NCBI GenBank assembly: GCA_964399295.1
Contig: CAYNQD010000001.1
Span: 399,672 to 463,671 of the forward strand
Direction of reading: 5' to 3'
DNA from: an uncultured Candidatus Saccharibacteria bacterium
GTDB lineage: Bacteria > Patescibacteriota > Minisyncoccia > Phycocordibacterales > UBA918
Length of the DNA stretch: 64,000 bases
This document shows positions 1 to 64,000 of the stretch, piece after piece. Position 1 is the first letter of the stretch. Each line of letters starts with the position of its first letter. Position numbers and translations under genes: made by a program. Below the pieces are notes generated by a model, which was not told where the DNA came from, did no database searches, and saw nothing but the letters and a program-made list of their open reading frames with translations.

Positions 1-770
1 AACATATTGCGTAAAGCATGATTTTGAGAATTTACTATAACTTTTTGCAAGAAACTTCGGAAAAACAAATAGACTACCAAAGAAGCGAAAACCGTAATTA
101 AGAATGGGATAAGAAGATTTTTGGCCAGATTTTCTTCTTTAAGAATCGGGTCGCTGCGAACTATACTGTTTGTTACATGGGCATTTTGAGCTCTAGTTAG
201 TTCAGACAAACTGGTATATTTGACACTATCACCGATACTGGCTTTGTCGCCGAGAATTAAGTTGCCGGTAGTAATATCCAGTCCCTTACCGACCTCACCA
301 TCAATACGAACCTTATTATTAAAATAACCTAAAACATTACCCCCCACCGCGCCACTAATATCAGCCTCAGTTCCAAAAAATAGAATGTCCCCTTCTATCC
401 GTGCCGAAGACAAAACCTGCAGATTTCTGGCTACCACCACCAAGTCTCCTTTTACGTTTCCGGCCACCACCACTTCCCCGGCCACAATCCTGGCATCATC
501 ACCAATATTTCCATGAATATCAACCCGACCAGCCATCAGTGCCAAATCAGTACCAATCTCACCATTGATGGTGATATCAGCTCCCATAATCAGCAGATCA
601 TCCATCACCGAGCCGGAAATGACAATAGAATTACCCAAACCGTAAAAATCTCCCTCCACAACCTGATCGGCCGCGATTGAAACCATTTCTCCAGTGCGCA
701 ACACCGAAGCTCCCCAGGCGGTAGCCGGTATTAAAAGCAGAGCAAATATGTAAATAAATAAGCGGTTCAT
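1..770 (-). CDS. Secreted/membrane-anchored beta-strand repeat protein (bactofilin/DUF4097-like glycine-rich repeats); 5' part of gene runs off window edge? no: start ATG at 770, 3' end beyond position 1 (partial)
   Basis: Minus-strand ATG at 768-770 (MNRLFIYIFALLLIPATAWG... signal-like N-terminus), followed by repeated GxxhxIxG/VxxDLxhhGxxIxI beta-helix-like repeats; open to window edge; not in ORF track because truncated. Confidence 0.5.
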   Translation of the reverse strand, partial: MNRLFIYIFALLLIPATAWGASVLRTGEMVSIAADQVVEGDFYGLGNSIVISGSVMDDLLIMGADITINGEIGTDLALMAGRVDIHGNIGDDARIVAGEVVVAGNVKGDLVVVARNLQVLSSARIEGDILFFGTEADISGAVGGNVLGYFNNKVRIDGEVGKGLDITTGNLILGDKASIGDSVKYTSLSELTRAQNAHVTNSIVRSDPILKEENLAKNLLIPFLITVFASLVVYLFFRSFLQKVIVNSQNHALRNM

Positions 771-873
771 AGACATTTATTATGTTTTAAATCAATAATA
801 CACACAACTTCACACTAAATGTCAACGACTACTTAATGAAGGTTATAGTTTATTTGTAATATGATGGACGGCA

Positions 874-1905
874 TTATAACATACATTTAACATTTTTTCT
901 ATACTCTTTCACATAGAGAATACGGCCACACTCCCACATTTCCGGATGACCTTTTTCTTTCAACCAATACCACCATTCCGCTCCCCAGAGATATTGCTTA
1001 TCAAAACGAGTACTTTCGGCATATTTCAAAATATCTTCAAATTTCTCCAAGTCCATTCTGGTGAATTGTGTTTCTATCGGGACAGTAGCTAGCGGAGCCA
1101 CCAGCCATGGCTCGGCCGATAATTCAATCAAAAATACCGGCCGCTTACCATAGACCAAAGCATTCCAATTGCTTTTCACCCGATAAACCCATGCCGGCAA
1201 GATCGTCCGAAATTGACCAACTTCCGGATTCCAAAAATGGACATACACGCTAGTACCAAAAATATCGCTTCGTTTGTAAGCTTGCGACCACAAACCTAAA
1301 TTGCCGCTGTCAGTAATAATTACCGGTCGAGTGGTATCAAGTTCCTTGACTAAAGCAATTTCTTTTTCAAAGAAATCAAGGTCGAGCTTGCCGCAGTGTT
1401 CGTAAGCAAACAATTCCAAAAACGGCTCATTTTCCACTTGCCAATATTTAACAGCGGAATTATCTCGATATCTCTCAATGACTTGCCTCACGTATTCCAG
1501 CTGAGCGGAGTTTCGCTCCTCTAGTGACAGATTTTTTGCCCAAGGCGGCACATGGCATTCCGGCCAGCGCGGCAACCTTCTACCAACCGCCAATATCACC
1601 TCCGCGCCCGCTTCCTCGGCTTTTTCCAACTGATAATCCAGCTCAGAAAAATTATACTCTCCAACCACCGGTTCAACCATCGGCCAATGCGCGGCCAGGC
1701 GCAAGTGTCGCACCCCCAAGTCATGCAAAATAGCGTCGTAGGTCGAACGCCAGTCCAAACCCAGCTCATTAGCGTACATGACATTAAAAGACATACCGTA
1801 AGTTATTTTGTCCGGCTTGTCGGCCCTAGCTAGCGTAAAAATAAAAACCACTGCCGCCATCAGCAGTACCAAAATAACAATTAAAAATTTCTTCATTCGA
1901 ATCAT
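874..1905 (-). CDS. Glycoside hydrolase, GH5-like (cellulase/mannanase clan GH-A), N-terminal TM/signal anchor
   Basis: 343 aa; hydrophobic N-terminus; WQVENEP catalytic acid/base motif typical of clan GH-A/GH5; TIM-barrel-like W/Y-rich pattern. Confidence 0.7.
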   Translation of the reverse strand: MIRMKKFLIVILVLLMAAVVFIFTLARADKPDKITYGMSFNVMYANELGLDWRSTYDAILHDLGVRHLRLAAHWPMVEPVVGEYNFSELDYQLEKAEEAGAEVILAVGRRLPRWPECHVPPWAKNLSLEERNSAQLEYVRQVIERYRDNSAVKYWQVENEPFLELFAYEHCGKLDLDFFEKEIALVKELDTTRPVIITDSGNLGLWSQAYKRSDIFGTSVYVHFWNPEVGQFRTILPAWVYRVKSNWNALVYGKRPVFLIELSAEPWLVAPLATVPIETQFTRMDLEKFEDILKYAESTRFDKQYLWGAEWWYWLKEKGHPEMWECGRILYVKEYRKNVKCML

Positions 1906-1910
1906 AGAAA

Positions 1911-2843
1911 CTATAAAAATAAAATGAAATAACCAAAGGCAATCACCACCACATACAAAACTCTCCGGAAAATTTTGTTTGGCCTAATCTCGATCTTGGA
2001 AACAGAGTTGGGTAGAAAAGAGCTGAATACTACCGAAATGATAAGTATGAAGACAAACTTTAATCCATCCAAAGCCTGCACCACTGTTACGTCACCCAAA
2101 TGAGTAGCCTTGAGTAGCAGAAAAGCCGCCACTCCCGCCAAAACCTTAGCCAAAATAATAATCAAACCGGTACGAGAAGAAGAACTTTCTGTTTGCTCCT
2201 TGATTTTGTCATAATAAACAGGAACCAACAGCAAAGACAAAGCAAAAATCACAAAACCAACTCTTGACCAAAACAAACCATCGTCAAAGTTGGTTTCTAA
2301 AAATAACCCTTTCATGGCAATGAAATGCAGAGCAAAAAAGACACCACTATGCACCAGATTTAAAATCGTGCTGCGTTTAGGGATAGTCTGCGCCACCAAA
2401 AAAGTACCAATAGCCAAAATAATTACCCCCCACATAAAATTATTGGTCAAAGTAATATCTAGAAAAAGATAACTCATGCCAAAAGTGGCCAAAGCCGACA
2501 CCGCGCCAATAACCGGCATGACATTGACCGCTTCGGTTTTGCGTAGGGCATCATACATTGAAACCAAAGCCATGAAAAAAGTATAAGCCGCCAAAAATGA
2601 CATCCCCACCACTTGAATACTAGGCTTGTGAACATTTTCTAAAGTCGGCATGCCCAAGGCGGCTAATTGAGGAATATAACCAAGAATGTAAATGAACATC
2701 CAAAAACCAGTCAACAAACAGGAATAAAAAGCATAAACAAAAGGCCGCGGTAAAATCTTATCATCAGAGACAATATACTTATCCAAAAACACCACCACAG
2801 CATTGATAAATTGCCCAATAGTCGCTAATAGTAACCAAGACAT
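1911..2843 (-). CDS. Polytopic integral membrane protein of unknown function
   Basis: 310 aa, ~9 predicted hydrophobic helices throughout; no recognisable catalytic motif. Confidence 0.6.
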   Translation of the reverse strand: MSWLLLATIGQFINAVVVFLDKYIVSDDKILPRPFVYAFYSCLLTGFWMFIYILGYIPQLAALGMPTLENVHKPSIQVVGMSFLAAYTFFMALVSMYDALRKTEAVNVMPVIGAVSALATFGMSYLFLDITLTNNFMWGVIILAIGTFLVAQTIPKRSTILNLVHSGVFFALHFIAMKGLFLETNFDDGLFWSRVGFVIFALSLLLVPVYYDKIKEQTESSSSRTGLIIILAKVLAGVAAFLLLKATHLGDVTVVQALDGLKFVFILIISVVFSSFLPNSVSKIEIRPNKIFRRVLYVVVIAFGYFILFL

Positions 2844-2847
2844 GGCC

Positions 2848-4092
2848 CTATTCTAACACTGAGTTTTCCTCACAAATTTTCTTATACACGTAAGCTGAAG
2901 GGCGGATTTTTCGCTCCAGCGTCTTGTAATCAATTTCCACCAGACCAAATCTTTTTTCAAAACCAAGCGCCCACTCATAATTATCCAAAAGCGACCAATA
3001 TAAATGCCCGCGCACATCCGCGCCAGAATCCAAGGCTCGCCAAACACCCAGCACTTGCTTTTCAATATACTCAGCACGGTCTGAGTCATCGTGGTCGGCC
3101 AAGCCGCTCTCTGAGACAAACAAAGGTTTTTTATAACGAGTCAACATCATCAATGCGTCGTAAATATGCTCGGGAGCAAAGTTCCAATCCATGTCCGTCT
3201 TTCGCCACTGTCTTTTATCGCCAAATTGAGTATAAAAATAGTAATTCAAACCAATAGAATCACACTGCTTATAAACCAATTTCATAAACTTATGCGTCCA
3301 GAAATAATTGGCAATCAGGGCTTTGATTTTATTAAAAGGATTCCAGTTGGAGGCAAATACAATCACGTGCTTGACGACACTAACTTCAGTTGATGGCGAT
3401 ATTTTTTTGATTTCCTGATAAGCGAGATTGTGAGCGGTCGCGAGATTTTTCATGACCTTAAAATACAGCCGAAGTGGCCGCAGACCTTCGCTGGCCTTGG
3501 CTTCGTATTGTCGTCCGGAATTAGTGATTTTAACTAAATCCGTAAAAACAAAGCGCTTGAAAGGTGGCCAACTGCCACGCAACCAGCCATTGCTGGCAAA
3601 AACGGCCGGTTCGTTCATAGTGGAAAAATGTTCACACAAATCGCCAAGTCGAGAGACAACAAAAGTACAATAGCGCGCAAAAATTTCCGGCGCATCATCT
3701 CTTTCAAACCCTCCTTTTTCGGAAAACCACAGTGGCAATGTGAAGTGCCACAAAGTAACAAAAGGCTTCAAACCCCGCTCCCGCAAAGCCAGCAACACTT
3801 CTCGATAATGCAAAATTGCTTCTTCATCAAATTTTCCGTCCTCCGGCTCAATCCGCGACCACTCCACCGAAAAGCGATGCGCCGTGTGTCCCAAATCTTT
3901 AGCAATATCAAAATCTTCCACAAACCGCCGGTAATGATCGCAAGCCAGCCCACACTCCGGCACTCTCCCGTCTCGCGCCGCCTGTGCCCAGTCGGTATTT
4001 TCGATACCGCCTTCCACCTGATAAGACGCGGTAGCAGCTCCCCAATAAAAGCCTTCAGGAAATTTTCTTTCAGTCATGTTTATTCGTGGCAT
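2848..4092 (-). CDS. GH1 family beta-glucosidase/beta-galactosidase
   Basis: 414 aa; N-terminal FPEGFYWGAATASYQVEGG GH1 signature; TMNEP acid/base and ESG nucleophile regions. Confidence 0.9.
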   Translation of the reverse strand: MPRINMTERKFPEGFYWGAATASYQVEGGIENTDWAQAARDGRVPECGLACDHYRRFVEDFDIAKDLGHTAHRFSVEWSRIEPEDGKFDEEAILHYREVLLALRERGLKPFVTLWHFTLPLWFSEKGGFERDDAPEIFARYCTFVVSRLGDLCEHFSTMNEPAVFASNGWLRGSWPPFKRFVFTDLVKITNSGRQYEAKASEGLRPLRLYFKVMKNLATAHNLAYQEIKKISPSTEVSVVKHVIVFASNWNPFNKIKALIANYFWTHKFMKLVYKQCDSIGLNYYFYTQFGDKRQWRKTDMDWNFAPEHIYDALMMLTRYKKPLFVSESGLADHDDSDRAEYIEKQVLGVWRALDSGADVRGHLYWSLLDNYEWALGFEKRFGLVEIDYKTLERKIRPSAYVYKKICEENSVLE

Positions 4093-4205
4093 TATAACAA
4101 TAAACCAAGATACTTTCTAGTTATCGACTACAACTAAAGATTAAAAAAATAGACACAAAAAGAGCGTCAAAGTAATGTCCTCGACGCTCATGAATTTCCA
4201 ATGTT

Positions 4206-4826
4206 CTACAACAGAGGAACCGACGGATACTTCCCGTCGCCAATTTCTCCGTAGTCCACTATTTTTATTTTTATCTGCTGACCGGATTCATTGATACCAA
4301 AAAACTGGCATTCTTCCGGCCCGCGCAATACTCGCACGCAACCATCGAGAACGTCGTTCTCGTCACCAACAACTGGAATTTGTATCAGAGATATTCCCCT
4401 GACATCTTCCGCCAGCCAACCCACTCGCCAAGAGTGAATAAAAGCCTCACTTGGGTCTGGCTTTAATACCACATACCTTTTCCAGCCACCAAACCGTGGC
4501 ATATGAAAAATCGGTATCCAGTGCCATTTCCAGCGCGGCAGAGCTAAAGGATCGTCTGGAACACAAACCATCTTTTCCTCCGATAGCTGCCAGACAGCCA
4601 GCTTGGAAAGTTTGATGTTGTTCCAAAAGTGAGTCCTTTGAGGCGCTTCGTTGCCATCGCCGGCAAGGAACCTCATTATTGGTTCCAAACAGTTGTCCAA
4701 AACCCTAGTCAATCGCCCATACTTAGGTAAATTGGAAAAATTTACCGCATGTGGATTACGCAAATGATGCCTAGACATCTTACACCTCCTTCGTTTAGAG
4801 TTTTTAAAAAGTGCTTCTAACTTCAA
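4206..4826 (-). CDS. Hypothetical protein
   Basis: 206-aa ORF, W-rich, no recognisable motif; start uncertain (alternative Met at MSRHH). Confidence 0.45.
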   Translation of the reverse strand: MKLEALFKNSKRRRCKMSRHHLRNPHAVNFSNLPKYGRLTRVLDNCLEPIMRFLAGDGNEAPQRTHFWNNIKLSKLAVWQLSEEKMVCVPDDPLALPRWKWHWIPIFHMPRFGGWKRYVVLKPDPSEAFIHSWRVGWLAEDVRGISLIQIPVVGDENDVLDGCVRVLRGPEECQFFGINESGQQIKIKIVDYGEIGDGKYPSVPLL

Positions 4827-4843
4827 TTAGACCATGAAAAACC

Positions 4844-5578
4844 TCAAAAATCAATGAATTTTTCATCATCGTCTGGTTGGAATAGTAAATAATCACGCCA
4901 CTTTTTATAAAGAGCTACAGTAGCAGTGACATCACCGGCGTTGTAGCGAGCGAGGTCGCGGAACTTTTTGCTAGCAAAAAGTTCCGCGACCTCATCGCCG
5001 CTCCCTGCCACCTTAGGACTATCAATCCCAAACGCTCGACAAAATAAATGTAAGCTTGGTCGTCTGGTCATCGCTCCGTAAAAAGTCAGCTCGTCTTGCA
5101 AATCAACGTGCCGACAACCCCTCTGCTGTGATGGATAGCGCCCTTCCATCAAGTTTTTAGTCGGCTTAACACCACACACTACCGACCGATGAAGCAAAAA
5201 CGGTACGTCAAATACTCGCCCATTGAAAGTAACAAAAGTATCATAATGCCGCGCTCCATCCCAAAATTCGGCCAACATTTTAGCCTCGCTTCTTTCCTTA
5301 TAAGTGTAAGCTCCGTCGACAGTATCTTTCTCCGTGCCATTTCCAGAATAATAAACCACTCCCTTTTCCCGTTCCAAATCATAAATCCCAATCGCCACCA
5401 CAAAGCCAGTAAGCGGAGAAAAGCCCAAACCGGCTTTCAAGTCGGTTAGTAAGAGTTGTTTTTCTTCCGAATTTTTGGCCACTCTTTCCAGCCATCTGCT
5501 CAGGGTACTTTTAGTGATCTCATCAAAATCTTCCCAATTTTCACCGACAGTTTCGATATCAAAGACTAGCGTCGCCAT
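4844..5578 (-). CDS. Predicted 3'-5' exonuclease related to PolB exonuclease domain (RNase H-like, DEDD)
   Basis: 244 aa; N-terminal FDIETVG Exo I motif, YDxxxL and later YxxxD-like motifs; matches COG3298-type architecture. Confidence 0.75.
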   Translation of the reverse strand: MATLVFDIETVGENWEDFDEITKSTLSRWLERVAKNSEEKQLLLTDLKAGLGFSPLTGFVVAIGIYDLEREKGVVYYSGNGTEKDTVDGAYTYKERSEAKMLAEFWDGARHYDTFVTFNGRVFDVPFLLHRSVVCGVKPTKNLMEGRYPSQQRGCRHVDLQDELTFYGAMTRRPSLHLFCRAFGIDSPKVAGSGDEVAELFASKKFRDLARYNAGDVTATVALYKKWRDYLLFQPDDDEKFIDF

Positions 5579-5589
5579 ACCAAAACCAA

Positions 5590-6378
5590 TTACAAACTAA
5601 CGGGTTCACCAGCAAAACAACCAATCACCCCTTCCCGCGTTGAAGACAAATAATAACGATACTGTCCATCTTCAACCATTCCGCCACAGACGTCGGTCTT
5701 AGCCGTGTCATTCAAGCCATGGACAGGAAAGCCATCAAGCGCGTAGCCGACCAAAGTTTCTTTGCCAAAAATCGAATACATACCATTCTCGTTATTTCTA
5801 AGCAAAGAACCATCAAGCGCTATGCCAACCACATCTTGAGGCAAGCAATTTTTGGAAACGGAAGCGATAGAGCGCAGAGGCAACTGCAAGACAATTTCCT
5901 GGCCCAAGCCTTGAGAAAAACCTTCGCCAGACGCACTCATGTTTGCTTCACGAAAAACAATTCTGGCTCCCTCCACCACTTCAAATTTTAATCCCTGCGG
6001 CAGCCACGCCATGCTGGAAACAGAATAATGCGCGCACTTCAAAATTTCCCCAGGGGTATTATTGTCTTCGATGATGTTTTCTTCGGATTCCTCTTCAACC
6101 TTATCTGGCACCGCCGCAATCACGCTAGCTAAATTACTATCAATCCCCACTTGCGCTATCTTTTTTTTCATTGCTTGCAGATTTTGATTTCTGTCAGGTT
6201 CAACATTTTTATTTTCCGGCGCTACGGCAGTATAAGCTACCTCTTCTGAATTAAAATTATTTTGCGACCACCAACTCTGACTATCGCTAGCTATACCAGA
6301 ACCAGCCGTATAAACGATAGCGACAACCAAAAATCCCACCGCCAGCAAATACAATAAAAAATCGCGAGTTCTAAACAT
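5590..6378 (-). CDS. Secreted YHYH-domain-like protein
   Basis: 262 aa; N-terminal TM; C-terminal DVCGGMVEDGQYRYY resembling the D-x-CGG...YHYH motif of PF14240. Confidence 0.5.
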   Translation of the reverse strand: MFRTRDFLLYLLAVGFLVVAIVYTAGSGIASDSQSWWSQNNFNSEEVAYTAVAPENKNVEPDRNQNLQAMKKKIAQVGIDSNLASVIAAVPDKVEEESEENIIEDNNTPGEILKCAHYSVSSMAWLPQGLKFEVVEGARIVFREANMSASGEGFSQGLGQEIVLQLPLRSIASVSKNCLPQDVVGIALDGSLLRNNENGMYSIFGKETLVGYALDGFPVHGLNDTAKTDVCGGMVEDGQYRYYLSSTREGVIGCFAGEPVSL

Positions 6379-6409
6379 AAGTTACAACCATAATAACAGA
6401 AAAATATGA

Positions 6410-7750
6410 TTATTGTTTTACCGCTTCTCCACTTTTCTTGCGAGATGAAACTTTTATTTCCACCAACTGCTCCACCCGCCTGATGTCTGCTAATAATTTT
6501 GAACGATCGGAATTGTGTAAAAACAAGTTAAAAACTGAGCGCCCACCGTTACGAGAAAAATCCGCCCTGTCTCCAATTTTTTTGTTGATGTCAATGCTGT
6601 AAAATGATTCCAACTGCTCAATTTTCTTGATACCTTTCATTTCAATAATCTTCCCCTCACTGGCCGCAAACCACTTTATTGCACAAGCGTAGCTGTGACA
6701 CTTTTTTGGTACGGACACTTTTTGCGGAATTCGCACCAAGATGTCGTTTAGGGAATGGTCAATTCCGCAGGTTAATTGGTGTAGCACATGCCTAAAACCG
6801 CCCATACGCGCGCCAATTTCGATAACCTTCCATTCATCATCTATCTTCATGAGCTCAGTATGCGTCATCGTACTTCTAAGACCGAGCGCGTGAATGGCTT
6901 TTTTGGCCACCAATTCAGCCTTTTCAACAGTTTCTTTTTTTAGGACTGGTGGCGTAATCTGCAAATAATTATAAAAATCATTATGTCCGATTTTCTTACC
7001 GGTAATAACCTTAACTAGCGGACAATGCTCTACTCCGCCACGCGAGCCAACGTAAGAGTCGATAGAATACATATCGCCGTCCATATATTCCTCAGCAATC
7101 AGCTTTGGCTCTTCGACGCGATTATCTTTTTTGTAAGCGGCATTGAGTTTGCGTAAGGTGGCACGCAGCGTCTTTTCCAAATCTTCTTCGTGATAACAAA
7201 CCGACACAAACAAACTCGCCGCCAAATTAGTTGGCTTTATTATCATCGGAAAACCAATCTGCTTCACCAAGCGTTCACGCTCTTTCTTGCCGTTGGTACC
7301 AACCAGAGTAAATTTGGGCGTAATTTTGGGGTCATAAATACGCATTCTCCGGCGCATCATGTACTTATCGCTCGCCCAAAGTAGTGATTCGGTGGTCGGC
7401 GTACTCAAATAAGGCACGTGCGGTATGATTTTGACAAACCGCGCCATGCTTTGTTCGTGTCGGCAAGTAATAGCTAGAAATTGATCCTGATACGGAAGCA
7501 GCGCGCTGGCAATTTCATCCGGCTTAGAAAAATCACAACTGATGTGAATATCCAGTCCGGCTGTTTGCGGCCGATCCTTTTTGATTTTCACGCGAGAATC
7601 CTGAAGCAACATCACCCGATACTTTTGCCCTGATGACTGTTCGTATTTTCTAATACTATCAATAGTACCGGAAGGAATGGTTGTAACATACACAATGATG
7701 TCCTTTTCTACTTTCGGCACCACTTCATCTTGAATCTTTGGTTCTTGCAT
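6410..7750 (-). CDS. ATP-grasp family ligase (unknown substrate)
   Basis: 446 aa; ATP-grasp fold signatures (IIKP...G..V, EEYMDGDMYSIDSY, large C-terminal Mg/ATP region EIGARMGG). Confidence 0.7.
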   Translation of the reverse strand: MQEPKIQDEVVPKVEKDIIVYVTTIPSGTIDSIRKYEQSSGQKYRVMLLQDSRVKIKKDRPQTAGLDIHISCDFSKPDEIASALLPYQDQFLAITCRHEQSMARFVKIIPHVPYLSTPTTESLLWASDKYMMRRRMRIYDPKITPKFTLVGTNGKKERERLVKQIGFPMIIKPTNLAASLFVSVCYHEEDLEKTLRATLRKLNAAYKKDNRVEEPKLIAEEYMDGDMYSIDSYVGSRGGVEHCPLVKVITGKKIGHNDFYNYLQITPPVLKKETVEKAELVAKKAIHALGLRSTMTHTELMKIDDEWKVIEIGARMGGFRHVLHQLTCGIDHSLNDILVRIPQKVSVPKKCHSYACAIKWFAASEGKIIEMKGIKKIEQLESFYSIDINKKIGDRADFSRNGGRSVFNLFLHNSDRSKLLADIRRVEQLVEIKVSSRKKSGEAVKQ

Positions 7751-7885
7751 AAAGCTTAAATATTTGATATTGAAACCGAAAAATATTCATCCGCATGATT
7801 GATAATTATGAACCAACAGCTTACTACACTTTTGGACAAAAAATTTTAAAGGAACAGAAATCAAGAAAAATCAAGACTTGACAGA

Positions 7886-8551
7886 TTAATTCTGATTTAC
7901 AGGCAAATCGGAAATCGGTAAATCAAACTGCACTTTTGGATTTATAGCGGCTTCTATTTGCTGATAAAAATCATCATAGGTGGTTATGGTCATTTTTTCT
8001 CCGTTTAGGAAAAAGGTTGGAGTACCGGTAATTCCCAAGTCACGCCCTGATTGCAAATCACTATCAATTCTATCTTTTAGCAAAGATGAGTTCATTTGAC
8101 GTTTAAATTGTTCTATGTCGAGACCAAGACTTTCCGCGTATTGCACGAATAAAGCGTTTGGATTTGGGCTATTAGACCAGGTTTTTTGATTTTCAAAAAT
8201 CAAATCATGGAATTCATAGAAGGCATCCTGCTGACCGGCAGCTTCGACAGCCCTAGCAGCCGGCAACGCCAACGGGTGCATAGGCAACGGAAAATGCTTA
8301 TACTCAAATCTGATATCATCCCCAAACTCATTCATCAAATCAACCAAAACCGGATGAAATGAAGCGCAAGCCGGACACTGAAAATCGCTATATTCTACTA
8401 AAGTTACCGCTGCTTCCGGATTGCCTTTGATATAAGACTTTGTAGCATCAACTCCCTCGTCACTTTTTTTGGCGACGCTGCTTGAAAACCAAAACGAACC
8501 GGCAATCAAAATCAACGTCACTACCCCAATTATTATCCATGGATTTTTCAT
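7886..8551 (-). CDS. DsbA-family thiol:disulfide oxidoreductase, membrane-anchored
   Basis: 221 aa; N-terminal TM; thioredoxin-fold CPAC active site (SDFQCPACASF). Confidence 0.85.
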   Translation of the reverse strand: MKNPWIIIGVVTLILIAGSFWFSSSVAKKSDEGVDATKSYIKGNPEAAVTLVEYSDFQCPACASFHPVLVDLMNEFGDDIRFEYKHFPLPMHPLALPAARAVEAAGQQDAFYEFHDLIFENQKTWSNSPNPNALFVQYAESLGLDIEQFKRQMNSSLLKDRIDSDLQSGRDLGITGTPTFFLNGEKMTITTYDDFYQQIEAAINPKVQFDLPISDLPVNQN

Positions 8552-8657
8552 ACAGCGCCATTATAACACAAAAGAATTGCCCTTGTAAAAATTATTATCA
8601 CAATTTTGTATAAAAATAACCCTTGTGAAAAATAATTTTGCTACACTATAAGTTGAT

Positions 8658-11309
8658 ATGAAAATACCAACACATCCTTGGGTGAATGATCCCCATAATT
8701 TAGCAGAACAACTTTCAACCGATTTGACCGTCGGACTGACAGAAGCGGAAGCACAGAAGCGACTGAAAGAATTTGGAGAAAATATTTTTGATGACGACAA
8801 CACTCGCGGTCCGATTAGTATTTTTCTTCATCAACTAAACAACCCTCTGATTATCGCTCTGGTAATCGCGGTGGCTTTGACCATGTCCTTGCAAGAATGG
8901 ATAGACGCTTTGGTAATTCTCTTTGCCATTGTCATCAATACTATCTTGGGGTTTGTGCAAGAATACAAGGCGGAACGAGCGATTGCTGATTTGCGCTCTT
9001 ACGTACTTGATCGAACCAGAGTACTTAGAGATGGGCGTGAGTTTGAGATTGATGCCAGGTTGTTGGTGCCTGGTGACATCATTCATATCAGCCAAGGTTC
9101 CCGCGTGACGGCTGATGCCAGAATTATAAGAGAAAGCGATCTTTCAATAGACGAAGCTCTCCTAACAGGAGAATCTCTACCCGAAACTAAAGACACAGAA
9201 ATCATACCCGAAACCACGCTACTGGCAGACAGAAACAACATGGTCTTTGCCGGAACACTCACTGTCGGCGGATCGGCTTACGCCCTAATCACCAACACCG
9301 GCAATCAAACCGAAATCGGCAAGCTCGCCAACCTTGTCTCCACGACAGTCACCGAAAAAACCCCACTGCAAAAAGCGCTGGAAAAACTGACTTGGGTTAT
9401 AGTAATTGTAATCTCGCTGGTAGTAGCGTTGGTTTTTGTGCTGGGAATTATGCAAAATCAACCCTTTTATGACATGCTTCTCATTTCAATTGCCATCATC
9501 GTTGGAGCGGTTCCGGAAGCTTTGCCGATTGGATTGACCGCTGTTTTGGCGGTTGGAGTCGAGCAGATAGCCAAACGTCGCGGTATTATGCGCAGTCTGA
9601 CTGCCGCAGAGACTCTAGGCTCCACCACTATCATCATGACCGACAAAACCGGCACGCTCACTCAAGCCAAAATGCAACTGGTAGACATCGTGACCCTGAA
9701 TGACTTGTTGCACAAACCCATCTTCACAGGCATCAGAGAGCGTTATTCAAACGAACAAAAAGAACTCCTTACCCTAGCCCTTTGCAGCACCGACGTGATA
9801 ATTGAAAACGACAAGCTAAATCCAAAAGACTGGATTTTGTCCGGTTCGATACTGGAGAGAAACATCGTTCAAAGCGCGGCCATGCACGGCATTAAATTCA
9901 GTCAAGCAGAAAAGAACGGCATTCAGGTAAAAATCCCTTTCGGTTCAAAATATAAATTCTCGGTCAATAAAATACCCCGTCGTTTTCTTCCTAGCCATTT
10001 AGAACAATTTGAAAACCCTCACGTCGTGCTCGGTGCACCCGACATTTTGCTTGAAAGGTCTTTTATGGACAACGACCAATATCAAGAGACCAAAGAAGCA
10101 ATTTCAGAACTAAGCCGGCACGGCAAGAGAGTGTTGGGAATCGCTCTGGTAACTCCAAAAACTTCAGAAAAAGATATCAAGCCTGATGATATTAAAGATG
10201 TGGTCTTTATGGGAGTAATTTGTTTTTATGACCCTATACGTCCGGAAGTAATAGAATCATTAAAAGAAATAAATTCCTATGGCGTTAAGGTCGTGATGGC
10301 CACCGGCGATTTGCCCGGAACAGCATTCAACGTCGCCAAGGAAATCGGGTGGGATGTAAATGAACAATCCATTCTCACCGGTGACCAAATAAGACAAATG
10401 TCTGACGAAGAATTGAAGGATTCTTTGAGCTACGTCCGTATTTTTGCTCGCGTCACCCCTGAAGACAAACTACGCATTACCAAACTCTACCAAAGCCTAG
10501 GTGAAATAGTCGCCATGACAGGCGACGGCGTAAATGATGCCCCTTCTCTCAAAGCGGCCAATATCGGCATCGCCGTTGGTTCCGGCAGTGATGTCGCCAA
10601 AAGCACTTCTGATTTGGTCTTGCTCGACGACAACTTCAAAACCATTGTCGCGACAATCGAGGAAGGAAAAAGAATGCTCATAAATATTAAAAAAATATTT
10701 GTCTATCTAATGTCCACCTCTTTGGACGAAATAATTTTGATTGGCGGTTCCATTGTCGCCGGCTTGGCATTGCCCTTGTCGGCCATTCAGATTATTTGGG
10801 TAAATTTGTTTACCGGCAGCATACCGGCGGTGGCTTATGCTTTTGACAGACAAGCCATCACCAAAAGCGGGCCTTCGGCATCATTTTTTGATGCCTCGGT
10901 AAAATTTCTAACTATCGGCATTGGCGTTCTTACTTCTATATTACTCTTTGTACTTTACGTGGTTCTTATAAAAATGGGAGTTCCTGTCGATACGGCTCAG
11001 AATGTGATTTTTGCTTGTTTTGGTTCTTATATATTGGTGGTGGCTTTTTCTTTCCGCAATTTGGATTTGCCGATATACAAATATTCTTTGGTGGAAAATA
11101 AAATTCTCGTGTTTGGAGTTTTGCTTGGTTTGATTTTGATGTTTGCCACCATCTATCTACCTTTCTTCCAAAATATCTTTGGTACCAGCGCTCTGTCATT
11201 TTCTTGGTTGATGTTTGTGGTCGCTTGGCTTTTAGCCAATATTATTATCATTGAAATCGCCAAGTGGATTTCCTACACTTACCTAAAACCAGACCCTACG
11301 ATAGCGTAA
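8658..11309 (+). CDS. P-type cation-transporting ATPase (type II, Ca2+/Mg2+-like)
   Basis: 883 aa; DKTGTLT phosphorylation motif, TGDGVNDAPSL hinge motif, PEGL-like PEALP in TM4, 10 TM segments. Confidence 0.92.
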   Translation: MKIPTHPWVNDPHNLAEQLSTDLTVGLTEAEAQKRLKEFGENIFDDDNTRGPISIFLHQLNNPLIIALVIAVALTMSLQEWIDALVILFAIVINTILGFVQEYKAERAIADLRSYVLDRTRVLRDGREFEIDARLLVPGDIIHISQGSRVTADARIIRESDLSIDEALLTGESLPETKDTEIIPETTLLADRNNMVFAGTLTVGGSAYALITNTGNQTEIGKLANLVSTTVTEKTPLQKALEKLTWVIVIVISLVVALVFVLGIMQNQPFYDMLLISIAIIVGAVPEALPIGLTAVLAVGVEQIAKRRGIMRSLTAAETLGSTTIIMTDKTGTLTQAKMQLVDIVTLNDLLHKPIFTGIRERYSNEQKELLTLALCSTDVIIENDKLNPKDWILSGSILERNIVQSAAMHGIKFSQAEKNGIQVKIPFGSKYKFSVNKIPRRFLPSHLEQFENPHVVLGAPDILLERSFMDNDQYQETKEAISELSRHGKRVLGIALVTPKTSEKDIKPDDIKDVVFMGVICFYDPIRPEVIESLKEINSYGVKVVMATGDLPGTAFNVAKEIGWDVNEQSILTGDQIRQMSDEELKDSLSYVRIFARVTPEDKLRITKLYQSLGEIVAMTGDGVNDAPSLKAANIGIAVGSGSDVAKSTSDLVLLDDNFKTIVATIEEGKRMLINIKKIFVYLMSTSLDEIILIGGSIVAGLALPLSAIQIIWVNLFTGSIPAVAYAFDRQAITKSGPSASFFDASVKFLTIGIGVLTSILLFVLYVVLIKMGVPVDTAQNVIFACFGSYILVVAFSFRNLDLPIYKYSLVENKILVFGVLLGLILMFATIYLPFFQNIFGTSALSFSWLMFVVAWLLANIIIIEIAKWISYTYLKPDPTIA

Positions 11310-11339
11310 TTTTGATTTTTGTGTTCTAATACGGGCAAC

Positions 11340-12077
11340 ATGGCCGTAAAACCAAATTTCGTTCGCAAGAAAAAACGCAAACAACATGGTACCACTTTCT
11401 GGGACGCGGAATACAACAACCCTTCCCACCTCAAGCTGTCCATCAAACCCAGTGCTGATTTGGAAAAATTTACCCGCTGGGTGATGCGTCGGCAGCGTGA
11501 AGATTTACTGGCTCCGACCGCTAGCGTGCTGGATGTTGGCTGTGGTAATGGCCGTAATCTGATTTATTTGGCAGAAAATTTTGGTTGTAAAGGCATTGGC
11601 TACGATGTGTCCTCAGCGGCCATAGCCCAGGCTATGGCCGCCTCCAAAGGATTGCCGATTGTTTATAAGGCTCGTAGCATTGCCGGTACTTTGGATTTGG
11701 AGAATCAATCGGAGGACTTGGTGCTGGACATGATGACATCACATTTTTTAAATCAATCTGAACGTCAGCAGCTACGGGAAGAAATATACCAGGTTCTAAA
11801 ACCAGGCGGTTATTTATTTATGAAAACTTTTCTCAAGGACGAAGACCTCCACACTCGCCGTCTGCTAAAAGATCACAGCGGACCGGAAGAAGGCACTTAC
11901 ATACATCCGGTTATGGGTGTTGCAGAATATGTCTACAGCGAAGAAGAGTTGGTTGATTTCCTTTCTGAACGTTTTATCATTCACAAAATATACCGTTCAC
12001 ACAAACACGCTTTTCGCGGCCAGGCTCGTAAAAGACGAACCATCACCATCTACGCAGAAAAAGACCCGTATAAATAA
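11340..12077 (+). CDS. Class I SAM-dependent methyltransferase
   Basis: Motif I VLDVGCGNGRNLIYLAE; ORF track starts at 11319 but ATG at 11340 (MAVKPN) more plausible. Confidence 0.75.
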   Translation: MAVKPNFVRKKKRKQHGTTFWDAEYNNPSHLKLSIKPSADLEKFTRWVMRRQREDLLAPTASVLDVGCGNGRNLIYLAENFGCKGIGYDVSSAAIAQAMAASKGLPIVYKARSIAGTLDLENQSEDLVLDMMTSHFLNQSERQQLREEIYQVLKPGGYLFMKTFLKDEDLHTRRLLKDHSGPEEGTYIHPVMGVAEYVYSEEELVDFLSERFIIHKIYRSHKHAFRGQARKRRTITIYAEKDPYK

Positions 12078-12079
12078 GA

Positions 12080-13036
12080 CTAGAGCGACAACAATACCGA
12101 CGCCACCACAAGATAAATACACAAACTGATAATATCCCGCACCACAGTCGCGAGTGGGCCGCTGGCAATGGCCGGATCATAGCCCAAGCGCAAGACAAAC
12201 CAAGGCAGCATTATCGCGATAATGACAGTAGACCAAACCGTCAGAAAGATAGACAGTCCTAAGATTGAACTAATCAATAGTGATTGCTGCCACAAAAAAG
12301 AGAAAATAAAAATCAAAACCGCGAGAATCATGCCAATAAAAAAATTGACTTTCATCTCGCGTCCAATATACCAACCAAGTTTTAAATTGCTCTCAATCGA
12401 CAAGGCGCGCACAAACAGCATTTGAGTTTGCGAACCAACAGCGTCAGCCATATAAACAATCGCTGGGATAAAAGCCGCCAGAATCAATTGGCTGTGCAAA
12501 GTAGCTTCAAACTGCCCCACCACCACCGCAGCCCCAACACCGCCCAAAAGACCCATCACCAGCCAAGGCACGCGCGACTTGACGTGAGTTAGAGACGAGC
12601 CGGTAAGAATCATGTCCGAACCATTACCAAAACCTTTTTTGCGTTGCACGCCGGCAAAGCGCAAAACGTCCTCGGTGTGTTCTTGATTTAGAACCGCCAA
12701 AATTGTGTCTGAATCCACAACCCCGAGAAAAATTCCTTCCTTTGAAACCACCGGTACGGCTTTTATCTTATACTTCAAAGCCAGCTGCGCCACCCGCTCC
12801 TGATCGGTGTGCGGACGAACCTTAAGCAAAGGACGGCCTGTATACGCAGTCAAAGTATCCTGAGGCTTTAGATAAAGCAGTTCCTTGATGGAAATAACAC
12901 CCAATAATTTTTGCAACTCATCTACAATATAGATGTAGTTTATGGTGGTGAAGTTTTCATTTTTAGCATGAATTATTTGTTCTACTTGCTCCACCGTCAC
13001 AGAACCCAAAACCACCGGCACCGTAGCGACCATCAA
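12080..13036 (-). CDS. mgtE: Magnesium transporter MgtE (CBS pair + MgtE membrane domain)
   Basis: Tandem CBS-like region followed by TM domain with GYDPAIASGPLATVVRD signature; ORF track start 13201 overlaps upstream gene by 130 nt, internal Met (MVATVP) at 13036 avoids overlap. Confidence 0.75.
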   Translation of the reverse strand: MMVATVPVVLGSVTVEQVEQIIHAKNENFTTINYIYIVDELQKLLGVISIKELLYLKPQDTLTAYTGRPLLKVRPHTDQERVAQLALKYKIKAVPVVSKEGIFLGVVDSDTILAVLNQEHTEDVLRFAGVQRKKGFGNGSDMILTGSSLTHVKSRVPWLVMGLLGGVGAAVVVGQFEATLHSQLILAAFIPAIVYMADAVGSQTQMLFVRALSIESNLKLGWYIGREMKVNFFIGMILAVLIFIFSFLWQQSLLISSILGLSIFLTVWSTVIIAIMLPWFVLRLGYDPAIASGPLATVVRDIISLCIYLVVASVLLSL

Positions 13037-13070
13037 TTTTCCCGCTGATTCTTTACGATAAAATATCTTC

Positions 13071-13799
13071 TTATTCACAAGAGAAAGTAACGAGACATTC
13101 ATCACGATTGGCACCAGCCGGAATCTGCCGGCAAACAGCGCACGATGAAGCCGCTCCCGAACCTTCTTCGTAAATTGTGCCAAATTCCATACCAGTACCA
13201 ATCAAGCTGCCGTAATCACTAAAAATGATATCGGTTGGCGGCTCAAAAATACTACCGTCAACATCATTCCAAGCTCGACAATCATACTTAACCTTGTCAT
13301 CAAGCGGCACCGGCTCTCTGGTGTCAGGCTTTGTTTCCACTCCAACTGATTCCGTGGTACTGAGGTCTATTTTCATTCCATACTTTTCACCTTCAATTTC
13401 CGACCAAGTATATAAGGTGTTATCAACCATAATCATGGACGAAACCACCTCCATTCCCGAATCATTCATGATAAAATCCCCACGCAAACGGCTTTGGCTG
13501 GTGAAGTAAGTTCCATTTACAATTTGTCCGGAAGCCTCACTGTCTTCATAGGCAATGGTACATTCCAGATTTTCGCGACGAAGTAATAAATCTTTGAGAC
13601 TCCCTTCACCAATCAAAGTCTCTCTTTTACTCAACTCATTTTCATTTTCGGTCTGATTGATATTTTCCAGTTCAGTATTCTGCCGACTATCTTTCCCAGC
13701 CAAAACCAACCCTAAGCCCAGCAGTATTATTGCTAATATAATTATAAATATTGTTTTCTTAGTCATAAAATTAATAGGACATTTTTTATTAGTATCCAC
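13071..13799 (-). CDS. Secreted hypothetical protein (N-terminal TM anchor, Cys-rich C-terminus)
   Basis: 242 aa; MTKKTIFIIILAIILLGLGLVLAG anchor; acidic, no catalytic motif. Confidence 0.55.
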   Translation of the reverse strand: MDTNKKCPINFMTKKTIFIIILAIILLGLGLVLAGKDSRQNTELENINQTENENELSKRETLIGEGSLKDLLLRRENLECTIAYEDSEASGQIVNGTYFTSQSRLRGDFIMNDSGMEVVSSMIMVDNTLYTWSEIEGEKYGMKIDLSTTESVGVETKPDTREPVPLDDKVKYDCRAWNDVDGSIFEPPTDIIFSDYGSLIGTGMEFGTIYEEGSGAASSCAVCRQIPAGANRDECLVTFSCE

Positions 13800-13917
13800 T
13801 TAGCATAACAAATTGAACAAAAAAACAAAGGTGAAAAATCCTCCTCTAGCCAAAGCTTATATTGCATGTTACAATCCGCCGCGTAGTTCTTTTTTTAATT
13901 TTTTTTGGGGGTGTTAA

Positions 13918-14538
13918 ATGCTGAGATACAACACAGAAAGAATCGAGTCCCTAATCGAAGGCAAAAGTAGAGAGGAAATAATACTACTTATGAGCCGAGA
14001 AATTGGGGGACTCATAACAAAAAATCTCAAGCTGGAAGAGGAGTTAGGGGAAACCAGAAAACTGGCTTTGACCGATTTTCTAACCGGCCTTCCCAACCGC
14101 CGAGCTTTTGATCTCGAAGTCCCGCATTATATTGGACTGAGAGATCGACACGGAACGCAATTTCATTTGGTATTGGTTGATTTGGATGATTTCAAGTCAA
14201 TCAATGACACCTATGGGTATGAGGTTGGAGACAGGGTTTTGCAATCCGTGGCCAAAACCATGTCTAGCCACATAAGAAATACAGATTTTATTGCCCGTCT
14301 TGGCGGCGATGAGTTTGTACTTATTATAGACAGCGCCAGTTACCCGGATTTATCTCAGATTCTTGAGAGAATCCGTGGAGACATTAGGTCAATGAGTATT
14401 CCCGGATTTACTGAGACCATCACGGCCAGCATGGGGGCATCTGAGTTAACAAACCTTGGAGAAACCTTTCGCAATGCCAATAAGGTATTGCAGACAGTGA
14501 AGTACTTAAATCTGGGCGTGGCAATAGCAGGCAAATAA
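13918..14538 (+). CDS. Diguanylate cyclase (GGDEF domain) with N-terminal coiled-coil
   Basis: 206 aa; RLGGDEFVLII active-site motif, LTGLPNRRAF, strong GGGGGTG RBS 5 nt upstream of ATG. Confidence 0.88.
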   Translation: MLRYNTERIESLIEGKSREEIILLMSREIGGLITKNLKLEEELGETRKLALTDFLTGLPNRRAFDLEVPHYIGLRDRHGTQFHLVLVDLDDFKSINDTYGYEVGDRVLQSVAKTMSSHIRNTDFIARLGGDEFVLIIDSASYPDLSQILERIRGDIRSMSIPGFTETITASMGASELTNLGETFRNANKVLQTVKYLNLGVAIAGK

Positions 14539-14557
14539 TCTCCAAGACCTCACAACA

Positions 14558-14587
14558 GCCCCGCGAATTTTTGCGGGGCATTTTTTT
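14558..14587 (+). terminator. Rho-independent terminator after GGDEF gene
   Basis: GCCCCGC-gaattttt-GCGGGGC stem-loop followed by TTTTTTT. Confidence 0.8.
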
Positions 14588-14675
14588 GAAAAAAATTCCC
14601 CGTCACAATTTCTGGTCTGGCTATCTAAACTATCAACGTTTATAATTAGCATTTGCCGAGCATTCATAAAGTACA

Positions 14676-15992
14676 ATGATTATTATGCAATCTGTTAGAG
14701 TTTGGTTTTCCAAAGCAACGCCGGTGGGACTGGTGATTTTGGGTGTGGTGGTGGGTGTGGGCGGCGCCTTCGGCGCCGCCCTTTTTCACACCCTGATAAA
14801 CCTCATGACAACGCTGTTTTTTGGGACTACCGGCAATATGGGATTTGTTAGCACGATTGAAACCCTGCCGTCATGGCAGCGCCTGCTTATACCAACCGCC
14901 GGCGGACTTCTGATCGGACTGTTATTTATGCTGATAAAAATAAACGAAATGGAAGGCGAAGGTGTGCCGGAAGTAATGAATGCTCTAAAAAAACGTAAAG
15001 CGCGCATCCGACCAATCGTGGCCCCGATGAAGATATTAGCTTCCGCCATCACCCTTGGTTCTGGCGGCTCAGCTGGGCGAGAAGGGCCGATTATTCAGAT
15101 TGGTTCCGCTATTGGTTCTACCATCGCGCAGTTTGTAAAACTTGGACAAGAACACAGAAGTCTGTTTTTGTCTGCCGGCGCGGCAGCTGGTATTGGCGGC
15201 ACTTTTGGCGCGCCAGCCGCCGGAGTGGTTTTTACCTTTGAAGTCCTAAAACAACAACTGACCTTGTTTCGAGCCTTTGTTATCATTATTGCCGCCGTTG
15301 TCGGCTCTACGGTAATGCAGCTTATTACCGGTTATGAGGGCTTGCGTTTTAATATCGACTCGGTTTCTTCACTTTCATTTAAAACCCTTCTAATCGCGTT
15401 TTGTCTTGGTGTCGTGGCGGCTTTGATTGCTCTTAGTTTTGGCGCTATTTTACGCATCAGCAAGACAATTTTTACCAAATTATCACTACCGCACTTTTTG
15501 CAACCGGCGGTTGGAGGATTTTTTATCGGCTACATTGGTCTATACATGCCATACATTCATGAGCCGGCCGCCTATCCTTTAATGGTTGATTTATTGGCAC
15601 TTGCCAGCTTACCGATGGGGTTCTTACTTACGCTGCTTTTGGTAAAAATGATCGCCACCGGTATTACGCTTGGCTCTGGTGGCTCTGGTGGTATTTTCGC
15701 GCCGGCTTTGCTTCTAGGTACGATTGTGGGCAGCGCCTTTGGCGCTGCCCTGGTTTCCCTCGACATCATACTCACCACCGACATCCCCACTCTAGTACTT
15801 ATCGGTATGGGAGCAGTTTTTGCCGGAGCCGCCCACGCTCCCCTAACCTCAACCTTTATCCTTTATGAAATGACCAAAGAACCGCTACTAATACCTCCAC
15901 TCATAATTGCTTGTTTTACCGCCTTTTTAATAACCAAAGCCATAAGAAAGCAAAATATATACACAGAATACAATATTGATTTAAAATCATAA
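14676..15992 (+). CDS. ClC family chloride channel / H+-Cl- antiporter
   Basis: 438 aa; GSGGSAGREGP and GIFAP selectivity-filter motifs, ~10 TM helices. Confidence 0.9.
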   Translation: MIIMQSVRVWFSKATPVGLVILGVVVGVGGAFGAALFHTLINLMTTLFFGTTGNMGFVSTIETLPSWQRLLIPTAGGLLIGLLFMLIKINEMEGEGVPEVMNALKKRKARIRPIVAPMKILASAITLGSGGSAGREGPIIQIGSAIGSTIAQFVKLGQEHRSLFLSAGAAAGIGGTFGAPAAGVVFTFEVLKQQLTLFRAFVIIIAAVVGSTVMQLITGYEGLRFNIDSVSSLSFKTLLIAFCLGVVAALIALSFGAILRISKTIFTKLSLPHFLQPAVGGFFIGYIGLYMPYIHEPAAYPLMVDLLALASLPMGFLLTLLLVKMIATGITLGSGGSGGIFAPALLLGTIVGSAFGAALVSLDIILTTDIPTLVLIGMGAVFAGAAHAPLTSTFILYEMTKEPLLIPPLIIACFTAFLITKAIRKQNIYTEYNIDLKS

Positions 15993-16039
15993 CGCTAAAA
16001 TTTTATTACTTCAATATGCCAGCATTATATAATAGTTTT

Positions 16040-16065
16040 GGGAACTATATACAAAGTTACCCTAG
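16040..16065. repeat. Left terminal inverted repeat of IS1595-family element (plus flanking TSD ATAGTTTT at 16032-16039)
   Basis: Reverse complement matches 18438-18462 exactly. Confidence 0.85.
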
Positions 16066-16166
16066 CAGTATAACAGAAGCCCTACCTTGTTTGACATTGT
16101 AGGGTTTTATGGTGTATGGATAAACGGAGTTGACAACCCTAATCTGATCGTATAAGATAGGTAGTA

Positions 16167-17081
16167 ATGAAAGAGTATAAAACACTAATTGACTTCCTCG
16201 CCCACTACAAGGACGAAGAAACCTGCAAGAAATACTTTGAGCAAATCCGTTTCAAAGACGGTGATTACTGCCCTCACTGCAACCACAGTAAGATAAACCG
16301 ATTTGCTGACGGCAAGCGTTACCGTTGTGCGTCTTGTAAAAAGGACTTCACTATTAAGACTGGTACTGTGTTTGGCGAAAGTAAAATCCCCCTACAGAAG
16401 TGGTTTGTGGCTATTTACCTACTTACTACCAACAAAAAAGGTATTTCTTCTATAAACCTAGCCAAGCAAATCGGAGTTACTCAAAAGACAGCGTGGTTTA
16501 TGGATCATCGTATCCGAGCAACGATGAAGCAAAACGGCGGACAGCTTTTTGGAAAGGTAGAAGTGGACGAAACCTACATTGGTGGCAAGGAAAAGAACAA
16601 GCACGCTCACAAGCGAACTAAAGGCACACAAGGACGTAATACACTTACCAAAACACCAGTTGTAGGTTTGGTACAGCGTGGCGGTAACGTGAAAGCTAGT
16701 GTAGTAGAAGATGTAAAAATGCGAACACTTGAAAGTATGATTGTTGAACACGTCAAAATCGGTTCAGAGCTTTTTACTGACGAGTTTCTTTCATACTCAA
16801 AAATAGGCACTCTTTACCCTCACCAGTCTGTATCTCACGGAAAAGGACAGTATGTAAAAGGTGAAGCACACTCAAATACTATGGAAAGTTTTTGGGCTAC
16901 ATTCAAGCGTGGTTACTATGGTACTTACCACACAATGAGCAAGAAGCATTTACAAAAGTACGTCAATGAGTTCGTGTTCCGTCACAACAGCCGTACCGCT
17001 TCATTGGTCGATGTATTTGCTGACGCAGTTACTAGAGTGTCGGAAAGCACACAACTTCCGTATAATAAACTTACTGCTTAA
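16167..17081 (+). CDS. IS1595-family transposase (N-terminal zinc ribbon + ISXO2-like DDE domain)
   Basis: 304 aa; CPHCNHSK...RYRCASCKK zinc ribbon; ISXO2-like core (GGKEKNKHAHKR, FTDEFLSY, HQSVSHGKGQY, TMESFWA). Confidence 0.85.
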   Translation: MKEYKTLIDFLAHYKDEETCKKYFEQIRFKDGDYCPHCNHSKINRFADGKRYRCASCKKDFTIKTGTVFGESKIPLQKWFVAIYLLTTNKKGISSINLAKQIGVTQKTAWFMDHRIRATMKQNGGQLFGKVEVDETYIGGKEKNKHAHKRTKGTQGRNTLTKTPVVGLVQRGGNVKASVVEDVKMRTLESMIVEHVKIGSELFTDEFLSYSKIGTLYPHQSVSHGKGQYVKGEAHSNTMESFWATFKRGYYGTYHTMSKKHLQKYVNEFVFRHNSRTASLVDVFADAVTRVSESTQLPYNKLTA

Positions 17082-17082
17082 T

Positions 17083-17967
17083 ATGGGACGAGACAAAAAA
17101 TATCACGAACCCATAGACGCTTCATTTGATGAGGTACTTACTGCAATCGGTACAGAAAACCGACCAGAAATTATAGTGCCTAACGCACGACCATTTGTAA
17201 AATGGGTAGGTGGCAAGCGTTCTATATTGCCCGAGCTTATCAAGCGTATGCCTGAAAGCTATGACGCATACCATGAGCCGTTTATGGGTGGTGGAGCGTT
17301 ATATTTTGCCCTACAACCTAAAGAAGCGTATTTGTCTGATATAAACTTTCACCTAGTTATTACTTACCAAGCAGTACGCAACGATGTCGAGCGACTTATT
17401 ACCTTACTCAAAGGACACGAACGCAATCACAACAAAGAGTATTATGGGCGACAGCGTGAACGACTAGCTAAAGAGAAAGATCCAACTAAACTTGCTTCTG
17501 TTTTTATCTATATCAACAAGACGTGTTTTAATGGACTTTACCGAGTGAATAAAAGCGGTGGGTACAATGTTCCTATGGGTGACTATAAGAACCCTGCTAT
17601 CCTAGACGCTGACAATCTACGAGCGTGTTCTGCACTACTCAAATCTGCTAATGTCACACAGCATAGCTTCAAACAGGCGGAAATATACAAAGACGACTTT
17701 TACTACCTCGATCCGCCATATCACGAAACTTATAGTGGGTATAGTGGTGATGGTTTTGGTGACTCTGAACACGTTGCATTGGCTCAATTTTGCCACCAGA
17801 TACACAAAAAAGGCGGTTTCTTTATGCTCTCAAATAGCGATACTCCGTTTGTAAGAGATCTATATAAGGGCTATAATATTGAAACGGTATCGGCTTCTCG
17901 CTTCGTATCGTGTAAATCTCATCAACGTGGAAAAGAAGACGAGCTTATCATCAGAAATTATAAATAG
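17083..17967 (+). CDS. D12-class (Dam-family) N6-adenine DNA methyltransferase
   Basis: ATG at 17083 immediately after transposase stop; VKWVGGKRSILPEL, EPFMGGGA (motif I) and DPPY (motif IV) in D12/Dam order; ORF-track 16966 start is an upstream extension through the transposase 3' end. Confidence 0.85.
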   Translation: MGRDKKYHEPIDASFDEVLTAIGTENRPEIIVPNARPFVKWVGGKRSILPELIKRMPESYDAYHEPFMGGGALYFALQPKEAYLSDINFHLVITYQAVRNDVERLITLLKGHERNHNKEYYGRQRERLAKEKDPTKLASVFIYINKTCFNGLYRVNKSGGYNVPMGDYKNPAILDADNLRACSALLKSANVTQHSFKQAEIYKDDFYYLDPPYHETYSGYSGDGFGDSEHVALAQFCHQIHKKGGFFMLSNSDTPFVRDLYKGYNIETVSASRFVSCKSHQRGKEDELIIRNYK

Positions 17968-18445
17968 CCCCATTATTGGTGGGAGACAAGCAACCGTAAC
18001 GGGCAATACCCTAGAGCGATTTGTTGAACGTACCTTGCTTGATAATGGCTATTTAGAGTTTACGGGCAACCGAAAGCAACTATTTGAGAGCAGAGCCAAC
18101 GTAGGCGGAAAACAATATGCCAAACAAGTGCCTTGCGGTACGAGTATTTATGAAAGCCCCCGCAAGTGCGATTTTCTCATTATAAACAAAGAGAGGTTTC
18201 CAAATGACCTCATTATTGAGTGTAAATGGCAACAGAGTAACGGTAGTGTAGACGAAAAGTACCCCTTTACGCTTTTCAATATCATTAAAATCGGATTACC
18301 GACCATTATTCTGCTAGACGGTGGAGGTTATAAACGCACTGCTATGGAATGGCTTAAAAACCAAGTCAACCCTAACAGGGCTTTAATTGGTGTTTACAAT
18401 ATGTCCGAGTTTCAAGCCCTCGTTAACAAACGATTTTTAGGGTAA
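17879..18445 (+). CDS. Putative PD-(D/E)xK restriction endonuclease partner of the Dam-type MTase (start uncertain)
   Basis: CDFLII...IIECKWQ fits D...ExK nuclease core; lies immediately 3' of a Dam-type MTase inside the IS; ATG at 17879 overlaps the MTase by 89 nt, alternative TTG near 18032; stop codon lies in the right TIR. Confidence 0.45.
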   Translation: MKRYRLLASYRVNLINVEKKTSLSSEIINSPIIGGRQATVTGNTLERFVERTLLDNGYLEFTGNRKQLFESRANVGGKQYAKQVPCGTSIYESPRKCDFLIINKERFPNDLIIECKWQQSNGSVDEKYPFTLFNIIKIGLPTIILLDGGGYKRTAMEWLKNQVNPNRALIGVYNMSEFQALVNKRFLG

Positions 18446-18462
18446 CTTTGTATATAGTTCCC
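18438..18462. repeat. Right terminal inverted repeat of IS1595-family element (TSD ATAGTTTT 18463-18470)
   Basis: Reverse complement of 16040-16065. Confidence 0.85.
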
Positions 18463-18639
18463 ATAGTTTTTTTATTTAATATTAAAATCAAAATGCGTGA
18501 TATCTTTTTCGACATCTGAAGACAGCTTCGTGTAAAGGGAGACGGCTTCCACGTCCACATTATCTGCTTGTAAGAACATAAAAAAATATAATACTGAGTC
18601 TCCTTTAATTACAAATATTTATCTAGTCTGACAAAACAA

Positions 18640-18668
18640 AAAAGAGCCCAGCAAAAACTAGGCTCTGT
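18640..18668 (-). terminator. Rho-independent terminator (minus strand) downstream of 18725..18976 ORF
   Basis: AGAGCC...GGCTCT hairpin with T-run on minus strand. Confidence 0.5.
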
Positions 18669-18724
18669 GTATAAATAAAGAAAAAGAAACAGTTTTTATT
18701 TTTCTTATTATTAAAGTAGAAAAC

Positions 18725-18976
18725 CTACTTTTTTTCTTCTGACGGAGGAGCAAAGATTTCCTCCACCAACTTCAAAACCATCTCCTTCATAAACTCTGCC
18801 GCTTCGTCTGGATGAACACCTAGATCTGCAGCCATGTTCTTAATTTCATTGCGGGTACCCATACACAGATGGATTCCTTCCTCGCGAAAAGCGGCGTAAG
18901 CCACTCTCAGCGCGATTTTACCTTTGCGTTCTTCTGTCATCATATTTTTCTTCTCCAAAAAAATTGTGTGAATCAA
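18725..18976 (-). CDS. Small hypothetical protein
   Basis: 83-aa ORF (MMTEERKGKIALRVAYAAF...), no motif. Confidence 0.4.
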   Translation of the reverse strand: MIHTIFLEKKNMMTEERKGKIALRVAYAAFREEGIHLCMGTRNEIKNMAADLGVHPDEAAEFMKEMVLKLVEEIFAPPSEEKK

Positions 18977-19058
18977 AAGTAATTCACTTTTCTCATAAAA
19001 ACATGAATTTATGTTAAAGTCAAAATTTAAATACTATTCTGATACAATATAAGCACCC

Positions 19059-21173
19059 ATGAATAAAACCAGACTATTTTACAAAAAAAGTGGCTTAGTT
19101 GGAGGTGTTTTATTTAAGTATAAATATTACCTATTAGGCACTCTGATTATAATATTTTCAATCTCCCTGTGGGCGGCCGCGAAAGAGGCTGACCGCCGGT
19201 ATCAGCCACTTCTCTCCGTGACTATCTTTGACAGAAACGGCGTTCCTCTCAGTATTAAAGAAAATAGTAAAGGTCATTACGTTAGCGCGATTGATGATGT
19301 GCCGGAAGATTTTAAGAAACTCCTCATTGTCAAAGAGGATGCGTATTTTTATTTTCATTTTGGAATAAATCCTTTCAGCAACGGGCGGGCGCTATATTCA
19401 TATCTTAAGAATAAGAGTGCCGGTGGTGCCAGTACCATCACGCAACAACTTTCCAAAAACCTCCTCGGCACCGAACTAGACAGAAATTTACCCAATAAAT
19501 GGCGTGAAGCTTTTTATGCTCTCGGTATTGAACTCTTTTACACCAAAGACGAAATCCTAACCATGTACGCCAATACCGCGTACCTTGGCAACCAAGTCCA
19601 AGGATTTGAAACCGGCAGTTATGCTTACTTTGGAAAAAGTTTGCAAGACACCACTCACAGTGAACAAATCGCTCTACTCGCCACCCTCTCCCAACCCAAC
19701 ATCCGCAATCCTTGGCAAGATAAAAACGCGGATTTTGCCGCCACTCTCAACCAAAGAATTTCACCAGAAGAAATTTTTGCAAAGCCGGAAACCACCAACA
19801 GCTACTCTTTTCAAAAAGAAGCTTTTTTTGAAATAAGAACGGCTGGTGTGATTTGTAAGCAAACTTGCCGCACCACTATTGATAACGACATAAGCGAACG
19901 TATCCGAGACATACTAAAAAGACATCTCGAAAGCGAGTGGGAGCGCGGCGCGAGAAATGGCGCAGTTGTAGTCATTGATCCAAAAACTTCTGAAATCCTG
20001 GCCTTGGTCGGAAGCAAAAATCCCAAGAGTACTGCCGGCGGCGATCAGATCAATATGGCTTTGGAGCCGCGCCCGATTGGTTCAACCATAAAACCTTTTA
20101 TATACCTTAAGGGGTTTGTGGACGACTTGCGCCCCTACACCCTCGTGGACGACCGAGAATATAAATATTCCATCGCCACCGGCTTTCCTCTCTATCCTAA
20201 AAATTATGATGGTCAATACCGTGGTGAAGTAACCCTGCACGAATCTCTGAGCAATAGCCTAAACGTACCTTCAGTGAAAGTATTGGAATTTATTGGCCTG
20301 CACAATTTCTACACTTTTCTCAGTGAAAAATTAAAATTCCAACCGCTACAAAATTATGACAGTTATCAGTATGGTATCGCGCTTGGCGGGCTGGAGATGG
20401 ATTTATTGACCCTGACGCATTACTTTACCATTTTCCCACGCCAGGGAACCATCGAGCCGATACGGATTCTTAAGGGTAATGCCGAGAATTATTCATTGCC
20501 TCCGCAGTCTGAAATAAAGAACCAGCAAATTGTAGCTGACAAAAAATTTGTACAGCTGGTTCACGCTATACTCCGCGACCGTCTCTCTGGCGTAAATCAA
20601 TTCGGTCTTAAAAGTACTCTCAACATTGAGGCTGGTGATTATGGAGTAAAAACCGGTACGTCGAGGGATTTTCATGACAGTTGGGTAGTAGGCTATACTG
20701 GCGATTTTGTGGTCGGAGTGTGGATTGGAAACACTGAAAACGAACCCTTAAAACAAGTCACCGGACAATCAGGAGCTGGAGCCGTGTGGCATGATGTCAT
20801 GAATATTTTACTCCAAACTCCAGACAACAAAAACACAACTTTACCGATTGATTCCCTAGCTCTGTTTCCAATCAAAAATTCAAATGAATGGGGATTGTTT
20901 GGTGATGACATTTCTGCTCACCGAAGGCTTCTACTTGATGAGAATATTATCCTGAGTCCGCACACGAATGATTCTTTTGAATTCTTTGCGGGCATGACTT
21001 TGCCTCTAATGGGAGCGCGGGCGGTGGAGTGGTTTGTGAATGGAAAGAGTCTGGGTAAAAAGCAAGCTACGGAATTCTCCCCTCAGACTACCGGCACCTA
21101 TGAAATCATGGCTACTGACGAAGAATCAAATACTCGTGAAATTATTAAAGTAAACATTACTGAGTCTCGGTGA
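19059..21173 (+). CDS. Class A penicillin-binding protein (GT51 transglycosylase + transpeptidase), PbpC/PBP1-like
   Basis: 704 aa; N-terminal TM; GT51 motif GGASTITQQL; transpeptidase SxxK (STIKPF), SxN (SLSNS), KTG (KTGTS); TGA stop. Confidence 0.9.
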   Translation: MNKTRLFYKKSGLVGGVLFKYKYYLLGTLIIIFSISLWAAAKEADRRYQPLLSVTIFDRNGVPLSIKENSKGHYVSAIDDVPEDFKKLLIVKEDAYFYFHFGINPFSNGRALYSYLKNKSAGGASTITQQLSKNLLGTELDRNLPNKWREAFYALGIELFYTKDEILTMYANTAYLGNQVQGFETGSYAYFGKSLQDTTHSEQIALLATLSQPNIRNPWQDKNADFAATLNQRISPEEIFAKPETTNSYSFQKEAFFEIRTAGVICKQTCRTTIDNDISERIRDILKRHLESEWERGARNGAVVVIDPKTSEILALVGSKNPKSTAGGDQINMALEPRPIGSTIKPFIYLKGFVDDLRPYTLVDDREYKYSIATGFPLYPKNYDGQYRGEVTLHESLSNSLNVPSVKVLEFIGLHNFYTFLSEKLKFQPLQNYDSYQYGIALGGLEMDLLTLTHYFTIFPRQGTIEPIRILKGNAENYSLPPQSEIKNQQIVADKKFVQLVHAILRDRLSGVNQFGLKSTLNIEAGDYGVKTGTSRDFHDSWVVGYTGDFVVGVWIGNTENEPLKQVTGQSGAGAVWHDVMNILLQTPDNKNTTLPIDSLALFPIKNSNEWGLFGDDISAHRRLLLDENIILSPHTNDSFEFFAGMTLPLMGARAVEWFVNGKSLGKKQATEFSPQTTGTYEIMATDEESNTREIIKVNITESR

Positions 21174-24100
21174 CAGTAATAATATCACCGGAAGTTCTAC
21201 CAAAAATTTCCGGAAAATAAAGTTCTTCGGCTCTGGCTGGCAGATGCTGGAACACACCCGGAACCAACGCTCGCAGATAGTACTCATATTCATACACACC
21301 GGGAGCAAGTCTTTCCATATAGAGAAATACCCTATCATCATGGGATTCAACGTGCGTGGGATAAAGCCTTCGCTTTCCTTTTGCGTAAGTACCGCCGGCG
21401 TTGGAAGCTCCATAAACCTGAGCGGTTTGGGAATTACTAAATATGTTTTTGACTGAAGCCAAGGCACTCACCACAAAACCCGAACTTCTGATAGACTGAT
21501 TAGCTCCATAGACTTCTGCCTGTTTTAATGATTGATCTTCAGTGCTTAAGTTGAAATTTACAATCTCAAATCCGGCCGGAATAAAATCCTCAATCGCTAC
21601 ATTTTTATACTCAGCCGGAATAGTGATGGTTAATTTTCCGCGAACAACATCCCCTACGGCCGCGGTCTTTATATTTTCCACACCACGCTCGCTACCTAGA
21701 GAGTGCAAGCTTCTGGTAATGGTAATACCTTCATCTCTTGGCGGCAACTCGTCTACCGGAAGATAATATTTGAGAGACATATCATAGTAGAGATTATTGG
21801 CCCGGCCATTTTTGTCCTCCTTCTCAAAAGCCAGTGGCAACAATTTCTCTTTCGGTAATTTATCAATGGAAATAAAGTGAGTGAAGGTTTCAAAAACAGT
21901 CTTGGGATTAAATTCAAAACCAAATATCTCCACCCCATCAAGCAAGCCGCGCAAAGTGAAATGTGATTCGGTTTCGTGTTGCCATTTCAGATAATCAACC
22001 AGCGCACTCACCACTACAAAGGTATTATGAGTACTGCCCCACACGCCTTTGTGGTCACGACTGGCTAAGAGCCAGCGAAGCATATTGGGCAAGGCTGCAT
22101 GCTCATCACTGTGAGCGGAAAACGCGGCCAAGGCAAGAGCGGTATTTTTAATCGGCGTTTCGTAGAAATCTCGGTTTGCATATTCAGCACTTGATAAATA
22201 AGCTCCACGACCATCAATATCAATGCGATTCTGAAATGCTTCATATACCCGATTACGCTCGCTACGGCTGTAGTCCTGCGCGGTCAAAATTGCGAGCTGC
22301 GCTAGCGCCATACTGCTGATTTTCTCATTCAGAAATGAATCGTCCTTAATGAGCGTAGCCACAATATCTGTAAGGGAGGTCTTTGTTTTGGGTGATACTT
22401 TTCTAAGAACCGCCTCCGCTAAAATCACGGCTTCATTATTTAGGGCAGGATACTGGGTGTATAAGCGCTTAGCTTCTGATTCAATATATCCAAGACCTCG
22501 ATTTAGCACATCTTCGCGCACTTCATATCCGGCCACCTTTAAATCATAAAGCGCTGACACCACGTGTATGGTGAGCGATAGATTGGCATTAAGTCCTTTG
22601 TAGTACGCAAAACCACCATTCACGGTTTGGGATTCATACACTTGCTTGAGACCATCAGCCACCACAGCGTCCACTGTGTATGTTACTCCTTCATGTTTGA
22701 TGGTATCAAATTCTCCGGCAACATTTGGTAGCATGAGCGCTTTGGTTAAAATTCCAATAGTACTAAGAGAGCTGGCCAATTGCTCACTGCAGCCATACGG
22801 ATACGTCACCATATACGAAAGAGCATCACTCATAAAAACAGCCATGGTAGCATTGGCGTTGATGGTAAGTCCACCTTCACCCGCCACCACAGTATCCGGC
22901 ACGTATAAATACTCGACCACAGTGTTGTCTTTTGTGGAATTGGCCGTGGCTACTGTTTCGTAAGTAGTATTGGGTGTTATGACAATAGACTGCTCGACAC
23001 TATCGACAAAAGTCTTGGCTTTATCGGCAGCCGTAAACGTAAACAGATGTTCTCCAGCTCTTTTGTCTTCAGGCGCTTCCACCGCAAAGTAAACGGTTTT
23101 TGATTCGCCGGAATTTATACGAATAGACTTAGAAGTACTTTCCTTGAAGCTGAGAGTTTGGCTTTCAAGGACAACAGTAATATCTCTATCTGTAGCCGTC
23201 TGATTGAACACTTTTGCTCCCAAAGAAAACTTATCTCCCGGCACCACAAAGCGAGGCTTGAGCGGTACGGCCATCAAGTCTTTTTTGGTGGTGAATTCTT
23301 GATAATCAACACCGAGCTTGGTGTCTTTTGTTACGCCGAGTGATTCTACTTGCCAGGTGGTTAGATTATCAGGCAAGGTGAAAGTAACGCTCGCCTCACC
23401 GTTTTGATTAGTTTCCACTGACGCTTCCCAAAAAGCTGTGTCCTTAAATATTCCCCGCTTTTTATTGGCCAAATCATCCGGCGCTCCTCCGCCGCCTTTA
23501 GTACCAAGCGGCACATCCACTTCATGAAGAATATTTTTGATGTTGCTAGCGGTAGAAACAGACAGTGGAAAATCGTTGTAGAAAAATATTAAAGGATTCT
23601 TCTTCGGATTTCCTTTCAGGGCCAACACTGAGAGATCAGCCACAGCAATCGAAACCTCAGCCGGAACCCCTTGTCCCAAGTGATTTTTGGTTTTAACGGT
23701 AAGCCTCACCTCTTCACCTGGCAAGTAGTGGGTTTTATTGGCCTTCACTTCCACAGAAAGTTCTTTTTCTTCCATGCCAATGCTGTAAGTCACACTTCCG
23801 TACTTCACTTCCGGATCAGGCGATAACAGTAAAACCGATACGTGCATATTGGGCGCGTAGCTGCTTTTAATTGGAAATCTGTGCGCATGAAGCCCGCCCA
23901 CGACATCGACAATCCAGTAATCGTACACAGTTCCTCGTTCTACCGAAATGAGAGCTTTTGCTTTTGGATAGGGAGACTTGATTAAAATTGAGGCCTCATC
24001 GCCAACATTCAAATCAGTTTTTTCAACCTCAATGTCAAGTTCGTAATTATTATTGGGTGGTACCGTCACTGACCCCGAACCGTAAATATACACGTTAGTA

Positions 24101-27100
24101 GTGGTTTTGAGGTTATTACCTCTGTTATCAGTACCGCCGACATGCACCTCATATTGACCTTCACCAGACAACACGAGGCTGCCATTCCAGTCGCCACGAT
24201 TGTCGGTCTTAATTTTTTCCCGACTTATTTCTGTCAGTTTTTTCTCAGACCGATAGTAAAACCCGCCATCAACTTCCTGCCGCTTGAAAGTTTCCCACTC
24301 GACTTTATAGAGAGTTTTTTCGAGGTTGTTTATTGATAGCGGTTTACCTTCCGTATCCACGGTCTTCACGCGCAGTGTATTGGCTGAATTAACACTAGTG
24401 TAATATTTGTCGGTTTTTACGCCCAAATAAAATTCCCCCTTATGAACGATAAAGGATTTCTGCAGAGAAACAGACCGGCCGTTGATATCTTTTGCCGTCA
24501 CAAAAACATTGATAAGCTTGCTGCCTTCATTTTCTACGTCATCAAAATAATCATTGAAATTTAATTCGCGCTCAATGGTGGCGTACCCATTTTCATTGAT
24601 TGTCGTTTCGCCTCTAAACAGGAAATTGTCGCCATACCCGCATGAGTAGCAATAGTACCACCCGCCACCGAAATTGAAGTAATCATCGGTGTAGCGATCA
24701 AAATAATAATCTTGCGCCGTCACGGAATACGAGATAGCCCCCTCATCAAGCGGAACACCGAAATAATAATCAGCCTGAATATCAATCTTAAAGGTGTCAC
24801 CATTTATGTACTCCTCTTTGTCGGTGATGGCTTCTACCTTGAAAGCGGCGGGAACATATTCTTCCACGTCAAAATAGAAACTCTGACCAAACACTTCAAT
24901 CCGGTAGGTTCCGAGAGGAGCTTCGCTTGGAATATCAAGCTTAGTTGAAAAAGTACCGTAAAGATTTTGCTCGAGATTTGTGTCGTAGATTCTAGCGCCT
25001 TGTGAATTAAAAACTTCCAAGGAAACTTTCTCCCGATTCCAGACTTCATACTCTCCATCAAAACCAACACGGTCAATACCTCTTATATGCACGGTATGCC
25101 CGGGGCGATAAATAGGCCTATCTGTGTAGACGTAAGTCTTGGAAGAGTCCTGTGCCTGACTAGCATAACGTAGTGTATCCGCCCAATCAGTAACAACAGC
25201 ACTATCAAGTCCTGATCTAATTACGGCACCGACCAACCCTTGATGAATCGCGGTACGCGCAATACCTTGACCATCGGTAACTCCGGAAGTCTTTTGTTCA
25301 AAACTGCGATTGTAGCCACCTGTGTATTGCGTCACCATCGCCCCCGCCACCGGCTGCAGAGTTTTACTATTATTCACCCAGTAGAGATTATTAGACGCGT
25401 TCAATTCTTTAGTCAAGACATTGGACTTGCTTGGGTTTTTGGAAATACTCCAAGCTTGGTCGGAATATTCAATTTCTTTTTTGCCTACCGCCAGATTGGT
25501 AACGCTTACATACGTCCGATCATGCAATTGACGCTTACCGCCGTATGATTCTTTGTACAGCGGATTGCTGAAAGTCAAAATATAATGCCCGCGCGTATCA
25601 GAAAAATATTCAGCCAGATTGACTTGAAAATAATTATTGACCCAGTACCTAGCCGGCAAAGGTAATTGTTTGCTTACCACCTCAGAGCAACCCTCACTAC
25701 TCGCCGGTGTGTACTGACTATCACGATCAACGGTTCGCTCCAAAAAAGTATCCGGACTCATTTTGCAAATATGCATGTCCACGTATTCCAGATTTTCAAC
25801 AGCGTAAGTGAGCTTGGTCTTGTCTGGCGAAGTCACGTTGTATTGCTGTTGCATGTTGTGGAAACGAGTATACTGCTCTTTTGGCGGACTGGTTTTAAAA
25901 GATAGTTGACTAGAAGCTAACTGCCCAAAAACATCACTCAGTTTTAACTGCAAACTATAATCTGTCTCCGGCAACAAACCATAAGACAATCTAGTTTCAA
26001 ATTCTCCCACTTGGCACCTGCTATATGTATTCTCCGATTCAATATAAGAAGAATTAGACCATCTTCCAAAAACTATGTAGCCGTCGGTTTGAACGTAAGA
26101 ACTCAAACCGGCATCTTCAGGATTTTGCAAAGGAGTATTGGAACAAATGGTCAAGCCGTCAATATCCGCGCTTTCTGATTGATTTTGCGGAAGGGTGCGG
26201 AGAATTTGAAATGGCGGATGGGTTTTGAGCGCGATATTTATTGGCTCGGCATTGATACGGAAACCGTCTTTTGTGAGAATCTTCTTTAGTTCAAGATTAA
26301 AGGATTCATTGGTAGAAAACGCGCTCTGCTCAAAAGAAAAAATCAAAGTCTTGGTGTCAGGCTCTTTTTCACAAGAAGACCCAAGCCTTATCGGTTCTCC
26401 CCTTTCATCAGTCCGACAGCGTTCTCCGTAAGAAACATTCTTTAGTCCTTTAGCTTCTATACTCGACTTATCTTTGTCGATAGTGTCAAAAAATACCACC
26501 TTGACTGTACCTCGCGGATCAATCAAATCCGGCCGCACCAATGAAGTGCGATTTGACTCCGCTGTAACACTATCAACGATATTGGGCACGGAAACAACAA
26601 AATTTTTCCCTTCTTCCAGATTCATCGTGCCAAGGAGCGGCACAGCGCCTGCCACCGAAACATTATAAGTAGTATCAAAATCCCACAGCTGGCTTCGCCC
26701 ATGCTTATCTTTTTTCTGGTAGACAAATAACTTGCTTTTGTCTCCAGTGGTGATATATTTGCGCGCATTTCTGTCGTAATAGGTAACTTCCCCATACCGA
26801 ACATCAACCGCCACCTTACCACCATCTTGTTTTGACACCGTGATATTTTTTTCAGTTTTACCAAGATCAACCGGCTGATTGAATGAAATAATTATGGGTG
26901 AACTATATCCCACTTTTTCCGTAGAGACATTTTCATATCGTAAAGGACGCGTAACGAAAGTGTGGGTCATAGAAGCGACCGGCAAACCATCAAGCGAATA
27001 AAGACCACTTTTCACTTCAACGGTATACTTTGAAGACGGTACAAGCGTAGTCTCGGGTACAAACTGCAAATTCCTAGTACTTATCCATTTAAATTTACCA

Positions 27101-27645
27101 GGTGTTGGCGGCGAGATGGTAATCGGTAATTCACTCATCTCCTGCTTGGCCAGAGTGGTAAGCGGAATCATTGGACGGTTGAAAACAATGGTGATTTCGC
27201 TATCTTCATGAGTCTCACTCTCTGCCGCCGGAAAGATGGTTTCAATTTTCGGGTCTTCATCGACATAAAAATCTCCCGACATTTTGACAGTCTCCGTGTC
27301 CATATTGACCGCGTAGTAGACCTTGGTCCGAAGCGGTTTTTTGGGTTTAAATAAAACCACCCCTTCCAGTTCTTCTACTTGCCAGTCGCCTTCAATCTCC
27401 GGACTAAAAGTGATGGCCGCGCGCGCAGTGTCTTCACTCACTCCCTTAGGGAGATTTATCTGAATAGCCGCGCTTTTAGAAATCTTTTCCGGAACAAAAG
27501 AATAGACATTTGTAAACTGCTTAACGGCAACATGCCTATCCGGTGTAATAAAAAATAATACCAATCCAACGACAAAAAATAACGCCAACAGAGAAAAAAG
27601 TGTCTTCTTGCGACTTAGGATTTCTAATATATGCTGTTTAGACAT
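21157..27645 (-). CDS. Bacterial alpha-2-macroglobulin family protein (thioester-containing, MG-domain protease inhibitor)
   Basis: 2162 aa; N-terminal membrane anchor; thioester motif YPYGCSEQLASSLS; long beta-rich MG-domain region; converges on and overlaps the PBP gene 3' end by 17 bp. Confidence 0.88.
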   Translation of the reverse strand: MSKQHILEILSRKKTLFSLLALFFVVGLVLFFITPDRHVAVKQFTNVYSFVPEKISKSAAIQINLPKGVSEDTARAAITFSPEIEGDWQVEELEGVVLFKPKKPLRTKVYYAVNMDTETVKMSGDFYVDEDPKIETIFPAAESETHEDSEITIVFNRPMIPLTTLAKQEMSELPITISPPTPGKFKWISTRNLQFVPETTLVPSSKYTVEVKSGLYSLDGLPVASMTHTFVTRPLRYENVSTEKVGYSSPIIISFNQPVDLGKTEKNITVSKQDGGKVAVDVRYGEVTYYDRNARKYITTGDKSKLFVYQKKDKHGRSQLWDFDTTYNVSVAGAVPLLGTMNLEEGKNFVVSVPNIVDSVTAESNRTSLVRPDLIDPRGTVKVVFFDTIDKDKSSIEAKGLKNVSYGERCRTDERGEPIRLGSSCEKEPDTKTLIFSFEQSAFSTNESFNLELKKILTKDGFRINAEPINIALKTHPPFQILRTLPQNQSESADIDGLTICSNTPLQNPEDAGLSSYVQTDGYIVFGRWSNSSYIESENTYSRCQVGEFETRLSYGLLPETDYSLQLKLSDVFGQLASSQLSFKTSPPKEQYTRFHNMQQQYNVTSPDKTKLTYAVENLEYVDMHICKMSPDTFLERTVDRDSQYTPASSEGCSEVVSKQLPLPARYWVNNYFQVNLAEYFSDTRGHYILTFSNPLYKESYGGKRQLHDRTYVSVTNLAVGKKEIEYSDQAWSISKNPSKSNVLTKELNASNNLYWVNNSKTLQPVAGAMVTQYTGGYNRSFEQKTSGVTDGQGIARTAIHQGLVGAVIRSGLDSAVVTDWADTLRYASQAQDSSKTYVYTDRPIYRPGHTVHIRGIDRVGFDGEYEVWNREKVSLEVFNSQGARIYDTNLEQNLYGTFSTKLDIPSEAPLGTYRIEVFGQSFYFDVEEYVPAAFKVEAITDKEEYINGDTFKIDIQADYYFGVPLDEGAISYSVTAQDYYFDRYTDDYFNFGGGWYYCYSCGYGDNFLFRGETTINENGYATIERELNFNDYFDDVENEGSKLINVFVTAKDINGRSVSLQKSFIVHKGEFYLGVKTDKYYTSVNSANTLRVKTVDTEGKPLSINNLEKTLYKVEWETFKRQEVDGGFYYRSEKKLTEISREKIKTDNRGDWNGSLVLSGEGQYEVHVGGTDNRGNNLKTTTNVYIYGSGSVTVPPNNNYELDIEVEKTDLNVGDEASILIKSPYPKAKALISVERGTVYDYWIVDVVGGLHAHRFPIKSSYAPNMHVSVLLLSPDPEVKYGSVTYSIGMEEKELSVEVKANKTHYLPGEEVRLTVKTKNHLGQGVPAEVSIAVADLSVLALKGNPKKNPLIFFYNDFPLSVSTASNIKNILHEVDVPLGTKGGGGAPDDLANKKRGIFKDTAFWEASVETNQNGEASVTFTLPDNLTTWQVESLGVTKDTKLGVDYQEFTTKKDLMAVPLKPRFVVPGDKFSLGAKVFNQTATDRDITVVLESQTLSFKESTSKSIRINSGESKTVYFAVEAPEDKRAGEHLFTFTAADKAKTFVDSVEQSIVITPNTTYETVATANSTKDNTVVEYLYVPDTVVAGEGGLTINANATMAVFMSDALSYMVTYPYGCSEQLASSLSTIGILTKALMLPNVAGEFDTIKHEGVTYTVDAVVADGLKQVYESQTVNGGFAYYKGLNANLSLTIHVVSALYDLKVAGYEVREDVLNRGLGYIESEAKRLYTQYPALNNEAVILAEAVLRKVSPKTKTSLTDIVATLIKDDSFLNEKISSMALAQLAILTAQDYSRSERNRVYEAFQNRIDIDGRGAYLSSAEYANRDFYETPIKNTALALAAFSAHSDEHAALPNMLRWLLASRDHKGVWGSTHNTFVVVSALVDYLKWQHETESHFTLRGLLDGVEIFGFEFNPKTVFETFTHFISIDKLPKEKLLPLAFEKEDKNGRANNLYYDMSLKYYLPVDELPPRDEGITITRSLHSLGSERGVENIKTAAVGDVVRGKLTITIPAEYKNVAIEDFIPAGFEIVNFNLSTEDQSLKQAEVYGANQSIRSSGFVVSALASVKNIFSNSQTAQVYGASNAGGTYAKGKRRLYPTHVESHDDRVFLYMERLAPGVYEYEYYLRALVPGVFQHLPARAEELYFPEIFGRTSGDIITVTETQ

Positions 27646-27650
27646 AGGTT

Positions 27651-30600
27651 TTAGTAATCAAACGTGCCCCGCCCATCAAGTTCCACCGCTGGAGTCTGAC
27701 ATCCTACAAGCATATTAAGGAACTTATTGGTTGTCTTGTATTTGTAGCCGGTGCCGGAGGTTAGACCCCACGGCTTGAGCATTGTGTCACTGAAAGTCTG
27801 CTGAAAATTCTTGAGTGAAATGTCGAGAGAATTGTCGAATGTATTATTGACAACCCCAGAGTAAAAACCGAGTTCGGTCAGGAGAGTTTTTGTCTTTACA
27901 ACTTCGGTAGACACGGGATTCTCGGTAAGGCTGTTGTGTTCGGTAAACGCTGGACAAGTTATGCTGGCGCTACAATAAAACGAATTAATCTTCATCAGCG
28001 TTGTACGGTATACATAGCCTGTGGGTTCGGCAACACCCCAAACATTTAGTACCTCACTGGCATATTTTTGCTGAAATCGCTTCACCGCTTCCATGTCCTC
28101 AAGAGAATACACACCATCAACTGCCAGTGCTTCTCCTTGCTTTTCATTGAGGAATGTTTCGAGTTTTCTTACGTCTTCCACATCATTATCAGCACCGTAA
28201 CGAATATACGTCTTTATGTGTGGCGCACATACACTATCAACGGCGACGGACTTGGTTGGAATAGGTTGGGTTGTGTCGGATTGCGCGATTTTATATTGAC
28301 AAAGCTCTTGCTTATGGCTGGTGAAATGGTTGTAGTTTGAAGCCTTGGGATCCTTGCAGCCGAAGGTAATTCCACTCATTCTTGTTGAAGATCGTCCGTT
28401 GGTTTCATTATTGTCCCCTGCCAGAGCCAAGCTATTGCCGAAAATTGCAAAAATTGAGAAGTGCGGAGCAGTACAAGTGATAGTATTCGTGGCAGTATTG
28501 ACTGAACAATTATCGAGCTCCTGCCACACACCGCCCGCGTAGTGATACATCGAAAGCGAATTTTCATCAAGACCATTCACGTCCGCGTCGGTATAAGTAT
28601 AAGAAATTGTAACGGGATGGTCGAAAGAATCGAGTTCCGTGACGTTATTTACCAGCGCCTTCACATCGAAGACAACACTAGCGGCGCTACTCAGACTGCT
28701 AAACGGTTTCCCGATAGAACCGAGTACAGTAGCAGAATCGAGTCCCTTGATTTGGATAACGATTGATGCCCAATCATCAGTAAAGCCCGCGGGTGCATCG
28801 ACAGTGAAGGCGCGTCCGCTGTTGGTTCCGGTCACTACCGTTGGTGCGCTTACATTGATACTGTTTGAGATTACAGAAGAAGGTACGGCACCGCCAGAGC
28901 AACCTGTGGTAAGGAAAGTTGACGGACTGGAAGTTGCGTAGTTGCCATCTTCGTCAGCTGAGATGACTTTAAAATTGTAGAGCGTGCAGGCAAGAAGATT
29001 CGAAATGGACTTTGAGTGTTCGAGCACGCCGGAATCCGTATCGGTTTCGCTTGTCGAAGACGCATACTGATTATCAGTCGAATACACAACTTTGGTAGAC
29101 GCAAGCTCATCTGTCAGCCAAGTAATCGTAGCTCCTGAGGTACCTGGAAAAGTTTCGATATCCGATATAACAGGGACAGCACCCACGCTGCCAATAGCAT
29201 TGAAAGTGACCGTATTACCAACACCATACAAGGTAGCTGTTACCACATGTTCCCCCAGGCTATTTAATGTCCATCCTCCGCTAAAAGTCGCGGTACCGGA
29301 ACTGTTGGTTTGCACAGTTGTAGGAGCACCAAGCAAACCGGTACCTGAAGTAATCGCAAATACAACATCCGCCCCAACAACATCATTACCTTCCTCGTCA
29401 GACACACGTACTACCAAATTATCATTGAGAGTTTGATTTAGTTCTGCCTGAAGAGTACTTGTCGGTGATACTTTAATCATGGACTCAGCGATATCGGGCT
29501 CTGCGTCTTCTAGTATATCAATGGTAAACACCGCCGTCGGACTAGTATACCCAGCATCCTCGATTGTAAGCTCAAACTCACGAACGGCTTCATTAGGTGC
29601 TGAATTGTAGTACTGCAGAGCGTTGAGCAAAGCTTCGTACTGCGCCCGAGTGTTTTTCCCAGCGCCATCCTTGGTAAAAGTGAGAGTCTTCACTGCGCCG
29701 GCCGTGCTGGACGCGTATTTCCATGGAACTCCAGCGAGCGAGAAAGTACCACCAGCCTTATTACTGAGCGAAATAGACATGTCAACACCGTCAATCAGGA
29801 GTCTCTCGCCGGGCTGAATGGAGGCAAGAGTATAATTGATTTTTAGGTTGTCGATAGTACCGCTCACGATAGGTGCCGGATCATTCAAAAATTCACCGGG
29901 GTTGCCAGGATTGGACAATCCTGTCGTCAAGGGAAAGATTTCTCCGTTTTCGCTAAAAGTAATTGGTTCTCCGGAGAATTCAATTGTCCTATCCTTTTCT
30001 CCCAAGGAAAGAGTTAATTCCGGAGTTCTTGTCATCTCAGGAGGACTCGCCCACTGCGGACCGAGAGCAAACTGCAGACCAAAGGTTGAAGCATTGCTAT
30101 AAGAACCCATACTAATCTCAAAAACGCTCAATTCGTCGTAAAGCACCCTCACGCGGAAACGGTCTCCAGCCGCGGTACCAGGTGCTTGATTGTTGTTTAG
30201 GTTGGTGAGAGAAACAAATGTTGTTAGTCCAGTCAGGGCATTGTAGCTGGGGTACAGTACGGACGGAGATTCATACGGATCTAAGGTACCCGTGCTTAGC
30301 TCACTCAACTGAAAGCCGCCAAACTCAGTAAACTGATTGACCGCCCCATCGGAAAATGTCGGCGGTGTAAAATTCAAAGTCGGATGCGAACCAGTTGGGG
30401 CCGTGCTGCCCGTACCGTCAATATCGAAGGAGTTGACCGCGACATTTTGAAGTCTCAGCGGCGTATCGTCAGCTTGATTGATAAAACTAAACTCAAGCTT
30501 GATGTGACCTCGCACATTTGAACCTCCACCAGACGCACCGGTGGTCAAAATAAACCAATTCGCCTGATTGGCGGCAGATACGCACTGATTTGGATTTCCA

Positions 30601-30935
30601 CTACTGGTATCTGTACACACAACATTACTGCTGGAACCAGGATCAAAGTCAGCAATAGTCCGATTGGTCATCTCCTTTATTTCCACGATAGCTCTGACAG
30701 TAGTGGTTGGAGAACCCACCGCTATCACATTGTCATAACGATATTTCGCACCCACCGTAAGAGCACCTGAGCCAGTACCATTTATATATGTCCCACCAGT
30801 GAAATTAAGTTGCTTAAACTCCGTATCATAAATCGGCGCCAGCTGCGCCTCAGATTTCTGTGGCGCAAAAGAAAAAGCGATTATAAAAATGAGACTATAG
30901 GCGATAGAAATTCTCATGTATATGCATTGTAGCAA
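27651..30935 (-). CDS. Large secreted surface protein with Ig/FN3-like beta domains and two C-terminal peptidoglycan-binding (PG_binding_1-like) domains
   Basis: 1094 aa; signal peptide; T/S/G-rich beta modules shared with the 1256-aa paralog (GCKDPKASNYNHFTSHKQELCQY block); C-terminal DGVYSLEDMEAVKRFQQ and ELGFYSG...NFQQ PG-binding-like repeats; 5 bp upstream of A2M gene. Confidence 0.7.
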   Translation of the reverse strand: MLQCIYMRISIAYSLIFIIAFSFAPQKSEAQLAPIYDTEFKQLNFTGGTYINGTGSGALTVGAKYRYDNVIAVGSPTTTVRAIVEIKEMTNRTIADFDPGSSSNVVCTDTSSGNPNQCVSAANQANWFILTTGASGGGSNVRGHIKLEFSFINQADDTPLRLQNVAVNSFDIDGTGSTAPTGSHPTLNFTPPTFSDGAVNQFTEFGGFQLSELSTGTLDPYESPSVLYPSYNALTGLTTFVSLTNLNNNQAPGTAAGDRFRVRVLYDELSVFEISMGSYSNASTFGLQFALGPQWASPPEMTRTPELTLSLGEKDRTIEFSGEPITFSENGEIFPLTTGLSNPGNPGEFLNDPAPIVSGTIDNLKINYTLASIQPGERLLIDGVDMSISLSNKAGGTFSLAGVPWKYASSTAGAVKTLTFTKDGAGKNTRAQYEALLNALQYYNSAPNEAVREFELTIEDAGYTSPTAVFTIDILEDAEPDIAESMIKVSPTSTLQAELNQTLNDNLVVRVSDEEGNDVVGADVVFAITSGTGLLGAPTTVQTNSSGTATFSGGWTLNSLGEHVVTATLYGVGNTVTFNAIGSVGAVPVISDIETFPGTSGATITWLTDELASTKVVYSTDNQYASSTSETDTDSGVLEHSKSISNLLACTLYNFKVISADEDGNYATSSPSTFLTTGCSGGAVPSSVISNSINVSAPTVVTGTNSGRAFTVDAPAGFTDDWASIVIQIKGLDSATVLGSIGKPFSSLSSAASVVFDVKALVNNVTELDSFDHPVTISYTYTDADVNGLDENSLSMYHYAGGVWQELDNCSVNTATNTITCTAPHFSIFAIFGNSLALAGDNNETNGRSSTRMSGITFGCKDPKASNYNHFTSHKQELCQYKIAQSDTTQPIPTKSVAVDSVCAPHIKTYIRYGADNDVEDVRKLETFLNEKQGEALAVDGVYSLEDMEAVKRFQQKYASEVLNVWGVAEPTGYVYRTTLMKINSFYCSASITCPAFTEHNSLTENPVSTEVVKTKTLLTELGFYSGVVNNTFDNSLDISLKNFQQTFSDTMLKPWGLTSGTGYKYKTTNKFLNMLVGCQTPAVELDGRGTFDY

Positions 30936-31035
30936 TTAAGCCTAATAACTTATATGAGAAGCCAGTGGATAAAGATTTTGAATTACGATCAGCTTACCCA
31001 AACAACGCGTCTTGAAGATAATTCGAACATAAAAT

Positions 31036-31066
31036 AAAAGCATCCTGCAGGATGCTTTTATTTTAT
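31036..31066. terminator. Bidirectional rho-independent terminator
   Basis: Perfect palindrome AAAAGCATCCTG|CAGGATGCTTTT flanked by A/T runs. Confidence 0.75.
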
Positions 31067-31220
31067 GTAGAATGCTTACGCTTTCTTTGGCTCAGTTTGG
31101 GGGGTATCTTTGGTTGGGGTAGCTGGATTCGTTTCAACTTTTTTCTCGTCTGACATAATTGTTTTTACGTTAGCTACTAAACCGCGGCTAGGTCATTATA
31201 CACCACACTAGGATAAATAG

Positions 31221-31592
31221 CTATTTCTCTTTTTCAAGATAACGCCTTGTCTTGCGTAGCTCAGGTAAAATACCAATCGATTCAATATAGAGACCTCCAG
31301 TTTCTTTGACAAGGTCTGTATCAATCTCAGAAAGGAATTCATACGCCTCATCATGAGGAAGAGAAATAATGTATCCGACAGTTCTCGACTCCGCATCCTT
31401 CAAAAGAATCTGTATCCCTTTACTTTCAAGAGTCTCTCGAATTTCCTCCTCCGCTACCGGCATGGTTGGGAAAATTTTTCTATCAATATCAATAATATCC
31501 TGCACTTCTTGCTCAGAAACAGCCTCCAGAACATTTACTGTCATTGGTTCTTTCTCTTGTTCAGGCGGCTGGAATGTTGGTATTTTTTCCAT
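31221..31592 (-). CDS. Small hypothetical protein, GNAT-like N-terminal region (possibly truncated)
   Basis: 123 aa; MTVNVLEAVSEQEVQDIIDIDRKIF resembles GNAT N-terminus but lacks acetyl-CoA motif A. Confidence 0.4.
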   Translation of the reverse strand: MEKIPTFQPPEQEKEPMTVNVLEAVSEQEVQDIIDIDRKIFPTMPVAEEEIRETLESKGIQILLKDAESRTVGYIISLPHDEAYEFLSEIDTDLVKETGGLYIESIGILPELRKTRRYLEKEK

Positions 31593-31625
31593 ATTAGTAA
31601 TTATAATAAATATCCCTTACACTCC

Positions 31626-32267
31626 CTAAAATTCTCTCTCATCCCCATCATTTATAACAACAAACTCAATTCCGTTTTCAGTAAGAACTTTTTCGGGGAT
31701 TTTATGCGAGCTTCCGATTCGATCATTTTGCAACATTCCATCGTGTACAGGAAACACTTTATTTGGTCTTACAGATAATGCGTATCGGATAGCATCAGAG
31801 ATTTTGCACCACGGGCCCGCAACAGGAAGTGCCAGCACATCGACAGGTTCTTCAGGATTACAGAACGAGTCTCCGGGATAAAAGAGTTTGTTGTTGATGA
31901 AGTATCCGGTATTTTGCACCTGTCCAATTTCTTCAAAAATCTCTTCATGTTTACAGTCAAACGCTTCAAAGACCAGTCCCGCAATCTCTGCCTGGTTCCT
32001 TCCTTCAAGGATTAAATATACAATACCGGCCTCATCAAGCTTTTTGCCAACACCTGTATTTGTAATCACTTTGACTTCAGGATTATTTTTCAAAATCTCC
32101 TTAAGTGAATCTATGTGAAGATGGTCAACATGTTCGTGAGTAATGAGCACAACATCAATTCCTACAATCGAATTCTGAGCAGTTGAAAAAGCTCCCGGGT
32201 CTGTGAGAATCGTCAGTTTTTCTATCTGTATCAAAAGACAACAATGTCCAATCTTCTTAATTTTCAT
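31626..32267 (-). CDS. MBL-fold metallo-hydrolase
   Basis: 213 aa; THEHVDH (HxHxDH) motif. Confidence 0.85.
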   Translation of the reverse strand: MKIKKIGHCCLLIQIEKLTILTDPGAFSTAQNSIVGIDVVLITHEHVDHLHIDSLKEILKNNPEVKVITNTGVGKKLDEAGIVYLILEGRNQAEIAGLVFEAFDCKHEEIFEEIGQVQNTGYFINNKLFYPGDSFCNPEEPVDVLALPVAGPWCKISDAIRYALSVRPNKVFPVHDGMLQNDRIGSSHKIPEKVLTENGIEFVVINDGDEREF

Positions 32268-32337
32268 TACCTCCTATTTTAGCTTAAATACCGATTTTCA
32301 GATAGTGAAGTTATTTCAAAACAACGCATCTCGAGCA

Positions 32338-32814
32338 CTATTCTACTTTAGCTTCAAAAAAAGAAGGAGGGTATTTCAAATCATATGTTAGAGTGAAGTT
32401 GCCCGGAGGATTGGTAAAGCACATTCTCTTTTGCCTATCACCTTCCCTTAGTCCCGAAAAGGAAGATCGTGCATGATAAACTACGCTGTCTGTACTAATA
32501 GAGACGCATATTCTTGTGGGCAAAATCCCCTCAGTAGAGTTGACCATAAGAGTGACTTTATTTTTTTCTATATTTTTACTACTTATATTAAAAATTGCCT
32601 GCTCGTTTATTTTCACGTCACCCTGTATTTGTATTACATCACCATTATTATTTTCTGCGTTTTGCGATGCGTAGTTAATAACTTCTTGAGAAGAAGTATC
32701 ATAGATGTCACCACTATAATTTTTTCCTATCCCAAATACGTAATAAAGAACGAGGCCTCCGATTACTGTAACGCCTATCCCCACTATCCAACGATTTTTC
32801 AGAATTTTATTCAT
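32338..32814 (-). CDS. Membrane-anchored hypothetical protein
   Basis: 158 aa; N-terminal TM (IVGIGVTVIGGLVLYYVFGI). Confidence 0.5.
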   Translation of the reverse strand: MNKILKNRWIVGIGVTVIGGLVLYYVFGIGKNYSGDIYDTSSQEVINYASQNAENNNGDVIQIQGDVKINEQAIFNISSKNIEKNKVTLMVNSTEGILPTRICVSISTDSVVYHARSSFSGLREGDRQKRMCFTNPPGNFTLTYDLKYPPSFFEAKVE

Positions 32815-32843
32815 AAAGTAATACTTCTCGTGCTAGCACAACT

Positions 32844-32906
32844 TGGCTGCCGGACAGGGATTCGAACCGTCTCGGTCTAGAACCAAGATATGGCTTAAAA
32901 TATAAA
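32844..32906 (-). repeat. tRNA-3'-end-derived repeat copy A (T-arm-like GGTTCGAATCC + CGGCAGC acceptor-like end)
   Basis: Minus-strand reads ...TTTAAGCCATATCTTGGTTCTAGACCGAGACGGTTCGAATCCCTGTCCGGCAGCCA; abuts stop codon of 32915..35653 gene; homologous to copies at 48567, 53941, 54881. Confidence 0.7.
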
Positions 32907-32914
32907 CTTTTCTT

Positions 32915-35653
32915 TTACCACCACAATCCAGACAGTCCTGCAGCTTTCATTTGTGCGCGAGTGATAGGTCCGAAGTATCCGACAGCTGGCGAGATACCGT
33001 TTGCAGCTTGATATGCTGCGAGAGCTGATCGTGTTTGGTTAAGGAACAGGCCGGTTGCTCCAGCTGGAATTGAGTGTCCCTGTCCAATGAGAAGAGTCTG
33101 GAGAGCTACAACATCAGCACCTTCCATTCCATATTTAAGGTCTCGGACAAAAAATGCTGGTGCGGTAATTCCGAGCAGGTCTAGAATATTCTGTGGAAGA
33201 GATATACCCATACTGTGTGCTCGAAGAAGCATGTCACGATGTTGATTAACAAGGTTTTCTACTGTTTGAGTTGGTCGTTGACCTACAATGTGAGAGCTCG
33301 ATCGTCGTGTTCGTTGTGAAGGAGACACGATTTCTTCTTCAGTCGGCAAAGTGGGTTCTACTTGCGTAATGACAAAAAGCTCAGAGAAGACGACGAGCCC
33401 CAAACGAGATAGATTGTATGAACCAGAAATTCCTCCTACCAACTGGCCAAACATAGACTCCATACCTTCATCAAAATACTCATCTTCACTTTCTGACTGC
33501 CTAGTCCACGAGGTACCATTATCGAGCGAAGAATACACCACTATCCGATACCAGAGTAATTCATCGTCATATGCATCCATGCGGTTTTCTACCACAGCCG
33601 CGACTACCCCCTCACCTGTCGCTGAAGGAGCGACATATATCCACGAGTGATCTCCTGGGGCAGTACTCGTGGCCCACGATAATCCCTTATCGCTGGATAT
33701 GTACATGTTTCTGGCGAAGGCATCGATGACAAAAAATCTCTCCGCGTCTTTCGAGACCATCACTGAGAAAGGAATAACTTCTTGGTCAAGATATGAAAGT
33801 ATCGGCTCCCACGTTTCTCCATAATCATGAGAAACAATCACTACTGCCATTTCAGGATCTCCCATCATGAGCATAGGGCTCATTGCAAGCATAATTGTTG
33901 AACCATTTGCTGAGGCAGAAATTGAAGAAGGAAAAACGAACGATTCATTGGAAAGGCTGAGAGGGAGCATGTCTTCCCAATCCTCTCCTCCATTGTTCGA
34001 ATATATCACTTTGTTAAATAATGCAACATATATATGTGACAAATCACTTGATGCGGTGATACGTGAAAGATACAATGCCATAAAAGTAAGGTAGTCATCG
34101 CCAAACTCTTCCATATCATCCATTGCAATAGTTGATATTACTTGGATGTCCCAACTCTCTCCGCCGTCTACAGAACTGACAGCAATAAAATTAACTTCAT
34201 CGCCTATAAGGCTAGTGACGCCTACTGCCATTATCTTCATCCCATCTGCAGAAGACGTGACAGATGTAAGGAGTATGTCTGGAGAAGAGGTGCTGAGTTC
34301 CCAGCTCTCTCCGCCGTTGGCTGACACATATATGACAGTAGAAGGATACTCTTCCTCGCCAAGTAGTCCATGTCCTGTTGCTACTAGTCGGCTCCCGTCT
34401 GAAGATACCGAGATTGATGTCCATATATGATTTTCAAAACCTTCTAAGTGTTGCTCGAGCATTTCATATATAGAACCTTCTGGAATATCATTGTCGTCTC
34501 CAAAATCCTCTTCTATCGGCTCCTCAATGGTGGTGAAGCTCCATGAAGAACCGCTAATACCTGGGTAAGTATTGTCATCAGCATCAACAAACGCCGTATC
34601 AGGGATAACCACTAGATACTCAGTTCCATATTCAAATTCAGATATCGGACTGATTGTCACCTCATTACCGTCAATCGTAATACGATCGCTATCTATATCG
34701 AAGGACTCGAAAAGTGAATCATCTTCTGCTCGATAAATACTAATTTGTCCTGTCGATGTCGCAACGGTTGAGGTACTGAAGCTAAGAACGAGGTTGGTTG
34801 AAATAGCCACATCTTCTGCATTATCAACCGGAGAAAGTGTCGCTGAGATTGTTCCTAGTGATGCATTTGAATTTTCTGCCGCCTCCTCCTCGGTAATTGC
34901 CCGACTGTAGATCCGCACATCCTTCACATCACCCTTAAACCATCCCTGATTGTTGCTGCAGCTTGGGGCATCTATACCAGCAAATACATATACAGGATCA
35001 TCAGCTGCAGCATAGGCAGTCATCGCACTAGAAGCAACTTGCACACCATTCACATACAAGTCTAGTGTTTCTGTTTCGGGAGACCAAGTGTTGGCAATGC
35101 TATACCACTCTCCGAGCACCGCTGGCACAGAATTGACGGCTGTGACAGGAGTACCGTCCCATCCTATAGCGCGAAAATGTCCGTTCTGGATATGGAGCAT
35201 AGAAATACACCAACCCTGTCCATTTCCACCATTTGGACTGTTTGATATATGAATAATGTTCCCACTTTCACTTTCATCATTTACACGAACGGAAGCGGAT
35301 AGAGTATAGGCCTGATTGGACACGCCCATAGATTCCGTGAGAGGAGAATCGGTTCGGATGTAATCATCAACCCCATCAAAGGAAAGGCCTCCGTTTAAAA
35401 TCCAAGTTGGACCGCCATAGAGTGTACCCGGGTATCCGGTCAACGCTCCGGTTGTCCCCCCTTCTCCTTCATCAAGTGGCCAATAGAATTTCAAATCATC
35501 ACCAGCATGTGCACCAGAGACTGCGATAAAGAAAATTACCGCGAGACAAAAAGTTGTAGTAATAAAATATTTCCAGTTTTTCATTATGATTATTATTGTA
35601 TCATGACTAAATAAAATATGAACGTCATGTCCAAGTGCAAGAAATAATTGCAA
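32915..35653 (-). CDS. Large secreted surface protein: LamG/ConA-like lectin domain + BNR/Asp-box beta-propeller repeats + C-terminal peptidoglycan-binding domain
   Basis: 912 aa; N-terminal TM/signal; LamG-like YWPLDEG...FDGVDDY; six SxDxGxTW Asp-box repeats (SANGGESW, SVDGGESW, SNNGGEDW, SHDYGETW, SSDKGLSW, SLDNGTSW); C-terminal LKYGMEGADVVALQTLL...GYFGPITRAQM PG_binding_1. Confidence 0.75.
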   Translation of the reverse strand: MQLFLALGHDVHILFSHDTIIIIMKNWKYFITTTFCLAVIFFIAVSGAHAGDDLKFYWPLDEGEGGTTGALTGYPGTLYGGPTWILNGGLSFDGVDDYIRTDSPLTESMGVSNQAYTLSASVRVNDESESGNIIHISNSPNGGNGQGWCISMLHIQNGHFRAIGWDGTPVTAVNSVPAVLGEWYSIANTWSPETETLDLYVNGVQVASSAMTAYAAADDPVYVFAGIDAPSCSNNQGWFKGDVKDVRIYSRAITEEEAAENSNASLGTISATLSPVDNAEDVAISTNLVLSFSTSTVATSTGQISIYRAEDDSLFESFDIDSDRITIDGNEVTISPISEFEYGTEYLVVIPDTAFVDADDNTYPGISGSSWSFTTIEEPIEEDFGDDNDIPEGSIYEMLEQHLEGFENHIWTSISVSSDGSRLVATGHGLLGEEEYPSTVIYVSANGGESWELSTSSPDILLTSVTSSADGMKIMAVGVTSLIGDEVNFIAVSSVDGGESWDIQVISTIAMDDMEEFGDDYLTFMALYLSRITASSDLSHIYVALFNKVIYSNNGGEDWEDMLPLSLSNESFVFPSSISASANGSTIMLAMSPMLMMGDPEMAVVIVSHDYGETWEPILSYLDQEVIPFSVMVSKDAERFFVIDAFARNMYISSDKGLSWATSTAPGDHSWIYVAPSATGEGVVAAVVENRMDAYDDELLWYRIVVYSSLDNGTSWTRQSESEDEYFDEGMESMFGQLVGGISGSYNLSRLGLVVFSELFVITQVEPTLPTEEEIVSPSQRTRRSSSHIVGQRPTQTVENLVNQHRDMLLRAHSMGISLPQNILDLLGITAPAFFVRDLKYGMEGADVVALQTLLIGQGHSIPAGATGLFLNQTRSALAAYQAANGISPAVGYFGPITRAQMKAAGLSGLWW

Positions 35654-35702
35654 ACATTTCTAGTAGCATAGAGACATCGCGCAATCATTAAAAAGACGGT
35701 CC

Positions 35703-35990
35703 AGGACTCGAGTCGACTAAATGGCTTAAACTAACACTTAACTGTTCTATGAAAAATGATAGGAGTTTCGAGCCCATGACTCGTTTTTAAAATGTTTTGG
35801 AAATTATAGCGATTTTAAGAGTCTCAATAGATCTCACTACTCTGCTGACTGACTCAGTTGTGAACCCCATGAAGTGAGACCCCACAAGGGTCTTTGGGCG
35901 TTTCTTCGCTTGGTGTTTTGAGGCGTCTCAGTCTAGCTGGCCTCAAAGGGGTTTACAAACCTGACAACCCCCACGAGACCCTTTGGATAT
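35703..35990. repeat. Repeat-unit copy E (GGACTCGAGTCGACTAAATGGCTTAAA) plus a ~130-nt multi-hairpin structured segment upstream of the 912-aa gene
   Basis: Shares the GGACTCGAnnCGACTAAATGGCTTAAA unit and degenerate ATAGCGATTTTAgGAG hairpin region with modules at 53808, 54752, 56098; 35860-35985 has 3-4 consecutive perfect 6-7-bp stem-loops. Confidence 0.6.
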
Positions 35991-36004
35991 AGAACTATAT
36001 GACA

Positions 36005-36934
36005 TTATCTGAACGTCGCGGTACCACTATCAAACTTGAGGTCAAGAATAAGTTCGCCCCTTGCAGTGAAATGGTAAAGCTGTGCATTCTCGAGAAGTGC
36101 GAGAAACTCGGTTTCTTGAGATTCTGGACAAAATCTCTCGTCCATGGCAATACGCTCAAATGAGATTGAATACTCATCAGCGATATAACTGCCACTAATA
36201 TAATTGCAATCAGTTGTGGCGGAGAATCTTCCATCTTCAGTAAACGTAAGTATAAACGCATTGGGCTGATAGGGTTCAATACTGCGCCCGTCATTGTAAA
36301 GTGCTGAACTCCACACCCACTCTTTCATGGTCAGTGACATGCGCGACGGGTCGACTTCTCCTTCAAAATCCTGATCCACTACACCAAATTGCATAGTCTG
36401 TGGATCAAGTTTGAGCCAGACACTTTTACCAACTGACGGTTGTGTAGACATTGGCTCGCCGGGAGTACGGTCAGCATAATTTACGACGATAACATTTTGA
36501 TGATTAGGATTCTGACTCAGCTCGGTAGTCTGCGGTGCAATACGATCTCCAAGCAAATACGCTTCAGAGCCTATATATCCATCTCCAGTATTGAGCGCAG
36601 CGACGGTGTAATAGAAGGTGCCTGAACCGCCCGTCTCTTGTGTAAGAACGAACACAACATCTTCACGGCCGTCATTATTTAAATCTGCTATAAGTTCGTT
36701 ACCAAAGTAGCGAGTGATAATTTTGGACGCAGAGTCTGGAGCTACTTCTGTTTCGGCAACACCATCTATAAGTGTCACGGGCTCTCCGTCAATGATGTAT
36801 GTTGCATTTCTGTAATCGTCTGCGGTATCAGCTTGCTTCTCGTTGTAGATGTAGGAATTAAAGGCGAAGAAGCCTCCGACAAGAAGGACAAGAACACCTA
36901 CTGCAAGTAAAATCCATTTCACATTCATACACAT
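36005..36934 (-). CDS. Secreted two-domain protein with C-terminal META/HslJ-like (DUF306) domain
   Basis: 309 aa; N-terminal TM; C-terminal W...L...G.W.L, GCN.ISGSY and RFCPESQETEFLALLENAQLY pattern reminiscent of META domain. Confidence 0.5.
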   Translation of the reverse strand: MCMNVKWILLAVGVLVLLVGGFFAFNSYIYNEKQADTADDYRNATYIIDGEPVTLIDGVAETEVAPDSASKIITRYFGNELIADLNNDGREDVVFVLTQETGGSGTFYYTVAALNTGDGYIGSEAYLLGDRIAPQTTELSQNPNHQNVIVVNYADRTPGEPMSTQPSVGKSVWLKLDPQTMQFGVVDQDFEGEVDPSRMSLTMKEWVWSSALYNDGRSIEPYQPNAFILTFTEDGRFSATTDCNYISGSYIADEYSISFERIAMDERFCPESQETEFLALLENAQLYHFTARGELILDLKFDSGTATFR

Positions 36935-37116
36935 AAGTATAACTAATCAGCATGAATACGTGAACAAGTTGTCATTAGGTACCGAAAGGTGAATTGCCAC
37001 AAGAACTTTTTGATGTCGCACTGATGCATTTGGCACTTTTCCACAAGCCAAACGAGGTGGTGTATGTATAATGCAATTAACGGCATACAAGCCCACATAG
37101 GTGACTCCTTAAATGA

Positions 37117-37163
37117 AGGCCTACGCATTTCCCATACAACGGGACTCGTAGGCCTTTTGTGTT
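37117..37163 (+). terminator. Strong stem-loop (9-bp perfect stem AGGCCTACG/CGTAGGCCT) followed by T-run; terminator-like or element boundary structure
   Basis: Inverted repeat with nested TCCC/GGGA pairing and TTTTGTGTT tail; sits at left edge of the integrative-element-like block. Confidence 0.45.
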
Positions 37164-37217
37164 AGTCACGATTTTAACGAAAACGAAAACGCATTATGAC
37201 TAACTCCATTCATTATT

Positions 37218-38495
37218 ATGAATACACAACCACTCACATGGCGAACGGAACAGCGAAAGGTCAGCGACCTCGTACCGAACGCCAAGAACCCTCGCTCACT
37301 CTCTGCACAACAAAAAGCAGACCTTGAAGCGAGCATTACTAAGTTCAACATTGCCGAGATCATGGCTTTGAACACCGACAACACGGTGCTGGCGGGTCAC
37401 GCCAGACTTGTTGTGCTGAAGGCGCTCGGACGCTCTGATGAAATGATCGATGTTCGCATTCCTTCTCGGACATTAACAAAGGAAGAGTGCGAGGAGTACA
37501 TGCTCCGCTCGAACCGCAACACTGGCTCGTGGAATCATGAACTGCTTCGTGCTTTTGATACGTCTTTCCTTCTCTCGATCGGATTTGACGATGTCGACTT
37601 GTCGGACATCTGGGAGGACGTACTTGAAATTGAAGATGATGATTTCAAGGAAGAGGATGCGGTTGAAGAAGCCAAGGACACCGACATCAAGAACGGTGAT
37701 CGGTTTCAACTTGGAGATCACCTGCTTGCGTGTGGCGACAGCACGGACCAGACAGTCGTGAAGAATCTTGTTGGCGACAAGAAAATCGATATGGTCTATG
37801 TTGACATTCCATACAATATAAATTTGAGCTACAACAAGGGATTAGGTGGAAAATCCCACTATGGCGGTGATGTCGACGACAAGAAATCCGATACTGAATA
37901 TCGTGCATTTGTGAAGAAACTCATGGAGAACGCTCTCGCGGTCTCCGCAAAGGATTCGCACCATATCTGGTATTGCGATTCAAGCTATGTGGGCATGATG
38001 CAATCACTCTTTGCAGAAGTTGGCATCGCATACAAGCGCACCGCATTGTGGATCAAAAACGGCATCAACTGCACTCCGAAGATAGCATTTTCGAAGATGT
38101 ATGAGCCGGCCTTGTACGGAGTAACCGGACGACCATACCTTTCACCAAAGCACACGAAATTCGGCGAGGTGCTTAACAAGGAGGTTGGTATCGGTAACGC
38201 AACGATTGATGACATCACAGACATGATTGATATCTGGCTCGCAAAGCGTGATGCGGGTCAGGATTATAAACATCCAACGCAGAAGCCACTCTCGCTTCAC
38301 GAGCGACCGCTCAATCGTTGTACCAAAATCGGAGATGCGGTCTTGGATCTTTGTGGTGGTAGCGGATCTACACTCCTAGCCTGCGAACAAATGAAGCGCA
38401 AAGCGTTTTTGGTCGAACGCAGTCCAGTATTTTGTCAGGTAATCATCAACCGCTATGAAGACTCCAGTGGAAACAAAGCAGTCAAGCTCAATTAA
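37218..38495 (+). CDS. ParB-like nuclease domain fused to beta-class N6-adenine/N4-cytosine DNA methyltransferase
   Basis: 425 aa; N-terminal ParBc-like (VSDLVPNAKNPR...), then LGDHLLACGDSTD, DIPY (motif IV), HPTQKP, DLCGGSGST (motif I) in beta-class order. Confidence 0.85.
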   Translation: MNTQPLTWRTEQRKVSDLVPNAKNPRSLSAQQKADLEASITKFNIAEIMALNTDNTVLAGHARLVVLKALGRSDEMIDVRIPSRTLTKEECEEYMLRSNRNTGSWNHELLRAFDTSFLLSIGFDDVDLSDIWEDVLEIEDDDFKEEDAVEEAKDTDIKNGDRFQLGDHLLACGDSTDQTVVKNLVGDKKIDMVYVDIPYNINLSYNKGLGGKSHYGGDVDDKKSDTEYRAFVKKLMENALAVSAKDSHHIWYCDSSYVGMMQSLFAEVGIAYKRTALWIKNGINCTPKIAFSKMYEPALYGVTGRPYLSPKHTKFGEVLNKEVGIGNATIDDITDMIDIWLAKRDAGQDYKHPTQKPLSLHERPLNRCTKIGDAVLDLCGGSGSTLLACEQMKRKAFLVERSPVFCQVIINRYEDSSGNKAVKLN

Positions 38496-39252
38496 GCACG
38501 GAGATGTGGTTCGGCTTGGCGACCACATTCTCTATTGTGGCAACGCTCAGGATGTTGACCTTGCAACGCTCCTTGAGGGCAGAACTATTTCCTGTCTTGC
38601 GTGTGACCCTCCGTATTCAGTAGATTATGCGGCCAGCAAGCGTAGTATCGGCAAGATTGCAAAAGATAAAGATATCGCAAATGACGGATTCATGACAGCT
38701 GAGGAGTATGTATCGTTCACGAAGTCGTGGATCTCGCCCGCATTGCCACATCTCTCAAAGAAGAACAGCATCTACGTCTTCAACTCGGACAAGATGATCT
38801 TCGCACTTCGACAGGCATTTGTGGAATTGGATCTGAAGGTCGCTCAGCTCATTATCTGGGTGAAGTCTCAGCCAATTCTCGGACGGCTCGACTATCTCCC
38901 ACAACACGAGTTGATCCTCTACGGCTGGAAAGGTACCCACGAGTGGCGACGTGGGAAGGATAAGTCAGTGATGTTTGCGCCGAAGCCATCGCGAAGTGCA
39001 CTCCATCCAACAATGAAGCCTGTCTCGCTCATGCGTCGAATTATCCTTAACGCCACTCGAGTTGGAAGTGTTGTCTATGACCCCTTTGGTGGGAGCGGTA
39101 CCACGCTAATTGCCTGCGAACACACCAAGCGTCGATGCATCATGGTCGAGATGGATCTAGAACACTGCGAGACAATCGTAAAGCGGTGGGAAAAACTAAC
39201 TGGTCATGGCACGGAAATCATCAGATCCGAAGGAGCGGAGCAAGCGGTTTAA
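38455..39252 (+). CDS. Beta-class N6-adenine/N4-cytosine DNA methyltransferase
   Basis: 265 aa; LGDHILYCGN, DPPY, HPTMKP, DPFGGSGTT; overlaps upstream gene by 41 nt. Confidence 0.85.
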   Translation: MKTPVETKQSSSIKHGDVVRLGDHILYCGNAQDVDLATLLEGRTISCLACDPPYSVDYAASKRSIGKIAKDKDIANDGFMTAEEYVSFTKSWISPALPHLSKKNSIYVFNSDKMIFALRQAFVELDLKVAQLIIWVKSQPILGRLDYLPQHELILYGWKGTHEWRRGKDKSVMFAPKPSRSALHPTMKPVSLMRRIILNATRVGSVVYDPFGGSGTTLIACEHTKRRCIMVEMDLEHCETIVKRWEKLTGHGTEIIRSEGAEQAV

Positions 39253-39634
39253 AACAAAACTGCTTGAACACCTCAAGGACTCCGGCAACGTCAGCTACGC
39301 CTGCAAGCGAGCAGGTATTTCTCGCGAAACCTACTACAAGTGGCGCAGGAGCAAAGTATTCGCTGAGGAAGCTGATGTGGCAATCGACCTTGGTAAAGAG
39401 TTTGTGAATGACTTGGCGCACACGCAACTCATTCAAAACATTCAGCAGGGACACATGGGTGCGGTGAAGTTTCAGCTGGCTAGCTGTCACATAGACTACC
39501 AAGCGAGAAAACCATGGCCTCGTGAACTACCAACTGCTCCGCCTCCAGTAACCGAGATTCATATCCATCCAGCCGAACCGATGGAAGTGCGAGAACAACA
39601 AGCGAAGAAGCGAGCGGAGGCTAAAGATCACTAG
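39206..39634 (+). CDS. HTH DNA-binding protein, phage terminase small-subunit-like
   Basis: 142 aa; SYACKRAGISRETYYKWRR helix-turn-helix typical of terminase small subunit/transposase-like HTH. Confidence 0.45.
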   Translation: MARKSSDPKERSKRFKTKLLEHLKDSGNVSYACKRAGISRETYYKWRRSKVFAEEADVAIDLGKEFVNDLAHTQLIQNIQQGHMGAVKFQLASCHIDYQARKPWPRELPTAPPPVTEIHIHPAEPMEVREQQAKKRAEAKDH

Positions 39635-40364
39635 CCAACACTTCAACAATATTCTTCCAGTCTGAGGTAGACATTCCAAAAGAAGTCGCGTGAGGGACCA
39701 CGGCATACAATGTGCCGTGGTTCTTTGCTATGTGGAGTTTCTTCGGAATGATTTCTTCAAACGGTATGCTTGCGATTTGTTGCCAATCTGAAAGATAAGT
39801 ACGTGAGTAGAAGAGGACGAGTTTTGGTTTATGCCTGTGTATCAATGCTTGGAGTTGGTGTGCTCGTCTTGGTTTGTATGTTTTTAGATACTCCTTGCGA
39901 GAAGCTAATCCCTCAATATTAAAATCACCATACAGCCAGTCTGCTTCTTTGATTGATTTAGACGGCAACGGCATGAGTTCCAAGACCGTGTGGTCGGATT
40001 TCTTTCTTCCGAATGAACCAATCTGAAACTGGCGAATTTCTTCGAGTGTTGGTTCTTTGCCTGTTGTTAGATATAGGTGAATGTATATGAGTGGTCGGTA
40101 TGTTTTCTGTGTCGGTGCATTGTCTGCAAACCAGCGTAAATGATCGGGGCTGGTCTGCATGTCTTCCACGATGTCGCAGACTATTTTGTCGCTGGTAGTT
40201 TTGAATCGCTCATAGAGTAGATTCATTGAACCATCAAAACCCTCTTCCATACCGACAAACCAAATATCACTTTCTAGATTGCCATAGCCAAAAAAGTTCT
40301 TGATTCGTTTTTGGATTAATATTTCAAAATCGTCTCCGTGAGGAGACTGGGTGTTGTCATTCAT
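39621..40364 (-). CDS. Hypothetical protein (possible paralog of 40675..41256; weak UDG-superfamily-like pattern)
   Basis: 247 aa; IWFVGMEEGFDG and C-terminal VVPHATSFG loosely resemble UDG motif A/B positions; low confidence. Confidence 0.4.
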   Translation of the reverse strand: MNDNTQSPHGDDFEILIQKRIKNFFGYGNLESDIWFVGMEEGFDGSMNLLYERFKTTSDKIVCDIVEDMQTSPDHLRWFADNAPTQKTYRPLIYIHLYLTTGKEPTLEEIRQFQIGSFGRKKSDHTVLELMPLPSKSIKEADWLYGDFNIEGLASRKEYLKTYKPRRAHQLQALIHRHKPKLVLFYSRTYLSDWQQIASIPFEEIIPKKLHIAKNHGTLYAVVPHATSFGMSTSDWKNIVEVLASDL

Positions 40365-40674
40365 TTTTCCCTACTAGGATTTAGTTGTGCGGAACCTTCA
40401 GGTAATCAAAAGGCTCCCAGCCATCGCGATCCAACCTTTCGGCCAGACCCATACCTGTTTCCAGATATGACCTAGTAGAGTGACTCTGACTGGGAGTCCT
40501 TTGATCTCTACTAGGTTTTTGCGCCATACCTTAGGAAACCCTAAGGGTTAGGCGACTATATTCAATTGTCGTACGAGTACATAATACCAAAATCGGTATC
40601 ATTTGGCACTTTAGCTTACATTCGGAGCTTTGCGAAGTAGCTGTTACCAACACATTCACGTATACTCTATAACC

Positions 40675-41256
40675 ATGTATTCCCGAGAAAAGTATGAGAA
40701 TTTGAAGGCAAAATATGGGGAATACGCCAGTTGGGCTATTTGGAATGAAAAAGACGAGCGTGATACTTCTGTTATAGATGCATCTTTTGAACAGCTATCT
40801 CCACATTATGTATTCATTGGTCTGAACATATCAGCTCCACTACGAGACTCTTCTTGGGCGAATTTTCGTGGTGGCAGACATGATCGAAAACTTAAGTACG
40901 CTTGCAACAATACTGCATTGCGTGGCTCATACCTTACTGATCTCTTTAAAGGAATACCTGAAGCAAAGTCATTCAAGGTAAAGGGGATGCTTACCAATGA
41001 CATCATTCAGGAAAATGTATCCTTCTTTCAAAACGAAATGGATGATATCGGATTGGACAAGGAATCTGTTCTTATCCTTCTCGGCGATTTAGCAACGCGA
41101 TATTTTGATGAACATTTTCGAAAACTCTTTACTAATTCGACCATAAGTTACCGCCACTACTCATCGTATGGAACCGATCGTGATTGGGTTGAGGGTTTAT
41201 GGAATCAACTTGATGTTGATGGCGATTTTGATTCTATCAAACTGAAAAGTAGTTAG
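40675..41256 (+). CDS. Hypothetical protein (divergent partner/paralog of 39621..40364)
   Basis: ORF track start 40630; Met at 40675 (MYSREKYENLKAK) plausible; YVFIGLNISAP...YLTDLFKG...H.SSYG pattern parallels upstream-divergent gene. Confidence 0.4.
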   Translation: MYSREKYENLKAKYGEYASWAIWNEKDERDTSVIDASFEQLSPHYVFIGLNISAPLRDSSWANFRGGRHDRKLKYACNNTALRGSYLTDLFKGIPEAKSFKVKGMLTNDIIQENVSFFQNEMDDIGLDKESVLILLGDLATRYFDEHFRKLFTNSTISYRHYSSYGTDRDWVEGLWNQLDVDGDFDSIKLKSS

Positions 41257-41275
41257 GCCAAAAATGAAACACTGC

Positions 41276-42685
41276 TCAATCTATCTTGTAGTAGGAATAC
41301 ATGTCTTTTAATTCCAGTCCTAAGCCAACCACATCCAGTCTATCCTTCCTATCATCAAAGAGAGCGTTGATTAAGTGTTTTCTCTCTCGATCAACAGCCA
41401 GATGTATTTGCCGGTGACAACGTGGACAGAGTGTCACATAGTTCGCAAGTACTTCGATAGAGTGAGAGAAATCATTTCTAAATTCACGAGGAATCAAGTG
41501 ATGTAATTCTAGATAATTTTTCCCATTTGCCTTTGCTGTAAAATAAATTGGACTACAATTATTCATGGTTTCCAGAGCACAAGTATATCCACTTTGAATC
41601 CTGGCTTGCCGCTTACGCAGGTTGTAAACAGCTTTAATTTTTTGCTTACCCTCTTCACTAGTTTCGTCAATATAGTCTTCAGCAATATCATGATCCTCAA
41701 CTTCAATCGAGTGATCCTCTACTCCCACCACATCTGAGATTGCCATCTCAATTTCCTCAAGCTCAAGAATTTCGACAAAGATTGGATCAAACACATTCTT
41801 GTTTTCCTGTAGGTAGGTCAAGACTCGATTTCGATCTATAGGAGCAATGGAGGTATTGTAATTGCCAACAAAAACCTCCGGCAGGTTTGCCATGTTTGGG
41901 TCTTTGGACCGGATAAGGAAAAGGGTTAGGAGGAACACTTTTGTCTCATCAAGGAGCATGTTGTGATTGAAGTTGCCACTTGGTTGGTACTTCTTCGATA
42001 TGCAACACGCAAAGGTTTCCGTGCTGATATTACTCTCAATGTATTGAGCTAACTCCTCACGCTCTTCTTCAGTTGATCGCAGGTAACCTATAAGAAAATC
42101 TGAGTCGTCATAAAAAGAATGGATGTAGAAGAATGGACTTCGAAGTGCCGTGCTTAGTGATTCAGATGTAAGCAATTGTTTTGCTGAGTCAGTAAGCAAT
42201 TCTTCGGTCACTCCATCGGTGCTCAGTAAAAATCCAAGCAGATCTTCTTTAACCCGGTAGACAATATAGTTTTTTCGGTTTGTGTAATATCCATTCAACA
42301 AGAACAGGTAGTTGAGTAACCACTTTTCGGCACTCTCAAAATCATTTTCTATAAACTGACCATAGAGTTGCCCTTTTGTGGTCCTGCTATATAAGTCATT
42401 TACATCCTTTCGAAAGAGCTTCGATTGGATCATGTTTATGACGTGATGCTTGTGCTTCTCCTGCCCGTGTCCCTGTCGAGGCCACTGATCTCTTGGCATG
42501 TTTTCTACCTCAAGAAAAGTAGTGAACGCATCAATGAATGCTTTCTGTGTTCTGAAGTTCGTGTTGGTGTATTCAAACATTCTTCCGGCAGCACCCTTAC
42601 CCAAAGAAGCGTGGTTTTTAAACCACTCTTGATTAGCATTTTTCTCTTTGTATATATCTACTAAACTCATGTGTTTGTTTCGCAA
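41276..42685 (-). CDS. HNH endonuclease-domain protein (putative restriction endonuclease)
   Basis: 469 aa; C-terminal LELHHLIPREF...VTLCPRCHRQIH HNH/zinc-finger motif; large N-terminal domain; operonic with two D12 MTases. Confidence 0.7.
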   Translation of the reverse strand: MRNKHMSLVDIYKEKNANQEWFKNHASLGKGAAGRMFEYTNTNFRTQKAFIDAFTTFLEVENMPRDQWPRQGHGQEKHKHHVINMIQSKLFRKDVNDLYSRTTKGQLYGQFIENDFESAEKWLLNYLFLLNGYYTNRKNYIVYRVKEDLLGFLLSTDGVTEELLTDSAKQLLTSESLSTALRSPFFYIHSFYDDSDFLIGYLRSTEEEREELAQYIESNISTETFACCISKKYQPSGNFNHNMLLDETKVFLLTLFLIRSKDPNMANLPEVFVGNYNTSIAPIDRNRVLTYLQENKNVFDPIFVEILELEEIEMAISDVVGVEDHSIEVEDHDIAEDYIDETSEEGKQKIKAVYNLRKRQARIQSGYTCALETMNNCSPIYFTAKANGKNYLELHHLIPREFRNDFSHSIEVLANYVTLCPRCHRQIHLAVDRERKHLINALFDDRKDRLDVVGLGLELKDMYSYYKID

Positions 42686-43677
42686 ATGAACAGAAGTTCT
42701 TTGTGGTCTTTAAAGTCCGTCTTGCCACTGTTGAAGAATTTGTGGGCTACCTCTTTACGCGTGACCTTACCCCTAGAGGAAAGGGTATCTACCAACTGCT
42801 CCTCAGTGATCTTATTGTTTGACGCACTGCTCTTTGCAGAGTAGGTATTATTGTAAGATACAACGATTATTTTTGCCTGCAAGTTATCGATCAGATCTTT
42901 GAACACTTGGGGGGCCTTTGCTCGTGAGTATTCGCTCTTTAGTTCGTCTCTCTTAAATTTCATGGATGTCCCCTCGAATTCTGTTGGTTTATTCCAACGG
43001 ACCAAGTTCTCTAGTACGTGATAGAAGTTTACATACTGACGTGCATTGTACGGCGGATCGATATATGCGATATCACAAGTGATGCTACGTACGAGCTTAT
43101 TAGCATCTATGTTGTGCATCATTGCCGTCCCTGTGAATTCCTCTAATTTTGGGAGGCGTAAATCCACACCTTTTTCTTCTGGAGCTTTTGAGAGAAAGTG
43201 CTCGAAGTGTCCCACTGTATTGGCGATTTTATCTGCGGTATACATGAGTGCAGTAAGTAAAATATACCGCTCTCGCTCGGTAAGTCGGGTATTTGCTATT
43301 CGTTCTCGCAGATATCCGATTTTCTTGGCATCCGGCTGAGAGAAGTACTTACCTCCGTATATTTTTGAGAAGTAATTTGCCTCCAAGTCATTGCCGTCTA
43401 TTGCATTGAATTCTGCAACGATCCTCTTGAGCTTCTCTTTGCTGTATTTTCCAGTACCAAACCACGCCTGGTATGCAATGTAATTCGATCGAAGGGTGTC
43501 GTTTACAATCACATCCATTCCTTTCTCCAGCATATAGTTTGCGACCACACCAGTACCAGCAAACAAGTCAGCGAATACCACCTTTCCGTTGCAGAAAGGT
43601 TCGATGCTGTCGTAAATGTTGTTCAAGAGAGAACTTTTACTTCCAGTATATCGTCTGTTGTTAATTAATAAGCTCAT
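42667..43677 (-). CDS. D12-class (Dam-family) N6-adenine DNA methyltransferase
   Basis: 336 aa; N-terminal RYTGSKSSL, DLFAGTG (motif I), DPPY (motif IV). Confidence 0.85.
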   Translation of the reverse strand: MSLLINNRRYTGSKSSLLNNIYDSIEPFCNGKVVFADLFAGTGVVANYMLEKGMDVIVNDTLRSNYIAYQAWFGTGKYSKEKLKRIVAEFNAIDGNDLEANYFSKIYGGKYFSQPDAKKIGYLRERIANTRLTERERYILLTALMYTADKIANTVGHFEHFLSKAPEEKGVDLRLPKLEEFTGTAMMHNIDANKLVRSITCDIAYIDPPYNARQYVNFYHVLENLVRWNKPTEFEGTSMKFKRDELKSEYSRAKAPQVFKDLIDNLQAKIIVVSYNNTYSAKSSASNNKITEEQLVDTLSSRGKVTRKEVAHKFFNSGKTDFKDHKELLFICETNT

Positions 43678-44602
43678 AATTCGTAATCAAAATTTCGCGC
43701 TCAGCCGCTTGTCGGTTGATCTTATTATAGCTAGCACTGCGGTAGTGGTAATTGATGTCCCAAATCTGCCAGTCATTTCGGTTAAAGGTGCGCACCCATT
43801 CCGATAATGGATTGTTGGTTGCGCCCACTTTAGTGAGTACGTTGGAAAGTGCAAACTTCTTCCCTTTCCTATCAAGAGCTTTTAATAGATCGATCAGTTC
43901 GTGTTCGGTTTCTTCTGTCCAATTTCCTGCCTCGTTGTAGACAGCATCCCCTACCAAGTATGGAGGATCAGCATATATAAAATCTGCCTTAAAGAGAATG
44001 TCTTGAATCTTTTTATCTCGGAAGTCGCCGCATATAAATTTGTAATTGATCTTTTGTACTCGATCTATGTACTGGGTTAGCTTTCGGATGTTGCTGTTAT
44101 TCAGATCGGTTTTCCCGACTGGCAAATTGAAGTCTCCGTCCCGATTAAATCGCATGTCATTGTTAAATGCATACACTACCAGCAAGTAAAGGAGATCGAA
44201 TGCTTTCTTTGAGGATTTATTTTTAAGAGCATTATAATCATCACGTAGTTTGTAGTACCCCTCTGAGTTGTATGCCTTGAGTCCGTTGTTGTCTGCTTTG
44301 GGAATACCTTGGCGGTATGTTTGATATCCGTACTTTGCAGAGTATGACAGTCCGTACTTTTCAACGAGTTTTTCTAGTCTCGGTAAAAGTTTTTCAATGG
44401 TTGAGACCGCTAAGTGTTGAAGCAGACCAATCACATTCTCGTTGTTGTCTATAAAAATAACTTTCTTTGCGTTTACACTTAGTCCTACTGTCGCGCCTCC
44501 GCAAAATAAATCTACAAATGTATCAACCTCTTTAGGAAATCGAGTTGCAAACTGTTCCATTAACCTTGACTTGTTTCCTGTGTAATTGAGTGGTGTTTTC
44601 AT
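43661..44602 (-). CDS. D12-class (Dam-family) N6-adenine DNA methyltransferase (second copy)
   Basis: 313 aa; NYTGNKSRL, DLFCGGA, ADPPY. Confidence 0.85.
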   Translation of the reverse strand: MKTPLNYTGNKSRLMEQFATRFPKEVDTFVDLFCGGATVGLSVNAKKVIFIDNNENVIGLLQHLAVSTIEKLLPRLEKLVEKYGLSYSAKYGYQTYRQGIPKADNNGLKAYNSEGYYKLRDDYNALKNKSSKKAFDLLYLLVVYAFNNDMRFNRDGDFNLPVGKTDLNNSNIRKLTQYIDRVQKINYKFICGDFRDKKIQDILFKADFIYADPPYLVGDAVYNEAGNWTEETEHELIDLLKALDRKGKKFALSNVLTKVGATNNPLSEWVRTFNRNDWQIWDINYHYRSASYNKINRQAAEREILITNYELIN

Positions 44603-44616
44603 AAATAAAATATTTT

Positions 44617-44814
44617 CTACCTCGCCTTTCGTGAGGTGCCATTCTCATATCGTCGAAGGAAACTATCGATATCAGACCGCTTAATTCGCCATTGTCCGAT
44701 TTTGAACGCCCTAAGCCTCTTCGCTTTAATGTAGCGCATAATCGTTCGATCACTTACTCTCAAAGTTCTCGCTGCTTCCTTTACGGTCAGTACTTTTTCA
44801 GCCATCATAGGCAC
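44617..44814 (-). CDS. Excisionase-family helix-turn-helix DNA-binding protein
   Basis: 65 aa; LTVKEAARTLRVSDRTIMRYIKAKRL MerR-like excisionase HTH; divergent from serine recombinase. Confidence 0.65.
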   Translation of the reverse strand: MPMMAEKVLTVKEAARTLRVSDRTIMRYIKAKRLRAFKIGQWRIKRSDIDSFLRRYENGTSRKAR

Positions 44815-44947
44815 TTTATATTATAGCTTACGCTGTCATGTTTTGTCCTATTTATTTGACCTCTGTAGGTGGATAACTTGTCCGACAAACACTTACCAAC
44901 ACTCTCCAAAACGGCACCTAGACTCCTAGGAGCCGTTGCGTCATTAG

Positions 44948-46240
44948 TTGTGTTGTATGGAAAAAACACAACAAACGGAGGTTCTACGGTACTGCCTCTA
45001 TGCACGCAAAAGTACCGAAGCGGAGGATAAGCAGGCTCTATCCATTGAGTCCCAAGTAAAGGAAATGCAGTCCTTAGCGGAGCGAGAGCAACTTAATATC
45101 GTGGAAACCAAGAGAGAGTCCCACTCCTCTAAAGAAGTAGGTCAACGTCCGGTATACAACCAGATGCTCAATGAAATACGCGAAGGTAAGTACAATGCCA
45201 TCCTTACGTGGGCACCAGATAGATTAAGTCGTAATGCGGGAGACTTGGGATCGGTGGTAGACCTCATGGACCAGAAGCTTCTGCATGAGATACGCACCTA
45301 CGGACAGAAGTTCACGAACAACCCAAATGAGAAGTTCCTGCTGATGATCCTCGGGTCACAGGCAAAGTTGGAGAACGACAACAAGGCGGTCAATGTGAAG
45401 CGAGGACTACGAACACGCTGTGAAATGGGATGGAGACCAGGAGTAGCTCCTACCGGATACTTGAATGAGAAGCATGTCGATAAGAAATGTCAGGTTCGGA
45501 TTGATCCGAAACGAGCACCCGTCATAAAGCAGATGTTTGAGAAGGTAGCGTACGAACACTGGAGCGGACGGAAAGTGTACCGATGGCTACGAGAGATTGA
45601 TTTCAAGACCCATCGCGGAAAGCCACTGGTGCTAGCGAACATTTATATAATCCTGAGAAATTCGTACTACCACGGTGACTTCGAATACCCTGTCGGAAGC
45701 GGACAGTGGTATACCGGCAAACACACACCGATTATAGATAAGGATTTATTCGACAAGGTGCAGATGACGCTCAATGAGAACTACATACCCAAGACTGAGA
45801 GCAAGGAGTTCGCCTTTACCAAGCTCATACGATGCGGATATTGCGGCTCAGGGATATCGGCTGATGAAAAATTCAAGAAGCTGAAGAATGGCGGTGTGAA
45901 TCGCCATGTCTACTACTTCTGCTCTAAGTCACGGAATATCGACTGCAAGAATCCTTATATCAACGAACCGAGTCTGATTGAAGAACTAATAGGTCTGATG
46001 GATACGGTAGACCTAGATGAGCTTGGAGTACGTGGCAGGATAGAAGATGAGATCAGACGGTTCAATAAATTCAGGTCGGGAGTACTGGGGCACAAACAAG
46101 ATAAGGTGGAGATAGATGTGGACGTACGAAACTATACAAAGTACCTACTGCGAGAAGGAACGCTACTAGAAAAGCGAGAACTGCTCGGATGCCTACAAAG
46201 CAAACTTTTCCTGAAAGATAAAAAGATTGGAATTGAGTAA
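44948..46240 (+). CDS. Large serine recombinase (resolvase catalytic domain + recombinase domain + zinc ribbon)
   Basis: 430 aa; catalytic YARKST near N-terminus; recombinase-domain and CGYCGS...C..C zinc-ribbon region. Confidence 0.85.
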   Translation: MCCMEKTQQTEVLRYCLYARKSTEAEDKQALSIESQVKEMQSLAEREQLNIVETKRESHSSKEVGQRPVYNQMLNEIREGKYNAILTWAPDRLSRNAGDLGSVVDLMDQKLLHEIRTYGQKFTNNPNEKFLLMILGSQAKLENDNKAVNVKRGLRTRCEMGWRPGVAPTGYLNEKHVDKKCQVRIDPKRAPVIKQMFEKVAYEHWSGRKVYRWLREIDFKTHRGKPLVLANIYIILRNSYYHGDFEYPVGSGQWYTGKHTPIIDKDLFDKVQMTLNENYIPKTESKEFAFTKLIRCGYCGSGISADEKFKKLKNGGVNRHVYYFCSKSRNIDCKNPYINEPSLIEELIGLMDTVDLDELGVRGRIEDEIRRFNKFRSGVLGHKQDKVEIDVDVRNYTKYLLREGTLLEKRELLGCLQSKLFLKDKKIGIE

Positions 46241-46265
46241 AAGAATAATCAAACCGTAGGATTCT

Positions 46266-47330
46266 CTATAACGTCGAAATATTCTTGACGAACTTTCTTT
46301 GTATAAAACCAATGTTCTGCACACACCACGTCACTATATAAATCCCCGCAACAATAAGTGGGTTATTGGATGTGATGAGCTTACGTGCCTGTTCGGTGAT
46401 ACGGATAACTTTGGTGGCCTTAGCTTTTCTTTCCCGTTGATACTCCAATACCGTGTTATATATCAACGCTGTTGCTAATGCCTGACCATCTTCAATACCG
46501 AGATTCATTCCGCGACCACCAACTGGAGAATGGGCATGTGCCGCATCTCCCGCAAGCACCACTCTGCCACGCATATACTCCTGTGCCTGTCGCACTGTTA
46601 TTTTAAACGTACCCGTACGACGCACATTCTTCACATCAAGTTTTATAGGGGATGCTTCCAGACTATTTGGTGTAGAGGAAATGAGACGTACTCGGTTACG
46701 CTCAATAGGTACCATAACCATTCCATCTCTATCTTTATGCTCACCTTCAAGAAGCCATGCGTTTAAGGAGTCATAGTCATGTTCAGCAGTAAGTTCAACG
46801 TCAGCTATTGACCATTCTTCTTCGAGTTCGTATCCATCGTATGGGATATTAAGAGAGCTTCGGACAATTGATCCAACACCATCAGCTCCGACAACCCAGT
46901 CGTAGGTTTTCTTTTCGCCACCATTAAATGTAACTTCCGCAGAAGTATCAGATGTTGTTACCGAATTCACTTTCGTACCAAAGCGTACTGAAACACCCAT
47001 GTGCTCTAATTGCTCGATCATAAGACTCTCCGTTCTGTTCTGCGCAATTCCGATGATAGTCAGCTCGTCACTCGGAAGCATTACGTCTATAAGCCGCTTA
47101 TGTCCTCGGTGTATATGCACCTTCTTCATGCGTATTCCTTCGGCAACAATGCGCTTTCCGACTCCAGTCCTATCAAGAATCTCAATACTTCGAGGAAGGA
47201 CAATAACCGCACGTGATTTCCACGACGGTTCGTCTTTTGCGTCCACAATTTCTGGCACAATGCCTTGCCGTGCCAATTCGAGTGCTACGGTGAGTCCGGT
47301 TGGACCTGCTCCTACGATTAGTACTTTCAT
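46266..47330 (-). CDS. FAD-dependent monooxygenase (UbiH/salicylate hydroxylase-like)
   Basis: 354 aa; N-terminal MKVLIVGAGPTGLTVALELARQG Rossmann/FAD motif; GDAAHAHSPVGGRGMNLGIEDG second FAD motif. Confidence 0.85.
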   Translation of the reverse strand: MKVLIVGAGPTGLTVALELARQGIVPEIVDAKDEPSWKSRAVIVLPRSIEILDRTGVGKRIVAEGIRMKKVHIHRGHKRLIDVMLPSDELTIIGIAQNRTESLMIEQLEHMGVSVRFGTKVNSVTTSDTSAEVTFNGGEKKTYDWVVGADGVGSIVRSSLNIPYDGYELEEEWSIADVELTAEHDYDSLNAWLLEGEHKDRDGMVMVPIERNRVRLISSTPNSLEASPIKLDVKNVRRTGTFKITVRQAQEYMRGRVVLAGDAAHAHSPVGGRGMNLGIEDGQALATALIYNTVLEYQRERKAKATKVIRITEQARKLITSNNPLIVAGIYIVTWCVQNIGFIQRKFVKNISTL

Positions 47331-47380
47331 TATGGTGTTATTTTAACACCTAGAGATTTTTTGGGGAGTTAATCTCACAA

Positions 47381-47956
47381 CTAGGACTTGTTCTTCAAGC
47401 GCAACTTTTGTTTAGCTAATTCTTCCTTAATTATTCGTACCGCCTTGGGGCCAACACCGTGAATAGCTAGTAGTTCTTTCTCGGTATATTTTGATGCTTG
47501 TTTGAGCGTATTGATTCCATTTACAGCTAATTCACGTGGTGCAACTTTACCCATAGTCTTTGGAAACTCACTTGTTTGCGACTCTTCACGTAAAACCTTC
47601 TCCATTGCCTTACCTTTTGCTAGTTCGTCAATAAGTTTGTCGAGATAGCGGACCTCCCGCATAAAAGAATCCTTTATTTCCTCGACACGCACGCCGCAAA
47701 CTACGCCTGTTATCTTTTTTCTTCGGGCGTTCATTTTTGGAGCATTTTTAAAGAACTCTCCAAAATTAGTCTCTTTCTTGAGTTGGGACTCAAGCCCTTT
47801 TGCAGTGTAGCCTGTCAGCCAATGAATAATCTGATCAACTTCTGCTTTCGTTCGCCCTTTTTTCTCTGCCTTCGCGATATAGAAAGGATAGACTTTTGCA
47901 AAAATCATCTTTCTCACCCGTTCGATGGTTTTTTTATCGTCTGCCTTCATAATCAC
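47381..47956 (-). CDS. DUF2200-like protein with C-terminal helix-hairpin-helix
   Basis: 191 aa; [29 protein letters not shown] resembles DUF2200; C-terminal [15 protein letters not shown] HhH. Confidence 0.4.
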
Positions 47957-48417
47957 TACTCATAATCAGCAATTACAATCTTCTTCTGACCCATCATAAT
48001 CTTGAAAGCATCGGGCTTCTTCATAAGCTCCTCTATATTCTCTGGCACCACCTGCCAACTCAAGCCAAATTTGTCCTTGCACCAACCACACTGTTCGTTC
48101 TCTGGATTAGCAGAAAGCTTCTCCCAATAGTAGTCGATCTCTTCTTGATCTTTGCAGTAAATAGCAAAAGATACTGCTTCGGTGAATTGAAACTCCGGAC
48201 CAGCGTTGATGGCTGTGAAGTGCTGACCATCAAGCTCAAACTCTACCGTGAGTGGTTTGCCCGCCATATCGAGCTGAAAATCAGCTAGACCTTCTTCAGC
48301 ACTGTTGGGGTAGTGGACGGTAGTAATAATTTTGCTGTTTGGGAACACAGACGTGTAGTATTCTGCAGCTTCTACAGCATTTCCGTTGAACCATAAGTTT
48401 GCGACGATTTTTTGCAT
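47956..48417 (-). CDS. VOC/glyoxalase-superfamily protein, PhnB-like
   Basis: 153 aa; [14 protein letters not shown]...FGLSWQVV pattern of PhnB/3-demethylubiquinone-MTase-like domain. Confidence 0.7.
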
Positions 48418-48459
48418 AGTATAAAAATGATTGGCTGATAATATATTTAGTTTAACAGA

Positions 48460-48490
48460 AAAGACCGCTCTTTTGGAGCGGTCTTTTCTG
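48460..48490 (-). terminator. Rho-independent terminator (bidirectional-capable) for the 1256-aa surface protein transcript
   Basis: AAAGACCGCTC-ttttg-GAGCGGTCTTT hairpin with flanking T runs on both strands. Confidence 0.7.
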
Positions 48491-48566
48491 TCTGGTTACC
48501 GGACTCACCGGGTATGCAATGTGCGGAATAGTACCTATGCGTCTCAGTCACTTGACTTAGCATATG

Positions 48567-48632
48567 GCTGCTGCCGCAGAAGGACTCGAACCGTCTCGGT
48601 CTAGAACCAAAATATAGCTTAAAATATAGACT
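48567..48632 (-). repeat. tRNA-3'-end-derived repeat copy B
   Basis: Minus strand ...GGTTCTAGACCGAGACGGTTCGAGTCCTTCTGCGGCAGCAGC; abuts stop of 48636..52406 gene, same position as copy A relative to its paralog. Confidence 0.7.
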
Positions 48633-48635
48633 TTT

Positions 48636-51600
48636 TTACCACCACAACCCAGAAAGCCCTGCCTCTTTCATCTGTGCACGAGTAATTGGCCCGAAGTAGC
48701 CACCCCGTGGCGCGATACCGTTCGCAACCTGATACGCATCAAGTGCATACTGAGTTTGAGTACCAAAGTAACCTGTTGCCCCAGCCGGTATAGAGTACCC
48801 TTGTCCAATAAGAAGCGTCTGGAGTCGACGAACATCTTCCCCGTCCATACCATATTCAAGATCACGAACAGATAGTGATCCATTCTCAACACCAAGCATG
48901 ATAAGAATATTTTGTGGTAATACAATACCAGCTTCATGTGCCCGGATAAGTAAATCTCGATGCTGATCAACTATTTTTTGCAGGGCTTGTTCAGGGCTAT
49001 CGTACTTACATAACTCCTGTTTGTGTGCTGAAAAATACTCATAGTTAGAAGCGTTAGTATCTTTGCAGCCAAAGTGTGTACCACCAGTTGTCCGACTACC
49101 TGTAGGTTCTTCTGTTTCAGGACTAGTGCCAAACAATCCAAAAATAGAGAATGATGGAGTCGTACAAGAAATAGAGTTTGCATCAGTATCTAGTACACAG
49201 TCATTGAGTGCTATCCATTGCCCTCCGGTGTAGTGATAGAGCCAGAGTGTTGATTCATCGATACCCGAGACTTCATCTTCAGTGTATTCGTAATCAATTG
49301 TTACTTCAGTATCAAACGAATCGAAAATAGTATCACCATTTACAATTGCTTTTACATCAAATACCGTAGCGCCAATTTCATTTGGTGCCGAGCTTGGACG
49401 TCCAAGTGCGGTGAGTACTGCAGTGTTTGGTACTGCCTTTACCTGGATAACAATTGTTGAGTCAACAGGAGCATCTGCTGTTACTGAAAAAGTCTTTGCA
49501 TTTTCAGTCACATTGGTCGTGCCAGTGTTACCAGCATATATTGTGGTTGAAGTAGCTGTTGTTGGTGTAGCATTACCTGTACAACCAGTCGTGGTAAATG
49601 TACTGTCTGTTGACGTAGCAGTATTGGACGCACCATCAGTTGAAACAACGGCATAATGATACATAGTACAAGACAACAAACCAGAAAGATTTACTACATG
49701 CTCAGTCACGCGTGGTGATGTATTGATTTCAGCAGTAGTGGTTCCGTACAAATTAGTTAAACCATAAGATACCTTTGAAGAAGCATTCTCATCAGTAGTC
49801 CAAGAGATTGTAGCTCCTGAATCAGAAATTGATGATGCGACAACTTCACTAACTATAGGATCATCAGCATCTTCTTCCGGCTCCTCAGAACCGGTCCCAA
49901 GACTGAACATTTCTCCAGGAGTAAGGGCTCGATTATAAACTCGCACATCGTCAATATAGCCATCGAATGGTCCTGAACTTCCGCCATCTTGTACCCCAAT
50001 ACCAATAGAGAAATTATCTCCCGTACCGTAATTATCAGTAGGACTATCTGAAGATATGCCTACTTGGTCGCCATCAACATACAAGATCACATTTTCACCA
50101 TCACCAAGACAGGTAATATGGTGCCAAACATTGAAAAATGTTTCAGGATCATAAGTCCAATTCACCTCACCATGAGGTGTCCAGCACCTTAGTTGGTTGT
50201 CAGTGGTGAAAAAGAATTCAAATACATTATTTGCTCCAAACCAACCCTCGTTATCTGCAGCGGAACGTGGATATGCCCAACCAGCTAGAGTAAATTCAGG
50301 ATAATTGTTGAGAGAGAGTGAAGTGGTGATTCCGTCATTTACACCATCAAAATTCAAGCTATGAGAATCTGTAAACTCCACATCTGGAGGTGTAGTCGTG
50401 GAATATGAGGCACCGCTAATAGTTCCATTTTTACGATTAACAGTAGAATCAAGTGCCGTACTTCCTGATCCTTCGTCAAATCTCCAGTAAGCTACGAGAG
50501 AGTCATCCCAAGTCTGCCCAGTCGTTACAGCAACGGTTGCTTCAGCAGAACTTGGAGAAGGGTCTATATATCCGTCAGCTGGAACGGCATTTATACTATG
50601 ACTCAAAGTGGTACTAGCATTCACAGCCGAACCAACTGTTGCTTCAACAGTGACGGTAGCCACCTCCCCATCATCTAAACTAACTACAAATGAATCAATA
50701 TCAGATTCATCTCCAGAACCTGAATCAGCACCAGTCGAGGTGTAGCTCCAAATCACATCAGTGAATCCTGTATGTCCGATAACCATATCGTTGGTCACTG
50801 TTACCTCACCAGCATCATTTGGACCATTGTTAGTGACCGTATACGTATATTCTAAAGTGTCGCCATATCGATATGTACCATCTGGAGCATCAGTGACAGA
50901 AACGGCAATATCTGTCGGTAGAGACACTTGCAGATTGTCTATCGCATGAATGTTTGTTGATCCGCCTGTACCAGCTGTAAAGCCAAGTTTAAAGAAGTCT
51001 GGCGGCACGTCGTCATAAGCATAATCATCAATCACTGTGTGCCATGTTGCTCCATCGTCCCAACTCATCTCAACCCGAATTACCGCACCAGAGTCATTTG
51101 GTGATATAGATATTCGAGCCCTTCTCCACCCTCCATCAATTGTTTGACTGATTGGTGAATCCGATACTCTTGTGTGAGTTAAGTAGTTATATCCACTAGT
51201 TCCATTTCCAGACCCGCGTAAAGTGACGTTATCTGGAGCAGAACTTCCAATCCCAGTTTTTCCACCACCTGCTACAGGAAAACCTCCATACTCATCAAAT
51301 CCAACTCCAAGATATGCATGAGGTACTCCGGGAGTACTGCCACTAAGCGCATATCCAAGCGAAGAACCAAAGGCACCAGCTGCGATATTACCAACATTTA
51401 CCAAATCTCCATCCACCAAAAAGAATGCGAGACCATCTGCACCGGTTCCACCACCAGAGTAGTAGTCGAACTCAACAACAATACCGTTATCAGAAGAAAA
51501 AGCGGTGTCATAATATCCTAGTCCAGCTTGACTAGTAGCGGCAGTAGTGAGACGCAAGGTTTCTTCTGAATCTACCACAGCTCCCCAGGACGCACTACTA

Positions 51601-52406
51601 CCAAGAATCCATTTAACTGGTTTAGCTTCATCAAAATTTTCAGAAATAGGAAACACTCCAGAAAGCTCAGAAATTTCACCTGGAGTTAGGGCCCGTGAAT
51701 ATACTCGTACATCATCAATTTTGCCTTGGAAATACCGCTGCAAACTATTTTCATAGTTTGAGGCTCCGATAGGAAGAGATACATCGCCTAGATTAATATC
51801 CATATCGAGACCAGTGATAGTGTCTCGTGCAACTCCATCATAGTAGAGCGTGCCGTTACCCTGATCTATTACTATAGAAATGTTATGCCATTCGCTATCT
51901 GCATAACTCACTGTGTAATTTAGGTCTTTACGAGCACCATCAGCTCCACGAAATAAACCTTGAATTTCGCCTGAAACAAGATATATTTCGGCCAGAGGAG
52001 TACCCGGTTTACTGCTATCACGAGCTGAAAATATTCCTTTACCTGACTGATTTGTACCAGTCTTAAACCATAGCGACCACGTAAAAGAATCCCCGTCTGA
52101 ATACACAGGGCTGTACGTAGTTGCAACAACGTCGTCTGTACCATCAAAATCTAAACTGCGTGGATTAGTAAAACTTACATCAGGAACATCACTCGAAGGC
52201 TGTGGTTTGTCGTTTGCACCCGTAGCTCCACTTGGTGTTCCGTGACGATCACCTCCTGATGAATCAATAACCGAACTTACTCCATCACTCATGGTCTCAT
52301 CCAATTTCCAATATCCGACTAAATCATCCGACGCAGAGATTGTTGGAACTATATAAAATAATCCTACTGCCAGTACTGTTGATGTAATAAAAAAATATCG
52401 CTTCAT
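48636..52406 (-). CDS. Giant secreted surface protein: two LamG/ConA-like lectin domains, FN3/Ig-like modules, C-terminal peptidoglycan-binding domain
   Basis: 1256 aa; signal peptide; YWKLDETMSDG...FDGTDDV and YWRFDEGSGSTALDS...FDGVNDG LamG-like modules; C-terminal LEYGMDGEDVRRLQTLL...GYFGPITRAQMKEAGLSGLWW nearly identical to C-terminus of the 912-aa paralog. Confidence 0.75.
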   Translation of the reverse strand: MKRYFFITSTVLAVGLFYIVPTISASDDLVGYWKLDETMSDGVSSVIDSSGGDRHGTPSGATGANDKPQPSSDVPDVSFTNPRSLDFDGTDDVVATTYSPVYSDGDSFTWSLWFKTGTNQSGKGIFSARDSSKPGTPLAEIYLVSGEIQGLFRGADGARKDLNYTVSYADSEWHNISIVIDQGNGTLYYDGVARDTITGLDMDINLGDVSLPIGASNYENSLQRYFQGKIDDVRVYSRALTPGEISELSGVFPISENFDEAKPVKWILGSSASWGAVVDSEETLRLTTAATSQAGLGYYDTAFSSDNGIVVEFDYYSGGGTGADGLAFFLVDGDLVNVGNIAAGAFGSSLGYALSGSTPGVPHAYLGVGFDEYGGFPVAGGGKTGIGSSAPDNVTLRGSGNGTSGYNYLTHTRVSDSPISQTIDGGWRRARISISPNDSGAVIRVEMSWDDGATWHTVIDDYAYDDVPPDFFKLGFTAGTGGSTNIHAIDNLQVSLPTDIAVSVTDAPDGTYRYGDTLEYTYTVTNNGPNDAGEVTVTNDMVIGHTGFTDVIWSYTSTGADSGSGDESDIDSFVVSLDDGEVATVTVEATVGSAVNASTTLSHSINAVPADGYIDPSPSSAEATVAVTTGQTWDDSLVAYWRFDEGSGSTALDSTVNRKNGTISGASYSTTTPPDVEFTDSHSLNFDGVNDGITTSLSLNNYPEFTLAGWAYPRSAADNEGWFGANNVFEFFFTTDNQLRCWTPHGEVNWTYDPETFFNVWHHITCLGDGENVILYVDGDQVGISSDSPTDNYGTGDNFSIGIGVQDGGSSGPFDGYIDDVRVYNRALTPGEMFSLGTGSEEPEEDADDPIVSEVVASSISDSGATISWTTDENASSKVSYGLTNLYGTTTAEINTSPRVTEHVVNLSGLLSCTMYHYAVVSTDGASNTATSTDSTFTTTGCTGNATPTTATSTTIYAGNTGTTNVTENAKTFSVTADAPVDSTIVIQVKAVPNTAVLTALGRPSSAPNEIGATVFDVKAIVNGDTIFDSFDTEVTIDYEYTEDEVSGIDESTLWLYHYTGGQWIALNDCVLDTDANSISCTTPSFSIFGLFGTSPETEEPTGSRTTGGTHFGCKDTNASNYEYFSAHKQELCKYDSPEQALQKIVDQHRDLLIRAHEAGIVLPQNILIMLGVENGSLSVRDLEYGMDGEDVRRLQTLLIGQGYSIPAGATGYFGTQTQYALDAYQVANGIAPRGGYFGPITRAQMKEAGLSGLWW

Positions 52407-52522
52407 TGCGAGATAATTATATCAACTTCAAATTAATATTGATAGAGAGAGCAAGTAATACACCTATGGGCGGACTACGTATGCACAGATGAATCAAATG
52501 TCCACCTTTTTATAAACCTGAA

Positions 52523-52558
52523 TAGGATTCGGACTTAACGCCAAAAAGTGGCTTAAAA
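52523..52558. repeat. Degenerate copy of the repeat unit (AGGATTCGGACTTAACGCCAAAAAGTGGCTTAAAAATAT)
   Basis: Similarity to AGGATTCGAACCG...AAAATATGGCTTAA unit; lies upstream of the 1256-aa gene. Confidence 0.45.
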
Positions 52559-52601
52559 ATATAAATAGGAGTTACCACCGTCTGGAGCAATCTCTGAATT
52601 T

Positions 52602-52868
52602 CTATTCGCTCTCTTCTAGATAAGTCTTCTCAGGAAGTACGGCGTCAGGATTATCTTCTCGTGCCTTTCTATACACCTCTTCAATCGCGTTCTTGCACTG
52701 ATTGAGATCATCTACTCGAAAAAGAAACATCACCTCTTCAGGATTATCTGCATTTACCCAAAGGTGTTCGAGATACATACCTTGAGCAACATGTGATTCT
52801 TTATCTGCTTCCAGCTGCTTTTTTACAGCTTCAATTGGAGCGGTTATTTTATTAAGTATATGTGCCAT
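52602..52868 (-). CDS. Small hypothetical protein
   Basis: 88-aa ORF, acidic; no motif. Confidence 0.4.
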   Translation of the reverse strand: MAHILNKITAPIEAVKKQLEADKESHVAQGMYLEHLWVNADNPEEVMFLFRVDDLNQCKNAIEEVYRKAREDNPDAVLPEKTYLEESE

Positions 52869-52902
52869 ATAGATATTTAATTACTAATTAAACCCAATTC
52901 AA

Positions 52903-53331
52903 CTATCCTGCCAACACTTTTATCCTATCCAAAGCCAAAGGAACTCTTGTATTCATTGTTTCTTCTTGAGATGGTGGAATGTCCATAGCTATCTTCAGAG
53001 TAGTAACACCATCAGTTTCTGTTAATGAGTAACTCTCAGTACCACCTGTCCATTCTTTTTCTCGTTCTTGTTTTCCACTTTCTTTAGTGTTAGCACTATG
53101 TCTGAATTGTACAAACTCACCTGGAATGAATTTCTCAACTAAACTTGTTACGCCATATCCACCTACAGAAGAAATGAATTGTATCTCGTTTCCTTCTTTC
53201 AACTCACCAACCATATATGTTCCTTCATCAATAAGGTTTGCCCAATCACGAAAGGTGGTATCCTCCCAAAGGATGCTTCAAACTTTTTCACGAGGTGCTT
53301 GTATATCAATTGAAAATTCTTTTTGTTGCAT
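52903..53331 (-). pseudogene. SRPBCC/AHSA1-family protein gene interrupted by in-frame TGA at codon 18 (conserved Trp position)
   Basis: ATG at 53331: MQQKEFSIDIQAPREKV-[TGA at 53278-53280]-SILWEDTTFRDWANLIDEG...; SRPBCC N-terminal motif is normally I-A-P-x-E-x-V-W; TGA is an authentic stop elsewhere in window, and TGG to TGA is a single transition. Confidence 0.55.
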
Positions 53332-53346
53332 AAAATTCTTAGTCTA

Positions 53347-53775
53347 CTAAAACACAAGGTCACTAACTTCAACTGAAGGATATTCTTCTATATACATCTC
53401 ACCCCTTGCACCCATATATGCCACTTTTCTTTTTAAAAAATCCACGTCGTACCCCCACGCTCCAGCATCCCATATTGCCTTCAAGAATTCTGGGAATGTA
53501 CTTTCTCTTGCCTGATCGGTACGAATTGCTTTAATAATTGCTTCCTCGTCAAATCTGGAAACCTCTGTCATACCAGTAACAAGTGGAGTACCTTGATTGA
53601 TAATGTACTCACCATCATCCATCAAATACATACTCGTGACCGCAGGTAACGACCAAATGTTGTGCTTTACGCCTGCCTTACGAAGACACTCTGCAAGGAA
53701 TGGAAAACCACCGACCTTTGGTCGGTTTGCCATTGCGTATTCCATAGCTTTTTGGAGTTTCTCTTTTGGATTCAT
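53347..53775 (-). CDS. Hypothetical protein
   Basis: 142-aa ORF (MNPKEKLQKAMEYAMANRPKVGGFPFLAECLRKAGV...), no RBS seen. Confidence 0.5.
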   Translation of the reverse strand: MNPKEKLQKAMEYAMANRPKVGGFPFLAECLRKAGVKHNIWSLPAVTSMYLMDDGEYIINQGTPLVTGMTEVSRFDEEAIIKAIRTDQARESTFPEFLKAIWDAGAWGYDVDFLKRKVAYMGARGEMYIEEYPSVEVSDLVF

Positions 53776-53807
53776 AGATTTATTATATTACTTTTTGATT
53801 GACGAAC

Positions 53808-54005
53808 CTAGGACTCGAACCGACTAAATGGCTTTAAATATGAATATTCTAAATTCAAGAAAAATCACTAAAGTTCGTGCCCATGACTCGTTCTTAAAAT
53901 GCTTTGGAAAATATGGCAATTTTAGGAGACACGGTCTGTCTCACATGATTGCTGCCGCGCTAGGATTCGAACCGTCTCGGTCTAGAACCAAAATATGGCT
54001 TAATG
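53808..54005 (-). repeat. Composite repeat module F: unit U (GGACTCGAACCGACTAAATGGCTTTAAA) + spacer with GGAGACACGGTCTGTCTCAC hairpin + tRNA-3'-end-like copy C
   Basis: Aligns along its length with modules at 54752-54940 and 56098-56312 (the last carries a genuine tRNA-Gln in place of copy C). Confidence 0.7.
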
Positions 54006-54076
54006 TAGACACCATTTTTTCATTCTCGTGCGTAGGCAAGGGCAGAATAGTGATTCATGCACCTTTACCTCTCTAT

Positions 54077-54679
54077 TTAACATATCTCATTAAATCTCTT
54101 ACGGAGACTAATGAAAAATACGGTATGCACGCCAAGTCCAATACTGTACGCAATCAACAATTCAAACAATCCAGCATATCCGTTTATCGTATAAAAATAA
54201 AGAATATATGCGCTTAGTGGCAAATTAAGCAAAACCGAAGAGATTGAGCCAGGAGAGTAAGCTCCAGTGGTAATATGGGTAGTTAGGTGCCAAGCCCCGT
54301 TAATTAAGAAAATAGAAGCAATTCCCAGTGTAAGCCATAAATAGTTAGTGCCGATTACAGCCAATAAACCCATAATTACAATACCGGCGGTAGCATCAGT
54401 AAAGAAAGCATTCTTTGCTGAAAGAGGTTTGTCTAAATCACTACTCCGAAAAAAGCTACCGTTAATCCATTTAATAAATCCACCTGGCCATATATATTCT
54501 TCAAACGTATGAAAGCCTCCAACAATAACCAAAAACCAGATAACCCAGTCAGGATTTGTCATACGTGACGGTTCAAGTAAGAGCAAGGCAACCAAAACTA
54601 TCGCAACAATAGTTACAATCCCATTAAGTAATTGGGTGTAGAGTGTATACTTCTTGATTTCGTTTGTTTGATTTTCCAT
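54077..54679 (-). CDS. HXXEE-domain membrane protein
   Basis: GGFHTFEEYIWPGGF HXXEE motif, multiple TM helices; ORF-track N-terminal 46 aa (54680-54817) translate the repeat module, so Met at 54679 (MENQTNEIKKY) is the likely start. Confidence 0.65.
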   Translation of the reverse strand: MENQTNEIKKYTLYTQLLNGIVTIVAIVLVALLLLEPSRMTNPDWVIWFLVIVGGFHTFEEYIWPGGFIKWINGSFFRSSDLDKPLSAKNAFFTDATAGIVIMGLLAVIGTNYLWLTLGIASIFLINGAWHLTTHITTGAYSPGSISSVLLNLPLSAYILYFYTINGYAGLFELLIAYSIGLGVHTVFFISLRKRFNEIC

Positions 54680-54751
54680 TTGTTGATCACCTAAATTATA
54701 GCACTGAGTCTTAGTTTTATATGCTAATACGAATTGATGAGAAAATGCGTT

Positions 54752-54940
54752 TAGGACTCGAACTACAGAAACGGCTTTAAATAAGACTTTTGCAAATTCA
54801 GCGAAGTTCGAGTCCATGACTCATTCTAAATATGCATTGCAAAATATAGCGATTTTAGGAGACACGGTCTGTCTCACATGGCTGCTGCCGCAAAAGGATT
54901 CGAACCGTCTCGGTCTAGAACTAAAATAGGGCTTAAATTA
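54752..54940 (-). repeat. Composite repeat module G (unit U + hairpin spacer + tRNA-3'-end-like copy D)
   Basis: TTAGGACTCGAACTACAGAAACGGCTTTAAA...ATATAGCGATTTTAGGAGACACGGTCTGTCTCACATGGCTGCTGCCGCAAAAGGATTCGAACCGTCTCGGTCTAGAAC. Confidence 0.7.
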
Positions 54941-54979
54941 TATATTTTTATCTTCAAACCAGTTCGAGTCTCTGACAGG

Positions 54980-55447
54980 TCACTTGTGCCTTCTCTCAGC
55001 CATCTTGATAAAAAGCTCCTTGGTCTCATCAGAAAAACCATTTTTATAATCACCCAGAAACAGATCTCTCACCTCAAGCTGATACACCTTCAAACTTGGC
55101 AACCTCTCTATCTCAACCCATACTGGCTCAAACACCTGTTCTCCATTTCTCATTTGTTCTACTTCGATAGAATCAGGGTGCAATTGTGGTTCTCCTGAAA
55201 CATACTCACAAAGATAGAAAAAATTCTCTTCGCCCGTATCCCAAGTTATATGATAGAGAGACTTTTTCGGTACGACAGTAATCATTGTCTCTTCATCTAT
55301 TTCTCGAACCGCTGCCTGTTCAGGCGTTTCCCCTTCTTCGACACCTCCGCCAGGAAACACCCAATATTCATCACCCTTATTGAAGCGATGTATGAGAAGC
55401 ACTTTTCCATCTTTGATAACTATTCCTGCTGAGCGGTTTCGATTCAT
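54980..55447 (-). CDS. NUDIX hydrolase
   Basis: 155 aa; Nudix box GGGVEEGETPEQAAVREIDEETMI. Confidence 0.88.
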   Translation of the reverse strand: MNRNRSAGIVIKDGKVLLIHRFNKGDEYWVFPGGGVEEGETPEQAAVREIDEETMITVVPKKSLYHITWDTGEENFFYLCEYVSGEPQLHPDSIEVEQMRNGEQVFEPVWVEIERLPSLKVYQLEVRDLFLGDYKNGFSDETKELFIKMAERRHK

Positions 55448-55448
55448 C

Positions 55449-56060
55449 TTAGTTCAGAGATTTAATGATTTTAACAATCTCAGGAAACTCAGAGATCTTG
55501 AAATGTCCGTTCTTGCTTTCATAGATGATAATTTCCGAGCTCTTTAATTTCTTTCTGTATTTTTCAGCGTGAGAAACAGGAACAGAAGGATCGTCTTTTG
55601 AAAACATGAGATATGTTTTCTTTGAATTCTTTTCAATCAGAGAAAGATCGCTGCCGAGCTTGAAACCGCCCACCAAATCTTCTCCTTCAACCGTATTGTC
55701 ATACGGGGGACAAATCATAAATGTTGCTTTTATCTTCTTTGGAAATTTGTTCTCAGAAAGATATTTCGCCAAAAAGATGCCGCCGAGCGACGAGCCAATA
55801 AGAATGATATCGTTTCGAAAATACGGAAAATGCCTTTCAAAGAAAATCTTCCAGTCAGCATATTTTGCATCATCCTGCAAAGGCATTCGGGGTCGAATAA
55901 TGTCGAATTCTTTTCCGAGCTTATTTTCCAAATACTCATCGCTCCATCTCTCCTTCTTTTCTACAGAAACCGTTCTGTTGTTGAGCCAGTCAATATAATC
56001 CTTCTTGTTCTTGAAGGTCATTCCGCCGTGAATTACGAATATTTGAGTTTTGCTTTTCAT
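55449..56060 (-). CDS. Alpha/beta-hydrolase-fold serine hydrolase (RBBP9/YdeN-like)
   Basis: 203 aa; nucleophile elbow GSSLGG; abuts NUDIX gene (operon). Confidence 0.7.
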   Translation of the reverse strand: MKSKTQIFVIHGGMTFKNKKDYIDWLNNRTVSVEKKERWSDEYLENKLGKEFDIIRPRMPLQDDAKYADWKIFFERHFPYFRNDIILIGSSLGGIFLAKYLSENKFPKKIKATFMICPPYDNTVEGEDLVGGFKLGSDLSLIEKNSKKTYLMFSKDDPSVPVSHAEKYRKKLKSSEIIIYESKNGHFKISEFPEIVKIIKSLN

Positions 56061-56097
56061 TATTTTTATTTTATCACCTTCAGCCCAAATGACCCAT

Positions 56098-56240
56098 CTT
56101 GGACTCGAACCGGTCGAAGGGCTTAAAATAAAGCTTTTCCAAATTTAACGAAAATCACAAAATTTCGAGCCCATGACTCGTTCAAAATATATGTTGCTAA
56201 ATATAGCGATTTTAGGAGACACGGTCTGTCTCACATGAGT
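56098..56240 (-). repeat. Repeat module H (unit U + hairpin spacer) immediately 3' of tRNA-Gln
   Basis: TTGGACTCGAACCGGTCGAAGGGCTTAAAA...ATATAGCGATTTTAGGAGACACGGTCTGTCTCACATGAG. Confidence 0.7.
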
Positions 56241-56241
56241 G

Positions 56242-56312
56242 CTGCCGATCAGGGACTCGAACCCCAATAGACGGTACCAGAAACCGTAGTCCTACCATTA
56301 GACGAATCGGCA
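56242..56312 (-). tRNA. tRNA-Gln (anticodon CUG)
   Basis: Minus strand TGCCGAT-T-C-GTCT-AATGGTA-GGAC-T-ACGGT-TTCTGGT-ACCGT-CTAT-TGGGG-TTCGAGT-CCCTG-ATCGGCA-G: 7-bp acceptor with U1-A72 and G73 (GlnRS identity elements), U8, D-loop GG, anticodon loop UU-CUG-GU, T-loop GTTCGAGTC; CCA not encoded. Confidence 0.8.
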
Positions 56313-56443
56313 ATATTTTCAACGACAGACCAAGCTGGTTTTATCTGTCGTGGCACCATTCTGCCACAGCTGGAAAAAGATTCAAGTGATTTAATCTACT
56401 TTCAATCAGATTACTCAATGAACAACTAAAATTTTACAGAATT

Positions 56444-57043
56444 TTACAACACCTCCCAACTACATTGATTTTGTCTATGCCGATGACGCAAGTGAATGAC
56501 GCAAGCATTTTTCATGGTCAAAATTTTCATGAAGCGTTTGACGGCCCTCCCTATTTTCATTTGCTTATCGTTACACAAATGTTCAATAAAAATATTGATA
56601 AAGACGGCATGCGACACCACCACCACGCGCGAATCATCTGGTAATCCCTCTAGGTGCCGGCGGGCTTCAATAATCCGCTTAAGAAAATCGGCATAATTCT
56701 CCCCCTCACCTTTTATTCGTAAATTAAAAAACCAACGCCAGACATACCAGGCCGTCACCAGGCTCACATACCGACCGCCGATCATCCAGTGCGGGCGGCG
56801 TATTTCTTCAAAATTAGGGTCTGTTTCCGGTATCAAGCCACAACGCTCAGCAATAATCTTGGCCGTTTGAACTGCTCGCAAATTGGTGCTGCAAATAATA
56901 TGGGTTGGCTTAAACCGCAAAATTTCATCAGCAATCTCTTCAATCTGCTTTCTCCCCACTTCGTTTAGAGTAGTATCCTGATGCTGATGCCGCAAGGCCA
57001 CGTTGCCGTCAGTTTCTCCATGTCTAACCAAATAAACATCCAT
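56444..57043 (-). CDS. Histidine phosphatase family protein (phosphoglycerate mutase-like)
   Basis: 199 aa; N-terminal VYLVRHGETDGN RHG motif. Confidence 0.8.
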   Translation of the reverse strand: MDVYLVRHGETDGNVALRHQHQDTTLNEVGRKQIEEIADEILRFKPTHIICSTNLRAVQTAKIIAERCGLIPETDPNFEEIRRPHWMIGGRYVSLVTAWYVWRWFFNLRIKGEGENYADFLKRIIEARRHLEGLPDDSRVVVVSHAVFINIFIEHLCNDKQMKIGRAVKRFMKILTMKNACVIHLRHRHRQNQCSWEVL

Positions 57044-57051
57044 AACAAAAT

Positions 57052-57705
57052 CTATTCAGCAGATTTAACCCTGTCATCTTCAGCAAAGTGAGCGCGGTCA
57101 TTATAATTGTATAAACGCCAATTATGAGTTTCTTCATCACAAATAAGGGTCGTGATGCCGGTATTACTGACAATTAAATTATTCATTCCCACTCGCCATT
57201 CTTCCGGCGCGAGTTTTCTGCCCATTATCACGTACAGCGTCATCATTATTATCATTCGGCCATGAGTAACCGCCACCGCGTTCCCCTCGAGACCATCAAG
57301 ACTGGCGAAGAATTTTTCCACACGCTTTAAAACATCACTAAAATTTTCCTCATCAGCAAAACGCCAGTCCGGATCGGTAACATTTTCCGCTGTTAATTTT
57401 AAATAGGCCGCGTACTCAGGTGAAGTGTTGGGCTGATTAAAAAATTGGCTGGGACGACGCAACTCTCGCAGCAGCGGTGTGGGCGTGGGGGTCTTGGCCA
57501 TAGCTTTGGCGACAAATTCTGTCGTTTCCACCGCTCGCGCGTAGTCGCTTGTGAACAAATGGGAAAATTCTAGGTGGCGCAAGCGTTCAGCCAGACTTTT
57601 TGCTTGCTCTCTGCCTCTTTCTGATAAAATAGAATGTTCGTCTTGGATCAAACTTTTGGCGTTATTTTCAGTTTCTCCGTGCCTTACAAGATAGATTTTA
57701 TTCAT
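57052..57705 (-). CDS. Histidine phosphatase family protein (second tandem copy)
   Basis: 217 aa; IYLVRHGETENN. Confidence 0.8.
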   Translation of the reverse strand: MNKIYLVRHGETENNAKSLIQDEHSILSERGREQAKSLAERLRHLEFSHLFTSDYARAVETTEFVAKAMAKTPTPTPLLRELRRPSQFFNQPNTSPEYAAYLKLTAENVTDPDWRFADEENFSDVLKRVEKFFASLDGLEGNAVAVTHGRMIIMMTLYVIMGRKLAPEEWRVGMNNLIVSNTGITTLICDEETHNWRLYNYNDRAHFAEDDRVKSAE

Positions 57706-57711
57706 AAATAA

Positions 57712-58755
57712 TTATTGCCGGCCGCAATGCTCGACAATCGCAATCTGAAGCGGCAGTAGCGGCAAGGGTGAGCGGGTGCTTTGCTCGGCGGCGGCGATTA
57801 GTTTTAAAAGCAGATGTGAATTTAGAGGAGAAGCCGGACTTTGAGAAAAAGTTAATAATTCGGCGCAAACGTCGGCATTGTATGCTGCCAGGATTGTTTC
57901 CTGTTCGGTTGATTGGTTGCGTAAAAGCATGACGGCTCGTATGTGTTCAAGTAAAAGTCTTATCAGTAATTTGATGTCAGTATGAGAATCCATAACATTC
58001 GCGACCGCACTCAAACCAAGCTCAACGTTTTTGTCATTAAAAGCTTTTAATAAATTGATGATAGTTGACTGTTTTGGCGCACCAATAATGGCCGCCACTT
58101 CATCAGCCTCACCCACCTCATTCCCCGAAGCCATGATCACCTTTTGCGTTACTCCCAGCGCGTCACGAAAAGACCCATCCGCGGCGACCGCGATCAAGTC
58201 AGCCACGTCAGGGGAAAATTTAAAACCCTCTTTCTTGGCTACTTCTGTCACTGTCTCAGCCAAGACCGCGCGCGACGGTGAACGAAAACGAAAAACCAAA
58301 CAACGAGACAAAATGGTATCAAGCAATTTTTCTTCTTCCGTGGTTGCCAAAATAAAAATCACGTGCGACGGTGGCTCTTCCAGAGTCTTTAGCAAGGCAT
58401 TAAAAGCTTCTTTGGTAAGCATGTGCACCTCGTCCACAATGTAGACTTTGTATTTTGATTCGTATGGTACGGTATGCACGGCTTCTTTAAGCTCACGAAC
58501 ATCATCAATTCCACGATTGCTGGCGGCATCAATTTCATACAAATCAATACTGGACGTGCCAATTTCCTTGGCAAAAATTCTCGCCAGAGTCGTCTTGCCG
58601 GTCCCTCTGGTACCGGAAAACAAAAGTGCGTGCGGAATATCGCCCTTGCTAATCGCTCCCTTTAGCACCTTTACAATATGTTCTTGGTCACGAACTTCGG
58701 CAAAAGTCTGCGGCCGGTATTTTCGGTATAAAGCTCCTTGTTCTGACATAGACAA
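57712..58755 (-). CDS. dnaX: DNA polymerase III subunit gamma/tau (short form)
   Basis: 347 aa; YRKYRPQTFAEV...ALLFSGTRGTGKTT Walker A, YIVDEVHML Walker B/DExx, clamp-loader sensor motifs. Confidence 0.88.
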   Translation of the reverse strand: MSMSEQGALYRKYRPQTFAEVRDQEHIVKVLKGAISKGDIPHALLFSGTRGTGKTTLARIFAKEIGTSSIDLYEIDAASNRGIDDVRELKEAVHTVPYESKYKVYIVDEVHMLTKEAFNALLKTLEEPPSHVIFILATTEEEKLLDTILSRCLVFRFRSPSRAVLAETVTEVAKKEGFKFSPDVADLIAVAADGSFRDALGVTQKVIMASGNEVGEADEVAAIIGAPKQSTIINLLKAFNDKNVELGLSAVANVMDSHTDIKLLIRLLLEHIRAVMLLRNQSTEQETILAAYNADVCAELLTFSQSPASPLNSHLLLKLIAAAEQSTRSPLPLLPLQIAIVEHCGRQ

Positions 58756-58767
58756 CAGTATACCAGA

Positions 58768-59652
58768 TTACTCAAATTTCACCGACTGTCCCACAAACTT
58801 CCGCAGAGCGTCCGTATCAGACCGCAAATCGTCACTACCCAAAATCACATAACCAATCACCCTAGACTCAACTCCAAATTTTTCATCAAATAAAGCCACG
58901 ACAGTCTTGGCTGAGACTTTAGTATAACCGTGCTTGCCTCCCTGGTAATTTTTGTCGAGGATTGGGTTGTTGTTTACCCAGCCGGTATAGGGTCCGACAA
59001 ACTGCGACAATCTGGTAATGTCAAAAACATGCGGCTGAGTTTTGTATAAATAGCTTGTTATCAAGGCCAAATCAGAAACAGTAGAAATATTACCAACCGA
59101 CAAACCCGACGCGTCGGTGAGCTTGGTATTTTTCGCACCCGCAAGTAGAGACAGCTCATTCATTTTTTGCACTACCTCACCTTTTGTTACCCGCTCAAAA
59201 ACAGCAGCCGCGTCATTTGATGATTCAAGAAGTAGTGGAAAAAGCAGCTCTCGATAAGAATATTTCTCACCAAGTTTGAGCTTGCCAGCATCACCTTCGG
59301 CTTCCAAATCAATAGCCTGAACTACGACTTTTTCTTCCAAAGAAGAGCTGTCGAGAAGCGCGGCGGCGGTTAGTAGTTTTGTTATTGACGCTATCGGTAC
59401 GACCAAATCAGCTTGCTTAGACAAAAGTGTTTGTCCGGTAGCAACATCAAAAACCAAAAATGACTTGGCTGATAAAGCCACCGCCGTATCCGCGACACTA
59501 AATCGCGCAGACTCGTAGACCGTCGCTGGTGACTGGCTAGAATCGGCTTTATTTTGAGAAAGAAATAACAAAATAGCGATTATCAGTACCACTTTGCAGA
59601 TTATCAACCAAATAAAAACCGGATGTCTTTTATAGGTTGTTTGTTTGCGCAT
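58768..59652 (-). CDS. D-alanyl-D-alanine carboxypeptidase (S11 peptidase, PBP5/6-like)
   Basis: 294 aa; N-terminal TM; SxxK (ASITK), SxN (ESSND), KxG-like (GKHGYT). Confidence 0.75.
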   Translation of the reverse strand: MRKQTTYKRHPVFIWLIICKVVLIIAILLFLSQNKADSSQSPATVYESARFSVADTAVALSAKSFLVFDVATGQTLLSKQADLVVPIASITKLLTAAALLDSSSLEEKVVVQAIDLEAEGDAGKLKLGEKYSYRELLFPLLLESSNDAAAVFERVTKGEVVQKMNELSLLAGAKNTKLTDASGLSVGNISTVSDLALITSYLYKTQPHVFDITRLSQFVGPYTGWVNNNPILDKNYQGGKHGYTKVSAKTVVALFDEKFGVESRVIGYVILGSDDLRSDTDALRKFVGQSVKFE

Positions 59653-59681
59653 GATTTTTGTTTGCTTGTGCCAGTTTATTT

Positions 59682-60122
59682 TTATTCAGCTACTTTTTTC
59701 ACGACTTTTTTAACTTCTTTCTTCACTACTTTTGCTGAAGTTTTCTTAACCGCTTTTTTCACAGTCTTCTTTACTGACTCTTTTTTTGGCGCCGCCGTCT
59801 TGGCTATTTCCAACCAATGCTGTTTCATTTCTTTCTTGAAGTCAGCCAAATCAGCACGAGTTGCGTCTTTGACATTGCCGTAAGAGGTACTAACGACATC
59901 AATCAATTTTTCATATTCACGCCTTGTCATATCCTGAGTATTCTCCAAAGCTTCGAGCACTTCAGCCTTGGCTTTAAACATCCAGCTCTTTACCGCCTTA
60001 CGATTTTTGGCAGCCTTTTTACTTCCATACATAAAATAAGCTCCCACCGCTGCCGCCACCGCGCTCAGTCCTACCGCTACTCCTAGACCATTGTCATTTC
60101 CTGATTTTTTGTTTGTTGCCAT
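59682..60122 (-). CDS. Membrane-anchored protein with lysine-rich histone-H1-like C-terminal tail
   Basis: 146 aa; TM near N-terminus; C-terminal KKESVKKTVKKAVKKTSAKVVKKEVKKVVKKVAE. Confidence 0.55.
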   Translation of the reverse strand: MATNKKSGNDNGLGVAVGLSAVAAAVGAYFMYGSKKAAKNRKAVKSWMFKAKAEVLEALENTQDMTRREYEKLIDVVSTSYGNVKDATRADLADFKKEMKQHWLEIAKTAAPKKESVKKTVKKAVKKTSAKVVKKEVKKVVKKVAE

Positions 60123-60130
60123 AATTTAAA

Positions 60131-60475
60131 TTATTTATTTTTACTATTAGAAGCTCGGGGCTTGGCCGCTCGAGTTGGGATTTTTCGTTTTGAACGCGTC
60201 GTTTTTTTTGGACGATCATCACTGCTAAATAGACTAAAGAACCGAGAAATAATACTACCGCCCATTACCAACCCTCTAAGATTAGCCATATCGCGCGCCA
60301 AGATTTCACTTCCCGCTTCAATGCGACCCAATATAGACCGCACTAATTTCACTATTTTAATAATATGAAAAAGGATAATCGAAACCAACACGAGAAAAAA
60401 GACCGTGGCTACGCTGGCAATGATAAAGAAAATATTAGCGTGTAAAATTTCATTCATCTTTGTATAGTGTAACAA
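60131..60475 (-). CDS. Small membrane protein, unknown function
   Basis: 114 aa; one long hydrophobic helix, basic C-terminus. Confidence 0.5.
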   Translation of the reverse strand: MLHYTKMNEILHANIFFIIASVATVFFLVLVSIILFHIIKIVKLVRSILGRIEAGSEILARDMANLRGLVMGGSIISRFFSLFSSDDRPKKTTRSKRKIPTRAAKPRASNSKNK

Positions 60476-60536
60476 CTAAACACTATAAAGTAAAAAATAA
60501 CAGTGGAAAAATATCCACACAATGTTGGGGGTAATT

Positions 60537-61568
60537 TTAAGTAGGAGGATTTTGAGCCAAGAATTCCTCTACCACTTCTTTTATTTCCGCAGCGGTATTT
60601 TTCTCCATCAGTTTGGCCCGCAGTTCACTGGCACCGGCAAAATCCTTTACGTAAGCTTTGTAGTGTTTTTTCATAACCGCGAAATTTTTGAAAGGTAGTA
60701 ATTCAGTAAACAAAAATGTGTGTTCTACCATTACTCGCAGACGTTCTTCAAGCGATACAGTGCCAGCATCTTTTTCCGGATGAAACATCCACGGGTTACC
60801 AAAAATAGCGCGCCCGAGCATAACGCCGTCGGCGCCGGAAAGCGAAGCTTTCCGGCGCGCGTCTTCAAGCGAAAGCGCGTCACCATTGCCAATGATTTTG
60901 GTTCTGGTTTTACTTTCGCCTTGTATTTCGTTTCTTATTTCCACTGCCCGTTTGATTCTTTCCCATCTAGCCGGCACTTTACTCATTTCTTTGCGAGTGC
61001 GTCCATGAATAATTAAAGTAGCTGGTTCTTCCGCCAACAGCCACGGTAGCCATTCTTCCAGTTGGTCACGATTGTATCCCAGGCGGGTTTTGACCGATAC
61101 TGGAATTCCGTCTTTCTCGCCGGTTTTGGCACCCTTCTTGGCAGCGCGAATAATCCTGGCCGCCGATTCTGGATTCTTCATCATCGCCGCTCCACAGCCT
61201 TGCTTTTCAATTGAACGATCCGGACAGCCCATATTGATATCAACGCCATCAAAACCCAAATCTCGACACAAAGCGGCGGCATATTCCATGTGACCTTCAT
61301 TGCTACTAAAAAGCTGCGCGACAACGGGTCGCTCGGTCGAGTCGTACACAAGGTCGGCCATCAACTTCTCGCGACCCTCCACCGTAGCCCGCACCAAGCC
61401 ATCCGCCGACACAAATTCCGTCCACATCACGTCCGGCCCACCCACAGTGCCATCAGCTCGTACGTGTGCGCTGTATTTGGCAATCATTCTCCTAAAAGCC
61501 GCGTCGGTAACATCCGCCATCGGCGCCAAAACAAAAAACGGTGTTGGTAATTTTTCCCAGAAATTCAT
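60537..61568 (-). CDS. tRNA-dihydrouridine synthase
   Basis: 343 aa; VLAPMADVTDAAFRRMI Dus N-terminal signature, TIM-barrel FMN-binding pattern (HGRT, catalytic Cys region). Confidence 0.88.
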   Translation of the reverse strand: MNFWEKLPTPFFVLAPMADVTDAAFRRMIAKYSAHVRADGTVGGPDVMWTEFVSADGLVRATVEGREKLMADLVYDSTERPVVAQLFSSNEGHMEYAAALCRDLGFDGVDINMGCPDRSIEKQGCGAAMMKNPESAARIIRAAKKGAKTGEKDGIPVSVKTRLGYNRDQLEEWLPWLLAEEPATLIIHGRTRKEMSKVPARWERIKRAVEIRNEIQGESKTRTKIIGNGDALSLEDARRKASLSGADGVMLGRAIFGNPWMFHPEKDAGTVSLEERLRVMVEHTFLFTELLPFKNFAVMKKHYKAYVKDFAGASELRAKLMEKNTAAEIKEVVEEFLAQNPPT

Positions 61569-61604
61569 AGTGTCTGATGTTGTACCATAGTTTGCTGAGA
61601 GATT

Positions 61605-62477
61605 CTATTCAGAAACTTCATCCTCCACCTCCACAATCTCCGCCACAGCTTCTTCCTCCATTTCCAACTCCTCATTCACATAAACCTTAGCACCAAAACG
61701 CAAATCAACATATTGAAAATTTCCGGGTTTCAAATGAGCAAATTCCTTTGAGCGAATCAGGGTTTGAAAATATGAAAAAGTTGCTGTTGGATCGCTTTGC
61801 AAGAAAGCTCGAATTTCGCCGCCACCTGCCATCAAGTAAAACACATCCCGCACCGCGTCCACCTCCACTTTATTTACAAACCAACCCTCCCCAGCCAACA
61901 ATCGCGTAAACTCCTTGGTACTGGCAAAGTCTTTTTCCTCAATCAAACCAACTTGTGGCTGTGGATCTTCGCCCAATCTATAATAACGAATTAAACTTTC
62001 ACCAAAAAGTCCCGGGGCTTTCCCAAAAGCAAAGCCTGCGTCGTCTACAAAATAACAAACCTCGTTGGTTTTTCCGCACCACAAGGCATCAGGAAAATAT
62101 TCAGAAAAAGTCACCGCTAATTCTGTCCCAGACAACCGCTCCACTTCTACCTCCTTTACACGCGGAATCTCCCGCACCACACGCAAAATCTCAGCTTCAG
62201 GATAAAACCAAGCAAACTTCCTTGGCACCAAATGAAAATAATTCCCCATCAAGACTTCATTTACTTTCTCTTTTACCAAGCTGCCGCGGACAGTTTCGCC
62301 GTCGGCAACTTTTACGTCAGAAATTGTTAAGTTTGCCACTCTGGTTCCATACCAAATACCCGTAATGATGAGCGCCAAAACAGAAAATAAAAATATCCCA
62401 AACAAAGCCTGCTTGATAAGCAAGATTTTTTCAGGCTTCAAATAGAACTTTTTTTTGCCAGCCGACCTTGATTTCAT
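61605..62477 (-). CDS. FtsQ/DivIB-like cell-division protein (POTRA domain)
   Basis: 290 aa; cytoplasmic basic N-terminus, single TM, POTRA-like region LTISDVKVADGETV... Confidence 0.6.
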   Translation of the reverse strand: MKSRSAGKKKFYLKPEKILLIKQALFGIFLFSVLALIITGIWYGTRVANLTISDVKVADGETVRGSLVKEKVNEVLMGNYFHLVPRKFAWFYPEAEILRVVREIPRVKEVEVERLSGTELAVTFSEYFPDALWCGKTNEVCYFVDDAGFAFGKAPGLFGESLIRYYRLGEDPQPQVGLIEEKDFASTKEFTRLLAGEGWFVNKVEVDAVRDVFYLMAGGGEIRAFLQSDPTATFSYFQTLIRSKEFAHLKPGNFQYVDLRFGAKVYVNEELEMEEEAVAEIVEVEDEVSE

Positions 62478-62533
62478 ACGCTCTATGTTAGCATATTAAA
62501 GATTAGGAGTTAAAAATCCCATTCCAACCTACC

Positions 62534-62600
62534 AACCCCAACCACTGTTTGCGGAGGGCGGTTATTGGGGCGGAGGGCGAAGCAAACAGTGGTTGGGGTT
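62534..62600 (-). terminator. Long (19-22 bp) perfect stem-loop downstream of serS with internal GGAGGGCGG direct repeat in loop; terminator/REP-like
   Basis: AACCCCAACCACTGTTTGC...(31-nt loop with GGAGGGCGG x2)...GCAAACAGTGGTTGGGGTT followed by GGGGTTTTCT. Confidence 0.6.
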
Positions 62601-62628
62601 GGGGTTTTCTGAGGTTTAACTTTTCCCT

Positions 62629-63894
62629 TTACCCAATAAAATCTCTACCCATGAAAGGCCGCAAAACTTCCGGAATAACAACAGTGCCATCAGCTCGTTG
62701 GAAGTTCTCAATCAACGACACCAAAATACGCGGTGTTGGTACAGCAGTACAATTTAATGAATGAGCGTAACGCATCTTCCCCTCATCATCACGATAGCGA
62801 ATATTAAAACGCCGAGTTTGAAAATCGTGAAAATACGAAGCGGAACTGATTTCACGGTAGGTTTGTTCGCCTGGTACCCACAGCTCGATGTCGTATTTCT
62901 TCACCTGCCCTTGCCCCAAGTCACCGCCGCAATTTACAACCGTACGGTAAGGAATCCCAAGAGATTCGATAAATTCCTCGGTGTTGCGATTGATCCATTC
63001 ATGCAAACTCACGCTTTCCGCGTGCGAAGCTTCACACAAAATCACCTGCTCAAGCTTGTTGAATTCATGCACGCGAATCAAGCCTTTGGTATCCTTACCG
63101 TGACTGCCCGCCTCCCGCCGAAAACAAGGAGAGAAAGCCAAAAATTTAACCGGAAATTGCGCTCGCTCCAAAACCTCATCCGCATAAAAACCCATGGTTG
63201 ACACCTCACTGGTACCAATCAAATAATCATCATCTTGAGTTTTGTACACGTCTTCCGCTTCATTTGGCAAATGGCCGGTGCCATAGAGATTACTCTTGCG
63301 CACGATAGTAGGGCCTAAAAGTGGTTCAAAACCTTTAGCCAAAAAGAATTGACTGGCATAATTCCAAATCGCCCAAGACAATTTTGCTCCTTCGCCACGC
63401 AAATAATAACCCCGAAAACCATGCACCTTCACTCCCCGCTCAAAATCCGCCAGCTTGTGCGCGGTCATAATCTCTACGTGGTCTTTGGCTGGAAAATCAA
63501 ATTTGGTCTTTTCACCCCAGACTTTTATTTCCAGATTTTCTTTATCACTTTCGCCATCAGGTACCGACATGTCGGGGATGTTTGGTATTTGCAACATCAG
63601 CGCTTGCCATTCTGACAGTATCGGCTTTAAATTTTCTTCATCCTGCTGAATTTCCGTCTTTAAATCCTGCATCTCCAAAATCAATTGATTGCGCCGAATC
63701 TCATCTCTTCCGGCTTGCACGATATCCAAAGAAAAGCGGTTTTGCTCAGCTTTTCTAGCCTCTAGCAAAGTCATGATTTCCCGCCGCTTATCATCAACCA
63801 CCAACAAACGATCAACATCAACACTAATCTTTTTCTTCTTTGCCGCCAACTTTACCAACTCAGCGTTCTCGCGAATGAATTTTATATCTAACAT
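62629..63894 (-). CDS. serS: Seryl-tRNA synthetase
   Basis: 421 aa; N-terminal coiled-coil arm MLDIKFIRENAELV..., class II motifs (FRREAGSHGKDTKGLIRVHEFNKLE, GGDLGQG...). Confidence 0.92.
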   Translation of the reverse strand: MLDIKFIRENAELVKLAAKKKKISVDVDRLLVVDDKRREIMTLLEARKAEQNRFSLDIVQAGRDEIRRNQLILEMQDLKTEIQQDEENLKPILSEWQALMLQIPNIPDMSVPDGESDKENLEIKVWGEKTKFDFPAKDHVEIMTAHKLADFERGVKVHGFRGYYLRGEGAKLSWAIWNYASQFFLAKGFEPLLGPTIVRKSNLYGTGHLPNEAEDVYKTQDDDYLIGTSEVSTMGFYADEVLERAQFPVKFLAFSPCFRREAGSHGKDTKGLIRVHEFNKLEQVILCEASHAESVSLHEWINRNTEEFIESLGIPYRTVVNCGGDLGQGQVKKYDIELWVPGEQTYREISSASYFHDFQTRRFNIRYRDDEGKMRYAHSLNCTAVPTPRILVSLIENFQRADGTVVIPEVLRPFMGRDFIG

Positions 63895-64000
63895 AAATGC
63901 AAATTATTGTCTGCCGATTATACCTCATATTGGCAGATCTGTTTAATTTCATGTTTTATATAATAAGTAACTTATTTTCATAAAGCAAATATTAAAATGT

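Follow-up and report, generated by a model that had tools for sequence, protein, structure and literature searches.

A likely Type IIS-like restriction-modification operon with two D12 adenine methylases and a McrA-like HNH endonuclease candidate on a serine-recombinase island of a Patescibacteria genome

In the DpnII, MboI and LlaDCHI systems an alpha-class D12 adenine methylase is paired with a beta-class DpnA-type enzyme; the two share one palindromic target, and the nuclease is of the DpnII family. The methylases of the FokI, SfaNI and AlwI type are two-domain or split enzymes of the D12 type which serve Type IIS enzymes. The systems of MnlI, Eco31I/BsaI, HphI and HpyAV/Hin4II mostly mix m6A with m5C or m4C. 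Type IIS enzymes usually have two methylases, one for each strand, which sometimes are fused (PMC4081073), and HNH enzymes of Type IIS are already known, e.g., MnlI, Eco31I, HphI and HpyAV (PMC2816704). LlaJI uses two methylases for the asymmetric GACGC; its R1 protein consists of a unique N-terminal reader, which alone sets the specificity, and an McrB GTPase, R2 is the nuclease, and unmethylated DNA is restricted (PMC1459862).

The window, i.e., the whole stretch of 64,000 nucleotides which was analysed, carries three open reading frames on the minus strand which encode two D12 adenine methylases and an HNH protein. M1 (43661-44602, 313 aa) is a Dam/T4-Dam-like alpha-class D12 N6-adenine DNA methyltransferase. 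M2 (42667-43677, 336 aa) is an alpha-class D12 N6-adenine methyltransferase of another subfamily. R (41276-42670) is a restriction endonuclease candidate. All that a sequence-only reading had claimed for the two adjacent Dam-family methylases, their lengths, the 17-nt overlap of their genes and their motifs, was found. The HNH protein is likewise present at the claimed place on the same strand, and has the motif quoted for it, HHLIPREF...CPRCHRQIH. Its residues 388-428 match PF01844 with E 9e-5, a score which exceeds the gathering threshold. Its length had to be revised: the TTG-started frame of 469 aa is replaced by one of 464 aa with an ATG at 42670-42668, which shares ATGA with the stop codon of M2. 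Homologues begin with MSLL, and on metagenome contigs of identical sequence the gene was independently called with 464 aa. M1, M2 and R are translationally coupled genes.

The order M1-M2-R is encountered in 42 independent loci; one locus has R-M1-M2 and two are interrupted by a contig end, in total 45 loci. The hosts are Patescibacteria, Omnitrophota, Bacteroidales, Clostridia, Bacilli, Mycoplasmatales and Leptotrichiaceae, and the flanks are unrelated. This arrangement is far beyond chance, and its presence in 45 loci of many phyla shows the cassette to be a functional unit. [quoted passage not shown] The proposal of a Type II-style candidate, in which an HNH nuclease with a large uncharacterised N-terminal domain accompanies a pair of D12 methylases, thus stands. 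Among 54 related loci with a judgeable upstream region R is located beside methylases in 45; the other nine have an R homologue and no methylases, an observation which counts against a Type IIS-like reading.

Upstream of M1, at a distance of 14 nt, a gene on the minus strand (44617-44808) codes for a 63-aa protein of the HTH_17/excisionase family (PF12728, E 2.6e-17; TIGR01764, E 3e-13). A gene call likewise gives 63 aa. The protein either regulates the operon in the manner of a controller protein or serves as the directionality factor of the neighbouring recombinase. As a conserved core component it was rejected and is considered optional: it is not conserved in other loci, and other cassettes have unrelated small HTH genes upstream or an HTH fused to M1. 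A promoter-like site, AGGACA-18-TATAAT, precedes the HTH gene (44820-44849, minus strand; 10/12 in a consensus scan). It is a possible operon promoter; such sites are no more numerous in this region than in shuffled sequence. Divergently, a large serine recombinase with Resolvase, Recombinase and Zn_ribbon_recom domains is encoded on the plus strand (44948-46240). It marks the cassette as cargo of an integrated island of about 9 kb, from about 37.2 to 46.2 kb. GC content is 0.488 at 38-40 kb and about 0.43 elsewhere; a search for att-site repeats flanking the island gave none that convinced. Large serine recombinases are also found near the cassette in other loci (L001, L004, L031, L033, L043 and L056). 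The island further carries phage/plasmid-type orphan methylases.

In such a setting one may ask whether the function of the HNH protein is unrelated to the methylases, be it in homing or, as a terminase-associated nuclease, in phage packaging. HNH enzymes are common in phages, and next to the orphan methylases the island encodes a small HTH_Tnp_1_2 protein (39206-39634). Yet a search of 50,697 phage records gave no match, no intein, intron or terminase context is present, and the synteny with two methylases is kept across phyla. The window is chromosomal and contains housekeeping genes; a prophage context was rejected for this reason. The possibility, which the sequence-only reading had itself raised, is therefore highly improbable and effectively refuted.

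M1 and M2 are active-looking methylases as judged by domain matches and motifs. M1 matches PF02086 (E 4.6e-33), scores 141.6 bits against the TIGR00571 dam model with a cut-off of 114.85, and finds T4 Dam (PDB 1yfj) with E 8e-33. In PADLOC it matches the MTase_II model PDLC03383 (E 9e-89) and the C-terminal halves of the fused models PDLC03292 and PDLC03287; the fused two-domain methylase models have 722 and 646 positions. M2 matches PF02086 (E 2.1e-28), PDLC03373 (E 3e-110) and the N-terminal halves of the fused models; a sequence search of the PDB gave no match. The motifs are NYTGNK, VDLFCGGATVG and ADPPY in M1, and RYTGSK, ADLFAGTGVV and IDPPY in M2. Motif I (FxGxG) and DPPY are conserved to at least 90% in 38 orthologues of M1 and 40 of M2, and in the window the catalytic motifs of both enzymes are intact.

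When M1 and M2 are aligned against each other, similarity is restricted to the catalytic motifs and no further relationship is detectable. M1 is 37% identical to the C-terminal half of a 700-aa fused methylase from E. gallinarum pEG81-1, M2 is 45% identical to residues 70-396 of the same protein. Both also align to split pairs on plasmids of L. lactis and Macrococcoides, the partner of which is annotated as an AlwI-family Type IIS endonuclease; fused and split forms alike come from plasmids of Firmicutes. Because M1 and M2 are unrelated beyond the motifs and match the halves of methylases which accompany Type IIS enzymes, each probably protects one strand of an asymmetric DNA site.

The sequence-only reading had invoked a DpnII-like logic, with a methylase for double-stranded DNA and another for single-stranded DNA. 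In such a system the two would share a palindromic site, e.g., GATC, for which the HNH protein would be a Type IIP-like enzyme. M1 is in the Dam subfamily, above threshold. Of the T4 Dam hairpin residues S112, M114, R116, P126 and R130, which we take to contact GATC, M1 has N, D, R, P and T, i.e., R116 and P126 are kept and three are changed. Relative to expectation no 4-mer is rarer than GATC, both in the window (0.59) and in loci of close homologues (0.72). These points speak for a DpnII-like logic and, as they make a GATC-based site conceivable, count against a Type IIS-like reading. Against a DpnII-like logic, M2 is an alpha-class enzyme (PF02086, not PF01555) and corresponds to the N-terminal half of fused methylases serving Type IIS enzymes, and R has no DpnII-family match in Pfam or PADLOC. 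Further, R is laid out as recognition domain, linker and cleavage domain as in Type IIS enzymes, not as a compact homodimeric Type IIP enzyme. The GATC depletion is a generic signal because GGCC and other palindromes are depleted as well. A DpnII-like logic is thus unlikely. The best fit is the textbook logic of Type IIS systems, in which the strands of an asymmetric site have a methylase each.

Depletion of k-mers was for the same reason uninformative as a guide to the recognition site; GGATG, GCATC and GGATC are not depleted. An asymmetric site containing GATG/CATC or GATC is only a lead. The SfaNI-like methylases of Caldicellulosiruptor, experimentally typed as GATGC/GCATC (PMC9799307 supplement), are beta-class and not comparable, and MhoVII (GATG/CATC, PMC12898733) was rejected as a relative because its methylase is a fusion of the beta+alpha kind and its nuclease is another one.

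The AlphaFold2 model of R (pLDDT 91.5, pTM 0.90) consists of an N-terminal domain, a disordered linker and the HNH domain, a two-domain layout as in Type IIS enzymes. Domain spans are given here in the numbering of the 469-aa frame. The N-terminal domain, below called the reader, comprises residues 6-313 (41747-42670, minus strand, about 310 aa). The acidic linker of about 30 aa (residues 314-343; 41657-41746, minus strand) is poorly conserved, with no conservation among 54 sequences; its pLDDT is below 50 at residues 314-323 and low up to about residue 330. In one related locus, L084, a frameshift within the linker separates reader and HNH domain. Full-length homologues of R number about 150 and have 455-490 aa.

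The HNH domain (residues 344-469 plus stop codon; 41276-41656, minus strand) is a C-terminal beta-beta-alpha-Me domain of the McrA-like type with a Cys4 zinc site. As in the HNH superfamily at large, catalytic His/Asn/His and a structural zinc site are present: in 43 sequences C369, C377, C420, C423, E393, H395, H396, N415, H424 and H428 are invariant. EcoKMcrA (6ghc) is matched with E 8e-5 by sequence, E 4e-7 by profile and a Foldseek probability of 1.0; the HNH/zinc modules share 35% identity over about 69 residues and superpose. The PADLOC model mREase_IV is matched with E 5e-7, and no PADLOC REase_II model is similar in sequence to R. Other proteins match R only over residues from about 327 to 469, and in plasmid proteins this HNH module is fused to DUF3578.

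The reader is mostly helical, with a helix followed by a beta-hairpin 'wing' at residues 79-101. Weak, sub-threshold HTH_45 winged-helix matches are found at the equivalent region of two relatives, and with the predicted secondary structure they lead us to propose a winged helix. Invariant residues are Y12, T42, N43, R45, W68, Q75, K79, K104, G105, N139, Y215, N219, S230 and K232. The reader has no match in Pfam, NCBIfam or PADLOC. The PDB yielded none by sequence profile or by Foldseek, and thus no structural neighbour in support of DNA binding. According to domain and structure searches it is neither SRA nor DUF3578 nor another known reader of modified bases. As judged from sequence comparisons the readers are a small, undescribed family; we propose that they are the sequence-recognition domain of R. 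The N-terminal domain of LlaJI.R1 is B3-like, unlike the reader. An AlwI-family endonuclease was dismissed as a homologue (hhalign probability 0.1), and so was LlaI.R1, the published fold of which is alpha/beta and ERCC4-like whereas the reader is mostly helical (bioRxiv 10.64898/2026.08.31.748284).

With the reader alone as a profile, only 134 representatives were retrieved among 1.84 billion proteins, including 58 with reader and HNH, eight with reader and McrB-type AAA+, and 24 with the reader alone. In all eight contexts of non-HNH forms which were examined the reader follows an M1/M2 pair, 50-66% identical to that of the window, and the effector is McrC, RE_LlaJI or a separate GmrSD nuclease. 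Thus, apart from loci with R only, all contexts examined have the reader next to an M1/M2-like pair, and the effectors are of four kinds. In the window the reader is fused to the McrA-like HNH; elsewhere it is fused to an McrB-type AAA+, which is combined with McrC or with RE_LlaJI, or it stands free beside a nuclease of the GmrSD type (DUF262-DUF1524). We see an even chance that the methylase pair and the reader of about 310 aa form a portable specificity cassette plugged into at least four nuclease effectors. The reader would then be a new DNA-recognition fold, and nucleases of the GmrSD and McrA type, known as modification-dependent, would act also as restriction enzymes which are blocked by methylation.

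These partners suggest a further explanation, i.e., that R is an McrA-like, modification-dependent Type IV nuclease which merely travels with the methylases or polices another modification. Its HNH domain has its best matches in EcoKMcrA and mREase_IV, the module occurs fused to DUF3578, the other partners of the reader, McrB/McrC and GmrSD, belong to the classic machinery of Type IV, and a solitary subgroup without methylases exists. That the HNH module and the alternative effectors are best known from modification-dependent enzymes also counts against a Type IIS-like reading. However, a Type IV McrA-like enzyme is a solitary nuclease with a reader of modified bases and without a cognate methylase; R is in an operon with two methylases. 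The reader gene follows the M1-M2 pair whatever the effector, often overlapping, as expected if it reads their site, and a nuclease triggered by resident methylation would kill the host. McrB-type machines accompanied by methylases, i.e., LlaJI, LlaI and BsuMI, restrict specific unmethylated sites (PMC1459862; bioRxiv 10.64898/2026.08.31.748284). A Type IV function of R is thus quite unlikely.

We therefore consider (HTH)-M1-M2-R likely to be a restriction-modification operon of a Type IIS-like kind, carried by a small island with a serine recombinase in the genome of a Candidatus Paceibacterota (Patescibacteria) bacterium. M1 and M2 would protect host DNA, each by methylating the adenine of its own strand within a short asymmetric site. 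R would bind the same site, when unmethylated, via its helical reader with the putative winged helix, and would then cut nearby DNA with the Cys4-zinc HNH domain tethered by the flexible linker. Genomic context and the analogy to LlaJI suggest that R restricts unmethylated DNA and is blocked by cognate methylation; homology and architecture suggest an asymmetric site. Recognition of the methylases' site by the reader and the position of the cut are likewise inferred. The combination of genes, which had been called unusual, turns out to be the usual Type IIS arrangement of two methylases and a bipartite nuclease (PMC4081073), with precedents for HNH (PMC2816704).

R would add an uncharacterised family of restriction endonucleases, almost wholly from uncultured lineages (Patescibacteria, gut Clostridia, Bacteroidales, Mycoplasmatales), with a recognition domain that has no described relative. 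Should R act in the Type IIS manner at a short asymmetric site, it could become a useful reagent or a scaffold for tethered nucleases. Coupling of one methylase pair and reader to HNH, McrBC, LlaJI-R2 or GmrSD is a natural experiment in modularity; it makes the distinction of Type II from Type IV restriction less sharp and lets the handover of DNA from a reader to very different nucleases be tested. For CPR bacteria with their tiny genomes, the locus documents that a mobile island for defence can hold four methylase genes.

How does the locus compare with the described systems? As in DpnII, MboI and LlaDCHI, an operon combines a nuclease with two adenine methylases, and M1 is Dam-like. It differs in that both methylases are alpha-class and correspond to the halves, one for each strand, of methylases from Type IIS systems, and in the HNH nuclease; these differences speak against the DpnII-like logic. 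EcoKMcrA has a homologous C-terminal HNH/zinc module and a different N-terminal domain. Since R is operonic with methylases in 45 of 54 loci, restriction of unmodified rather than modified DNA is implied, unlike in EcoKMcrA. With LlaJI the locus has in common two methylases, for a site that is probably asymmetric here too, and a unique N-terminal reader. LlaJI is approached further by those relatives of the reader which are fused to McrB-type AAA+ and followed by McrC or an RE_LlaJI-family protein, behind M1/M2-like methylases. The system of the window is devoid of an NTPase: R lacks an AAA_5 domain, and neither McrC nor RE_LlaJI is encoded nearby. Its reader is fused straight to the HNH domain, and its methylases are m6A D12 enzymes, not m5C. 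The likeness to LlaI and BsuMI, also methylase-protected, site-specific McrBC-like systems, is looser.

The closest counterparts of the methylases are those with AlwI-family partners, e.g., the pEG81-1 fusion and the pairs from L. lactis and Macrococcoides pMCCL2. Identity to the N-terminal half or first gene is 45-48% for M2, and identity to the C-terminal half or second gene is 37% for M1. There one domain serves each strand (PMC4081073), and the same logic is proposed for M1 and M2, yet in the window the order is reversed (M1, then M2), the genes are unfused and the partner nuclease is unrelated. In the HNH Type IIS enzymes MnlI, Eco31I/BsaI, HphI and HpyAV/Hin4II an N-terminal recognition domain is followed by a C-terminal HNH, with one HNH site per chain, as in R; an asymmetric site and two methylase activities (PMC2816704, PMC4081073) are likewise proposed for the window. 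Compared with these enzymes, the N-terminal domain of R represents an undescribed family, the HNH is of the McrA/Cys4 type, and the methylases are both alpha-class D12 enzymes of the m6A type.

The cassette comprises three genes on the minus strand. M1 (43661-44602; 313 aa) and M2 (42667-43677; 336 aa), the two D12 adenine methylases, match PF02086 with E-values of 4.6e-33 and 2.1e-28. M1 also scores above the NCBIfam cut-off for the Dam subfamily (141.6 vs. 114.85 bits); a sequence search with M2 returned no relative among PDB sequences. The third gene, R (41276-42670), encodes a nuclease candidate with a C-terminal HNH domain (PF01844, residues 388-428 in 469-aa numbering, above the gathering score). 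An earlier sequence-only reading had placed the three frames correctly, every motif it quoted is found in the sequence, and the 17 nt overlap of M1 and M2 was measured again. It had also recognised the HNH domain of R, yet its length of 469 aa must be corrected to 464 aa: homologues begin with MSLL, the ATG at 42670-42668 shares ATGA with the stop codon of M2, and metagenome contigs of identical sequence have the gene called at 464 aa. Upstream of M1, at a distance of 14 nt and in the same orientation, is an HTH_17 gene for a 63 aa protein.

The window is chromosomal; its genes include those for seryl-tRNA synthetase, a DNA polymerase III clamp-loader subunit, a PBP, Dus and large surface proteins. 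The seryl-tRNA synthetase shares 88% identity with a protein of a Candidatus Pacebacteria MAG and 82% with proteins of Paceibacterota MAGs, which places the host among the uncultured Patescibacteria. The cassette is situated inside an island of ~9 kb (about 37.2-46.2 kb) which ends with the HTH_17 gene followed by a divergently transcribed large serine recombinase. GC content rises to 0.488 at 38-40 kb; no convincing att-like repeats were found around the island. Its other content is two beta-class N6_N4 methylases, a small HTH protein and two proteins without a family match. The N6_N4 DNA methylase genes are tandem and overlapping (37218-39252, plus strand; 425 and 265 aa), the longer protein has an N-terminal extension of ~180 aa, and no adjoining nuclease gene was recognised. 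Thus, the island holds four methylase genes. Between this orphan pair and the cassette are ORFs of 247 aa (39621-40364, minus strand) and 208 aa (40630-41256, plus strand), which have no Pfam, NCBIfam or PADLOC match and no homologue in related loci. The island region is flanked by very large minus-strand ORFs of 912 to 2162 aa (21157-35653 and 48636-52406). All three that were scanned (912, 1094 and 1256 aa) contain peptidoglycan-binding PG_binding_1 domains, variously combined with Laminin_G_3 (two of three), Ig-like (two of three) and BNR domains (one), and look like surface proteins.

In DpnII, MboI and LlaDCHI the second methylase is of the beta class and acts on the same palindrome. The DpnII-like logic initially proposed for the cassette is not supported, since M2 is not a beta-class enzyme; rather, M1 and M2 match the halves of methylases partnered with AlwI-family nucleases. 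Their mutual likeness is confined to motif I and DPPY (best BLASTP E-value 0.036). Among the PADLOC methylase models, a stand-alone one of 339 positions is hit by M2 (3e-110) and one of 318 positions by M1 (9e-89). A longer model of 722 positions is shared between them: M2 covers positions 77-407 and M1 positions 419-716. The two likewise fall on opposite halves of a 646-position model. Relatives of M2 (45-48% identity) on plasmids of cultured Firmicutes are either the N-terminal half of a 700 aa 'Dam family' methylase, to which M2 is 45% identical, or the first gene of a pair; M1 is 37% identical to the C-terminal half or the second gene. In both forms the next gene is annotated as 'AlwI family type II restriction endonuclease'. 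According to a review, Type IIS enzymes usually come with a pair of methylases, one for each strand, and in some cases, FokI and AlwI among them, the two are fused (PMC4081073). By these alignments M1 and M2 appear to be just such a two-methylase arrangement, split and with reversed gene order. The concern that the methylases might be inactive finds no support: across 38 orthologues of M1 and 40 of M2, conservation of motif I and DPPY is 90% or higher, and on this account neither looks inactive.

Which site do they mark? In an alignment with T4 Dam, M1 retains R116 and P126 and has N, D and T in place of S112, M114 and R130. We take these five to be residues of the DNA-reading hairpin of T4 Dam. 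The alignment suggests a target which is related to that of T4 Dam, not identical. GATC is the most depleted 4-mer of the window (284 observed vs. 482 expected, 0.59, z -11.6). GGCC and other palindromes share this depletion, and GGATG, GCATC and GGATC do not, so that the signal is generic. GGTC/GACC, TGATCA and GGACC/GGTCC are under-represented too. The depleted k-mers suggest a lineage long exposed to several restriction specificities. An asymmetric site containing GATG/CATC or GATC is a lead, not a result.

The AlphaFold2 model of R, built with 43 homologues (pLDDT 91.5, pTM 0.90), has a mostly helical N-terminal domain up to residue ~310, termed reader here, in which residues 79-101 form a helix and a beta-hairpin. 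An acidic, disordered linker (pLDDT <50 at residues 314-323) connects it to the HNH at the C-terminal end. The latter superposes on EcoKMcrA (Foldseek probability 1.0, 35% identity), and matches it also by sequence and by profile. E393, H395, H396, N415, H424, H428 and four cysteines (C369, C377, C420, C423) are invariant in R homologues. Plasmid matches are limited to residues ~327-469 and are HNH and DUF3578-HNH proteins. The reader itself matches nothing in Pfam, NCBIfam, PADLOC REase models or PDB and has no similarity to AlwI-family endonucleases; two relatives have sub-threshold winged-helix (HTH_45) matches over the 79-110 region.

About 150 proteins of 455-490 aa are homologous to R over its full length, and not one bears an informative name. 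Distant relatives (33-44% identity) keep the order M1 (~310 aa), M2 (~338 aa), R in unrelated flanks. A survey of 185,579 species genomes, with flanks scored by phmmer, yielded M1-M2-R at 42 loci and R-M1-M2 at one; two cassettes were cut at the contig start, nine loci had R without methylases with at least 2.2 kb of upstream sequence present, and at five the arrangement was undeterminable as upstream sequence was missing. The hosts, nearly all MAGs, comprise Patescibacteria, a Nanoarchaeota-labelled MAG, Omnitrophota, Bacteroidales, Clostridia, Bacilli, Mycoplasmatales and Leptotrichiaceae. R had no match among 50,697 phage genomes, and its identity as a homing endonuclease or packaging nuclease, a possibility raised at the outset, does not apply.

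Variants were encountered. Two Clostridia MAGs have M1-M2-R-R (L025 4465-7398, L057 4442-7398); the tandem paralogues are 35% identical (31-33% in the N-domains), both retain the HNH residues, and this could be a variant that acts as a heterodimer or has dual specificity. A subgroup of divergent proteins ~500-525 aa long (L046, L049, L050, L051, L053, L055; 27-28% identical to R) has no methylases nearby, the HH doublet changed to HQ or HR, and an extra Lys/Ala-rich C-terminal tail. In L050, from Pumilibacter intestinalis, the gene has a class II aminoacyl-tRNA synthetase gene on one side and genes for pantothenate kinase and homoserine dehydrogenase on the other; L046, L049, L051 and L053 resemble it in the pattern of downstream ORF lengths, the only feature compared. 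The subgroup has the look of relatives that were domesticated or repurposed. An N-terminally shortened homologue in a Parcubacteria MAG (L010 5959-7350, 62% identity) adjoins histidyl-tRNA synthetase, has no methylases within 6 kb upstream, and is perhaps an orphan nuclease gene in decay.

A profile of the N-domain alone, searched against 1.84 billion representative proteins, found only 134 matches: 58 reader-HNH proteins, 24 readers alone (290-341 aa), eight fused to a McrB-type AAA_5 domain (463-930 aa), one of 804 aa with an unclassified C-terminal region, and 43 fragments. The AAA_5 fusions are encoded as HTH_26, D12, D12, reader-AAA_5-McrB_lid, McrC (P0172; L077-L079), as D12, D12, reader-AAA_5, McrC (P0190; L082), or as HTH_3-D12, D12, reader-AAA_5, RE_LlaJI (P0181; L080, L081). 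The M1 of L080 carries the HTH_3 domain as an N-terminal fusion. L077 and L082 have HTH_26 as a gene of its own, immediately ahead of M1 in L077 and ~2.4 kb upstream in L082, where an LRR-protein gene intervenes. In all three reader-only contexts with enough sequence, D12, D12 and a free reader of ~307 aa are followed by a GmrSD_N+GmrSD_C (DUF262-DUF1524) protein (P0156, L085 872-5845; P0163, L086 4054-9034; P0175, L090 602-5560 and L091). A methylase-protected cassette with a GmrSD-type nuclease is unusual. In L084 (P0121) a frameshift in the linker separates reader and HNH. Throughout the contexts examined, the D12 genes encode orthologues of M1 (50-66% identity to the protein in the window) and M2 (56-62%), the reader is 22-39% identical, and it comes after the same methylase pair regardless of the effector. 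This is expected if the reader reads the site those methylases mark, i.e., if it is a swappable specificity module.

We propose that M1 would methylate one strand of the host site and M2 the other, that the reader would bind incoming unmethylated DNA, and that the tethered HNH would cut nearby. A double-strand break from a single HNH site might require dimerisation of R, as in FokI, or sequential nicking of the two strands. The main rival, that R is a modification-dependent nuclease in a Type IV role, draws some support from the fact that the HNH module, like every alternative effector, is typical of Type IV enzymes. We rate it low because methylation from the same operon would make such an enzyme suicidal, and because attack on unmethylated sites has been documented for McrB-type machines accompanied by methylases.

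Restriction of unmethylated DNA by a methylase-protected nuclease, the preferred view, has relatives among known systems. The combination was first considered unusual; systems that combine a bipartite HNH nuclease and two methylases are in fact of a known kind, as HNH Type IIS enzymes have been listed (PMC2816704), and the cassette genes are likely already annotated computationally as putative Type II enzymes. We found no description in the literature of the R family and its reader, nor of one methylase-pair-plus-reader core serving HNH, McrBC, LlaJI-R2 and GmrSD effectors. McrB clades associated with methylases were noted in a census of McrBC systems, which deferred them to later work (PMC11090510). 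LlaI and BsuMI possess a separate R1 reader of alpha/beta, ERCC4-like fold (bioRxiv 10.64898/2026.08.31.748284), whereas the reader of the window is mostly helical in the model. In LlaJI, which restricts unmethylated DNA, two methylases serve the asymmetric site GACGC/GCGTC; the unique N-terminal half of R1, fused to a McrB-like GTPase, alone sets specificity, and R2 is the nuclease (PMC1459862). L080/L081 (3838-10108) and L077 (4846-10806) are LlaJI-like cassettes with m6A D12 methylases, not m5C enzymes. LlaJI is the direct precedent for the system in the window.
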